NCBI GenBank assembly: GCA_964016885.1
Contig: OZ024742.1
Span: 281,852,001-281,916,000 of the forward strand
Reading direction: 5' to 3'
From: Eledone cirrhosa
Taxonomy: Eukaryota
Length of the DNA stretch: 64,000 nt
The notes under the pieces were generated by a model. It was not told the DNA's origin and made no database searches. It was given only the letters and a program-made list of their open reading frames with translations. This document shows, one piece after another, positions 1-64,000 of this stretch. The first letter of the stretch is position 1; every line of letters starts with the position of its first letter. The translations under genes were made by a program, and so were the position numbers.

Positions 1-663
1 AAAACTATCAATACTTACAGGCAAAATTCTCCGCTTCCGTGTAATTACAACCACACTAATACCAGCCATTTGAACGTATATATCCTTCTCAAGCATTCAT
101 TGAGCTAAATTCTACCTTGAAAACAGCAGTGAAACATATATAGGACTTAATGAACATCCCCTGCTGATTCAGAAATATTGTTTGTTTGTGGGTATATGTG
201 TGTAACACAGAGAGAGATAGTGAGAAAGGAATAGAGTAAAACAGAATTAAGAGAGAGAAACAGATAAGACAAAATGAATATCAAATAGAAAAGTAGGAGG
301 CAGTGTGAATAATAGACAGGAATTAAGAGAGAGAAGGGTAGTAAAGACTGAAGAAAAGCCGAGAAAATTTGACTTCCCGTAATGACGACATACTTTAGTG
401 CCTACGAACACACCTTTTCAACACTCTGTGTTTGTTAATTCTTTCACTACACCATCACCATTACATACTTCAGTGTTTTTCCATATCTATTTTTCATTTG
501 ATAGTACCTCACCTCATAAACAGTGAATCTGTTATTTTTATTATATGTATTATGTTGGTGAGAATTTTGACGACAACACGGCAAATTGCAGAAAGATTTG
601 TTGAGAAATGGCAACGTTAATTTTATGATAGAAATATTCGCATCTGCTTCATATATATATATA

Positions 664-741
<78 letters not shown>

Positions 742-890
742 GAAAAGAATGTATGTATACGTACATATATATATATGTGGAAAATATAAGTATGTATACG
801 TACATACATATATGTGTAGAGACGCACAGTAGCATGTATATATATACATACATGCACACATATATATATTTGTTCAACACTGACACAGGA

Positions 891-933
891 ACGATGTACT
901 AGTTTCAAGCTTATTAGCTATCATCAGCATCGT
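891..933 (-). ncRNA. Minimal type I hammerhead ribozyme
   Basis: Minus strand acgatg CTGATGA t-agct-aata-agct-t GAAA ctag TA catcgt: 6-bp stem I, stem II, palindromic CTAG domain III. Confidence 0.85.
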
Positions 934-1325
934 ATTCCTTTCTGTCAGATGATTGAACGTCTGAAAGTATATACTTTCCTTATGCATATTAACGGCTGAG
1001 AAGCCTAATTTGCATATCGAGTGGGTTAGTCGGCCGGGCATACCGAAAACGATAAATGGAAAAGAATGAGACGAAATTTCATTTCTCACTCTTAGTACGG
1101 TTGATACCTAAATATAAGTATGTATACGTATATACATATATGTGTACAGACGCACAGTAGTATGTATATATGCATACATGCATACATGCACACGTATAAT
1201 TATGTACGTATGGGTTTACCGAACATTTATTATAATGTTCGGTTTGTTTGTAAACAAACAGCCTGAATTACACCGTACAGTGCTCGGCAACCATCGTCGC
1301 CCTTTTGTTCAACACTGACAAAGGA

Positions 1326-1368
1326 ACGATGTACTAGTTTCAAGTTTATTAGCTATCGTCAGCACCGT
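1326..1368 (-). ncRNA. Hammerhead ribozyme, copy 2 of family A
   Basis: acggtg CTGACGA tagctaataaactt GAAA ctag TA catcgt; one stem II mismatch. Confidence 0.7.
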
Positions 1369-1654
1369 ATACCTTTCTGTCAGATGATTGAACGTCTGAA
1401 AGTATATAATTTCCTTATGCATATTAACGGCTGAGCAGCCTAATTTGCATATCGAGTGAGTTATACATACTTATATTTAGGTATCAGCCGTACTAAGAAT
1501 GAGAAATGAAATTTCGTTTCATTATTTTCCATTTATCTTTTTCGATACGCCCGGCCGACTAACTCACTCGATATGCAAATTAGGCTGCTCAGCCGTTAAT
1601 ATGCATAAGGAAAGTATATACTTTCAGTCGTTCGATCATCTGACAAAAAGGTAT

Positions 1655-1697
1655 ACGATGCTGACGATAGCTAATAAGCTTGAAACTAGTACAGCGT
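1655..1697 (+). ncRNA. Hammerhead ribozyme, copy 3 of family A
   Basis: acgatg CTGACGA tagctaataagctt GAAA ctag TA cagcgt; one stem I mismatch. Confidence 0.75.
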
Positions 1698-1896
1698 TCC
1701 TTTGTCAGTGTTGAACAAAAGGGCGACGATTGTTGCAGAGCACTGTACGGCATAATTCGGGCTGTTTGTTTACAAACAACCCGAACATTATAATAAATGT
1801 TCGGTAAACCCATACGTACATATATATATATATATGTGTGCATGTATGTATATATATACATAATACTGTGCGTCTGTTCACATATTTGTATGTACG

Positions 1897-2450
<554 letters not shown>

Positions 2451-2530
2451 GAGACCGAAACCTCGAACGAGACAAGTACATTGACAATTCCCACTCATCG
2501 GTGTCTTGTGGAGAGCATTATAGTATCAGA

Positions 2531-2748
2531 TGCTGTGGATTGACAGGAACGGTAGAGCGTCGGACAACGTGCTTTGCAGCATTGAGTTATGGCCCTTTAT
2601 GATCTGAGTTCAAATCCCGGCAAGTTTAACTTTGACTTTCATCCTTACGGGTCGATAAAATAAAGTACCAGTCACGCACTGGGGTCGATTTAATCGACTT
2701 CCCCCTCCCCCAAAATTGCTGGCCTTGTGCCTAAATAAGAAATTATTA
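2531..2748 (+). mobile_element. tRNA-derived SINE
   Basis: A-box-like head, B-box GTTCAAATC, core ctttcatccttacgggtcgataaaataaagtaccag, (ATT)-type tail; multicopy in window. Confidence 0.8.
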
Positions 2749-2758
2749 TAGTCTAAGA

Positions 2759-2950
2759 TGCTGTGGATTGGCAGGATCGGTAGAGTATCGGATAAGATTC
2801 TTTGCAGCATTGAGTTACGACCCTTTACGTTCTGAGTTCAAATCACGCCGAGGTTAACTTTGCCTTACATCCTTACGGAGCGATAAAATAAAGTACCAGT
2901 AATGCACTGGGGTAATTTGCTGGCCTTGTGCCAACAGTAGAAACAATTAT
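2759..2950 (+). mobile_element. tRNA-derived SINE (tandem neighbour)
   Basis: tggcaggatcgg A-box, gttcaaatc B-box, same core and gaaacaattat tail. Confidence 0.8.
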
Positions 2951-3315
2951 GGTTTCAGATACTTCCAAAGACAGGACTATTCACCTCCAGTTCATCAATA
3001 ATATTTGAAGTAAGATTGATATTCGGGACAAAATAGTACGGACGTGTGTGGAGTGTTCACTGTATGTGTGTATGCCCAGACATATATGTGTGCGTATGTT
3101 TATAGTCATGGTGTATTTAGCATGCTTACTTATATATATACATATATATATACATGTGTGTGTGTATGTGTGTGTGTGTGTGTGTGTCTATGTATCTATC
3201 TATCTATCTATCTACATATATATATATATATATATATGTGTGTGTAGATAGATAGTTCCATACATATACATATAAATGTACACACATATATATATGTATA
3301 TGCCTATTTATATAC

Positions 3316-3354
<39 letters not shown>

Positions 3355-3415
3355 CATGTATATAAATAAGCATATACATATATATATGTATGTACATTTA
3401 TATGTATATATATGG

Positions 3416-3450
<35 letters not shown>

Positions 3451-3497
3451 TATATAGATATATACATATATATCTCTCTATCTCTCTATCTATCTAT

Positions 3498-3589
<92 letters not shown>

Positions 3590-3983
3590 AGAGATAGAGA
3601 GGGGGGGAGAGAGAGAGAGAGAGAGAGAGACATATACACATAGATATACACATACATGTACATAAATAAGGATGTGTCTTTAACATTATTACATAGAGTG
3701 TATCTATTTGTACGTACTCGTCTTCGTATTTACGAGCTTGTGAGGTATTTGCTATTATTTGTATGCAAACTATCGATAAAAGAGAAGAGCAAAGTGAAAC
3801 AACAAAGAGAATCAACAAAGAGAAGCAATAGAACAATGGTAGCCAGAGCGGAAATGAAATTATATGTGAAGATAAAATAATATAAAAGAGTTGGCACTAA
3901 ATAATTGGTCAGTGATTATAAACTGGAGATAACATTATTGTTTTCGTTGGACACTGTTATTAACACAACGTCGCACGCCGTCG

Positions 3984-4450
<467 letters not shown>

Positions 4451-4541
4451 CGATATGAGTGTTCATATGTATACAGGTGTATGTCTGATTTTGTTTCTCT
4501 CAGTATAGATATACCTGGGTTATTGTAGAAATACGTGTATA

Positions 4542-4582
<41 letters not shown>

Positions 4583-6055
4583 ATAAATAGATAGATAAAT
4601 AGATACATAGATAGATATGCGTGTGAATGTGTACGTATATATATATATTTATATATGTATATACATGTACTCACACATTCACATTTCTATATTTGTGGTT
4701 TTGTGAGCACTCGCATATATACATAGATGCCAGTTCACGCATATATGTGTGTGTATTTTGTATGTGTATAAATAAATATCTAACAATGTACTTCGTCATG
4801 TCATTTGCCGAATACCGATGCTGTCTCTTTAACCTCAGCCAGTAGAGTGCTCACAGTAATATGCAATTATAAATATATTTACATACATTTGTATAATGCA
4901 TTCAATTCATTTTACAAAGAGTCCTACAATTTCAAATTTACTACCCAGACGCATGCTATTATCAATATATTGATCACAATTATGCAAGTCTAACTGTCTA
5001 ATTGATGATCATGTTTCCTCCGTCTGTTTCGACGTTGAGCATTCATTGATTCTATCAGCTGAAGATTTGTCTTTGAATTACCATGATTGGTGTATTCCAA
5101 TAGACACGTAATTTTAAAATAACTTCAAAGCCGGATCAGAGTGATATAATATGATTAAAACAATTGTGTGAACATTTGAATTACAGGTACCATCTATCTT
5201 GTATTGTAGTGTGAGTGGTTGAATGTTCCAGATACCCGTGCTCCTAACATTAATTCTCAAGTCGTATCAGCGTGACAAAACGTGAGACACGGTTGGACAT
5301 TTGGAATACAGACACATCTCCTCCTTGATTTGTATCAAGAGTTGTTGAGTATTTCATAGACACGTGTACTCTTAGTCAATTCCTAAGATGAATTTGCATG
5401 GAACAATGTGTGACAAACCATCCAACTGTCTCCATGCAACTTCCTTCTTCCTAATTTCATTCATGAAATTTGGGTCAACAAGAGATTATCCTAAAGTTCG
5501 AAGCGAATTTCTTAACCACTCAGCTATGCGTAGGATATAGCATATTTAAAAATAAACGATATTTCAAATATATCCGTATATTGTTTCATGTGTCTCAGTA
5601 AAGAATAATTCTTTTACTTGTTTCATCATTAAACTGAGGTCATGGTGGAGCACTGCAAGGATTTGGTCAATAATATCGAGCCTAGACTTTTTTTTTCAAG
5701 TATGGTACTAGCGTCGTTGATCTATTATCTGTCAAATTGATATATTACGGGAAATGAACAGACACGCACACACACACACACAAACACACACACACAAGCG
5801 ATAGCACGTTCTTTTTCCGTCTTTAAGGGTATTCACCCTATTTTATAAGCTATTTTATAGCATCTCCGCGCATGAGCACTCCACTTTATATATATGATGG
5901 GTATCTGCAGGTTCAAACTACCAAATTCCATTTACAAAGTAAAACCGAAGCTATTGTGGTAAACACATGCCCAAGGTACCGTGCATGTGGACTGTACTAA
6001 GAACAACATGATTGCGATGCAAAGTTTTGAAATCACACAGCCATGCCAGCGCTAC

Positions 6056-6113
<58 letters not shown>

Positions 6114-6114
6114 T

Positions 6115-6479
6115 ATACACACACGCAAACGCATGCGCAAAAAAGACAAAATAAACAAATAAATAAATATATAAACAGACTAAATAAAGATGGCGTAGAA
6201 AATACAAAATACAATGTAACGGAAGGAAACAATAGCACCACTGACGATGTTGCAGATGTGCAACGAAAGAACTTTGATAAACTATATATATGTGTTTGTG
6301 TCTATATTGTATCTGTATTATTTTTGACCGTTGGTCAGTCAATGGCAACATTGAGGACCGAATAAATAATATTACCGATATAAAAGACACAGAAGCGAAA
6401 AGCGAAAACCAACCAAACAGTGAGTGTGTTCTGTTATTAATTCTGGCAATATTACACAAATATGACCCTCCCCAAGTAT

Positions 6480-6486
<7 letters not shown>
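6115..6486 (+). mobile_element. Solo pLTR of a diverged relative of the 11.8-16.3 kb PLE, with hammerhead at 6237-6278
   Basis: Ends ATGACCCTCCCAAGTATAACAATAT like the PLE pLTR; acca CTGACGA t gttgca gatg tgcaac GAAA gaac TT tgat. Confidence 0.7.
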
Positions 6487-6539
<53 letters not shown>

Positions 6540-6544
6540 TGAGA

Positions 6545-6737
6545 AAAACCACAGACCCTCCATCTCAACTCTACTTTTGAAAAGCAGAAGAACTGCGAAT
6601 CCGGTAAATGAACCAAATAAATTTTTTTTTTTTTTTAAATAAGGCTCCAGTTGCATTTTCGATTTCATCTTTTTTTCTCTATACTTTCACTCGTGTAGGA
6701 CACCTCGGTTATTTTTCATTTTGTAAAAAAACCTCAC

Positions 6738-6745
<8 letters not shown>
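6545..6745 (+). mobile_element. About 200-bp dispersed element with variant hammerhead (second copy 32381-32577, minus)
   Basis: Reverse complement match to 32381-32577; both are bounded by (TA)n. Confidence 0.7.
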
Positions 6746-6815
<70 letters not shown>

Positions 6816-8835
6816 TATCTATATATTTATATATATAAACGGCAAAGTTCTCCTGATAGTGTTTATTTACCTTCTCTTCTGAGCTAGGGGTCGATAAAAT
6901 AAATACCAATATTGAACAAGTATCGATTGAATCGACTATAACCGAAAATAGTTTTGGCCCTGAGCCAAAGGTTAGAAAACATATTAGATGATACCTATAT
7001 AATGATTCTTCGTGTTGTTCCTGTTATTGATGTCGTCGATGTTGTTTAATGAGCAAACCTATGATCAAAGGTTGTTGTCATGGCAATCTGTTTGTTTGAA
7101 TTCGGTGTTACTTTTCTTTTTGTTTTTTAATACATAATATTTCGAGGGCATAATGTCGCGTCTATACCCACATATTCTTGTAACCCTTCTCCCTTATTAA
7201 GACGCCAATATATGTTTTAAAAGGGACTTGACTGTTATTTCTAGCACATTAAGTAACTACATACAGTTTGCAACTTTTCGTGGTTTTGTTAATCCTATGT
7301 GATGTCTACACATTTTGGAATGCTGCAGTATATTGAACGCTGGTATACGACTTAATTTATTTTTGAAATAACTTATTATGTAAAAGATAACTGTATACCC
7401 TATGTCTGTACATATATTTTATTCGTGAACAGAAAAAAGAGATCTGTTGCAATATGTTCCACTCTGTGTTGAGATTCCATCGACCACGGAAACTGTTTAT
7501 AAAACAATATTAATTCGAGATTTGTATGGCGTTCGCCTCATGATCGTAACGTCATAAGTTGTATTCATGGTGGGACGTAGTCTGTTTGAGCAAAACACCT
7601 TATTTCACGTTGATCCAGTACACTCAAACGGAAAAAACGAGCCGTACCTGTAATTCAAAGGGATAGCCTTATCATTGACTGCGCCAAACTGAATCTCCCT
7701 AAGAAATACACTATGCGTACACGAGTCTGTAGGATACTTAGTCATTCAGTCACTTGGACGTTAATTTCACGAGCAGGAATTTCCGTTGATCAAACAATGG
7801 GAACACTCGCCGTTGGAATTGACGGAGATCCAACACACTAAGGGATTGATTAAGTAATATAGGGCGATTTACCTACTTAATGTAGCTGCTAGTTCGATTA
7901 ATAAATGTCAACGATATGCTGCACTACAGAATATATGTATAGATTTTAGCCAACAATCTAGGAAAAGATAGAATTCTAACATTTCAGGCAAAAGTAACTC
8001 ACCGTAGATTATTGATCGGCGATTTAGCCGAGCAAGTACCCTTCAATATAATAATATGAAAGTGCTATTTAAAATTGAATCGAAATCCAAGTGAGAAGCT
8101 CTTAATATGAATTAACTTGTCTGGCAAGCAGTGGGGCTATTCAAGAGCTTGTCCATTAAAAGTGGAACTGGATAATCAGCTGTATACATTGGATCCTTAC
8201 AAATTCGATAAATTAAGTATCAGTCAATGCCGATAGATTAGCGGAAGTGTTAGAGCACCGGGTGAAATAATTTGCGCTATGTCTTTCAGTTTGGCTTTTG
8301 GCTTTCCGAGTTGTAAAAAGTCAGAAACGATTTGTGGAATGTATTCCGAGTTATGAATCGGCGGAACAAAACATCGTGACTTGTTATTATTATTTTATTT
8401 TTACCGATGCATTATCCAATTTCTTCTTTCCTGGTTACTTTAAAATATTAGGTTGTGATTCGATGACAAATTTGCAGCTATTTTTAAGAAATCAATCCAC
8501 CACGTAGATGTTCCCCAATTATCTGGAGGTTTTTATATATTTTCATTTATCTATTTTTTCATTTAACGTCCATTATCTCTGTGATCACTCACGAAGTTGC
8601 ATTCACATTATATACTGAACAAAATCAGGGAACAATGCCATGAAACATAAACCAACTGGTGCACTGCTCAAAAGATCAATAAAGAGGGATTGATCCTAAT
8701 ACACTGTGATGTCCTACTTTGTAACATAAACGGAAATTGAAACGTGATTTAACCGCTCCTCAAGTCTCTCTCTATATATATATCTATATATATATCTATC
8801 TATCTTTTTCTCTCCCTCTCTCTTCTTCTCTGCTC

Positions 8836-8877
<42 letters not shown>

Positions 8878-8997
8878 TATATGTATGTATATATATACAC
8901 ATATATAGGGAAAGAGTCAAGACCCCGACGGCTGAGCTCCTGACGTTTCGACAGCTATATCTATATCTATCTATATATATATATATATATATATATT

Positions 8998-9738
<741 letters not shown>

Positions 9739-9885
9739 GAGTATATGTTGGTTGTTTACCGACACTTCAGTATGCAGATTGGAGCACTCGACGAAGTACG
9801 CAGGTTCGTTTGGTTACACCGGAGTAATGTAAAATAAAATAATTAACTCCAATATTTAAAATTTGGCTTCGTTTATTAAAGATGT

Positions 9886-9940
9886 ACTGCTATATATATT
9901 TCGGTGACAGCCATCATTAGCTGTGACCTCTTCAGGCAGT
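9886..9940 (-). ncRNA. Type I hammerhead ribozyme
   Basis: actgc CTGAAGA ggtcacagc taatgatg gctgtcacc GAAA tatata TA gcagt. Confidence 0.85.
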
Positions 9941-10748
9941 CTGAATTGGTGTGGTAGAGACAGGTACACGTGTTGTTAAAGTGTTTTACTCCGTCAATAC
10001 TTCGATATGTGCAGCTCCTGGTTGGGTTATTTCTCTGAGGAACTGGAATCATATGAATTCGAACAAACGAATTTCTGCATCATAGGACACTCTCTCCTCC
10101 CATTGGTAAGTTGTGAGAACATTTCTCAGTCAAAAGTCTATAGAAATTTTTCTGAGGCAAGACAATCTGTTGTGGTTGTTTTTGTTAAGTACAACTGACT
10201 TCCTCCCTTGTGTTGGTAGTGGTAGTGGTGTTAGGGGGTCAGCTGGCAGGTCAGCTTTAGTTCGGCTGCTGCTATGTTTAGAAGAATTTGTGTGTGGGTT
10301 GGCATCTATCCTGCCACCATTTCACGTGGTGAGGAGGTGCCAAACAGATAAAGAAATAAGTAAAATGAAGAAATAAAAAAATAAGAGACAATAAAAAAAT
10401 AAAAGAATAAAAGAATAAAATAAAATGCGTGTGTGTTATAACCAATATCCAAGTTTGAAAGATTTGGAAAATATTGACTGAAGTAGAAAGGCTGTCAGAA
10501 TCGAGAAGTGCAAAGGTATACAATCTTTACACTATCATGGTGTGGTGCGTTTTAAGAGCAAATGAGACAAGGGTGGAGTGTAAAACACCAGAACACGAGT
10601 GTCAAAATCCGGAAATGCAGAGGACTACAGTTCTTATTTCGGCATAGAGTACATATGCGTGTATGTCAACACACATCGTTCCAAGCTCACACGCACAAGC
10701 ACAGGCCCAGGTGCATCCCATATGCACACATACACACACACACACATT

Positions 10749-10816
<68 letters not shown>

Positions 10817-10819
10817 ACA

Positions 10820-10854
<35 letters not shown>

Positions 10855-10942
10855 GTATCTGTGCATGTACAATCTTAAACAACAGTATCTATGTATGGAC
10901 ATATGCATAAGTATGTGTTGCCAAAGTAGTGGCGGGGCTACT

Positions 10943-11146
10943 GTCCCTATAGCTTGAGGGAAGTTCCCATAACAATGTGTTGTTATTGTCCATATAGCGT
11001 GAGGAAGATCCCGGACCTGAGGTGTCTACATGTTCCGGAGAAGTCCCTATAGCTTGAGGAAAGTTCCCATCCCAGTGTGTTGTTATTGTCCATATAGCTT
11101 GAGGAAGTTCCCGGCGCTGAGGTGTCTACATGTCCCGAAGAAGTCC
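10943..11146. repeat. Staggered partial tandem duplications at the 3' end of a PLE endonuclease
   Basis: gtcc(c/a)tatagc(t/g)tgagg(a/g)aag(t/a)tccc recurs near 10943, 10988, 11043 and 11088. Confidence 0.7.
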
Positions 11147-11745
11147 GTCCTGAGGTTTATCAGGCTGCTTCCACCGCTGAGAATCTCGAGGGTCTCGCTT
11201 AGACATAGTTTGCAGATGCCAGATCCCCCTTTATCAGCTGGTACTTTCCTTATTTTGGCCCAGGCCAGAGAGTACGGGGTCCTGTGCAGCTTGAGCTTCC
11301 AGATCAGTTCGGAAAGAGCCGCACTTTTCCTTTTGTCCTCCCTATTAAAGGAATGGCGATGGTTATACCATCGGTCTTTAAAGTTCGTAGAAGTGGCTCC
11401 TATGTAAAGATGTTCAGAGTTGGGGTTTTTTACTCTACATCCGTATATTAAGTTCTTCCTTAGGCATTCATTACTAAGGGGGCATAATGCTGGGTTTCTG
11501 CAGTTGCAGGAGGTGGTCGACCTCCGCGTGCCTAATGTGGAGTTCGCGTTGTGTATTATATAGTGGTGCTCCCCCGGGCCCGGTGGGGGGGGGGGGTCCC
11601 TGGGTTTGTTTGGGTTTCCAGGGTGGGCATTGGGTCCACCCTTCTTTCCCTCCAAATGGTTCTGCTGGGCGCTCATATTGCCAGCTTCTGGTTGTGTGTG
11701 GTTTTTATGTCTACCCATATTGATGCTAGCTATGTGCTGGGCCAT
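11083..11745 (-). pseudogene. 5'-truncated PLE GIY-YIG endonuclease (CNC-motif type)
   Basis: CNCRNPALCPLSNECLRKNLIY...LYIGATSTNFKDRWYNH...CKLCLSE...CRH; upstream part is replaced by (TA)n and another PLE. Confidence 0.85.
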
Positions 11746-11909
11746 ATATATATATATGTATATTGTTACACTTTGGGAGGGTCATGTTGCCAATAAGAAA
11801 CACACGCACCAGTTGCTTTCACTTCAATTTATTATAATAAATTTATAAATTTAGGAATTTATAAATTTCTGGTTGGTTGGTTCAACAACCAGATAGTTGT
11901 TTATATATT

Positions 11910-11952
11910 GTCAAAGTTCTTTCGTCACACATTCTGTGACCTCTTCAGTGAC
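11910..11952 (-). ncRNA. Hammerhead ribozyme in 3' pLTR
   Basis: gtca CTGAAGA g gtcaca gaatg tgtgac GAAA gaac TT tgac. Confidence 0.8.
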
Positions 11953-12153
11953 TGGGGATTCTTTTCTTTGTTTTTGTGCCTCTCCTTTGTTCTGTCCTAC
12001 GCCATTTTGTTTCTGTGTGTGTGTTGTGTGCTCAGTCTGTGCATGCGCCACATCCAAGTGTCTGTGTGTGTTTATATTTGTTTATTTATTTGTTTATTTA
12101 CATGTTACCAGTTGGTTGTTTGTTCTATGTGTGTGTGTGTTTTCATTTTGTCC

Positions 12154-15100
12154 TTAATTGTAAGTTGTGATGTTGCTGTTCCACTCATATTTTCTATTTA
12201 ATTTTGGTTGTAATTCTTTTATGTTTATTGCCTCTGTGATTTGTCTAAACATTGCGTCTTTTCTGTGTGTAGATTCTATTTTTATTTCTATGTTCTCTAA
12301 TTTACCCTTATATTCTATTTTAGCATGTTGGTAGAGTACAGATGATTCTTTACTATCTTGAAGGTCTAGCCAGTGTTCATTTATCCGTTCCCCTACACTA
12401 CGAGCTGTCTCACCTATGTACACTATATTTTTGTCTCTACATTGTCCTTCAGTACATCTTATGTTATACACTACAGTTCTAGTTTTACAGTTAATATGGG
12501 GGCGTATTTTACAGGTTATACATTTCTTATCTATACAAGGGGGTCTTTGGAAAGGGTATGTCTTGCTAATAAGTGTTTTTACGGAGGTACCTGGTCTTTC
12601 TACTATCTTAATATTGAGTTTATGTTTATCTAGGGCCCTTCTGAATTTGTAAGCTAATTCACCTCTAGGGGTTGTATCGATGAACATTACACTCTGGTAT
12701 TTATTGCTATCATACCATGAGTTTATTCTATTAGCCTTATTCCTAGTTCTTTCTATTCTATTCCAAAATTTGCTCCTATGCAAGGAGCAGGTCCCATTTG
12801 TGTCATTATTTACCATTTTTTCCCATTTGGTTCTGGCTCCTCTATACACTCTGATTCTATCTCTCTGATTGTAACCAGAGAACTGCATACGGTGTATGAA
12901 GTGTTGTATGTGTCTCTCTAGTTCTTCGGGGTTGCACATGCGGGACACGTTTCTCATCACCCGTACCAAATCCGCAATCAGTATTTTGATTTTGGTATGG
13001 TCCCAAACAGCCGAGTTTCGGTGGATCAGATGTTTGGAAGTCATGGGTTTGGCATAATGGGAATAGAGGATTTGTTTTTTGTTATTAATGGTATCTAACC
13101 AGAGCTCTGTGTCTAGTACAGGTAATCGATGGTTGGGGTGTTTACTTGAGTAGTCTATAGTAATTCTAATACTCTGGTGGATGGAGTTAGCTATTTGCTG
13201 GATGCTTTCCATTGTGTTTTTCTCTAGTTCCTGACTGTTCTCTAGTGGGGGTGTCTTAACTACGATATTTATATCGTCAACGTAGCGGGAGTACATTATC
13301 AGGGTTACGGGGTCTTCTAATTGTTCTTTAAGTTTAAGTTTAAGTCTACTGTCCCACCATACCATGAATAAGTTAGCTATGTCGCCTGCAATGCTAACAC
13401 CTATGTATGGCTGCTCCTTCCTCTTGGGCATATGTTTTTCCATTAAATTTGAACATATTTTCCTTAAGGGTTAGTTTTATGCTGGCCCCTACCGCATGTG
13501 CAATCATTTTCTTCAGTTCATCGTGGTTTTCGGGTGTCCGTATGACTCTGGTCCACCCGTTCCATCTATCTGTGTGGGTTTTCTTGGCCATTGAGGTAAT
13601 GGTAGGTGGTCTGCCTCTTGCTGGTCTTGTAGGGCACAGGTTGCTAAGGTCATATGTGTCTAGGTAATTATTACTATAGGTAAGTTTAAGTAGGAGTCCC
13701 AGCTCACTGGTATCAATCCCACGGAACTCAACATTGCTCTCACTGATCATTTCTACGCATTTCTCCACAGCAAAATCCACACCAATAGATGGATACAGGG
13801 ACACAACATCTATACTACCTATTATGCAGTTTGTTAGGTCCCTAGATCGGTTACTCTCGCCGATTCTGCTGAGGAGGTCCTCCGTGCTGTCACATACATC
13901 TGGGGACACTTCAATGATGGGGCGTATGATCAGGGAGAGGAAGTAGGACAGTCTGTAGTTACTAGCAATGTTAGCCCCACAGACTGGCCTTGTTGGTGGT
14001 CCCGTGACAGGGTCACTGCTCGTTTTATGGTCTTTTCGAAGCCCATACAACGCCGGCACGTCATTGTTCCAGGCCTGGAAGTTGTTGGCAGTCATTTTGT
14101 TGGGCTGCATTATATTCGTCCACATCACCATATGAGCATTGAGGGCTTTTTCTCTATCCTCATGCTCCTGTGGTGTTACCTCTCTGGTGTTAGTGATGTG
14201 GGGTTGCAATGCCTGGATGTAGTTTGGCAGGCTGTCAACCGACATTCTGCCAGACCTGTCTGTTGGAAAGCATGCTATCTCTCCATTACGTGAGCGCTGC
14301 ATGAGCTTATGCAAGCCATTTGCAGATTTTTCTCCCAGTTGCTGGGCCTCCATTCGATTATGCTTCTTGCTATACTGCTCTATAATATTTCTAAGTTCGG
14401 ATTTAGCTATACTAAATTGTGCTTCTGTTTGTTCATCGACCTGTGACGGCAATTGCGTGCGTTTGTTAAATGGTAAAGTCGTGGCGTGGACTCGTCGTAG
14501 GTCGAACGACTTATCGGAGGGATTATAAAAAGTAGAGTTCCAGGCTGCTGCTTTATTTGTACTAGTGCTATTGTTGTTGTTAGTTGTGTTGTTTCTATTT
14601 CTATTTCTATTTCTATTTCTATTTCCACCAACAGCCTCATGGTTGTTTCTATGTCTCTCATAATTACTCCTGTCTCTTTCCACTGGCTCATTGTTATTAT
14701 ATACTCTATTTTGTGTGTCTGTGTGTTCGTCTTGTTTATTTTCTTTGTCCATAGTCTCCCTTCTCCTTTTAATCCTATTACTTTCCCTTATTTCTGTGAT
14801 TTCTGTGCTACTGTCATTACTTGTTTTCTGTGTCTGTGTGTTTGTTAAGATTATGGTGGTGGTGAGAGGCATTGAATGTGTGTGTGTTGTTGTTGTTGAT
14901 GTGTGCTGTTGTTGTTGTCTCCGTGTGTGTTATTATTGTTGTGTGTGTTGTTATTGTTGTTTGTGTCTGCGTGTCTGTTGTTGTTGTTTCTGGGTATGTT
15001 ATTATTGTTGGTGTCTGTGTTGTTGTTATTGTTGTTTGTGTCTGTGTGTCTGTTGTTGTTGGGATGTGTGTTGTTTATGTGTGTGCGTATATTGTTACTT

Positions 15101-15818
15101 TTGTTTTTGTTTTTGTTTTTGTTTTTGAGGCTCCAACGTAATTTTGTAAATGATTTTTCTATTTCTGACAGACAACTAATCATATTTACCTTCTTGAATG
15201 TCGCAAATTTCGGTGGTAGAAGTAATACAGATAACTCATCGTCATCTATTGCCGTGTTGCCGTATATATTTGTGTTGTTGTTGTTGTTGAACTCATCTGT
15301 TAATGTGGTGTCGGCCATATTTATACCGTCAATTTTGTCGGGATATCTATTGGTATTCTCTACAGTATCCTGATTTAGTTTTATCTGCTTAAGCCACTTT
15401 AGTTTCTTGTTAAAGTGCTTATCACATTCTTGAGCAATGTACTGTTCTTCGGGACATATAAGGCTTATAAATATTAGTTTCTCTCTTGGTGTGATGATCC
15501 TAGCTATTTCTTGTATTAGGTTACGCTTATGTTTTTCTTGATGCCTTAATTCTCTATAGATCTTCTTTTTTATGTTTAGAATTAGTGTTCGTTTTAGCCT
15601 ATCTGCTTGTTTTTGGTGAGTTGTAATCTTCTTACGTCGGTGTTGATGGTGTTGGTGTAAACTCGGGACGAGGCACATTCTTTTATGAAGTGTAGTTGTC
15701 GAGATGTTATGGTTTTTCGTAGACAACAGAACATGGTGGTTTTCAGTATCTTGTTAGCCTGGCTAAGGCTTACGATATTTCGTTTCTGAATTTGTTTAGC
15801 AAAATTCTTTATCTGAAA
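12154..15818 (-). pseudogene. PLE polyprotein (N-terminal domain, RT, GIY-YIG), frameshifted
   Basis: PALYGLRKDHK, PTRPVCG, SIDVVSLYPSI, YAQEEGAAI/GVSIAGDIANLFM, SRYVDD, VVYNIRC...YIGETAR...RINEH; frame breaks near 15610, 14860 and 13405 (4-bp duplication relative to copy 2). Confidence 0.9.
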
Positions 15819-16082
15819 GAATTACAACCAAAATTAAATAGAAAATATGAGTGGAACAGCAACATCACAACTTACAATTAAGGACAAAATGAAAACACAC
15901 ACACACATAGAACAAACAACCAACAGGTAACATGTAAATAAACAAATAAATAAACAAATATAAACACACACAGACACCCGGATATGGCGCATGCGCAGAC
16001 TGAGCACACAACACACACACAGAAACAAAATGGCGTAGGACAGAACAAAGGAGAGGCACAAAAACAAAGAAAAGAATCCCCA

Positions 16083-16125
16083 GTCACTGAAGAGGTCACA
16101 GAATGTGTGACGAAAGAACTTTGAC
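16083..16125 (+). ncRNA. Hammerhead ribozyme in inverted pLTR
   Basis: Identical to the 11910-11952 motif on the opposite strand. Confidence 0.8.
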
Positions 16126-16647
16126 AATATATAAACAACTATCTGGTTGTGGAACCAACCAACCAACCAGAAATTTATAAATTCCTAAATTTATAAATGT
16201 ATTATAATAAATTAAATTGAAAGAAACTGGTGCGTGTGTTTCTTATTGGCAACATGACCCTCCCAAAGTATAAGAATATCGGTTTTAACACACGATTTCA
16301 GATAAAGAATCTTGCTAAACAAATTCAGAAACGAAATATCATTAGTATTTCATCGCTTTCAGACCATATACATCCGGTTGGTGCGAGCAACGGCTAAAAA
16401 AAGTCGTTGGGACACGTAAATAAAGGGGACACGAGAGTGTAAACAAAGAAAGATGGTGAAGCAACGAAAAGTGAGGAAGAACGAGTCATGTCCCAAATTT
16501 CCATGAATATAAGTTCGGTGAAATCGTGAACGAGAGAGAATAAAGACCATCAAACCTGGTTGGAATGTGAGCAAGGAAGGAATTCCGTACAGGTCTAACG
16601 GGAGGAAGAAGGAATCTAGTGTGTGAATTCGGTGCACATAAGTTCTG

Positions 16648-17110
16648 TGAAATCGTAGACGAGAGAGAAAAAAAAAGCGAACCAGCCTGACCAAGAGTGC
16701 GAAAGAAAAGAATTACGCACAGGTCAAACGGGAAGAAGGAGGAGGAGGAGAGGTAGTAACAGAGAGGGAGTGAGTGAAGGGTAAGGAAGAGGTTAACAGA
16801 GAGAGTGACTGTTAGAGAGGGTAAAGATACAGAGAAAGAGGAAGCAGTAAGAACGAAATAGACGGGTCACAGCGGGGGAAAAAATATGTGTAAATATGAG
16901 AATAAACGTGCTGCGTGGTTGCAAATGGGTTACATATGAATAAAGTTAGTCACTCTCTCTGTTAGCCTCTTCCTCACCCTTCACTCACTCACTCTCTGTT
17001 ACTACCTCTCCTCCTCCTCCTTCTTCCCGTTTGACCTGTGCGTAATTCTTTTCTTTCGCACCCTTGGTCAGGCTGGTTCGCTTTTTTCTCTCTCTCGTCT
17101 ACGATTACAC
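16648..17110. repeat. Foldback, about 160-bp arms with about 140-bp spacer
   Basis: 16648-16810 is the reverse complement of 16948-17110; spacer end matches 42380-42424 inverted. Confidence 0.8.
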
Positions 17111-17657
17111 TGCATGCTGGGTCCTTTTTGTTGTGATACCTCCACGACCACTTTACTGTGTGCTGGGTGATTTTTGTCGTGACACCTACTCTATATGGAA
17201 GATCATCAGAGGGTTTATATACGAAATTTAAGGGTCCAATCTTGTTATGTCGTATCAAATCTACTTGTATGTTAGGGTAAAGGTACATTTGTCTTCGGAA
17301 TATTCAGATACATATATTTAAATACAATGTAAAATACAGACGAAACCGCTCGAAAAATGTATTGTAAAAAACATTTAAAAAATAAAAATGAAGAAACTCA
17401 TGTCTACATTAAAACTTTGTGTTATTTTGAAAGATACGCACATATATAAATGCGTTCCATGCAATATACAAATGCGAATATAAGTAAGAGTAGTATACAT
17501 GTGTGCATGCGTGTGTGTGTTTACATTGTACATACATACATATAGATTACTTGCCTCTCTCAGCTACATCCAGTTTATTAAATTAATCCTTTTTAAATTT
17601 GGCATATTGTGTTTTTGCATCTCCGTGTTTGTCTTGTCTATACATGAAGAATATATA

Positions 17658-17770
17658 TAGCCGTTTCGACGGCTATTTCTGGACTATTACCCACCCACGC
17701 TATTACCCTAAGTATTGAGTACTCTGGTGCGTTATGATCCATCTGGATTTTCTTACCACAACTCCTTCGT

Positions 17771-17772
<2 letters not shown>
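17658..17772 (+). mobile_element. Family J short element (other copies 8907-8958, 34577-34736, 46279-46449, 53767-53946, 55280-55393)
   Basis: Shared ctattacccac...ccctaagtattgagtact...ccttcgtt body and gccgtttcgac motif; always next to (TA)n. Confidence 0.7.
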
Positions 17773-17828
<56 letters not shown>

Positions 17829-17834
<6 letters not shown>

Positions 17835-18213
17835 TAAGAGGAATTTCAACTTTGTCTGCTTTACTCGTTTTATTTACAATCCTTTAAAATTTATAATGGT
17901 ATTATAATGAAATAGTATGATAGAATATTAAATTCTAAGTGTTAATTGAACAAGTACTTTCATGCTTTCGCAATCTTCAGGTTCATAATATGTGGTGACA
18001 GTCAAGTTTGCAATTTTCAACTGTGAAAATTGCAAACTTGATTGTCACCACATATTATGAACCTGAAGATTGCGAAAGCATGAAAGTACTTGTTCAATTA
18101 ACACTTAGAATTTAATATTCTATCATACTATTTCTTATAATATTATTATAAATTTTAAAGGATTGTAAATAAAACGAGTAAATCAGACAAAGCTGGAATT
18201 CCTCTTATTAATA
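17829..18213. mobile_element. Near-perfect 385-bp palindrome with a hammerhead in each arm
   Basis: About 190-bp arms, 4-nt loop at 18020-18023; flanked by (TA)n. Confidence 0.9.
18058..18096 (+). ncRNA. Minimal type I hammerhead (mirror copy 17947-17985, minus)
   Basis: tgaac CTGAAGA t tgc gaaa gca t GAAA gtac TT gttca; GNRA loop II, palindromic GTAC. Confidence 0.85.
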
Positions 18214-18254
18214 TAATCTTCTATACACAATCATACACACCCGTGTATATTTAC

Positions 18255-18324
<70 letters not shown>

Positions 18325-18328
<4 letters not shown>

Positions 18329-19134
18329 TTGAAGAGTAACCAATCTTGAAGAGAGATGGAGATAGGTGATGAGATAGGAGAGGAGAGATTGGAGAATTAG
18401 TTAGAAACCAAAGCGTAAAGGCATGTGCTCAATGTGCAATATGCAGTGGAAAGCAGCTAGGTGGCTGGGTTCATGCAAACGTTAGTCGAGCAGAGCTGGA
18501 AATATTCATTAGTTAAGCAAAACAAGACCACAAATTTTACAAGGAAGACATTATTAAAAGATTGTCAACATATTTTAGTTTGATGTAAGGAATGTAGAGA
18601 ATAATAATAATAATATTAATAATAATTGTTTCTACGTTAGGCATAAGGCCCAGTGCATTACTGGTACTTTATTTTATCGACCCCGTAAGGATGAAAGGCA
18701 AAGTTAACCTATAATATTAATAATAATAATGTCCGTTTACAATTGTTTCGCTACTCCATATAATATTTCTGGATCAAATGACTATATATCATTATTGATC
18801 TGGTTCAGTTGAAAATAATTAACATAATTAAAGATAGAGCGGCTCATCGGAACTTCAAAGGAATATAAATTAAATTAAGGAAAGAATGCTACATAATGTA
18901 GTGTTCCATATATTGGTATTTCACTATGGTGGCCTGGATGTATCAATTGTCTGTCATAATCAAGCAGTATTCTTCTGTCGAGGCTGCATTGTGTGAGATC
19001 TGCCTATGGTTAACATTATTATTATTAATATTATTATTATTATTCTCTACATTCCTTACATAAACTAAAATATGTTGACAATCTTTTAATAATGTCTTCC
19101 TTGTGAAATTTGTGGCCTTGTTTTGCTTAACTAA

Positions 19135-19140
<6 letters not shown>
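18325..19140 (-). mobile_element. pLTR of PLE family G with inverted end; SINE fragment inserted at 18623-18710
   Basis: Homologous to 44210-44623; 19014-19140 is inverted versus 18500-18625. Confidence 0.7.
18735..18853 (-). ncRNA. Hammerhead with 94-nt domain II and U4C core
   Basis: gtt CCGATGA gccgctcta...tggagtagc GAAA caattg TA aac. Confidence 0.6.
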
Positions 19141-19195
<55 letters not shown>

Positions 19196-19351
19196 TAGTA
19201 AATTCGTATTCCAATGTTACTAAGTAGTTGCATTGGATGGAGTCAACCGACGTCAGAGATTGCTCAACGTATAATAAAGTGTGTTTTAAAATCCGGAGAA
19301 AATATGGAGAAGAAGTTTATGAAATGGAAATGCGGGTATACAGAATTTATT

Positions 19352-19468
19352 AGGTAACAATTGTTTCTATAGTGTATGGGTTACCTATACCTCGCTATTT
19401 GAATAATATAAAAACATTATCATAAACCGAACGTACACTGTAAGCAAACACACCATGTCGTCAGACCT
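19352..19468 (-). ncRNA. Hammerhead with 90-nt domain II, in a decayed PLE 3' end (about 19195-19900)
   Basis: aggt CTGACGA c atggtgtgt...atacactat a GAAA caattg TT acct. Confidence 0.75.
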
Positions 19469-19910
19469 TTGTATTGGAATGATATGAAAATATTTTATAC
19501 ACTAGATAAAAGATAAAGAAGAAGGTAGGAAGAGAAGGGGAAGAGGGAAGTGAGTAAGGTGGAGGGAGTCTTAGGATTTAAGACTGTCAGACTAGTAGAG
19601 ATTGTAAGGAGAGAATGTTTTGGCAGCAGTTAGCTTAATGAGGCGTGTTAGGGTTGGCGGGGGAAGTAAATTCTTCTAGTGGTGTTGTTCGGACAAAATT
19701 TAGTTAAAGGGGTCAAAGTGGTACAGTGTCACAGACAAGTTATTGGGGCTATTATAGTAGCAGGTTATTTCTAAAGGGGTCCAGAAAACAGTGTTTAGTA
19801 CTATTATTATAGAAAGCCATATCTTGTGTATAAACATATAAAACAGAAATTTGCAAACGGTGGTGTAAAAAGGTAACATTATATGCATTTAAAAAAAGAA
19901 AAAGTCGTTT

Positions 19911-21976
19911 TCAGCATAGCAACATACAACGCACAAGTGACGTCAGTGAGATCCCCCGGTAGTTGTTGGTGTTAGAGAGATCTCCCTTCTTTGGCACTGG
20001 GACGATGTTACTGATCCTCCACTGATTCGGGGCAACTCCTTTCTCCAGTGCCCCGTTACAGAACCCCAGGATGATATCATCAAAATCACACCTCTTCATC
20101 ACCTCTGATGCCACTCCATCCTCTCCATGAGCCTTGCCCTCCTTGATCTTCTTCTTGGCTCTCTGAAGCTCCTCTCTGGTGAAGGGCTCTGTCTCAACAT
20201 CCAGTTCCTCAAACAGCCGCCTGATCTCCCCACTGCTCTGGGCTGTGGAGGGTGGCTCTCCTAGTAGGGTCCTAAAATGGTCTAGCCATTTCCTCTTCCT
20301 ATCCTCGGGCCCCGTTCCCTGGATCTGACTCGAACACCTTTTCTTCCTCCCTGTGATCTCGTTGATGATCATCCAGCTCTCCTTACATCCAGATCTGTCA
20401 ACCGCTCTCTCCACACTTCTGATCTTCTCTATCAGTGCCTCCTCTCTGACCTCAGTGTAAGCGGTACAGAGCTCTTCCCTCATCACCTCCACAATCTCCA
20501 TCCTCTCCTCCGTAGGATCAGCATAGAATTGGTCCCTGGCAGCTTTCAGGTGTTCTCTGGCTGCACACACTTTTGGGTTTGCAGAGCTGACGTGCTTCCC
20601 TTTGTTCTTTTTCCTCGGCACCAGGGTTTCACTTGCTTTCGCCACTGCATTGGTGAAGTGCCCGTACCTCCTCGTCACACTCTCCTCAGTCCATCCAATC
20701 TCTCTCTCCCCTGACTCTCCACACAGAGCACTAAACCTGTTTCTCACTTCCACTGTGAACCTCTCCTGTAGCTTATCATCTTCCTTGAAAGCTCCCCAGT
20801 CATAGATTGTTCTCCGTGGCTGAGCCTTGCTCTTTCTTAAGCTCACGCGGACCTCACTCATAACAAGCCGGTGGTCACTACCCAGTGTACTGAAATAGCT
20901 GTATGGTTCCGTGTTCAGAACACTATTCCGCCACTTTTCCTCACCAGAATGAAATCAATCTGGGACTTGGACAGGTGCATATCTGAGATGTAGGTCCACA
21001 TCTTCCCCAGATTCTTCCTAAACCTTAGGTTGGTTGCCATCAAGTTCGCCTCCAGCAGGGTGTCTCTCAGTAGTCTTCCATTTCGGTTGGTGTTGTTATG
21101 GAAGTACCAGCAAGGATCTTCACTGCCCTCCTTACTCGGATGTGCATTGAAGTCCCCCAAAACAAGCAGGATATTGTGTGCCTGAGTGGTGTTGACAGCC
21201 CCACACACCTCCTCATGGAACTCCTCGGCATTCACATCACTGTCCCCCTCGGTTGGACTATAGGCTGAGATGACTGTCAGTCTTGGGTTTCCATTGAAGG
21301 TCACCCTCAACACTCGCGGGGAGATAGGCATTATTTCCCTCACCAACAGATTGGTTTTTGCACTGAACACAAAGCCCACTCCTCCTACTGCAGCATTTGT
21401 TGTGTTCTTCACTGCCGATGTAGTGATGAGCTGGCTCTTCCTCCCGATCATCACACTCCTCACGGGCTCATCGTGTAGAATCCTGTGTTCTTGGATCGCA
21501 AGTATCTGTATACCACTCTCCTCGAACAGATGTCCCAACTCCTCTCTCTTCTCCAGCGTTCGAATAGTCCTCACATTCAAAGTGCCCATTTTGATGGCTC
21601 TTCTGCAGGACAAAACTGCATTCTTTATATTTGTCTCAGAGACAGCTGATCCATCATCCACTGGCCCTCTCTGTGGCTCTAAGCCAGCAGAGTCATAACG
21701 ACCAGGCTGCTCCTTGACAGTGTAATTAGGGGCTCTAACCCTAGTGCTGTTAGATCGACTCTCCATATTTCTTTTCAATGGCTGACAATACCTTACCGGC
21801 GCCACTCGAATAAGGTAGTTATTTAACCCATAAATGGAGCCCTAACAGGTACTACCACCCCGGGCCAGGGCAGACCTGGGAGTCATGACAACTAAGGGGT
21901 AACTCCACATTCCCCACATCTCCTGAACTCCCGAACTGGAGCCTTGCCACTGGATGTAGTTTAATGTCATACCCAA
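19911..21976 (-). mobile_element. LINE (RTE-like, single APE-RT ORF), 5' end intact, 3'-truncated
   Basis: GTLNVRT, AIQEHR, SAYSPT, LGDFNAH, SQIDFIL, SDH (APE); then IVPVPKKGDLSNTNNYRGISLTS (start of RT); frameshift near 20930; GC-richer 5' UTR at 21840-21976. Confidence 0.88.
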
Positions 21977-21978
21977 CG

Positions 21979-22066
<88 letters not shown>

Positions 22067-22170
22067 CGTTGACAAATATATCAATATGCCCAGATATGCA
22101 GATATATTGCTCTTGGTATGACAGTGTGGTTTTAGCTCAAAGTAGGATAACTAGTATACTACAGAGCCGT

Positions 22171-22769
22171 TATAGTTATAGGAATAACCAAAGAGTGCTT
22201 AGAGATACATTGTTTTATTAGCTAACAGTGTTTCATCCATACACCATGGCAGGAATCATCAGAGCCTATAAACATGAGTATATCAGTAGTTGCATGCTCC
22301 ATCGAGCTGCGTCACCAGAACAAGGTTAAAGGACCAGCAGGGGGGTCGCGAGGCCAGCGCTATATGTAAAAAGACAGAATACATGATGCACATAATGTCA
22401 TAAAATGTCTTCAAAATTTAAAAATTAAAAATTACTCCTAAAATGTATCACTTAAATGGTGCAATAGATGATAAAGAGGTTTATTGCACCATTTAAGTGA
22501 TACATTTTTGGTGTAGTTTTTAATTTTTAAATTTTTAAGACATTTTATGACTTTATGTGAATCATGTATTCTGTCTTTTTCTATATAGCGCTGGCCTCGG
22601 GACCCCCCTGCTGGTCCTTTAACCTTGTTCTAGTGACGCTGCTCGATGGAGCATGCAACTACTTATATACTCATGTTTATAGGCTCTGATGATTCCTGCC
22701 ATGGTGTATGGATGAAACACTGTTAGCTAATAAAACAATGTATTTCTAAGCACTATTTGGTTATTCCTT

Positions 22770-22776
<7 letters not shown>
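22171..22776. mobile_element. About 605-bp palindrome with a hammerhead in each arm
   Basis: About 295-bp arms with 15-nt spacer (22467-22481); HHR at 22221-22265 (-) and 22683-22727 (+). Confidence 0.9.
22683..22727 (+). ncRNA. Type I hammerhead ribozyme
   Basis: gct CTGATGA t tcc tgc catggt gta t gga t GAAA cactg TT agc; stem I extends tgttt/aaaca. Confidence 0.75.
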
Positions 22777-22830
<54 letters not shown>

Positions 22831-23100
22831 CCGGCATGCCTTCCGCTGCACCTCCTCCAACCTCGTCTATGGACTTCGCTGCACGGAGTGCAACGCAACC
22901 TACGTCGGACAGACTGGACGTCGCCTGGCGTATCGGTTCACGGAGCACTTCCGAGATGTCCGTCTCGACGGGAGTTCCCCCATCGCCCGCCCCTTTGGTT
23001 CCCATGGACATTCCGCCGACGACCTCACAGTCTGCGGCCTGATCCAATGCCATGGGACCCCTGCCACCCGTTTCACGCTCGAACAACACACCATCTTCAC
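22831..23100 (+). pseudogene. PLE GIY-YIG endonuclease fragment followed by a C-rich 3' region (to about 24210)
   Basis: FRCTSSNLVYGLRCTECNATYVGQTGRRLAYRFTEH...LEQHTIF. Confidence 0.85.
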
Positions 23101-24176
23101 CTCAACACGCACACACCCACCTGCATATGTATACACGCACTCACACTATTCACACAACCTACTACCACCATTAACCCCACCCACACATCCACATTTGACC
23201 ACCCCACCACTAATATTACTACCACCACCACCCCAACACACCTTTCCCCGCACCACACACACACGACCACACACCATCGCACATACTCTCACCCACACCT
23301 ACGTACACACCGATACACTACCCACTCCACACACACACTACACCACTAACCCACACCGCATTCAACCCCTACCCCCACCACCAGTAATACCAACACCCAC
23401 GCTACCACACACACACACACACACACACTCATATCCAAACACGCACACACACACCAGTACACTACACTCCCTCCTACCTCCCCAACGCCTTCGCCCCCCA
23501 TCTCTCTCTCCCAACTCTACCAACACCCCCCACTCCCACTAATGCCTCCACTAATATACATACCAATCCCCTACACCGCCTCCCTCTCCCTCCACCTTTC
23601 ACACGTATCCATCCCCTTCCCTGTCCGCCGCACCTCCCTCCACACATACACACATTCCCCACCACATATAGACCTTTCTATACCTGTCAACCTCCACACT
23701 ACAGCCGCTGTCATCTCCCTCTGTCAACTCCCACCTCCTTCGCCCTGCCTTGACCTCTGACCACTTCCTGTTGCGCGCGCACCCCTATCTCTCCACTTCC
23801 TCACTACCACACCAGGATTTTACACCACGGTCCCATCGCTCCTGCTATCCATACTACCACACCTGGAATCTCCAATATCTGATCTCACAATCAGTGGAAA
23901 ATCCCCAGCAGCAACACACACGCACACAAAGATTTACACTATTTTCTCACCACGCCACCATACACCCACACCACATATAAACACACACACACATGCGTAT
24001 CCCCACATACACGCACTCAGCCTCCAGACTCCATACGCCCCTCTCCCCCACCCCCTCTGACCCGTCTCCATCCACACGCACACACACACCGACTTACAAC
24101 CCACCCCATGTACACACCGGTTTCCCTATTACTCGAACATGGAATCTCATTGTTCCCCCAGCTCTCACATTCACAT

Positions 24177-24249
<73 letters not shown>

Positions 24250-24385
24250 TTACCATCTCGTCTCACTTCTCTTGGATCGGTTATTTATTTGTGGTCCAAG
24301 GCGTTTGATGCAGAGTGCTTCCGTCGCTAACACTGTGACAGTGGGCCTTCCGTCATTGTTTCCGAATTTGATTATGTGTTTCCGG

Positions 24386-24439
<54 letters not shown>

Positions 24440-24442
<3 letters not shown>

Positions 24443-24910
24443 GTTTTTTTTAAAGTTGAGACTGTAAACAGAAAACAACTGAACGTGGAAGCTAAGAGGC
24501 AGTACAAATGTTATCATTAGTTTCACGCTTGAGAGTGGGGGAGGACGCTTCGGGCATAAGCCCTTCATCAGGAGAAAAGTGGGCAGGAAAAGAGTTCCGA
24601 TGGTGCGTGGGGGAGTGGTGGAACGACATTAAAAAATAATTTTTAAAAGGGGGGGGGATTTGGGAGAGTAAAAAGAGTAAAAATAAAAAGAAACAAGTGA
24701 TGAAAGGGTATGAGGCGTGTAGAGGTGGTGGTGGGTGGATGGGGAATGGAGAGGGGAGAGGGAGATGGGGGTTGAAGGTGGTGTGTGTATGTGTGTAGGT
24801 GTACGTGTGTGCGTGTGTGTGTGTGGATGTGAATGTGAGAGTTGGGGGAAATACGAGGTCCATGTTCTGGTAATAGGGAAACTGGTGTGTACATAGGGTG
24901 GGTTGTAAGT
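24440..24910 (-). mobile_element. Inverted pLTR of the 22.8-kb PLE with a degenerate hammerhead (about 24543-24575)
   Basis: 24821-24909 is inverted versus 24092-24185; CTGATGA a gggc ttat gccc GAAG cgtc, but stem I does not pair. Confidence 0.55.
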
Positions 24911-24970
24911 ATATATATATATATATAGGTTACCATCTCGTCTCAGCTAGTATATATATATATATATATA

Positions 24971-25334
24971 CTAGCTCAGTTGCCCAGTCAATTTTCGCCA
25001 TAGAATGACTTTCTTTCAATTTCTTTTTTATCCATATTAGACCATGTCTCCGCCGTTCTTTTCATCCGTTCCTTGTTACACGTGGCCCGTCTTCGTACAT
25101 CGTCAATTGTCCCCAAGGTGGTTTCAATGTTAATTTACTTTGTGAACCTGTATATTGAAGTGGTATTATTGGATTGTTATGCACTTTTGCGAGGGTGTCT
25201 TCAAATAAATATAGGGAGGCATTTGTAAGGATGCCTCATAGCAATAACAAATCTGTTTTTCTCAAGGATGCACTGTTTGGGATATTTTTGGTGACATACA
25301 CACATACCTACACACATTCAAATATTTATATCGA
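24971..25334 (-). mobile_element. Possible non-autonomous Helitron-like element
   Basis: Minus strand a|TC...CTAG|t termini without TSD; single copy, so weak. Confidence 0.35.
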
Positions 25335-25497
25335 TAAATAAATAGAGATATGTAAAGTTTGCTGAACACAAAAGCCGAAACCGATTGGTGCAGCGGTTGG
25401 GACCTTATATATCCCTACTCTGCATCTCCCCATGTATTGATTACTCCGATGATTAGTGGTTTCCCTGGTCTAAGCACTTCAGACTCTCTCTCTCTCT

Positions 25498-25557
<60 letters not shown>

Positions 25558-25703
25558 TATCACCCATACCGCATTATTCAAATACATCTAAACTTTGCTC
25601 TCATGTTAACCATTTTCTGCTAAATCTCAGTCTATCTTGATTTTTCCATGTTTCTCTCTCCTTCTCTCTCTATCTCTCCATCACAATACCCACATCCCCT
25701 TTA

Positions 25704-25839
<136 letters not shown>

Positions 25840-26011
25840 GTAAAGTATTTGCTGTCTCTAATCAATCACCTGGTGTAGGCGAAAGCAAGAGGTCGTCCTG
25901 TCTAAAGTGCTTTGATCTTATCATATACCTTTCAAATCTACCTTCTTTCTCTCTGATACATATACGTATACATACACACAATCACTCAAACACATACACA
26001 CACACGTTCAT

Positions 26012-26095
<84 letters not shown>

Positions 26096-26133
26096 ACAGG
26101 CACATACGCACTTACACACACACACACACACTC

Positions 26134-26164
<31 letters not shown>

Positions 26165-26223
26165 AAGAGAAATGAACATATATATATATATATATATATA
26201 TATAGTGGTAGAATATATATCTA

Positions 26224-26272
<49 letters not shown>

Positions 26273-26414
26273 CTATCTATCAATATGTCTATCTATCTAG
26301 CCCTCTATCTCTCTATTTTTATATCCATATCCCACCGGGTAATAGACGTCCTTCGCCATGCCATTAATACATTTAATAACGTCTGTGCATCACAATGTTG
26401 TTTCCTCACGTCGG

Positions 26415-27445
26415 AAACAGCAACAATAACAAAAATATGAACTAGTACAACACCTCATACACTACCATAATCACGACATACCTCACCATCTTTACCACTA
26501 CACTCACATCTTTCAAAACAACATCTACTACCTCCTGAAAACCTATAGTAACTGTAAAGACAACACGCTCTAAATAGTAAAATTACCAAAACACCACCAA
26601 TAGTGGCACCATCAGAGATAGTAATATCTATAAGTAAAAGCAACAACAGTTACAACGCAACTGCCACCACCTCCGCCATTAGATGTATACTACACAATCA
26701 TCCTCACATACCACCACCAACAACAACAACAACAGCAGCAACAGCAGTAGAGCCGCTACAGTAACAACTATAATAACAGTACAGTTTCAAGTTTATATAC
26801 GAAAACAACACCAACAGTAACACCTTCAAAGATAGCAACATCTAGAATAACAACAAGAACAACTGCAACAATAACAATCACATTACTACCACTAACAACA
26901 AAAACGAGAAGAACGCAATTACTAGTGACACCAACAACTTCAATAACAACCCCATTTCTACCACCACCAACACCAAATACAAAACAACAAGTATAATGAG
27001 ATGTGTAAATAACACTAAGACAATAACATAAACAGCCACATTAAAAACAACTATCACTACGACCTACAAATAGCAGTAAATGCATCAACACAACCGCAGC
27101 CATTACCAACATTAAGAGTAACAAATTAAGCTAAATCAACATGATTTATCAAAACAACATCCCGCCGCAATAATAACAACCAAAAAGAGAAGTCTCTTCT
27201 TCGATCTGCTAGAAATAGTAGCCAAATTTCCTTTAATCTATACATTATCGTTGCAGCCCCCAACACCACCACAACAACAACACAAAAACAGCAGCAGCAA
27301 CACCATTAGCAGCCATTACAACACCATTAGTAATACCAACAACTACACCATCAACAAACAACAATAACACAACCACCAACACTACAACTACACCAACCAC
27401 CACGAACCCCAATAAGAATAACAACAAAAATAACAACACAGCAAC
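26415..27445. repeat. Degenerate (AAC/ACC)n low-complexity tract
   Basis: Strong trinucleotide periodicity, no long ORF. Confidence 0.75.
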
Positions 27446-28360
27446 CTTTTCAGATATTTGAAAAAAACGCAGCATCGGCCGGAAGATGTCAGATGAAAAG
27501 GAAAGAGCTATGGAGATTTTTCAAAGTTCGCGATGGCTTGTTCTCTTAATGATCTTTCCATATAGATATCTCTCAATAATATCTGACATTGAAGATTACT
27601 TCTTTGACTGGGCATATAGCCAAGATTTGCAAATGGAAACACGACTGCAGTCAGTTAGAATGAATCACATGTTCGCTATTAATATTGCTTTTATCGACCA
27701 TCCGACCTGAAACGGTAAAAAGCCATTCATTGTTGGCCCATACAGAATATTAATATATATAGTAATATGATGGTGTTGTTCTTGTTGCTTTATAGCCCTA
27801 GGTTAACCTGGATAGAGTAGATCAACCCGTTTTATTAAAGGGAACAATAAAAACCATGGTTGCCTCATACGGTAGAGATGATATGATAGTATATTAAATA
27901 TCCAATGATTCATATTATATATAAACAGAGTAAAATAAAAAATATATATTCATTTAAACATAGTATATATATTTGTTTATTATATATAGATTAACAATTT
28001 TATTTATTATATATTATTTACAATTTGTGTGTAGGGGGGTCTCTATGGATATAGAGGTGTGGGTACTACGTAACCGTGAGTGGGGGAGGGGCAAAAGTTT
28101 GAGAACCTCTGCTTTTGATGATAGTGTAGATTTATGGCGATATCGCTTCTCTCTTTAGCAAATTAAACCATCATTCAGGCTTATTTGATTATTAACGAGT
28201 TTAATTTTTATATCGTAGTGACTATTTTTTTAGGTTCCTACAACACGGCTCGTGATTCTTAAAGTTAAATCTAAACTATAATAAAGGAAGGTCTGCGGGA
28301 CTACGTACGGTTTATTATTTTTTATCCCGTTAGTAAAATAAGTTGGATTACTTTGAATAA

Positions 28361-28552
28361 ATAATTGTTTCTAATTTTGGCACAAGGCCAGCAATTACCC
28401 CGGTGTATTACTGGTACTTTATTTTATCGACCCCGTAAGGATGAAAGGTAAAGTTAACCTCGCCGGGATTTGAACTCAGATCATAAAGGGCCGTAACTCT
28501 TTGCTGCAAAGCATGAGGTCCGACCGTCTACCGATACTGCCAATCCACCGCC
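28361..28552 (-). mobile_element. tRNA-derived SINE
   Basis: Reverse complement of the SINE consensus; ctttgaataaataat duplicated on both sides. Confidence 0.85.
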
Positions 28553-29939
28553 GTTACTTTGAATAAATAATGAATGAATATTACATAATTTATCTACTAA
28601 ATTTCGTAAAAATAAATAATTTAAATTGACTTCTTTAGCAAAGTTGCACTTCCGGTATATTGTTGCCACCACCACCACCACTTAAACTACCATATATTTA
28701 GAAAGAGAGAGTGTGTGATGTCAACACTTCCGGTGGCGATCACTTAAATAAACATACTAATTTTCTCCTAATGCAGTTTATATATAATATCGTCTTTTTT
28801 TAATGTATCATGGATTATGTTACTGATTACATAAGACAGTGTAACAACGTCTTCGTTCAATTTCTGTTTATATTGTCAATTACGATTTTATTTGATGTAT
28901 CATATCTACATGTATATATACTTGCGTATAATATCAATATACACACTACACATGCTAGCAGAAAACCACCTGAAGGGTGGGTTTTTTGCTAGTCCTTTTA
29001 ACACTCTGCTAATGTGTTTCCGGTTTAGAGATTACTAAAAGGTTGGCACCAAGAATGGCATACAGATGTAAAACCTTAAATCAAAAGAACCTCAGGAGGA
29101 ATATGAAGTCCGACATTGGGCCCGTAATGCATATTTCTGAGATAGCAGAAAACATAACTTTAAAAGATATTTTTATACTCTGTTTTCCACACATTTAGCT
29201 TTGCTAAGTTTCCATTTGCTGTTGATTATTAATTCTAATTCAATGGTTGTTCTGCCTTTGGAGCCTAAAATACGTGGTTAGTGATGTTACATAGAGACAA
29301 CCATCAATATCATGTATTATATATCTGGTAGCAATCCACACTGGATTTAATGACGTTTCATGCAATCTGCAGATTTTATTGTCTTGTTTCACTAACGATA
29401 AAACTATGTTGTGGAGGTCACAATATATATTGTATAAATGTCAGATTTTCACGTATTTTCAAGTCTTCTTTTTATACTTGAGAACTATCCCTACATATGC
29501 TGCATGTCCATTTTGAGTTTTTAATCTTCAGCTAGATAAATATTTAAGTTTTTTTTCCACTTTTTTCGTGGTTGGTTCATGTTTATCTCGGCTTTAAATT
29601 ATTTTCCTACTTCTTTACTTTGCAAATAAATACATCAAATACAAAATAGTAATACAATGCAATAAATTACTCTGGGAAGCAATTACATCTTGGAAGAGTC
29701 ATGATAACACTGTAAAACACAGATATATCGACACATTCACTTTAAAGTTATGTAGTGAGGATATTACGAGGTGTCATCGGAAAGTTCATGCACATTGTCT
29801 TAAACAAAGTACACCAGTACCCCAGAAAAATAAGTAATTCTCCTGAAAGCCTTCCAACACTATCAATCTCTTGATTAGAGACAGCAAATACTTTACAAAG
29901 GAGGGAGAGAGAGAGAGAGAGAGAGGAAGGCATCGATAC

Positions 29940-30006
<67 letters not shown>

Positions 30007-30517
30007 AAGAGAGAGAGAGAGTCTCGACGTGACACCACTTTAGCTTAAAAAGTTATACCATTCCCAATCAAGAAATCTGGAATAAACACCGCAAGATATA
30101 TTTTTCTACACTAGTTATCGTATTCAGAGAAACTAAAATATATTCTGTCTATGCCATCATCAAGAAAAAAACAATAGTTAATCAGACAGACAATTTATGA
30201 GTTGCCCAGTTGAACACCTATCATCTGTTTCTTTGATGACTTTACTAGAATATCCACTCTCTTGCAAACTTCTGCACTATTTCTCTGCCGGCAACGAGAA
30301 AAATTACTCCCATTTAATTTCTGCACAAGGCTAGTCACTCTGGCTTTGAAAAGAATTATCAATGCTCTACTTCCGTCTGTGACTGAGTAACTGAAAAAAG
30401 AGAACAAAAAAACGGAAAAAAGAAAGAAAAAGAAAAGAATATACAAGCAAATGAGGAACCCTTTAATCTTTACAATTTGTACGTTTTCAACAAATATAGA
30501 TAAACGTGATGTATTTA

Positions 30518-30551
<34 letters not shown>

Positions 30552-30608
30552 ATCTTCTCTCTCTCTTGCTCTATCGCTCTCTCTCTCTGGCCCTCTCTTC
30601 CCCCCCCC

Positions 30609-30661
<53 letters not shown>

Positions 30662-30691
30662 CTCGCTCTCTCTCTCTATGTATGTAAAGAG

Positions 30692-30757
30692 AGAAGAAGC
30701 AGAAGAAGAAGAAGAAGAAGAAGAAGAAGAAGAAGAAGAAGAAGAAGAAGAAGAAGA
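30692..30757. repeat. (GAA)n microsatellite
   Basis: Direct repetition. Confidence 0.95.
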
Positions 30758-31080
30758 GATGGTCATGAAGAGATTGTTTAGAGTTTACGATAAGCAGAAG
30801 ATCAGAGGAAGAGCCAATACCAATAGTAGCCATTGTTCAAATACTATTTCTTCTGAGATTGTTCGATTGTAGCTCCGTGGTTCTTTTGTCTCCTTATTCA
30901 TCTATTCTTTTACATCATTATGTTGGGTTTACACACACACATATAGACATACACACATACATACACACACACACACACATGCACACACATACATACACAT
31001 ATATAGGCACATCCACACACACAAACACAAACGTATATATATAAAAAGTATACATGCACATATATTTGTGTGATACATAC

Positions 31081-31126
<46 letters not shown>

Positions 31127-31251
31127 CTGTGTGTGTGTGTATAACAATAAATTGAATTATTTCTTATATACACCGAACATCTGGTACATTTTCTTCTCTT
31201 TACTTTCGCTATCTTTTCTACCTTTGTTTTTTCTTTTCTTTTCTTGTTTTG

Positions 31252-31355
<104 letters not shown>

Positions 31356-31468
31356 AACATATTGAGCGTTATCTTTTTTGTTCCCTGTATTATTCAAAAA
31401 TACAAAGAAGTATATTTGCATATATCTCTACTTGTGTGTGTATATATATATATCTGTGTGTGTGTGTG

Positions 31469-31516
<48 letters not shown>

Positions 31517-31524
31517 AGTGTGTG

Positions 31525-31589
<65 letters not shown>

Positions 31590-32073
31590 ACATAAGAACA
31601 TCTGCTTGCCCCCTTATGCCCTTGAGGTACTGTGAATATAAGGATTAATAACTTTGAATTCAGTAGAAAATGTAATATTCAGTTTGCTTAAATTGATAAA
31701 GAAAAAAGAATCTTTGATTTATTTGTTCAACTTTAGAACAACAGTATGTTACAGTTGGTCTGTTGGTGTTTATACGAACACACACACACACATATATATA
31801 CACACACACGCTCATATATATGCATACATATCAATCATACATACACACCCTCATACTCCCAGGCATGCATGTATATATATATATATATATACATATATAT
31901 ATAAATAATTAATATCTAGTAACATATATATACATACAGATGCATATCAATGCTAGCAAATATATAGGTTTTGTCTTAGTAACTTTGTGGTTCAATGCAT
32001 GGGGTTGCAGAACAATAATATGAGAGACGTAAAATAAGAAAATTATAAAATTAACTTACTTACTAAAATATCA

Positions 32074-32153
32074 CTTCCAACTAATTAGTTTCTGGAATGG
32101 AATAAATATATTTTCCGAAGAAAACACAGAGAATCATTCCGTCGTCAGGGAAG
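32074..32153 (-). ncRNA. Hammerhead with extended domain II (diverged family H copy, element about 31900-32200)
   Basis: cttcc CTGACGA c ggaatg...tgtgttttc TTCG gaaaatata...cattcc a GAAA ctaattag TT ggaag. Confidence 0.85.
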
Positions 32154-32285
32154 ACTATTCTCATCTAAGTATCCAGGCAAAGCGTGGACACTTTGTTTTT
32201 GACCACTGCCGAAATTCGACCTCGCTGAAATTATATTTATATGTGTATATATATATGTGTATATATATATAGAGAGAGAGATAAC

Positions 32286-32371
<86 letters not shown>

Positions 32372-32596
32372 TTATTATTATTAGAAAGTGAGGTTTTTTT
32401 ACAAAAATGAAAAAAAACGATGTGTCCTACACGAGTGAAAGTATAAGGGAAAAAGATGAAATCGAAAATGCAATTGGAGTCTTTTTTTTTTTAAATATAC
32501 TTATTTGGTTCCTTTACCGGTTTCGAAGTTCTTGTGCTTTTCAGAAGTAGAATTGAGATGGAGGGTTTGTGGTTTATCATATATATATACTGTTTA

Positions 32597-33005
32597 TACG
32601 AGTTCTGTCCCAAAAGTAAAGGTACTAATTGTCATATGCACGGCATTGTAATGCAGCACCTCGTTGATGTATATAACCGTGCTATTTACTATCTTCGCTG
32701 TACGTACGGGTCCAGTGATTCGAAAGGACATTATGGGAGATTGGTTACTGCACCACGATAATGCGGCTGTTCACACAACACTTTCAGTTAGAGAATTTCC
32801 GGAGAAGAAAAACGTTCCTGCTCTTCCACATCCTCTCTACATCCCAGATCTAACTCCGTGTGATTTCTACTCCTCTCCTACGTTGAAATCGAAGTTGAAG
32901 GGTCATCATTTTGGTACTGTGGAAAACGTACAAAAAATTGTAACTGACAAGCTAGGGACACTCACAGAAAATTATTTCCGGCACTGCTACGATCAATGGA
33001 AAAAG
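32597..33005 (+). pseudogene. Mariner transposase remnant, internally deleted
   Basis: WLLHHDNAAVH...PHPLYIPDLTPCDF...LKSKLKGHHF; TIR-like TACGAGTTCTGTCCCAAAAGT at 32597. Confidence 0.85.
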
Positions 33006-33068
33006 AGTTCTACGCCTAATATACATTTAAATAAAATATCAGCACCTCCGCTTTTAAGAAAAACCTCG

Positions 33069-33128
<60 letters not shown>

Positions 33129-33135
33129 TGCATGC

Positions 33136-33177
<42 letters not shown>

Positions 33178-33185
<8 letters not shown>

Positions 33186-34557
33186 CGTAAAATAAGAAAA
33201 TCCCTTTAAAAAAAATTTTTTTTTTTAAATTTTTACTTACTTAAATTTTCACTCCAACTAATTAGTTTCTGCAATGGGATAAAGACAGTTACGTAATCTA
33301 ACTGTCGAGAATTCATTGCGTCATCAGGGAGTCTATTCTCAGCTAAGTCTCCAGGCAATGCGCGGACACTGGCGGCTCATATAAAAATAATAATAATTCG
33401 GTAGATGGAACAGCTAGCGAGGACTGAATTCCATGCACTGAAATCCTCACTGCCTCTTGTCAAATGGCCGATTCTAAAGAATCAATCACGTGACACAGAG
33501 GCTAGTCAGAAGGAATGGGATGGTAAGATGACAGACGCCTACTAACACCCCCCCAAAAAAAAATTTTTTTAGAAGTGGTTTTGGCAGGTTTGCTCGACAA
33601 ATCAGTGATTTGGAGATAAATATAGATAATTTAATATATCAACTAATATAAGTGCACAGATGCACGCCTATGCCAGCAAATACACAGGTTATGTCATAGT
33701 ACCTAGGTGGTTCAATGCAGGAGGATGCAGAACAATAATATAAAAGACGTAAAATGAGAAAATCCCTTTAAAAAAAATTTTTTTTTTAATTTTTACTTAC
33801 TTAAATTTTCACTCCAACTAATTAGTTTCTGCAATGGGATAAAGACAGTTACGTAATCTAACTGTCGAGAATTCATTGCGTCATCAGGGAGTCTATTCTC
33901 AGCTAAGTCTCCAGGCAATGCGCGGACACTGGCGGCTCATATAAAAATAATAATAATTCGGTAGATGGAACAGCTAGCGAGGACTGAATTCCATTTATCT
34001 CCAAATCACTGATTTGTCGAGCAAACCTGCCAAAACCACTTCTAAAAAAATTTTTTTTTTGGGGGGGGGGATGTTAGTAGGCGTCTGTCATCTTACCATC
34101 CCATTCCTTCTGCCTAGCCTCTGTGTCACGTGATTGATTCTTTAGAATCGGCCATTTGACTAGAGGCAGTGAGGATTTCAGTGCATGGAATTCAGTCCTC
34201 GCTAGCTGTTCCATCTACTGAATTATTATTATTTTTATATGAGCCGCCAGTGTCCGCGCATTGCCTGGAGACTTATCTGAGAATAGACTCCCTGATGACG
34301 CAATGAATTCTCGACAGTTAGATTACGTAACTGTCTTTATCCCATTGCAGAAACTAATTAGTTGGAGTGAAAATTTAAGTAAGTAAAAATTAAAAAAAAA
34401 AAATTTTTTTTAAAGGGATTTTCTTATTTTACGTCTTTTATATTATTGTTCTGCCTCCTCCTGCATTGAACCACCTAGGTACTATGACATAACCTGTGTA
34501 TTTGCTGGCATAGGCGTGCATCTGTGCACTTATGTTAGTTGATATATTAAATTATCT
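33178..34557. mobile_element. ORF-less element H: about 1.45 tandem 560-nt units plus an inverted full monomer
   Basis: 33178-33432 repeats at 33740-33993; 33994-34557 is one permuted inverted unit; HHRs at 33251-33332 (-), 33811-33892 (-), 34287-34368 (+). Confidence 0.88.
34287..34368 (+). ncRNA. Hammerhead with 51-nt domain II
   Basis: actcc CTGATGA c gcaatg aattctc gacagtta gattacg taactgtc tttatcc cattgc a GAAA ctaattag TT ggagt. Confidence 0.88.
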
Positions 34558-34732
34558 CTCTCTATATATATATATATAACGAAGGAGTTGTGGTAAGGAA
34601 CCAGATGGAACATAACGCACCAGAGTACTCAATACTTAGGGTAGTAGAGTGGGTAATAGGAGAAAGTATAACCCCGACGGCAGAGCTCAAGCCGTTTCGA
34701 CGGGGCTATTTTCGTCGGGGGACATACTTTCT

Positions 34733-34766
<34 letters not shown>

Positions 34767-34771
<5 letters not shown>

Positions 34772-34951
34772 GTTTCTACTTTTGGCACAAGGCCAGCAAT
34801 TATCCAGAACATTACTGGTACTTTATTGTATCGACCCCGAAAGGATGAATGCAAAGTTAACCTTGGCGGGATTTGAACTCAGAATGGAAAGAGCCATAAC
34901 CCTATGCGTCAAAGCAAGGCGTCCGGCCCTCTACCGACACTGTCAATCCAT
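34767..34951 (-). mobile_element. tRNA-derived SINE
   Basis: Matches the SINE consensus. Confidence 0.85.
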
Positions 34952-34997
34952 ATATAATGAAAGGGGTTTATGATGGCGTATATGATACGTTTATATA

Positions 34998-35211
34998 TAA
35001 TGGTTTCTTATATACGCACAAGACCATCAATTTTGGAGGAGGGGAAAGTCGATTATATCAACCCAGTGCATTACTGGTACTTTATTTCATCGACCCCATA
35101 AGGATGAAAGGCAATGTTAACCTCGGCGGGATTTGAACTCAGAATGGCAAGGGCCGTAACTCTATGCGTCAAAGCATGGTGTCCGACCCTCTACCGATAC
35201 TGCCAATCCAA
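34998..35211 (-). mobile_element. tRNA-derived SINE (long-tail form)
   Basis: Matches the 2531-2748 form. Confidence 0.85.
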
Positions 35212-36823
35212 TATACATACATATGTCACGTTATAACTGTTTAAATATTGGATCATATCACAGGTAACCCAGTTGCGTGAGTGTGTGTCCGTGAAACATA
35301 CATATACACCAGGTCCGAACAGGAAAGAACTAAACCCCCACTGTCACCGCTTCAATCTCTCCCGCTCTCTCCATCGCTCCCTATTATGAGCAAATTGGGG
35401 CCAAAATTTTGCGTTTCCCCGGAGGTTAGTAAAGGAGACACACTAGAAGAACCATTCCAGTTCGTGAGGACACCAGACATGTGTCTATAAGACAAGAATA
35501 AGCTATAACTTTTATACCTTTTGAAACACTAGTGACTGGAGTTCTCACATGACTACAAATTTAAATGTGATATGATTAAGTTCTCAGATCAAATGCCACC
35601 AAGGTCAACTTTTCCTGTCATCCTTTTTTCAGGAGTCGATAAAATAAAGTACCAGTCAATTTCTGGGGTTTATTTTACCATATTTATTCTCCACATAATT
35701 TTCTGATCAAAATATTGTCTCTTTACCCGATATGTGCTATTTAACCACGGCTCTTTATGCTCTGTGATCAAATCCTGCAGAGGTCATCTTTGCTTTTCAT
35801 CTTTTCGAGGGTAGGTTAAGTAAAGATCTAATCAATGTTGGTGGTGGATTTAATCGACTTTTCCCTCCAACCAAACCCTTATTATTGCCGTTGTTGTTTA
35901 TCTCTTGGTCCGTTTTGTCCAAACTGACGTATGATCAAAAGTTTTAGTGATTTTTATCCAAGCGTATTCTATCCAGAAAATGATTATGTATACTTCATTT
36001 TTTCTAGAAACGGTTCAAGAGAGAGGAAGGATTTGAAGTTGATTTGTCTACTATTTCTAGCAGGTCCATCGATTGTGTACATGCCTCCGTGGTTGGCTCG
36101 ACAGCTGGAAGGTAAACCCTCACGATAACTATTAGCGACCTATTAGAGAGCGAGCCATAAAATAAATATAACAGATTTTTTTTTTTTGCCTTTATATTCA
36201 TTTGTTCAGTAATTGTTTATTTATTTGTTTGTTTGTTTGTTTTTTTATTGATTTATATTGATATTACATATAAGAGAATTGCTGATGAAGAGATTCGTAG
36301 AATGATACGTGTAAAAACAACATGAACGTAAGTTTTCAGGAAAAAAATGATAACGAAATGATAGTAAGTTATCTTAAGAGAGACGGGGTGAAATACGAAT
36401 GGAAGAGAAACAGAGTAAGCAGGCAGTAGAGAGAAAGAAAGATGGCGACAGATAGAATGAAAGAATGAGTGAGATATATGGAGAGAGTTTGTGTGAGTGA
36501 TTTACAGCCGGTGTACGGCGCTAAAAGGACACTATTGATTCACACTTAAGTGATTGATATGAGACAGGAAAAAAAAAGAACGATAGAAAGAAAGAAGAAA
36601 CTAAGAGAGTAACGAAAACAACAAGGACTGGATGTCAGACATATTCAGTGAAGCAGTAGAGAGCTTATATCCCTATTTAGTAATATGGTATACATCATTA
36701 TCTCAAAATAGGTTTCTCAATATTGACGCCATCAGCTTACATACCACCTGATGGGTTTGACCTTTCGTTTCCACAAACAATACGCTAATACACCTCCAGC
36801 CTTTTCCACCACTTCTGTTCTCC

Positions 36824-36882
<59 letters not shown>

Positions 36883-37218
36883 TCTCGCTCTCTCTCTATC
36901 TCTCTTTTCTAAACTCCTTTATATATATATGTATATATATATATGTGGGGGGGGGGGGGGCGTGTGTATGTATATATATATATATATACATAGTATAGAG
37001 TAAAGCATGTCCAGAGAATTATTTGATAATATATATACATCATCTCTATTCCCAATCAGCATAATTAACCACACAAAAAAATCAATTAGACCGGGCTATA
37101 AGAATAAAAGGCACCTATGAAGAAACAGTAAATAAATACGCCACAGCAACGTCTTCGTGTCCAACCGCTATAGAATATTTACCCAACATTTCAACAGCAT
37201 ATATATATATATATATAG

Positions 37219-40200
37219 TATTATACCTTGGGAGGGTCATGTTGCCAATAAGAAACACACGCACCAGTTGCTTTCACTTCAATTTATTATAAATTAAATT
37301 TATAAATTTTGGAATTTATAAATTTCCGGTTGGTTGGTTGGTTCCACAACCAGACGATTTTTCATATATTGTCAAAGTTCTTTCGTCAAACATTCTGTGA
37401 CCTCTTCAGTGACTGGGGATTCTTTTCTTTGTTTTTGTGCCTCTCCTTTGTTCTGTCCTACGCCATCTTGTTTTTGTGTGTGTTGTGTGCTTAGTTTGCG
37501 TATGTGTCACATCCGGGTATCTGTGTGTGTTTATATTTGTTTATTTATTAGTTTATTTACATGTTACTGGTTGGTTGTTTATTCTATGCGTGTGTGTGTT
37601 TTCATTTTGTCCTTAATTGTAAGTTGTGATGTTGCTATTCCATTCATGCTTTCTATTTAATTTTGGTTGGAGTTCATTTATGTTTATTGCCTCTGTGATT
37701 TGTCTAAACATTGCGTCTTTTCTGTGTGTAGATTCTATTTTTATTTCTATGTTCTCTAATTTACCCTTATGTTCTATTTTAGCATGTTGGTAGAGTACAG
37801 TTGATTCTTTACTATCTTGAAGCTCTCGCCAGTGTTCATTTATCCGTTCTCCTATACTACGAGCTGTCTCACCTATGTACACTATACTCTTATCTCTACA
37901 TTGTCCTTCAGTACATCTTATGCTATATACTACATTTCTAGTTTTACAGTTAATATGGGGGCTTAATTTACAGATTATACATTTCTTATCTATACAGGGA
38001 CGTCTTTGAAAAGGGTATGTATTGCTAATAAGTGTTTTTATGGAGGTACCTCGTCTTTCTACTATCTTAATATTGAGTTTATGTTTATCTAGGGCCCTTC
38101 TGAATTTGTAAGCTAATTCACCTCTAGGTGTTGTATTGATGAACATTACACTCTGGTATTTATTGCTATCATACCATGAGTTTATTCTATTAACCTTATT
38201 CCTAGTTCTTTCTATTCTATTCCAAATTTTGTTCCTATACAAGGTGCAGGTCCCATTTGTATCATTATTTACCATTTGTTCCCATTTGGTTCTGGCTCCT
38301 CTATATACTCTCATCTTATCTCTCTGATTGTAACCATAGAACTGCATACGGTGGATGAAGTGTTGTATGTGTCTCTCTAGTTCTTTGGGGTTGCACATGC
38401 GGGACACGTTTCTCATCACCCGTGCCAAATCCACAATCAGTATGTTGATTTTGGTGTGGTCCGAAACAGCTGAGTTTCGGTGGATCAGGTATTTGGAAGT
38501 CATGGGTTTGGCACAATGGGAATGGAGGATGTGTTTTTTGTTCTTGATAGTATCTAACCAGAGCTCTGTACAGGTAATCGATGGTTGGGATGTTTGATTG
38601 GGTAGTCTATAGTAACTCTAATACTCTGGTGGATGGAGTTAGCTATTTGCTGGATGCTTTACATGGTGTTTTTCTCTAATTCCTGATTGTTCTCTAGTGG
38701 GTGTGTTTTTACTACGATGTTTATATCATCAACGTAGCGGGAGGTCATTATCAAGCTTAAGAGGTTGTTGTCTTCTAATTGTTCTTTAAGTTTAAGTTTA
38801 AGTCTATTGTCCCACCATACCATGAATAGGTTAGCTATGTCACCTGCAATGCTAACACCAATGGCCGGTCCCTCCTCTTGGGTATATGTTTTTCCATTAA
38901 ATTTGAACATATGTTCGTTAAGGGTTAATTTTATACTGGCCCCCAACGCATGTGCAATCATTTTCTTTAGTTCATCGTGGTTTTCGGGGGTTCGTATGGC
39001 TCTGATCTACCCGTTCAATCTATCTGTGTGGGTTTTCTTGGCCATTGAGGTAATGGTAGGTGGTCTGCCTCTTGCTGGTCTTGTAGGGCACAGGATGCTA
39101 AGGTCGTATGTATCTAGATAGTTATTACTATAAGTAAGTTTAAGTAGGAGTCGCAGGTCACTGGTATCAATCCCACGGAATTCAACATTGCTCTCACTGA
39201 TCATTTCTACGCATTTCTCCACAGCAAAATCCACACCAATAGATGGATACAGGGACACAACATCCATACTGCCTATTATGCAGTTTGTTAGGTCCCTAGA
39301 TCGGTTACCTTGGCTGATTCTGCTGAGGAGGTCCTCCGTGCTGTCACATATATCTGGGGACATTTCAATGATGGGGCGTATGATCAGGGAGAGGAAGTAG
39401 GAAAGTCTGTAGTTACTAGCAATGTTAGCTCCACAGACTGGCCGTGTTGGTGGTCCTGTGACAGGGTCACTGCTCGTTTTATGGTCTTTTCGAAGCCCAT
39501 ACAACGCTGGCACGTCATTGTTCCAGGCCTGGAAGTTGTTGGCAGTCCTTTTGTTGGGCAGCATTATGTTTGTCCACATCATCATATGGGCATTGAGGGT
39601 TTTTTCTCTATCCTCATGCTCTTGTGGTGTTACTTCTCTTGTGTTAGTGATGTGGGGTTGCATTGCCTGGATGTATTTTGACAGACTGTCAACCGACACT
39701 CTGCCAGACTTGTCTGTTGGAAAGCATGCAATCTCTCCATTACACGAGCGCTGCATGAGCTTACGCAAGCCATTTGCAGATTTTTCTCCCAGTTGCTGGG
39801 CCTCGATTCTATTTTGCTTCTTACTATACTGTTCTATAATGTTTCTAAGTTTAGATCTAGCTATACTAAATTGTGCTTCTGTTTGTTCATCGACCTGCGA
39901 CGGCAATTGCGTGCGTTTGTTAAAAGCTAAAGTTGTGGCGTGGACTCGTCGCAGGTTGAAAGACTTATCGGAAGGATTATAAAAAGTAGAGATCCAGGCT
40001 GCTGCTTTATGTGTGCTATTGCTATTGTTATTGTTAATTGTGTTGTTTCAATTTCTATTTCCACCAACAACCTCATGGTTGTTTCTATGTCTCTCATTAT
40101 TACTCTTGTCTTTTTCCTCTGGCTCATTGTTATTATCTACTCTATTTTGTGTGTCTGTGTGTTCGTCCTGGTTATTTTCTCTGTCAGTATTGATAGTCTC

Positions 40201-41113
40201 CTTTCTCCTTTCAATCCTATTACTTTCCCTTATTTCTGTGTTACTGTCATTATCTGTTTTCTGTGTCTGTGTGTTTGTTAAGATTGTGGTGGTGGTGAGA
40301 GGCATAGAATGTGTGTGTGTTGTTGTTGTTGTTGTTGATGCGTGCTGTTGTTGATGTGTGTTGCTGTTGTTGTCTCCGTGTATGTTATTATTGTTGTGTG
40401 TATTGTTATTGTTGTTTGTGTCTGTGTGTCTGTTGTTGTTGGGATGTGTGTTGTATGTGTGTGTGTGCGTATGTTGTTACCTTTGTTTTTGTTTTTGTTT
40501 TTGAGGCTCCAACGTAATTTTGTAAATGATTTTTCTATTTCTGACAAGCATTTTATCATATTTACCTTATTATATGTGGCATATTTAGGTGGTAGCTGTA
40601 ATATCGATAATTCATCACAGTCGACTGTAGTGTTGCCGTACATATTTGTGTTGTTGTTGTTGCATTCATTCAAAATGAAAACACACACACACATAGAACA
40701 AACAACCAACAAGTAACATGTAAATAAACAAATAAATAAACAAATATAAACACACACAGACACCCGGATGTAACACATGCGCAAACTAAGCGCACAACAC
40801 ACACACAAACAAGATGGCGTAGGACAGAACAAAGGAGAGGCACAAAAACAAAGAAAAGAATCCCCAGTCACTGAAGAGGTCACAGAATGTGTGACGAAAG
40901 AACTTTGACAATATATGAACAATCGTCTGGTTGTGGAACCAACCAACCGGAAATTTATAAATTCCAAAATTTATAAATTTAATTTATAATAAATTGAAGT
41001 GAAAGCAACTGGTGCGTGTGTTTCTTATTGGCAACATGACCCTCCCAAAGTATAACAATATCGGTTTCAACACACGTTTTCAGATAAAGAAACTTGCTAA
41101 ACAAATTCAGAAA

Positions 41114-41115
<2 letters not shown>
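37219..41115 (-). mobile_element. Second, 5'-truncated copy of the 11.8-16.3 kb PLE family with inverted pLTRs
   Basis: Arms 37219-37610 and 40671-41060; HHRs at 37371-37413 (-) and 40867-40909 (+); flanked by (TA)n. Confidence 0.92.
37613..40668 (-). pseudogene. PLE RT-GIY-YIG polyprotein, fragmented
   Basis: YGLRKDHK, SMDVVSLYPSI, QEEGPAIGVSIAG, SRYVDD, YIGETAR; several frameshifts. Confidence 0.9.
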
Positions 41116-41194
<79 letters not shown>

Positions 41195-42173
41195 ATCGGG
41201 GAAAGCTAAAAGCGATACTCCGGCCAAATTCCAACTCACTCAACAAACATTAAGAAATACCTGAGTATATTCCCAATTAAACGTGTGGGGTGCTAACTAT
41301 ATTGTATTGTGTGGATAATTGGCTGTATTATTTCATATGAGAAGACACGGAAAGTTGTGAGGTGGGCGAAAAGTATATATGATTAATACAGTGGGGATTA
41401 CAGTTCTCTTAATCATCTATGCCTTTCACCCACATCACAACTTTCCGTCACTCCATAGCGACCACAATCCATGCTTTTCCGTCCTTATAGGCCTTTCTGT
41501 CCGACGTCTATAACAAACAAATCCCAATACATATCTATAATGAATAATTGAATATCTATACGAGTCGTTAAACTGTAAACAATACAAAAAAATATGTAGA
41601 ATAAAGAGGGTTGTGAGAGAAATTATTTAGATAAGACAACGCCACACTTCTGACTGATCAAGGAGAAATCAATAAAAGGAAAGATGACCACACGTGTGTA
41701 AGCGGGAGCAGAAGTAAATTAGAACGAATACATTAAGAAAGAAAAGGCGACGTAGTCTTATCAATAAACCATGATTAATGATCCTGTCGAGTACTTACCA
41801 ACATTTAGTTTTGGCACCAAGATAAATCGCATACAGTATACTCTATAAATGTTGGGCGATCAAATAGAGACAATATAGCTTAGAGAGGATTCTTTAGTTT
41901 AGTCGAACATATAACCTCATCACCATTTGTGCCACGGTAAAAAGTCACATAGGAAATTCTGTAAAGAGGTTGTGTTGGTGCCAAGATAAAATGCAACCAG
42001 TACACTCACTAATGTAGCACCGGCGTCACGATAAAATGCATCAGGTACTCGCTGTAAGAGTATTGGCACTGGGAAGGGAATCCAGTCGTAGACACTGTAT
42101 CAAATAAGGAATAAACAAAATGGTCTCTTCGATCAGGCTATCGGGAAGCTACTGTAAATCGATGATAAAGATG

Positions 42174-42270
<97 letters not shown>

Positions 42271-42453
42271 CCAAAATTAAATTAAGGATGTCATGTCTGA
42301 GAAACATTGTTTCATATGTTTATTTTATATATATATATGTCAATAGATTTCTAGTTGATATATAAATATATATATGAAGGACTAATTTTATTCATATGTA
42401 ACCCATGTGCAACCACGCAGCACGCCATTTTTCATATATATATATATATATAT

Positions 42454-44619
42454 ATTCAGTAGTCAAGCAAATCAAGACCACAAACTCACATAGAAGGCAT
42501 TAGTCAAAGAGTATCAACATTAAGTGCAGTTTAATATAAAAAAGAGAGGATAAGAATGTCAGTTTACAATTGTTTCACTACTCCATATAATATCAATCGA
42601 TGGTAAGAGACCATTATTGAGTTCAAGGGCTTATTCTGGACAAGAAAGGACAGAACGGATAACATTGATATCACAATGGGCTCCAGCGATTCCGCGCAAG
42701 TCACAGACTTAGTTGGAATCTACCTCTTACACATCATTAGAGCTGAGCTCCCTCTTTTGCAAGGTGGATTATATAGGAACGACGCCCTATTTGCAGTCCA
42801 CAATTGCACGGATCGTGGCATTGAATTGCTCAAAAAACAACTACATAGATTATTTAAAGATAACGGTCTATCTATTACCATCGAACCTAATCATAAGGTA
42901 GTGAATTTCCTGGATGTCACCCTTGATCTTACGAATAATTTATATTACCCTTATCATAAACCAGGTGAGATACTTACTTATATTATCCCGCACTCTAACC
43001 ACCCACCGGCAGTCATCAGAGCAGTCATTAATTCTATCTCACAGGATTTCCATGCTATCCGCCAATGAGGAGATATTTAATGCCCATGCAGCATATTATA
43101 ATAAGGCCCTTTCTAAATCTCGTTATGCACAGTCTATCTACTACATACCTAAAGACCATAACACAGAACTTCACCACAACCCCAATGACTTTAACACTAG
43201 AACTAGAAACACATTAGCATTTAGCCAGATTTGCCAGAATTTTAGCTCTACCAATACTATACAGGTAATCGTAATAGTGGCAGAGGCCTACTCCCTAATC
43301 CTAGTAACAGATTCAGAATCAACCCTAGAATACGAAATGTTAATAGGCTGACAATTAGCAAGCACCTTGGCAATAATAACCCTATTAATGCCTCTGTTAG
43401 ACCCCATAGAAGTAACAGGCCTAGAAAAATCACCTGGCTTAACGCCCCTCTCTCATCTAATTTAGCTACTAACATCCCTAAACGCTTCTTCTCCATCCTA
43501 TCTAAACACTCCATCCCGCCCAACCATAGATATTACAAACTTTTTAATAAAAATAATATTAAAATCTCCTTCTCCACTACACCGAAGCTAGCTAGCCACA
43601 TCGCATTCAGCAACCATCATAAACTAAAAAAATGTAACCCTCCACACCCAATTCCCCCCCCCCCCCCGCCCCATACGTACACCATGCAACAAACCAATAC
43701 TCATCCTAGTAGCGGAACTGCCCCCTCCAATCCCACAAGTACACACCAGCCGCATAGTTTAAACAACCCTACTCCTACTAATTGTAATTGCAACTGCCGT
43801 AAACCCAATGTTTGGCCGCCTAATAGGCAGTGCATCACGCCCAATATCGTATATAGGTGCACGGTTATAACGGCCTCATCTACTAGCTCTTATACTGGCT
43901 CTACATCTAACCCCTTTAAGGTCCGCTTTAATGCGCACTCATTTTCCTTCCGCGACCCTAGCCATAGATACTCAACCTCTCTAGCCAGGCTCATTAAAAA
44001 CCTTAAACTAGCCAACATTGAACATTCACTAACTTGGGATATCTTAGCTAGATCTCCAGCGTTTAATGGGAGAAGAAACTGTTACGATCTCTGTCTTACC
44101 GAGGCCTATCACATAACTTTGTCAAGGCCACTCCCAATCAATGACAGGAATGAGTTGGTCATCAACTGCCATTATTTCTACTTTATATATATATATATAA
44201 TTTCATTATCTCATCTCAAGTTCCGAGGATCTGCTCCATAATATCATTTTATGTTACTTATCTTTCTCTGCACCAAATCAATAACGATCTTACCATCGAT
44301 TGATCCAGAAATATTATATGGAGTAGTGAAACAATTGTAAACTGACATTCTTATCCTCTCTTTTTTTATATTAAACTGCACTTAATGTTGATACTCTTTG
44401 ACTAATGCCTTCTATGTGAGTTTGTGGTCTTGATTTTCTTAAGTACTGAATATTTCCAGCTCTGTACACCTAACCTCCGCACGAATCCAGCTTTCCAACT
44501 GCTTTCCACTACATATTGCACATCGAGCACCCGCTTTTAAGCTTTTGGCTTCTAATACCTTCACCAATCTCTCCTATCCTATCTCTATCTCTCCATTTAA
44601 GATTGGTTTACTCTTGAAC

Positions 44620-44623
<4 letters not shown>
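42454..44623 (+). mobile_element. 5'-truncated PLE (CNC-motif, possibly Hydra-clade type) with inverted pLTR
   Basis: 42454-42608 is inverted versus 44287-44452; DITMGSSDSAQVTDLVG, GLYRNDAL, VNFLDVTLDL, SNHPP, CNCRKP...IVY...YTGST. Confidence 0.85.
44219..44343 (+). ncRNA. Hammerhead with 98-nt domain II and U4C core
   Basis: agtt CCGAGGA t ctgctccata...tatggagtag t GAAA caattg TA aact. Confidence 0.7.
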
Positions 44624-44657
<34 letters not shown>

Positions 44658-45189
44658 ACTTTAGTGTTTCACCAGTGAATAGAACTCGTCATTCTGTATA
44701 GTTAACTATGATATACTAGTAAGAAAAGCATTCAACGTTACGCAAATCATCCATCTTTGATGTTCAATCCAGTGGGTGATGCGGGAATGGAGTTAATTAT
44801 TAGTTTTAATTGAAATAACAGGAGGCCGGACTGATGATGTTCCCTTAAAGTTTTATTGTTGGCATTATATATATTTCAATGGCCACGTTACGCAAGATCC
44901 TGGCGACATCCTGGCGAAATTAATTAATCAATAAAGGAATACCGGCAAACACAAACAGAAAATATAAACAGAGAAAATATTTAATTCGGAAATGTCCTAC
45001 AAAGCAGGTGTTATTGTTGTCGCAGACTATCTCCGAAAAGAATATATATATACAAATGCGCACACATTCCTATACAAATTTTAGAAAATAGCAAAGAATA
45101 CATTTGACAGCATACAAAACAATAACAACATATTTTTTCAGATTTACATTTTGCTTGCGCTTGGTAATTCTTTATATATATCAACACCG

Positions 45190-45709
<520 letters not shown>

Positions 45710-45808
45710 TTTAGGTTGTAAATATTAAGGCAGTAAAATCGGGAGAGGAATGGCAGTTGGAGAGAGGAAGAAAAACAAAAATCTGAGATAATGTTACCTT
45801 TAAAATAT

Positions 45809-45920
<112 letters not shown>

Positions 45921-46444
45921 TGTGTCTGTGAGTGCGCGCGTGTATCAATGGTGAATCGACGTAGGCGTTAGAACGTCAGCTAGACAGCATCTATTACAAA
46001 TACCAAGCTACAGCCATGAAATCTTCACACGGTTCATATTGTCCATGGAATCATTCCTAACAGTCTTAGATTATGTCTCACCAAATAGATGAGTCTACAA
46101 CATTTCATAAGATTGTCAGATTATTGTCTAAAGACGTAGACAGGTTGCAGCATTAACACATAAGTACAAAGATACAGTTCGATACAAATATTAATGTCGG
46201 CTGCTTCAATCAGAGATGTCTTATATATATATATATATATATAAAAATGCAATATTTATATATATGTATATGTATATGTACAAGTATGACCCCGACGGCA
46301 GAGCTCAATTCTGGACTGAATTAGCCGTCCAGAATTGCTCTGCCGTCGGGGTCATAATTGTTCCTATTACCCACTCTACTACCCTAAGTATTGAGTACTT
46401 TGGTGCATTATGAGTCCATCCGGTTCCTTACCACATTTCCTTCG

Positions 46445-46519
<75 letters not shown>

Positions 46520-46696
46520 TAAAAACCAATGAATAAAAACAAAGAAATAGTTCCTTATATTAAAAAAATTCATCATTTTACGATCTAGGATATATATGTG
46601 TGTGTTGGTATGTATATCATATAGATCTATGTAAAAATGTTACAAATTATCAGAGGAAATATACATACCTACACATATATATGCTGTCTTCAGAAA

Positions 46697-46888
46697 TAAT
46701 TGTTTCTACTTTTGGCACAAGGCCAGCAATTACCCAGTACATTACTGGTACTTTATTTTATCGACCCCGTAAGGATGAAAGCAAAAGTTAACCTCGACGG
46801 GATTTGAACTCAGAATATCAAGGGCCGTAACTCTGTGCGTCAAAGCATGGCGTTCGACTCTCAACCAATACTGCCAATCCACCTGCCA
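46697..46888 (-). mobile_element. SINE with 10-bp TSD cagaaataat
   Basis: TSD at 46691-46700 and 46891-46900. Confidence 0.85.
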
Positions 46889-47559
46889 AACAGAAATAAT
46901 GATATTTGTTTATTGAAGAAAAACAACAAAGATTTAATATAATAGATCTGTTTGGGAACAGGTTTTGAATTGACCAATAGAAAAGTAGTAAGTGGTCAAG
47001 TTGATAGAATAGTAGTAGTAGAAATTTAATTTAGGGGTAGAGGAATGCAGACTTAAGTTTTGAATGGAAAGAATACTTTGAATAAAAAGATTACTTTGGG
47101 GATGAAAAGAGGTCAAGCCAGTGAAAGGTACACGAAAATTTGGTGTTATTAAAGCATAATGCTAATGTGAAAATCGAAGGAGAATAAAATGTTAGGGTAA
47201 AGTGTTAGTGAGAAATACCAATCGTATTTAAAACACAAGGAATTTAGATCTATAACAAGAAATTAAATTAATTTAATTGATAGGTATACTTATAGGGATA
47301 AATTTATAGTAATTCATATAGATGTGATAAATAAGAGTTAGATGTTATTAAAGAATATTGTTAAAAACGAGGAAAAACTTTTTGGGGATTTAGTGAGAAA
47401 TAACAAACTTATATAGACTACAAGGAATTTAGATTCATAACAGGAAATTAAAATAGTTTATATGTATACTTATAGGTATTCATTTTAGGAAAAGAGAGCT
47501 GTAAAAGGGAAATAAAATTATGAAGTTCTCAGTAGTAAAATACTAATTATAGGTTAGAA

Positions 47560-49650
47560 ATATAAATCTAATTTTCAAAAGGATCTTGATTCTACCCTAT
47601 TGGATCTTAAAATAACTAACAAAGTCCATGTCCACTCTGACAAATCTGGAAATCTATACCACATGGATATTGATAATTACAATGAGTTCATTTATAAAGA
47701 ACTCAGGAAAAATTAAAAAAAAAACAAATAATGCGGCACTTACCAATATCAACAACAAAACACACAACATAGTAAATAAACTCAATATTGGAGATAGAAC
47801 TGAACGTTTTGCACATCCCAGGTAATTAACTGGTTTACCAATATTAGAAATTAATCATCTGCTTCATTTCTACAATTCGATATAGATGCTTATTATCCCT
47901 CTATATCACCCATACTCCTGAACAAAGCCTTGATATTAGCCAAAAATAGATCAAACTTAACTATGGATGACATTAATATTATCACGCACGCTAGACAAAT
48001 ACTACTGGAATTTCAGAAGGAATACTGGACCAGTAATACATATAGTAATATATTCGACATTACTATGGGCTCTAGTGATTCTGCCCAAATTACCGATCTT
48101 GTGGGCCTCTTTCTTCTATTTAACATAAATGCTTCTTTACCCCCACCTTAATGGTGGTTTATATCGTGATGACTGTCTTCTTCCTTAGCCTATCAGAAAT
48201 TGAAAAAAATAAAAAACTTATTAGAACTTTCCTCAAAGACTATTATAGTCTCACTATTACATTTGAAAACACCAGTAAAGTAGTTAATTTCCTTGATATA
48301 ACTTTAGACTTATCTACGGGTATCTACCAACCTTCCCATAAACGTAACCAAAACTTACATTACATACACTCACAATCCAATCACCCTAGATCTATCCTTA
48401 AAAACATAGCATATAATATCTCACTCAGAATGTCTAACCTTTCATCTAACCAGGATATATGCGATAAAAATGCAACCTTTTATAACGAAGCTTTAGCTAG
48501 AAGCGGCCACAAAAACAAATTAGTCTATATACCTTGTACCAGTAATACTTCAAACATACAACCCAATATTACCAACAAACACCAAATGAAAAACACACAC
48601 CTAAATGCCACTCACACTATACCCCAAAATACCAACTTAAAACTTAATTTCTCTACCTCTTCTCACATACAATATAATAACTTTCAAAAAACCATTCATC
48701 CTAATACTCCAATATACGTTAATAACATTACTAACAAAATTCTTATAATCAGACTAAAACACCTAAATCAGTGAATCTAACTAAACCTATATATAATAAA
48801 TTCACTAATACTAACTCTCTTAGTAAACATCCTGATACATCGTATAAATATAAAAAAACAACATCGAAACCGTAATAGACGAGTTACTTGGTATAATGCT
48901 CCATTTAATCTACAAATTAAAGATAATATCCCTAAAAAAATGTTTACTATCCTAGAGAAAAACTTCCCGCCAAACCATAAATACCATCAAATTTTAAATA
49001 GATCAACGGTCAAATTTTCCTACTCCACTACCAAAAATATACAACAAAATATAAGTGCCTACAATGCATATAAATGTAAAAAATACATGAATATACCACC
49101 AACACATCAAACTAACCATAATACTAAAATAAACCGCAACAAACCACCATCTCCTTCACATATAACAAGTCGAGTAAATTCCACATCAAATTTGACTAAC
49201 TCCCCTGATATAATATTCACGAATGGTTGTAACTGTAGAAACAAAGGAAATTGCCCATTAAAAGGAAGTTGTCTTATTAATAACATAGAATATAAATGTA
49301 AAATTAGCACTAAGGACTCCACTTATTCATATATAGGAGCTTCTTCTAACCAATTTAAAGTAAGATTTAATACCCACGAACATAGTTTTAAAAATGCTGC
49401 ATTAGCTAATACAACATCCTTGGCTGAAATAATTAATAATTATAGAAAAAAGAATATCGATTATAACCTGATCTGGAGTGTGATTAAAAGGGTCACCCCT
49501 TATCAAAATAACAGATATGAGTGTAGATTATGTTCCCAAGAACTTTTTTAAATACTGAAATCTAAGGATATCCTATTAAATAAGCGACAAGAATTAATTA
49601 TATCGTGCAATCATATAATTAGAAGAACTTTCAAATATTATAAACCTAAT
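47560..49650 (+). pseudogene. PLE RT plus GIY-YIG, fragmented
   Basis: FDIDAYYPSI, FDITMGSSDSAQITDLVG, GLYRDD, VNFLDITLDL, SNHP, CNCRNKGNCPLKGSCL...YIGASSNQFKVRFNTH. Confidence 0.88.
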
Positions 49651-49808
49651 TAATATACACCTTACACTTATATTTTACAAATTATTATAATTAGTTCTTT
49701 TAATTTAGTTAAGCTATAATTAGTATTTTACTACTGAGAACTTCATAATTTTATTTGCTTTTTACAGCTCTCTTTTCCTAAAATTAATACCTATAAGTAT
49801 ACATATAA

Positions 49809-51773
49809 TAAATAACAAAGAACGCCTATAGCATATGCATATCTTTACTTGCTAACATTGTTTCATCCGCACTATAAGTGGGACTCATCAGAGCATAAAG
49901 GTTAATTACATACCATACAAGCAATAACAAATCCAAGACATTGAAGAATGAAAAATAATAATAGACGATAAAGGATATTAAGGAAGTAAAAGTGAAAATA
50001 AAGATAAGAATAAAAATAAAAATAAAAATAAAAATAAAAATAAAAATAAGGGGTGCTATCAGTCACAGTTGGGCGGGGTGCTGTCAACATATAGTTACAT
50101 ACAAGCATACACATGGATAAGAGAACAGACAAGAGTAGATAAGATAGATAGGATTAGGTAAGAGTAGGTAAAAAATAGGTGAAAAACAGACTTATAATAT
50201 ATATAAGAAAATATAAAGAAATACATAACAAACTTACATATAAAATATAAAATATACAGATAATAGTGATACAGGGTAAGGAATGAGATAAAATAATATA
50301 AAATTAAAATTAAAATTATATAAAATAGAACATAATATAATATAATCATAAAATAAGATAAAATAAAATAAGGTAAACTAAAATCAAATAACATAGACTA
50401 AATTAAAATAAAAATAATATAATATAAGATATAATTAAATGTATAATTAAATGTAATTAAATGTAATTAAATAAATTGTGTACTGTGATTTAGGCTGCAC
50501 TAATAGAAATTTAGCCTGTAACCGTGGGCGGACCTGTGCCATCCCGCCGTAAGCAGTGGATGCGTGGCGCATGTACGTGTTGCCCTCATATTCTGTGGTT
50601 TAAGATCTACAGGCTGACCTCTGGGAGCTCTTGCCCGGGGTTGTAGTCTTTCTAGCACGATCGGCCTTCCTTATATTGACGGTCGTTGTTATGATCCCGA
50701 AAGTAACGTTTTGGCCCCGATAGCCCTCCGTAGTTACTAACGGTCTGTGTACACTTGAATCGGGCAATGGCACGTGCGGACATGAATATCTCCGTAGGAT
50801 TTCAACTTTATTTTACTACATCTCATCGTATGTATTTATTTTGAATGTATTACCTGTGGTGGTGGGTCTGGCCTAACGTGGTATTTCGGTGTTTAATATC
50901 AGCTTTGACCCGGGTGTCCTACGCTGTGTGTGTGTGCGTGTGTGTCCGTGTATACATTTATATGTGTATGGGTGTAGGTGGTTGTATGTGTCTGTATATA
51001 AAAAAAATATATATATATATATGTATACCGTCTCTGCATATGCATGTGGTGTGTATATGTGCATATACGTGCTGAACATATTGATGTGTACAATCTTGTG
51101 ATGTCCCAATGCGGTGACTTACTGGCTCTTGAAGCTATTTTTTATATATCTTCTGTCTTTTTATATATCTTTTGTATGCGCTCCAACTGTGTCTGCTTGC
51201 TTTGGCTAACCCGCCTGCACCTCGCTTGCTAATGCACGTGAATTCTTCTACCTCCCTTCGATGCACCTCTCTCTGACCATTGGACTCCTGCCCGGGTGTG
51301 AACCGGTTTGTGATTACCCCACCGCTCAACTGTGTGAATGCACACCTGCGACTTTCGAGTGAACTTTTGAGACTGCCCAACCTGGGACGCTTCCATTGCC
51401 TTGCAATGGTCAAGTGATACTGATGACTGTGACACTTAGTGCCTTCGTGGGCCCCTGATGTTTTCAAGAAATATATTTTAAAAAAATGGTCAAGTGATAC
51501 ACATAACTGTGACACTTAGTGCCTTCGTGGGCCCTTGATATATTCAAGAGATATATTTTTAAAAAATATATATCTTATCTCAATTTACTTTATTTCATTT
51601 TATTTTATTTTATTTCATTTCATGTTATCTAATTTTATTTATTTACTTATTTAATTCCATTTATTTATTTATTTATTTATTTACTTATTTACTTATTTAT
51701 TTATTTATTTATTTAAATTTAATTTTAATTTTAATTTTAATTTTAATTTTAATTTTATTTATTTATTTAATTT

Positions 51774-51805
<32 letters not shown>

Positions 51806-52642
51806 TTACATTTAATTACATTTAATTATACATTTAATTATATCTTATATTATATTATTTTTATTTTAATTTAGTCTATGTTATTTGATTTTAGTTTACC
51901 TTATTTTATTTTATCTTATTTTATGATTATATTATATTATGTTCTATTTTATATAATTTTAATTTTAATTTTATATTATTTTATCTCATTCCTTACCCTG
52001 TATCACTATTATCTGTATATTTTATATTTTATATGTAAGTTTGTTATGTATTTCTTTATATTTTCTTATATATATTATAAGTCTGTTTTTCACCTATTTT
52101 TTACCTACTCTTACCCAATCCTATCTATCTTATCTACTCTTGTCTGTTCTCTTATCCATGTGTATGCTTGTATGTAACTATATGTTGACAGCACCCCGCC
52201 CAACTGTGACTGATAGCACCCCTTATTTTTATTTTTATTTTTATTTTAATTTTAATTTTTATTTTTATTTTTATTTTTATTTTTATTTTTATTTTTATTT
52301 TTATTTTTATTTTTATTTTTATTTTTATTTTTATTTTTATTTTTATTCTTATCTTTATTTTCACTTTTACTTCCTTAATATCCTTTATCGTCTATTATTA
52401 TTTTTCATTCTTCAATGTCTTGGATTTGTTATTGCTTGTATGGTATGTAATTAACCTTTATGCTCTGATGAGTCCCACTTATAGTGCGGATGAAACAATG
52501 TTAGCAAGTAAAGATATGCATATGCTATAGGCGTTCTTTGTTATTTATTATATCACGGCTCTGTCCTCAGACATTGAGCTAACCTTATGCTGCCTGCTGG
52601 ATAAGTGGAGTGTTATACACCCCTGATCCTCTCCCTAGTATA
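49809..52642. mobile_element. Nested 2.8-kb foldback element with about 700-bp arms and 18-bp TSD
   Basis: 49805-50474 is inverted versus 51800-52552; ctataagtatacatataa at 49791-49808 and 52643-52660; HHRs at 49850-49895 (-) and 52461-52506 (+). Confidence 0.85.
52461..52506 (+). ncRNA. Type I hammerhead ribozyme
   Basis: tgct CTGATGA gtcc cac ttata gtg c ggat GAAA caatg TT agca; stem I extends cttta/taaag. Confidence 0.85.
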
Positions 52643-53230
52643 CTATAAGTATACATATAAACTATTTTAATTTACTGTTATGAATCTAAATTAGTGTAGT
52701 CTATATAATTTTGTTATTTCTACCTAATACATTTATCCTAAAAAAAGTTTCCCCTCGTTTTTAACAACATTCTTTAATAACATCTAACTCTTATTTATCA
52801 CATCTATATGAATTACTATAAATTTATCCCTATAAGTATACCTATCAATTAAATTAATTTAATTTCTTGTTATAGATCTAAATTCCTTGTGTTTTAAATA
52901 AGATTGGTATTTCCCACTAACACATTTACCCTAAAATGTTATTCTCCTGCGATTTTATCATTAGCATTATTCTTTAATAACATCAAATTTTAGTGTACCT
53001 TTCACCGGCTTGACCTCTTTTCATCCCCAAAGTAATCTTTTCATTCAAAGTATTCTTTCCATTCAAAACTGCATTCCTCTACTCCTAAATTAAATTTCTA
53101 CTACTACTATTCTATCAACTTGACCACTTACTACTTTTCTATTGGTCAATTCAAAACCTGTTCCCAAACTGACCTATTATATTAAATCTTTGTTGTTGTT
53201 TTTTTTCAATAAACAAATATCATTATTTCT

Positions 53231-53468
53231 GTGGATTGGCAGTATCAGTAGAGTGTCTGACGCCATGCTTTCCAGCATAGTTACGTCCCTTTACGATCTG
53301 AGTTCAAATCCCGCCGAGGTTGACTTTGCCTTTCATCCTTACGGGCTCGATAAAATAAACTACCAGTAATACACTGAGTATTTGCTGGCCTTGTGCCTTG
53401 TGGATTGGCAGTATCGGTAGAGAGTCGGACGTATTTGCTGGCCTTGTGAAAACAATAGAAACAATTAT
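53231..53468 (+). mobile_element. SINE plus deleted second unit, TSD attatttctg
   Basis: TSD at 53222-53231 and 53464-53473. Confidence 0.8.
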
Positions 53469-53597
53469 TTCTGAAGACAGCATATATATGTGTAGGTATG
53501 TATATTTTCTCTGATAGTTTGTAAAATTTTTACATAGATCTATATGATATACATACCAACACACACATATATATCCTAGAAACGATCGTAAAATGAT
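53464..53597 (+). ncRNA. Hammerhead with 101-nt domain II
   Basis: attattt CTGAAGA c ag c atatatatgtgt aggtatgtatat...atatacatacc aacac acacatatatat c ct a GAAA cgatcg TA aaatgat. Confidence 0.8.
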
Positions 53598-54228
53598 AAA
53601 TTTTTTAATATAAGGAACTATATCTTTGTTTTTATTCATTGTTTTTATTAATTTATATATATATATATCAAGTAATTCCGTCGGAAAGGTCCAGGAAAAA
53701 AGAGTGTTCTACTGGTAAATGAAATAATTGCCTTATGTTGTTTATTACATAACTATATATATATATATATAACGAAGGAAATATGGTAAGGAACCAGATG
53801 GACCATAACTCACCAAAGTACACAATACTTAGAGTAGTAGAGTGGGTAATAGGAACAAGTATGACCCCGACGGCAGAGCTCAAGCCGTTTCGACTGCTAA
53901 TTCAGTCCAGAATTGAGCTCTGCCGTCGGGGGTCATACTTGTTCCTATATATATATATATGTGTGAATGGGTATATATGTGAATGTGTATATATATGTTA
54001 ATGTGTATATATATATATATGTATGTATGTGTGTATTATGAATGCATGTATGCATGTTTACATATATGTATGTACGTATCCATGTATTTAACACATATGT
54101 ATATGCCTTGTATAAAATATTTATTTGCATACATATAACAGCACACGATTAAATATGTACACACAAACACACACACATACATATATATATATAAAGACAT
54201 ACATATGTAGAGACATATATATATATGT

Positions 54229-54322
<94 letters not shown>

Positions 54323-54332
54323 ATATGTATAT

Positions 54333-54404
<72 letters not shown>

Positions 54405-54406
54405 TT

Positions 54407-54469
<63 letters not shown>

Positions 54470-54593
54470 AAAGTTCTATTTAAATTGTTGGGATACAACA
54501 AGCAAATATTTTTATAACTGATATAAAGCACTCAACAAGTATTTGGAGTAAACATGCGATATTAACAAATGGAAAGTATATTTATAAAACCAT

Positions 54594-54661
54594 ATTTATG
54601 TTATTATACATATTTCAAGGACACCACGTTAAATTATGGTATGCTTTCATCAGACAAAATA
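54594..54661 (-). ncRNA. Type I hammerhead inside a small foldback (54555-54733)
   Basis: tattttgt CTGATGA aagcatacca taatttaacg tggtgtcctt GAAA tatgtataa TA acataaata. Confidence 0.65.
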
Positions 54662-54750
54662 CAATCAGTTTTATAAATAAATATTGACATACCCTTAATA
54701 TTATAAATATAGTTTCCATTTGTTAATATCGTATAAATATATATATATAT

Positions 54751-54821
<71 letters not shown>

Positions 54822-55085
54822 CATATATATATACAAGCACACACGCACATACATGAACGTATTCCCATGACATAGCCAATCCACACGGCCACTGACAACC
54901 ATTTAATATAAAGTGGTTGTTTCCACGCAAGACAACTGAAGTCAACCAGATATAAGATTGATTCCAATCTGCACGTCACTCTGTATATTAAACCCACTGC
55001 GTTCAGCGCCCCCTCCCGGTGGCATAAATACATTCTGTGTATGTCAATGTGTGTGTTATGTGTGTATGTATAAACATATATATAT

Positions 55086-55137
<52 letters not shown>

Positions 55138-55182
55138 TTGTGTGCTTGTTTTTGGGTCGTGTGTATTGTGACACGTATATAT

Positions 55183-55281
<99 letters not shown>

Positions 55282-55817
55282 GTAGAGTGGGTAATAGGAA
55301 AAGAGTCAGAACTCCGATGGCTGAGCTCCGGCCGTTTCGACAGCTAGATCCGAAACGGCCGGAGCTCAGCCGTTGGGGTCCTGACTCTTTTCATATATAT
55401 ATATATTTATAAATATGTCGTTTGTTGTCGTTGTAAGTGGTTTTACTGTAGCTGTTGTTTTAGTTGTTATTGTCAATAGGGTGATGGTATCAGCACGACT
55501 ATTGCGACCAGTGTGGACAACTTTGGTCGGCGGTTTGATGTTATTGTCATTGTTGTTGTTGTAGTTGTCGTTGTTGTTGTAGCTGTTGTCTATAGGTGGT
55601 CGTCAACTAAATATAAACCCCTCCTCCCTCAGAGCTCCTTGTGTTGCTTCAAGTGTCTACTGGATTTTGGTTACACACAGTTCTTCGATATTTTCGTCTT
55701 TTTTCGTTGATAGCTTTTTCTAATAAACGCGACGGCTGGCGAATCCTTCAAAGAACTCATATGTATGCTGGGCGCACAGGCATTATGATGTGTGTTTTCC
55801 TGCCAGCGACATATCAA

Positions 55818-55930
55818 ATATATCGATTTTCATCTGAGGAAACCGTTCTCATAATGAACAGCAAATGCATGAAGGACATCTCGATTGCATAGAGAACCGT
55901 AGAAATAATTATTCTGATTAATCAATATAT
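55818..55930 (+). ncRNA. Hammerhead with 61-nt domain II
   Basis: atatatcgattttcat CTGAGGA a accgttctc...gagaaccgt a GAAA taatta TT ctgattaatcaatatat; first stem I pair mismatched. Confidence 0.6.
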
Positions 55931-55977
55931 GTAACCTCGGCATCTTATTTTATTATGTTTATAAATATGTATATATA

Positions 55978-56535
55978 AATATTGTTATACTTTGGGAGGG
56001 TCATGTTGCAATAAGAAACACACGCACCAGTTTTTCACTCCAATGTATTATAAATTTAAAAATTCTCTCAAAAAAATTTTTTTTTTTTTTATTTATAAAT
56101 TTCCGGTTGGTTGGTTCTACAACCGGACGGTTGTCAATGTTCTTTCGTCACACATTCTGTGACCTCTTCAGTGACTGGGACTTTTTTCTTTCTTTTCTGC
56201 CTCTCCTTGCGTAGGACAGAACAAAGGAGAGGCACAAAACGAAGAAAGAATCACCAGTCACATGAAGAGGTCACTGTATGTGTGACGAAAGAACTTTGAC
56301 AATATACGAACAACCGTCCGGTTGTGGAACCAACCAACCGGAAATTTATAAACTTAAAAATTTTTTTTTTTTTTTATGTTTTTGAAAGAATTTTTCAATT
56401 TATAATAAATTGGAGTGAAGCAACTGGTGCGTGTGTTTCTTATTGGCAAGATGACCCTCCCAAAGTATAACAATATCGGTTTCAACACACGTATTCAGAG
56501 AAAGAATCTTGCTAAACAAATTCAGAAACGAAATA
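55978..56535. mobile_element. ORF-less palindrome made of two pLTR ends of the 11.8/37.2-kb PLE family
   Basis: Arms 55978-56208 and 56209-56535; both HHRs mutated (56133-56175, 56256-56300). Confidence 0.88.
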
Positions 56536-56546
56536 TATATAAATAA

Positions 56547-56620
<74 letters not shown>

Positions 56621-56767
56621 TATGGTCCTGCAACGTCGGAATGCCATACGGCATTTCTTGGGAAATTTGCCTATTTACTCTCCGGGTCTGAAAACATCAG
56701 ACTTCTTTCAGAGAAGGATAGAGAGAGAGGGAGAGGGGAGGGAGTGAAAATGAGTTATAGAGGAAGA

Positions 56768-56816
<49 letters not shown>

Positions 56817-56881
56817 TGTGTGTGTGCGTGTATGCGTATATATATATATATATGCATGTATGTATGTTTGTGTGTGTGCGC

Positions 56882-56931
<50 letters not shown>

Positions 56932-57067
56932 GTCGGGCTCTGACTTCGTGCGTTCCACTAGTTCGAATACAACAGTCTCTCTACAAGTGAAATCAACGTG
57001 ATTGAGCATTCCATGGTCACATCTCCACTTTACGCAATTCACAGGAAGAATCATTGTGACACATTAT

Positions 57068-57252
57068 GGTGGATTGGCAGTATCGGTAGAGGGTCGGACG
57101 CCATGCTTTCCAGCATGGTTACGTCCCTTTACGATCTGAGTTCAAATCCCGCCGAGGTTGACTTTGCCTTTCATCCTTACGGGGTCGATAAAATAAAGTA
57201 CCAGTAATGCACTGGGTAATTGCTGGCCTTGTGCCTAAAGTAGAAACAATTA
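57068..57252 (+). mobile_element. tRNA-derived SINE
   Basis: Close to consensus: A-box, B-box, core, gaaacaatta tail. Confidence 0.88.
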
Positions 57253-57383
57253 TAAATTACAAGGTAGGATTCAGTTTTTCTCCCGCTGCGTCGACACTGA
57301 TGTAACATAAACTAAAGTGTCCTGCTGAAGAACATCTGCCGTTATGATGGGACCGATGGTGTCGGCTCAAATGAAGATCAATA

Positions 57384-57740
57384 CGGTGATGATGGTAATA
57401 TAGAATGATTGTAATAGTGGTGGTAGTGGTGGTGGTGGTGGTGGTGATTGTGGTGCTAGTAATGATGACTATGTTGATGATGACGATGGTGGTGGTAGTG
57501 ATGATTATAAAGGGTAATGAGGATGGAAATTGTGGTAGTGATGATTAAAAGGATAATGATGATGATGAGAAGGAGTAGGAGTAGGAGGAGGAGGATGAGG
57601 AGGAGGAGGAGGAGGGGGATAATGATGATGATGGTAGTGGTGGTGGTGGTGGTGGTGGTGGTAGTGGTGATTATGGGTATTATGAGGATAAAGATGATGA
57701 TAAAAATGATTATTAAGGTGATGATGATGATGATGATGAT
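57384..57740. repeat. (GAT/GGT/GGA)n trinucleotide low-complexity tract
   Basis: Direct repetition. Confidence 0.85.
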
Positions 57741-59451
57741 AGACCCATTTGCATATATAGCACATTCTTGGCAGCTAGTTCGATTAATAAATTACTGGTG
57801 CGTTAACAGACTTTTGTTTCATTGCTATGTACTGAACTACAGAATATATCTATAGATTTTCAGCCAACCTTGTATGTATAAACAGATGAAAACACATTAT
57901 CTCTATAAATATTTCGTGCATAGGCAAAATAAGAATCAACTCGACTCGTTTCAGTCATGTATAAAGAATTGTTCAGCTTCTAAATACTCTTTTTAACTGT
58001 CCACAGATATATTGGTTATAAACAAACTGTTTATTACTCATAGCTTGAATAAATAGTATAGACCGATTTGCATATATGAAGCCTTCTTGGCAACTAGTAT
58101 GACATATAAATTACTGGTGCATCAACAGTATTCGTTTTAATTAGATGCGGTACTACAGAATATATTTATATTTACGTAACCGCATGTATAAACAGATATT
58201 TCTTCGCGAATATGTTGTATATATAGGCAGATTGTTTACACCTGTCTTCCTATAGATATATTCACATATGTTCATGTAAGGAAATGTTTATGTAGAGAAC
58301 AGTTAATTATACCACATTCAGTACTTGTGTGATTTTCAATGCTATCGATTTCTGTTTGTCGAACTGTTATCATATTGGATATATGGTGAAGAAATTGGTT
58401 TTTAAACGGGTGTAAGTATAAAGACACACATAAACATCTGCACAGTTCGCAATTTTACTAACATAGTATTGTTTAATCCAAGGTTATATTAGAAGACTGT
58501 TGCCCGAGGGGGTGTCAGGTAAAGAAATTGAGGCAGGAACCACGTGTTTACAAAACGAACTTCTAAACGGCACTGCCATAACTCGGCCTATACATTTCGA
58601 TTGGTTTACCCTTCAACGACGACACACCTAACTCCTATATTCCTAAGCAAACGTGTCGGTTATTTTAATACGAGGATAACATTATTTCCACAATAATTCC
58701 AATTTTTCTAACGTTCTAAGTTCAAATCCCGTGCTTTTCATTCTTCCGAGCTCGATAAAATAAAGAACTCTTCAATTACTGAGTTTGATATCATCAACTC
58801 ACTCTTTCTCCAAAATTTCTGGTATTGTGCCAAAATTAGAAAACATTATTTCCATAATAAAATGCAAATATATGTCTATGAACAAATGTTTCACCTTCCG
58901 CAAGCGTGTTATATAGGAAATTTGGCTAGTAAATCACGGTACAAACATTTAGGCGTATTGTATCTGTAATATCTGTATATCTTGACTGTATGTCGATGAA
59001 AATTGACTGCGAAGAAGATTGAATTTAAAATGTAGCTATATTTCGAAATTAAAATCAATATTCGGCCAAAGACACATATACATGATTGCAGATTGTATTC
59101 GTTCCAGCTCTCTGCATTCTGATTTCATATTCCAGCGATGTCAACTGTGCGCTTCATGCTTTCGAGGTCGAGAAATATAGTATTAATTCACTACGGACGT
59201 CGATACTTTCTTTCTTAAATCTCTCTCTCTCTCTCTTTCCCTCTGAAGATATCGGTAGTTTTCAGTCCTGGAGGTGCGCGCCGCCAGCTTTAACTGCCCA
59301 AGACTCATCAGGTGCTTAAGAACCGTGGATGCTGGATATAGAGATTTAGCCGAGCTGCTTTATGTGAGTCCCTGCGGCTACCACCCTTTCTTCTGAAGCA
59401 AGTCCATTCGATGAAACTAAAAATAGAGCAAAGAAAAAGTGATTATTATTT

Positions 59452-59643
59452 GGTTGGATTGCTAGTATCAGCAGAGAGTCGGACGCCGTGCTTTGCAGCA
59501 TAGAGTTACGTCCGTTTTACGGTCTGAGTTCAAATCCTGTCGAGGTTAACTTTACCTTTCATCCTTACGGGGTTGATAAAATAAAGTACCAGTAATGCAC
59601 TGGAGTAATTGCTGGTCTTGTTCCAAAAATAGAAACAATTATT
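59452..59643 (+). mobile_element. tRNA-derived SINE
   Basis: Matches consensus; attatttgg on both sides. Confidence 0.85.
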
Positions 59644-60152
59644 TGGTGTGAACAAACCAAATTATTGCCACCCAGCGTTTAATACACACGTCACTCTGTC
59701 GAGAGAATCAATCTTCAAATTTCCTAACGCAAAGCTAGCACCCTAACCACTAGGCCATGCGGCATGTTACAATCCGCAATCACCACTTGATAATTAGTTA
59801 TATTAATACGACTGGAGAATGCTTAAAACTTGTAGATGGTGCAAAATAAATGAATATAAATAATTCAATGTATGTAAACATATTTTGTGAAAACAAATTT
59901 GTCAGACCATTATGATTATCATTATCAATATTCGTATTATTATTATTGTTGTTGTTATTATTAATATTATTATTACATTTCTATGTACATTATTCCAAAA
60001 TGAGATTTTCATATTTTTTCCATCTTATTCACTTGTTTGCTAAATTTAAGACATTAACATAATAATCTGGTTGCATCTGCGAAATACTGGTCAATATCAC
60101 AAATATACAGACATACATACAACTATATGTATACGAATGTGTACCCCACCTT

Positions 60153-60268
<116 letters not shown>

Positions 60269-61255
60269 TGGATATATGCGCGTGTGTGGGAGTATTTGTG
60301 TGTGCGTGTGTGTATGTATGTATTCATATATATATATATATATATATACATACGATACTTAATTACTTTACCATTCTCTAACAATGGACATTATCCACCA
60401 TCTTATACGTCGACCATGTTATTTTACCAACATTTATTGTCTTGCACTCAGTCTACCACCATGTTGAAAACATTATGGTTGTTAGTGTTGTTATTGCTAT
60501 TGTTGTTGATATCGATGTAGTAGTTGTTGTTATTGCTCTTGCTTTTATTCTTGTTATTGGTGTCGATCTAGAATCTAGATATTATTACTACTACTAGTAT
60601 TCTCATCGTTGTTGCTGTTGTGTTGTATTTAATCTTGTTTGCTGTAATATTGTTGTCGTAGTTTTTGGTAGTGTTTTTCTTATTGCGGTTGCTGTCGTTA
60701 TTATTATTATTTTTTTTTTTTTTTGTTCTTATTTTTTGTTGTTGTTCTTTTCGTGCAGTTCTTAGAATCTCGAAACTACAAGGAAAAAGAATAACTACAG
60801 TTGATGCAACAACGACAACAACAGTCTACAAAAAAGAATTATTTAGTACTGAAAGGAGCAATCGGTGGATTTGGCGTTAGTATATTGCAATGTATACCCC
60901 AATATTGATAATAATAAGAATAACAACAACGAAACAACAAATTTCTTTACTGGTCATAATGCTTCCACAAAACATTTCCAAAACGTATAAGGATACACAG
61001 GCACACACACGCACATGAGTGTGTATGTGTGGTGAGTTCATGTTACATGGACTGGGCAGAACACAACTCAGAAATGAACACATCCTTTCGTTTAGTAACA
61101 CGATATCTTACTTTCTTCTTGCTTTTTTTCTTCCTTTTCTTCTTTACTTTTCATCTGTTTCATTCCGAGACTTTCGTGTTTTAAGAACGCCACACTTTTC
61201 CCTGACGTCACATAACATTGTATGTGTACTTCTTACAGCTTAATTGTTATAAATT

Positions 61256-61372
61256 AATTGTTTCTACTTTTGGTACAAGGCCAGCAATTACCCAGTACAT
61301 TACTGCTACTTTATTTTATCGACCCCGTAAGGATGAAAGGCAAAGTTAACCTCGGCGGGATTTAAACTCAGA
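61256..61372 (-). mobile_element. 5'-truncated SINE
   Basis: Core plus tail; taattgttataaattaat duplicated on both sides. Confidence 0.8.
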
Positions 61373-61691
61373 CCATAATTGTTATAAATTAATGTTTTGT
61401 CTTTCGCCTCTTACTCCAGTGGACAGCGTTTGACTTGTGCCAGACGCTATGACCCCAGGTGTACGAGTAGTATCGTTGGTAGAGGGTCGAAACTGTCAAA
61501 GTCCACCTCAACGGCCAATGTCTATTGATTTCTATGTATTTAATTTGTACTTTTATTTAAAAAGAAAAAACAACTTTTTTAAGGTTTCCCTTAAAATATT
61601 GTCTTTCGTTTTGCCTGGTTTTCGTTCGTTGTATTGGCCTCTCTGTTAATTTTTCTATCTTTATCATATATATATAGAGGGGGGGAGGATA

Positions 61692-61734
<43 letters not shown>

Positions 61735-63144
61735 TATCAGGTATCTATATTTTGAATTTTTGTTAAATTTTAATATGATACTGTAACGAACTATGTGTTC
61801 TTACGTTCTGTACAGATTGTCTATTGTTCAAGTTTGATATGTTCTATTGTACATTTATATCATTAGATATACATGTATGTATATATATCATTCACTATTT
61901 TGTGATGATTAAATGTTCGGATTCATTCTGCGAATTTTTCATTGAGTTTATTTTGGGGATATAAGACGCATTTTTTGATTATCTCAAGCATGACATCTAT
62001 AACTTTGAATCTAATATATATATTAAACGAAGCATCGTGGAGAAAAGCATTAAACATTATATTCGCAGTGGTTAACTGTTAATTAAAGAAAACCAAACAC
62101 GCTGAGGCAAGGAGCCTTCTCTTAAATAGCAAGAATGCGCAATACCATTTTGACAACATTTCGCTTCGGAAACCTCTGTAGTCTTGTTTCCTTATTTGCG
62201 ATGCACCACTTACCCCATGTAGTCGGATGGAAAAGCAGCTGGATAATTATACACAATTACTTGGAAGCGTAGTCTGCCAAAGTAACTTTGTTTCCATGTC
62301 ATGCCTATTCTACCAGGACCCATCAGACTACTTTTTCCTTATGTCCATCTCTCTCCTACGTCCTGACAACGCAATCGTTTTGTTTTGTATTGAAATACGC
62401 GAGAGCTGTTTTTACTGCCATCACGTCAGCTGCAAAGCATTTTCAAATCACTCTTTTTAACTCTTAACATCTCTACCAAAATCATATTAGCAAGACATTC
62501 TTGAGTAGTGCAAAACTGCTTTACATTAAATATTGACGTTTTCACTCAAATACTGCAAATTTTCATTAGTTATCCCTTTAATCCATTTGTCTGTATTTCT
62601 AATTTTTAATATATTCTATCGATTCTACTGAATGATTCTTCTTCAAAGGGTCCAATCACCAGTTATTGTTTATCACTGCCCTCAACTCCCGTCCAAATAA
62701 ATGGCCAATCCAGTCACAGAAAGATTACCGCGACTAGAACGAGAGGTTAACTTTCTAGTAACCGACCTGTACCTAGTCAGACCTGCCAACTTCTAAAAAC
62801 ACAAACGGGGAGTAACATAAAATATAGTGCCCCACAACAGGGAGAAATGAGGTAAAATTGGAAGATTTTACATGATAAAAGCTATACTCATTTTCCCAAG
62901 AGAAGACATCTCTCACCCACCCCAAAGGCTATTGCAAATGTCTCCGTAAGACGGGGAGAGTTTGTAAATTGAGCACAAAAAATGTAGTAACAGTACTTCA
63001 TTTTATCATTCTGGAAGCTGAAAATCAAAATTGATTAGGGGTGTTTTGAACTCAGAACTTGTAGTTATGTAACTAAATGTCGGAAGACATCTAGTCATAT
63101 GCTCTACCGATTCTGCAAATCTCAGCTTTGTACCGTTAATAATA

Positions 63145-63216
63145 ATCGACCCCAGTGCATTACTGGTGCTTTATTTTATCGACCCCGTAAGGATGAAAGG
63201 CAAAGTTAACCTCGGC
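63145..63216 (-). mobile_element. SINE core fragment
   Basis: Core match; tgtaccgttaataataatc duplicated on both sides. Confidence 0.75.
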
Positions 63217-64000
63217 TGTACCGTTAATAATAATCAAAATGATTCTATCATTAACAATCCTACTAGGCAATGAGGTAGGTCCGAGTTCGATCCCACAGTG
63301 TGATAACATACAGAGAGAGAGAGAGGGAGATACTAAACAGTGTGAATAATGAGAGACTAAATAGTGAGAATAATGAAGAGAAAATATCTAAACATAATAT
63401 CGAGAAAGAAGGAAAGATAAATACTAACCTGTGTGATTAGAGAGAGAGGAGGAGACTAAAAATGTATGAATAGAGACAGAGCAGTGACAACACTGTGAAT
63501 AAAGAGAGAGAAAGAGGCTGACATACAGACAGACAGGTAGAGACAGTAACAAACAAGGAAATGAAACAATATAAAAATTATAGCTAAAATGTCGTTCAAA
63601 GAAAGTGAAATTCTCATAAGAAATTACGAAAGAAAAATAAGAAAATAACAATGTCTAACTGACATGAGAGAAAGATAGAGAGGGTGAGGGGGGAGAAAAA
63701 GAGGAATATATATATATAGAGAGAGAGAGAGAGAAATGTTTGTTTGATCAAATTTGGAAATACTGACATTTCACTATGGATTCTTTATTGGGTTAAATCT
63801 TGTGTAAACATTGTTGTTGTTAAATATTGTTGTTGCTAATGTTATTTTCAATATTGTTATTATTGTTGTTGCTATCTTTTCTTGCTACTGTTGTTGTTGC
63901 TGCTGTTGTTGTTAGTGTTATTGGTATTCTTATTATGACCATCATTATAACTATGGTCGTTATTTTTGTTTCCGTTATTGTAATCCCGCCGAGGTTAACT

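Follow-up and report, generated by a model that had tools for sequence, protein, structure and literature searches.

Short repeats with a hammerhead ribozyme in every unit have been described from coral, mussel and axolotl as metazoan non-LTR retrozymes, and these repeats yield abundant circular RNAs (PMC7229834). Circles have been proposed as transposition intermediates in two accounts (PMC4209133 and PMC7229834), but found no support in the in vitro work as set out in PMC11167929. Most recently a preprint (bioRxiv 10.64898/2026.07.22.740005) has already argued that the retrozymes of animals are non-autonomous sequences belonging to Penelope-like retroelements (PLEs). The layout of PLEs themselves has been described as direct repeats next to an inverted copy, for the most part head to head, with one end optionally carrying a tail (PMC3846280, PMC8557442). 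In an anole PLE the tail sits between two internal RT start sites, and internal initiation explains the read-through of the unit junction (PMC11167929). Two builds of hammerhead were defined in PMC4209133, the canonical metazoan one and the minimal one of PLEs, with a helix I of 4-5 bp and a long helix II. Literature searches for retrozymes in cephalopods and for hammerhead ribozymes in octopus found no paper, within an incomplete coverage, and the words hammerhead and ribozyme are absent from the available text of the Octopus vulgaris repeat annotation (PMC13282606).

The locus described here lies in a stretch of 64,000 nt from Eledone cirrhosa (contig OZ024742.1, positions 281,852,001 to 281,916,000; hereafter the window), animal-type DNA that is rich in microsatellites and contains a SINE-like repeat, a LINE-type endonuclease frame and several GIY-YIG frames. 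The output of repeat finders for the window is dominated by microsatellites, and TRF reports only (AT)n, the 435-nt tandem not being called. The coordinates of the features are collected in Table 1. A unit length of 435 nt (37.5% GC) was obtained independently in each arm of the main insertion and, read in the ribozyme sense, the arms begin at the centre and run outward into (TA)n, the sequence of both flanks in which a target-site duplication of more than 4 bp was looked for. It had been suggested in a preliminary description of this DNA that the inverted arm is about one unit long and reads through the unit junction, and the alignment bears this out (1462-1904 being 435 nt plus 8). The tail-to-ribozyme junction is identical in the left and right arms and was therefore already in the template; it is seen in one insertion only, the copy at 45 kb being too short to span it. 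The three ribozyme blocks of the main insertion are 4.4-5.7% apart over the 159 nt common to all three, and their private changes (3, 5 and 4) form a star pattern, which fits a single template followed by decay. At 740-790 there are two successive short pieces, each from the tail-end motif and skipping ~45-50 nt, that could be repeated false RT starts or later slippage.

The preliminary description had also listed a further fragment at 45255-45408. A related piece does lie at 45254-45409, with ~10% substitutions relative to the main insertion, and is itself two-armed and inverted, so that the family numbers two insertions within the 64-kb window. The arms of this second copy share two variants absent from the main insertion, and the copy therefore comes from a different master. 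Nothing had been said in that description of the minus ribozyme strand of the left arm, the 107-nt loss, the rearranged end at 790-740 or the inversion at 45 kb.

Table 1. Features of the 435-nt element and of its second copy in the window (strand of the ribozyme; a dot where no strand applies).
Feature	Position	Strand	Remarks
Whole insertion	740..1904	.	Two head-to-head arms, 3' ends outward into (TA)n; from self-BLAST, alignment and junction
Left arm	740..1463	-	~1.93 template units; in order, inner unit with 5' truncation, tail plus linker, outer unit carrying the deletion, tail end in rearranged form
Predicted 435-nt monomer	897..1331	-	Span between both cleavage sites; ends pair over 25 nt
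Tail between short and long 3'-end sites	1057..1118	-	Two hairpins
Inner hammerhead domain	1307..1393	-	Core 1362-1332; one mismatch in helix II, one G-U in helix I
Outer hammerhead domain	872..958	-	Core 927-897; no defect in helices I and II; a single private change, in helix I internal loop
107-nt deletion site, outer unit	869..870	-	Missing part equivalent to 1304-1198
Rearranged outer end	740..790	-	Two short joins, each skipping the tail interior, finishing at the tail-end motif
Inversion junction	1462..1463	.	Arms overlap by 2 nt
Right (inverted) arm	1462..1904	+	One 435-nt unit plus 8 nt, ends at short site; end at 1901-1904 ambiguous against TA repeat
Third hammerhead domain	1630..1716	+	Core 1661-1691; mismatch at third pair of helix I
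Left (TA)n flank, probable target	651..738	.	
Right (TA)n flank, probable target	1897..2000	.	Runs on past 2000
Second insertion, left arm	45254..45297	-	End near short site; internal deletion
Second insertion, right arm	45298..45409	+	End at tail site; has two diagnostic variants in common with its left arm

On the minus strand, type I hammerhead cores begin at 927 and 1362 and put the cleavage nucleotide (H17) at 897 and 1332, 435 nt apart. Two tandem hammerheads at this spacing had been recognised before, at 891 and 1326, positions that fall in helix I. The third core, on the plus strand of the inverted arm, has its cleavage nucleotide at 1691. The catalytic core is complete in all three copies and the canonical build in one of the three, while the other two each carry one mismatch, in helix II or in helix I. 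The ribozyme has a helix I of 6 bp with an extension of -22 to -26 kcal/mol, a 4-bp helix II that has U-U at the base, and a helix III of one pair plus a palindromic tetraloop. A strict motif scan gave nine matches in the window, where 100 shuffles averaged 0.03; within the 435-nt insertion it passed one copy (927), the other two failing the helix filters and being found by the core pattern. Rfam gave no match at gathering score anywhere in the window, and Hammerhead_HH9 (RF02275) reached only 19 bits at 879-941, against a cut-off of 52, so that the identification of the hammerheads rests on core, helices and spacing. Sub-threshold Rfam matches to microRNAs in the window were rejected because they arise from TA-rich hairpins. 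The exact 21-nt ribozyme pattern had no match in bacterial and archaeal genomes, and blastn against plasmids found none.

Every ribozyme copy of the locus is altered in one of the helices I and II or in the loop of helix I, the loop position having a presumed role. With a damaging change in each of its three ribozymes and 107 nt missing from the outer unit, the locus looks like a decayed copy and, since no ribozyme is unchanged, its sequence suggests that it is probably a poor source of monomers. For the tandem as a whole, a double-hammerhead fold is predicted to be 1.2 kcal/mol less stable than the minimum and 4.4 more stable than two separate folds.

The claim that the 435-nt monomer is ORF-less stands, its longest sense ATG frame being 71 codons with no credible protein relative. 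Although 435 is divisible by 3, an endless ORF round a circle is ruled out by at least three stops per turn in every frame. When 95 PLE-type homologues were compared with the element by tblastn there were no matches at E 0.05, and 10 ORFs of the window found nothing better than E 0.87 inside it. No Pfam family was above cut-off in four frames of the element, with two weak sub-cut-off matches in one of the four, and two word-based searches with the two longest non-repeat frames, among proteins of near length, returned no relative. The single match of a full HMMER search, to a ladybird-beetle protein made of 69-residue repeats, was judged to be due to chance; its identity is 22-26% per repeat and its score is summed over six repeats. 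The unit is without a detectable coding role.

Folded as a circle, the 435-nt unit is predicted to be unusually stable (z -5.4 and -6.1, with none of 60 shuffles as good), whereas four other ribozyme arms gave z of -1.2 to +0.1 and 14 control windows -2.1 to +2.4. The value is still near -5 when the ribozyme and a purine-pyrimidine tract are left out, and the unit is more structured than the 3' UTRs of PLEs in the window in four of five segments, among them the ones that lie outside the ribozyme. For the excised monomer, pairing of its ends over 25 nt is predicted with probabilities of 0.5-1.0. The antisense strand folds equally well (z -6.2 and -6.3). In the hairpins of the tail 56 of 57 cells are paired, with three one-sided changes and no two-sided ones, in a comparison of three sequences only for which the shuffle control was uninformative. 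The fold prediction is one of a highly self-paired monomer in which the ribozyme would be free to form.

The ends of the insertions follow a rule. In the 435-nt family the short site is used by the right arm, at 1904, and by the left arm of the 45-kb copy, ~10 nt further on; the other two ends are at the tail site, 50-62 nt beyond the short site, in (TA)n. Both insertions therefore have one short end and one tail end, that of the main insertion on the left being rearranged. The description of the copies as circularly permuted, in the sense of free starts, is not supported by this comparison: the points at which copies differ are, in the ribozyme sense, their 5' truncation ends, while the 3' ends, at which RT starts, cluster at two sites 50-62 nt apart. 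Across the window the ribozyme strands point outward in seven of seven paired arms, and one short and one tailed end, with tails of 39-114 nt, are found in eight of nine inverted insertions, these eight being the ones with both ends placed; the ninth is at 50/52 kb. The two end sites match the two RT start sites of a PLE (PMC11167929), a match made by analogy with the anole element as reported there. The ORF-bearing PLE at 11760-16340 has a tail whose final 45 nt match the sequence at the beginning of the element's own body, and this element thus reads through its own unit junction. As the ORF-bearing PLEs of the window share the layout, read-through of the junction does not by itself indicate a circle.

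Other elements in the window are of several kinds. A second ORF-less element with the same layout lies at 33176-34557 and has a unit of 560 nt, a fold of z -5.2 and a hammerhead of type I whose helix II region is 51 nt long (cores at 33887 and 33327 on the minus strand and at 34292 on the plus strand); its short end is on the left, a 114-nt tail is on the right, and its right arm is one unit less 2 nt. All three of its cores and their helices look intact and its arms are only ~1% different, which makes it a better test subject than the 435-nt locus. A diverged copy of the 560-nt family (~75%) at 31895-32192 ends at the tail site and keeps the base of helix II by a two-sided change. Frameshifted Penelope-like copies with RT and GIY-YIG, 90% alike, occupy 11760-16340 and 37215-41115, and both have an inverted arm, one short end and a tail of 54-61 nt. 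The retroelement ORF at 12157-13470 has 95 relatives, among which the one that carries a species name is a protein of Octopus bimaculoides (54% identity over 62% of the query); the composition of the repeats also looks octopus-like. Further hammerhead cores are found at 11948 and 16087; the automatic choice made for those at 37409 and 56171 is unreliable. A motif like a splice donor directly follows the tail sequence at 15773-15769 (minus) in the body of the 12-kb PLE; 5' introns have been described in PLEs. An inverted pair of ribozyme arms of the same 12-kb family, with no ORF, a short end and a tail, is found at 55979-56530, and three more inverted hammerhead-bearing insertions, of other families, at 17827-18254, 22064-22777 and 49803-52640, the tails at 22 kb and 52 kb starting alike.

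Single hammerhead cores occur at 6241 (+), 9935 (-), 19464 (-) and 54653 (-), three of them upstream of TA-rich ends, and are probably truncated PLE ends. Frames resembling GIY-YIG lie at 11086-11781, 22727-23539, 43246-44238 and 48781-49548, with sub-cut-off Pfam matches for the first two only. At 19914-21841 (minus) a LINE-type endonuclease frame (Pfam Exo_endo_phos, below cut-off) is followed by a frame like the start of an RT. The SINE-like repeat, of ~200 nt, is present at 2517-2950 and in about ten other places, 71-94% alike (14 BLAST rows), and a 1.3-kb inverted pair at 46254-47475 and 52643-53968, 82% alike, has a short palindrome and a SINE copy. A 185-codon frame at 32652-33206, which had no Pfam match at E 0.01, presumably resembles a fragment of a mariner-type transposase.

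Compared with the metazoan non-LTR retrozymes of coral, mussel and axolotl (PMC7229834) the element is likewise short, low in GC, ORF-less and strongly self-paired, with a type I hammerhead per unit. Its helix III, of one pair and a palindromic tetraloop, is like that of HHR_Amex1, and the U-U at the base of helix II is like that of HHR_Amex2 (both PMC7229834). The differences are in size, 435 nt against the 170-400 nt reported there for the RNAs, and in the number of units, less than two here against a long array; an inverted second arm and a one-sided tail are not among the features described in the available text of PMC7229834. As a tandem the element has two cores over ~1.93 units, with the outer unit deleted and helix II of the inner one weakened. 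The retrozymes of the preprint (10.64898/2026.07.22.740005) are, as there reported, also ORF-less ribozyme units tied to PLE pseudo-LTRs, with a range of 51-972 bp that includes 435 nt; the evidence given there for the link to PLEs is co-occurrence and sequence trees, mostly in vertebrates, whereas here it is the anatomy of insertions. The TRF step outlined in that preprint would miss the 435-nt locus. In a search of the window for the pLTR of an autonomous partner, the element had at most 12 nt in common with nine other ribozyme regions, not counting TA repeats, and no partner was found there.

The likeness to EN+ PLEs, as these are described in PMC3846280, PMC8557442 and PMC11167929, extends to two direct repeats with an adjacent head-to-head inverted copy, a one-sided tail, 5' truncation, 5' junctions with microhomology, an AT-rich target and a hammerhead on the sense strand. 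The element differs from them in having no RT or GIY-YIG ORF, in a hammerhead that is canonical and not minimal, and in a tail of 50-62 nt against 30-40 bp. The ORF-bearing PLE of the window, unlike the 435-nt element, shows the minimal build, in which helix I is short and helix II long. MRC1 and other non-autonomous Chlamys PLEs are likewise ORF-less derivatives, with pLTRs and head-to-tail copies, but are green algal and belong to a clade that lacks canonical hammerheads (PMC8557442). The LTR retrozymes of plants, as summarised in PMC7229834, resemble the element in being ORF-less, ribozyme-bounded and modelled on a circular RNA; their type III ribozymes, LTRs, high GC and 4-bp target duplications were not seen in the 435-nt element, which has type I ribozymes and 37.5% GC.

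It is on this basis very probable that the element belongs with the metazoan non-LTR retrozymes and is a non-autonomous Penelope-like retroelement. From its sequence it would appear to work like a PLE minus the ORF and to have the features of a non-LTR retrozyme, its status as a tandem being borderline. The tie between animal non-LTR retrozymes and PLEs having been published already, the element as such is ordinary.

The explanation that best covers the whole, and which we consider likely, is a PLE-type retrozyme copied in the following way. A master locus of head-to-tail 435-nt units would be transcribed, adjacent hammerheads would pair through their palindromic helix III so that monomers are cut out, and the monomers might be closed into circles by a host ligase, as related elements suggest. 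The protein of an autonomous PLE, acting in trans, would nick (TA)n, and reverse transcription would begin inside the RNA at the short or the tail site, as the fixed ends imply. Two cDNAs, one per site, would break off early, or when about one or two units had been copied, and would then join head to head through the 2-nt overlap, the layout itself being observed.

What served as the template is a separate matter. Each long arm crosses the hammerhead cleavage site, and the template was therefore a re-ligated circle or an uncut multimer. Of the circular or concatemeric template proposed in the preliminary description there remains the requirement for a circle or for more than one unit; the use of read-through as a sign of a circle falls, as the ORF-bearing PLE shares it. 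Fixed ends and attachment to a longer ORF-bearing PLE had there been named as observations that would speak against a circle; the ends are fixed, and such attachment was not found. By analogy with related elements a circular RNA probably exists for the family, if with considerable doubt, and the chance that it was the template of the insertion at 740-1904 is close to even but somewhat below it. Arm lengths offer a purely computational test between circle and uncut multimer. Among arms with a known unit, six extend over about one unit or more, shorter truncated arms being left out, and their 5' ends, counted from each arm's own 3' end, are offset from whole turns by +8 and -32 nt in the 435-nt family, by -2 and +257 in the 560-nt family, and by -16 and about -550 in the 4-kb family. 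If arms stopped uniformly, two of six within 10 nt would have P 0.012, three of six within 20 nt P 0.003 and four of six within 35 nt P 0.0008, with P 0.010-0.037 for the four ORF-less arms alone. A substantial caveat that applies to these values is that the test was chosen post hoc. The right arm of the 435-nt element (short site, +8 nt) and that of the 560-nt element (tail site, -2 nt) stop at their own start and not at a shared site. Such one-turn stops fit a circular template and provide a lead, and could also be given by a start site with bound protein or by a fixed RNA end.

The reading closest to the preferred one keeps the class and takes as template a linear uncut multimeric transcript, with no circle in mobility and the ribozyme idle or acting at another step. 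It has to be taken seriously, at rather less than an even chance. According to PMC11167929 ribozyme mutants of the anole PLE inserted unaffected in vitro and no RNA-seq reads ended at the cleavage site, and eight of nine Xenopus dimers were reported as uncleaved in vitro (10.64898/2026.07.22.740005); the window's ORF-bearing PLE also shows junction read-through, and a protein bound at the next start site may halt RT after one unit as well. An idle ribozyme sits poorly, however, with the canonical build, the favoured double-hammerhead fold, the compact unit and arms that stop near one turn, and similar repeats of coral, mussel and axolotl make circles in abundance (PMC7229834). A linear monomer may instead have been copied, with RT jumping from the 5' end of that RNA to the 3' start site, on the same molecule or on another, and so mimicking a circle. 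In the 560-nt element 2 nt separate the start of the right arm from the left arm's tail junction, which is what a fixed RNA 5' end would produce, and there are short jumps at the outer left end of the 435-nt insertion; but in the 435-nt element both arms have the same tail-to-linker junction without either of them starting at it, and this course of events is quite improbable.

Two further explanations would remove the 435-nt family or the ribozyme itself from the account. A PLE locus may have lost its ORF, or RT may have jumped from tail to 3' UTR, leaving a one-off derivative, with the other copies being 5'-truncated PLE ends. The junction is seen in one insertion only, the star-like divergence is as expected from a single template, the unit is close in size to the 3' UTR and tail together in the window's ORF-bearing PLE (about 455 nt), and microhomology deletions are described in PLEs (PMC3846280). 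Such an origin would nevertheless have to account for a unit far more structured than the 3' UTRs of the window's PLEs (in four of five segments), a ribozyme that is not of the minimal PLE type and the lack of any coding remnant, and is regarded as unlikely. That the locus is a DNA-level duplication, a satellite or an assembly artefact in a microsatellite-rich region, its ribozyme motif incidental, is very improbable. The flanks are indeed long (TA)n, both strands fold equally and Rfam is below threshold, but the copies differ by 4-7% and so are not a collapsed or doubled read, the motif count is far above chance, and the end rules are shared with other families.

The full PLE signature of inverted arm, one-sided tail and TA target on an ORF-less unit supports PLE proteins as the mobiliser, and this support comes from anatomy and not only from sequence kinship. 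It is a tentative and rather doubtful further suggestion that ORF-less insertions derived from PLEs carry the DNA footprint of a circular template, RT starting from a fixed internal site, going round once and halting at its own start. If this were true genome-wide it would be sequence evidence for ribozyme-made circles as transposition intermediates of animal retrozymes, and perhaps of PLEs.

Follow-up and report, generated by a model that had tools for sequence, protein, structure and literature searches.

A non-coding type I hammerhead repeat of Eledone cirrhosa, probably mobilised by a Penelope-like protein

Structure of the insertion

A core scan of the window, by which we mean the whole stretch of 64,000 nucleotides that was analysed, located four type I hammerhead ribozyme (HHR) motifs, at 33887(-), 33327(-), 34292(+) and 32148(-). 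The first three belong to a single insertion (33176-34565) in which two head-to-head arms, a minus arm of 819 nt and a plus arm of 573 nt, lie within a (TA)n tract (Table 1). A preliminary description of this region had placed the tandem HHRs exactly 560 nt apart, and the predicted cut nucleotides, 33816 and 33256, do differ by exactly that distance. The inverted arm, which had been described as a full permuted unit, corresponds to 1.01 units (573 nt, unit positions 195-560-200), and the unit has no ORF, as had also been stated: the longest frame on the circularised 560-nt sequence spans 50 aa from stop to stop, and frames that start with ATG reach at most 27 aa in the sense and 46 aa in the antisense direction. 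The conserved GTCACGTG-TGATT block within the unit is presumably E-box-like. The near-identity of the arms had been read as a mark of recent activity, but the arms differ at 11/680 pairwise sites (1.6%), which matches the divergence between any two loci of the family (1.5%), so the insertion is no younger than the family burst. The neighbour at 32.1 kb is a member of a young, high-copy family of its own.

Table 1. Positions of the insertion, its hammerheads and the neighbouring copy within the window
Feature	Position	Strand	Remarks
Left arm	33176..33994	-	819 nt: unit 383-560 followed by a complete unit and 78 nt more, up to the short (S) 3' end in (TA)n
Inverted right arm	33993..34565	+	573 nt (unit 195-560-200); stops at the long (L) 3' end in (TA)n
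560-nt monomer, family A, non-coding	33256..33815	-	bounded by two predicted cut sites
Terminal tail between S and L end sites	34444..34565	+	~122 nt, boundaries approximate; on right arm only
HHR 1	33811..33900	-	predicted cut after 33816
HHR 1 stem I	33892-33888/33815-33811	-	predicted pairing
HHR 1 core CUGAUGA	33887-33881	-	extra C follows
HHR 1 stem IIa	33879-33874/33836-33831	-	followed by internal loop
HHR 1 stem IIb	33866-33859/33851-33844	-	predicted pairing
HHR 1 GAAA	33829-33826	-	preceded by extra A; palindromic stem III beyond
Leader GAGAA, predicted partner of stem II loop	33896..33900	-	upstream of stem I
UUCUC, 5' strand of stem II internal loop, predicted leader partner	33867..33871	-	complementarity
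HHR 2	33251..33340	-	sequence identical to HHR 1; predicted cut after 33256
HHR 3	34279..34368	+	predicted cut after 34363
Conserved GTCACGTG-TGATT block, candidate internal promoter	33484..33495	-	alignment of 9 units; putative function
Neighbour, 5'-truncated copy of sister family B (522-nt unit)	31900..32192	-	HHR with its core at 32148 and a predicted cut after 32079; stops at an L end in (TA)n

Other repeats are present in the window and elsewhere in the genome. A fragment at 32652-33011 (+) resembles the C-terminus of a mariner transposase and contains what we take to be mariner-type motifs, with no significant match in Pfam. A further inverted HHR-bearing element (49803-52553, cores at 49891 - and 52465 +) has arms that are 96-100% alike and is adjoined by ORFs at 48124-49548. 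A different small HHR family is represented at 897-927 (-) and as a ~490-nt tandem in L158:8068-9553. An unrelated 459-nt tandem HHR family (L148:6700 and 7159) possesses a long stem II too, which suggests that the extended stem II arose more than once in this genome.

The hammerhead motif and its predicted fold

All elements of a type I hammerhead core (CUGANGA, GAAA and UH, with three helices) are present, and an extra C and an extra A flank stem II. The HHR region of the insertion folds better than shuffled sequences (z=-3.2), as does the 560-nt monomer (z=-5.07); the neighbour's HHR region taken alone folds no better than its shuffles (z=-0.83). Three exact patterns gave 5931, 4453 and 118 matches, with 0, 0 and 1 for the reversed-pattern controls, and the superfamily thus comprises ~10,500 exact-pattern HHR matches in the 3.0-Gb genome. 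By the fold scores and the reversed-pattern controls, neither the HHR nor the monomer is a product of chance. Rfam gave nothing at the gathering threshold and no HHR model at E<=10, where the matches were microsatellite-driven noise alone; that a variant with ~10,000 copies is missed in this way suggests that hammerheads in animal genomes have been undercounted.

Stem III, 10 nt long, is perfectly palindromic, with a predicted duplex energy of -9.0 kcal/mol and 0 for the hairpin, and a misfold in which CUGAU is buried is predicted to be 2.5 kcal/mol more stable than the monomeric active fold. At the base of stem II, 233/246 copies have a C.A mismatch (or two extra bases), a feature that may reduce ribozyme activity. 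The motif has an extra base before G10.1, a G10.1-C11.1 pair and a palindromic helix III, all of them traits of HHRs from Penelope-like elements (PLEs), as given in the accessible part of PMC4209133.

Repeat families and copy number

The unit is non-coding, multi-copy and dispersed. Searching with the family A monomer produced 2722 first-look candidates, of which 38 were scored, the full-length copies having 91-98% identity, and searching with the neighbour (family B) produced 1996 candidates, of which 40 were scored (97-99% identity). Clean single units measure 507-572 nt and fall into many subfamilies; nine of them align end to end and contain no ORF. No LTR-internal-LTR layout was seen at the copies examined, and the (TA)n flanks mask any target site duplication (one of >4 bp being a retrozyme trait). 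A search of metagenome contigs gave 0 matches.

Family A units also occur in an array of at least 19 (L161-L162; G000:C2:312.655-312.667 Mb), several non-adjacent units of which have a G10.1 change in common, pointing to local recombination by unequal crossing-over. Such an array would be expected if the repeat were satellite DNA that spreads by recombination and carries a vestigial ribozyme. It is extremely improbable that this applies to the repeat as a whole, since thousands of dispersed, 5'-truncated and inverted copies have fixed 3' ends in (TA)n, and since compensatory changes between subfamilies speak against a vestigial ribozyme. For the dispersed copies the satellite reading is already largely refuted.

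Covariation and evolution of the ribozyme

The preliminary description proposed selection at the level of RNA structure, including the distal hairpin of stem II, from a comparison of the insertion with its neighbour. The stem sequences that it quoted are all present, stem IIa is 99% paired and the distal stem 88% paired, and support for such selection, as judged by comparing copies, becomes far stronger once subfamilies are added. In a set of 35 subfamily representatives picked by hand, pairing holds in 94.5% of cells and covariation scores 0.383, against 0.156 for shuffled and <=0.102 for slid controls. Two measures that rest on numbers of pairs or types gave no better result than the shuffles (54 and 314 of 500), and the rows are related to each other. 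Pair 2 of stem IIa takes all four Watson-Crick forms (77, 73, 58 and 33 of 246 copies), and at pair 5 U-A is found in 165 of these copies and G-C in 53. When mapped on a tree from the flanks outside the HHR (114 rows), the changes fall on a ladder of subfamilies. The combination of an invariant core and a covarying periphery across subfamilies argues for selection on the fold.

Some particulars of that comparison need revision. The change in stem I from actcc/ggagt to cttcc/ggaag came about by a paired insertion in which the end pair was also lost, and not by two compensatory substitutions; intermediate forms occur among the copies. The inner hairpin, said to be wholly replaced, has evolved stepwise, as intermediate subfamilies bridge both forms. 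The cUUCGg cap is present here but is not conserved, C(UUCG)G being found in 94/246 copies; a distal hairpin of at least 4 bp is found in 228/246. An insert-free ancestor was also considered and rejected: the 118 matches with a short stem II are scattered deletions together with one subfamily that has a shorter distal hairpin.

Pairing between leader and internal loop

The leader, which falls outside the transcript proposed earlier (33251-33892), likely pairs, to judge from the variation among copies, with the UUCUC strand of the stem II internal loop, and the resulting GAGAA-UUCUC helix is probably a pseudoknot. Genome-wide, the leader-loop pair is G-C in 8917 matches, G.U in 140, A-U in 687 and A.C in 83. 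After one variant had been noticed, extra loci were picked on core and loop sequence alone, and among copies chosen in this way, blind to the leader, a GAAAA leader accompanies a UUUUC loop in 13/16. The A-U state is a single clade in the flank tree. The G.U state forms coherent subfamilies (~23 and ~17 of 100 matches listed, counted by eye), one of which sits in the lineage of the A-U clade, and the A.C matches are scattered, ~21 of them appearing mis-registered. Because the A-U copies form one clade, these data represent one full covariation event plus wobble intermediates.

The same leader-loop pairs are used by a nested alternative fold, and it is conceivable that GAGAA and UUCUC form an inhibitory hairpin that delays cleavage instead of a pseudoknot of the active fold. 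Covariation is blind to the distinction between simultaneous and alternative pairing. In the minimum-energy fold of family B exactly these segments form a nested stem while stem IIa is unformed, and when the family A monomer is folded, the leader instead finds its partner in a U-rich tract upstream. In full-length subfamilies, however, the stem II fold leaves the loop strand unpaired, and the two segments, on stems I and II, are antiparallel and each 8-9 nt away from the core, which is the geometry of HHR stem I-II pseudoknots in the accessible part of PMC3088659. We consider the inhibitory hairpin a rather doubtful reading of these segments.

Insertion ends, target sites and source of the arms

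Insertion ends were counted after duplicate retrievals of one place had been removed. The 3' ends lie at two fixed sites past the cut, S and L, at 78 and 200 nt in family A and at 61 and 179 nt in family B, so that the tail between them measures 118-122 nt. Among 55 inverted insertions, 44 combine an S with an L end and 0 have two ends of one kind (S+S or L+L), while in the other 11 at least one end is unclassified; single-arm insertions (n=54) include 21 short-ended and 27 long-ended examples. TA-rich sequence adjoins 126/146 S/L ends. The strict occurrence of S+L ends in (TA)n is the tail signature of PLEs and argues that the repeat is a non-LTR retrozyme, that is, a non-autonomous PLE.

Divergence is similar at the three levels compared: in family A it is 1.4% within arms, 1.4% between arms and 1.5% between loci, and the corresponding values in family B are 1.6%, 1.8% and 2.0%. 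Rare variants shared by opposite arms amount to 0.64 (A) and 2.07 (B) per 1000 sites, compared with 0.05 and 0.07 between loci, i.e. sharing is 13-30 times higher for opposite arms than for different loci. This implies that one source fed both arms, unless gene conversion after insertion, which could likewise have given rise to the shared variants, is responsible. A model with two templates was rejected, as between-arm divergence exceeds within-arm divergence in 17/35 loci (Wilcoxon p=0.79) and the arms share rare variants.

Four arms start exactly at +1. After removal of arms that run on into an upstream HHR, starts within +1..+17 account for 10/32 arms in family A, 9/97 in the pattern-selected set and 0/38 in family B; full-unit coverage was the criterion for choosing the A set, and the 3' end that for the B set. 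When 5' ends were searched for directly and tallied by eye from 100 of 237 matches, 21/37 listed loci start within -5..+4, five of them at the cut. Such ends are suggestive of cleavage in vivo, with TA microhomology as a confounding factor: starts at microhomology hotspots (-20 and -25) are roughly as common as those near the cut.

Search for an autonomous partner

A genome search for GIY-YIG nucleases gave 10,597 candidates, of which 150 were scored. Nine ORFs were tested, and 9/9 match reverse transcriptase (RT) and 7/9 match GIY-YIG as well. In most RT+GIY-YIG ORFs the nuclease is preceded by CX4CXXC, which the accessible part of Craig et al. 2021 gives as the Neptune/Nematis motif. The 3' ends of these elements themselves, among the matches listed, have two lengths in (TA)n, and the L149 family displays the same two-end (TA)n architecture in L153.

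An RT + GIY-YIG ORF is absent from the unit, and no autonomous element homologous to it was found in 40 GIY-YIG loci, three follow-up regions and 30 loci of one Neptune-type family, the 73 sampled PLE loci being top-scoring candidates and so a sample rather than a census. No linked autonomous element emerged from GIY-YIG matches, long-ORF loci, a nucleotide profile or tblastn, and two HHR-near-GIY candidates and one chance neighbour had no linkage to such an element. Since the partner search was confined to top-scoring candidates, and since Xenopus retrozymes are homologous to pLTRs (10.64898/2026.07.22.740005, in the portion available), the unit might be merely the pseudo-LTR of an unsampled autonomous PLE. 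This is improbable, because many subfamilies have tandems of ORF-free units, 507-572 nt from HHR to HHR, and because 0 of 165 HHR loci have a PLE ORF running into the unit. The PLE ORF matches near these loci belong to other PLE families and are >500 nt away or on the opposite strand.

The window also contains, in (TA)n, the 3' end of a Neptune-type PLE (32301-32578, -; 87% to L147). It bears a degenerate hammerhead-like motif similar to the U3-A8 core variant, and related hammerhead-like motifs occur at the 3' ends of other PLE families in the genome. One young, high-copy Neptune-type family (L146, L206-L235) encodes a 1096-aa ORF with 95-97% amino-acid identity in the nuclease region and has a long microsatellite-like 3' UTR.

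A model for mobilisation

We consider it likely, with good though not full confidence, that the repeat is a non-coding, high-copy type I hammerhead repeat (a non-LTR retrozyme) mobilised in trans by a Penelope-like RT/GIY-YIG protein. Its anatomy comprises tandem 507-572-nt units, 5' truncation, head-to-head inversion and (TA)n targets, and structure-preserving evolution is seen in stems I, IIa and IIb. Transcription would run through two or more units, and the palindromic stem III would let two HHRs cleave as a dimer, a lone HHR being predicted to misfold; a 560-nt circle, once released and ligated, would then be stable. The palindrome and the misfolding monomer fit the dimer model in the accessible part of PMC4209133. 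Stem I is likely docked on stem II by the GAGAA-UUCUC pairing, a pseudoknot that would substitute for the usual contact between loops. A PLE protein, probably of Neptune type, would nick both strands of the (TA)n tract, and reverse transcription, begun at site S on one strand and at site L on the opposite one, would proceed back over the cut junction. A start at two sites across the junction would produce tandem units, inversion and a one-sided tail. In vitro work on the anole PLE has placed the tail between two internal RT start sites and has shown cutting as well as extension of both strands (PMC11167929, in the part available).

The template would be a circle or an uncut multimer, with a slight leaning towards the circle. 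The HHR may have been kept while cleavage and circles play no part in transposition, the template being an uncut read-through multimer and the ribozyme only trimming the transcript away from upstream host RNA or acting late with help from a protein. RT has to cross the cut junction in every arm, and 157/171 arms are shorter than two units (the loci being ~3 kb, long arms are undercounted). Published experiments, as far as the accessible texts extend, also bear on cleavage: 8/9 Xenopus retrozyme dimers were uncleaved in vitro (10.64898/2026.07.22.740005), and the anole PLE HHR required protein and was dispensable for insertion, which in the PAc assay was unaffected by HHR mutants, with no reads ending at the cut site (PMC11167929). 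Against an uncut template, the constancy of the core and the covariation of the periphery imply that the fold is under selection, and the 5' ends cluster near the cut, subject to the TA microhomology noted above. We regard an uncut template without a role for cleavage as a substantial possibility, albeit the less probable one. The complete scheme, in which a new HHR architecture (branched stem II, internal loop-leader pseudoknot) is combined with a circle copied by a dimeric Penelope RT from two sites 120 nt apart, one per target strand, is offered tentatively and seems rather unlikely to be correct in every part. If it is, every inverted insertion is the trace of a single circle that was reverse-transcribed by rolling-circle copying with double priming.

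Movement of animal retrozymes has so far been argued from co-occurrence and phylogeny; the insertion anatomy here carries the Penelope signature directly. The rule of one short and one long end, together with a single source for the arms, narrows the possible origins of PLE inversions and tails, a long-standing puzzle, and the subfamilies provide a natural mutagenesis series for a hammerhead variant missed by Rfam.

Comparison with known systems

A literature search, with most subscription papers outside its scope, returned no description of this family or of its HHR architecture. Dimeric PLE hammerhead variants are reportedly treated by Lunse et al. 2017. The kind of element, a non-LTR retrozyme, is already known, and the variant with a predicted pseudoknotted, branched stem II is new by the literature, Repbase and Dfam aside. 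The comparisons below are with the accessible portions of the papers cited.

Metazoan non-LTR retrozymes (PMC7229834; 10.64898/2026.07.22.740005) likewise consist of non-coding tandem units with a type I HHR in each, have a high copy number and coexist with PLEs, and axolotl HHRs have the same short palindromic helix III and weak helix II base. The unit of 507-572 nt is longer than the ~170-400 nt of PMC7229834 but within the 51-972 bp of 10.64898/2026.07.22.740005. Unlike these retrozymes, the element has a stem II extended by an internal loop and a hairpin, and its PLE-type inversion, tail and (TA)n targeting are undescribed for metazoan non-LTR retrozymes in the available text of both papers. 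RNA circles have been demonstrated for those retrozymes (PMC7229834; 10.64898/2026.07.22.740005) and are predicted for the element described here.

PLEs have tandem or inverted structures, a one-sided 30-40-bp tail and a (TA)n bias (Craig et al. 2021). Partial tandems, an inverted 5'-truncated copy, a one-sided tail, microsatellite targets and an HHR upstream of two end sites are all shared with EN+ PLEs of the Neptune/Nematis type (Craig et al. 2021; PMC11167929). In contrast to these, the unit has no ORF and no sequence homology to the sampled autonomous families, and its tail is ~120 nt compared with 30-40 nt (Craig et al. 2021).

PLE minimal hammerheads (PMC4209133) have the same extra base between A9 and G10.1, the G10.1-C11.1 pair, a long helix II, a 5-bp helix I, a palindromic helix III and a predicted dimer. 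They differ from the present motif in that the latter has a second extra base before GAAA, a ~50-nt branched stem II domain, and a predicted 5-bp leader-loop pairing where loop 1 of the PLE minimal hammerheads is poorly defined (PMC4209133). Docking of stems I and II by Watson-Crick pairing is also found in pseudoknotted hammerheads, including human C10orf118 (PMC3088659), an account in which highly repetitive type I representatives were left out of the stem-length analyses; in the present case the leader is predicted to pair with an internal loop, beyond which lies a further hairpin, and the motif is a repetitive animal type I HHR.
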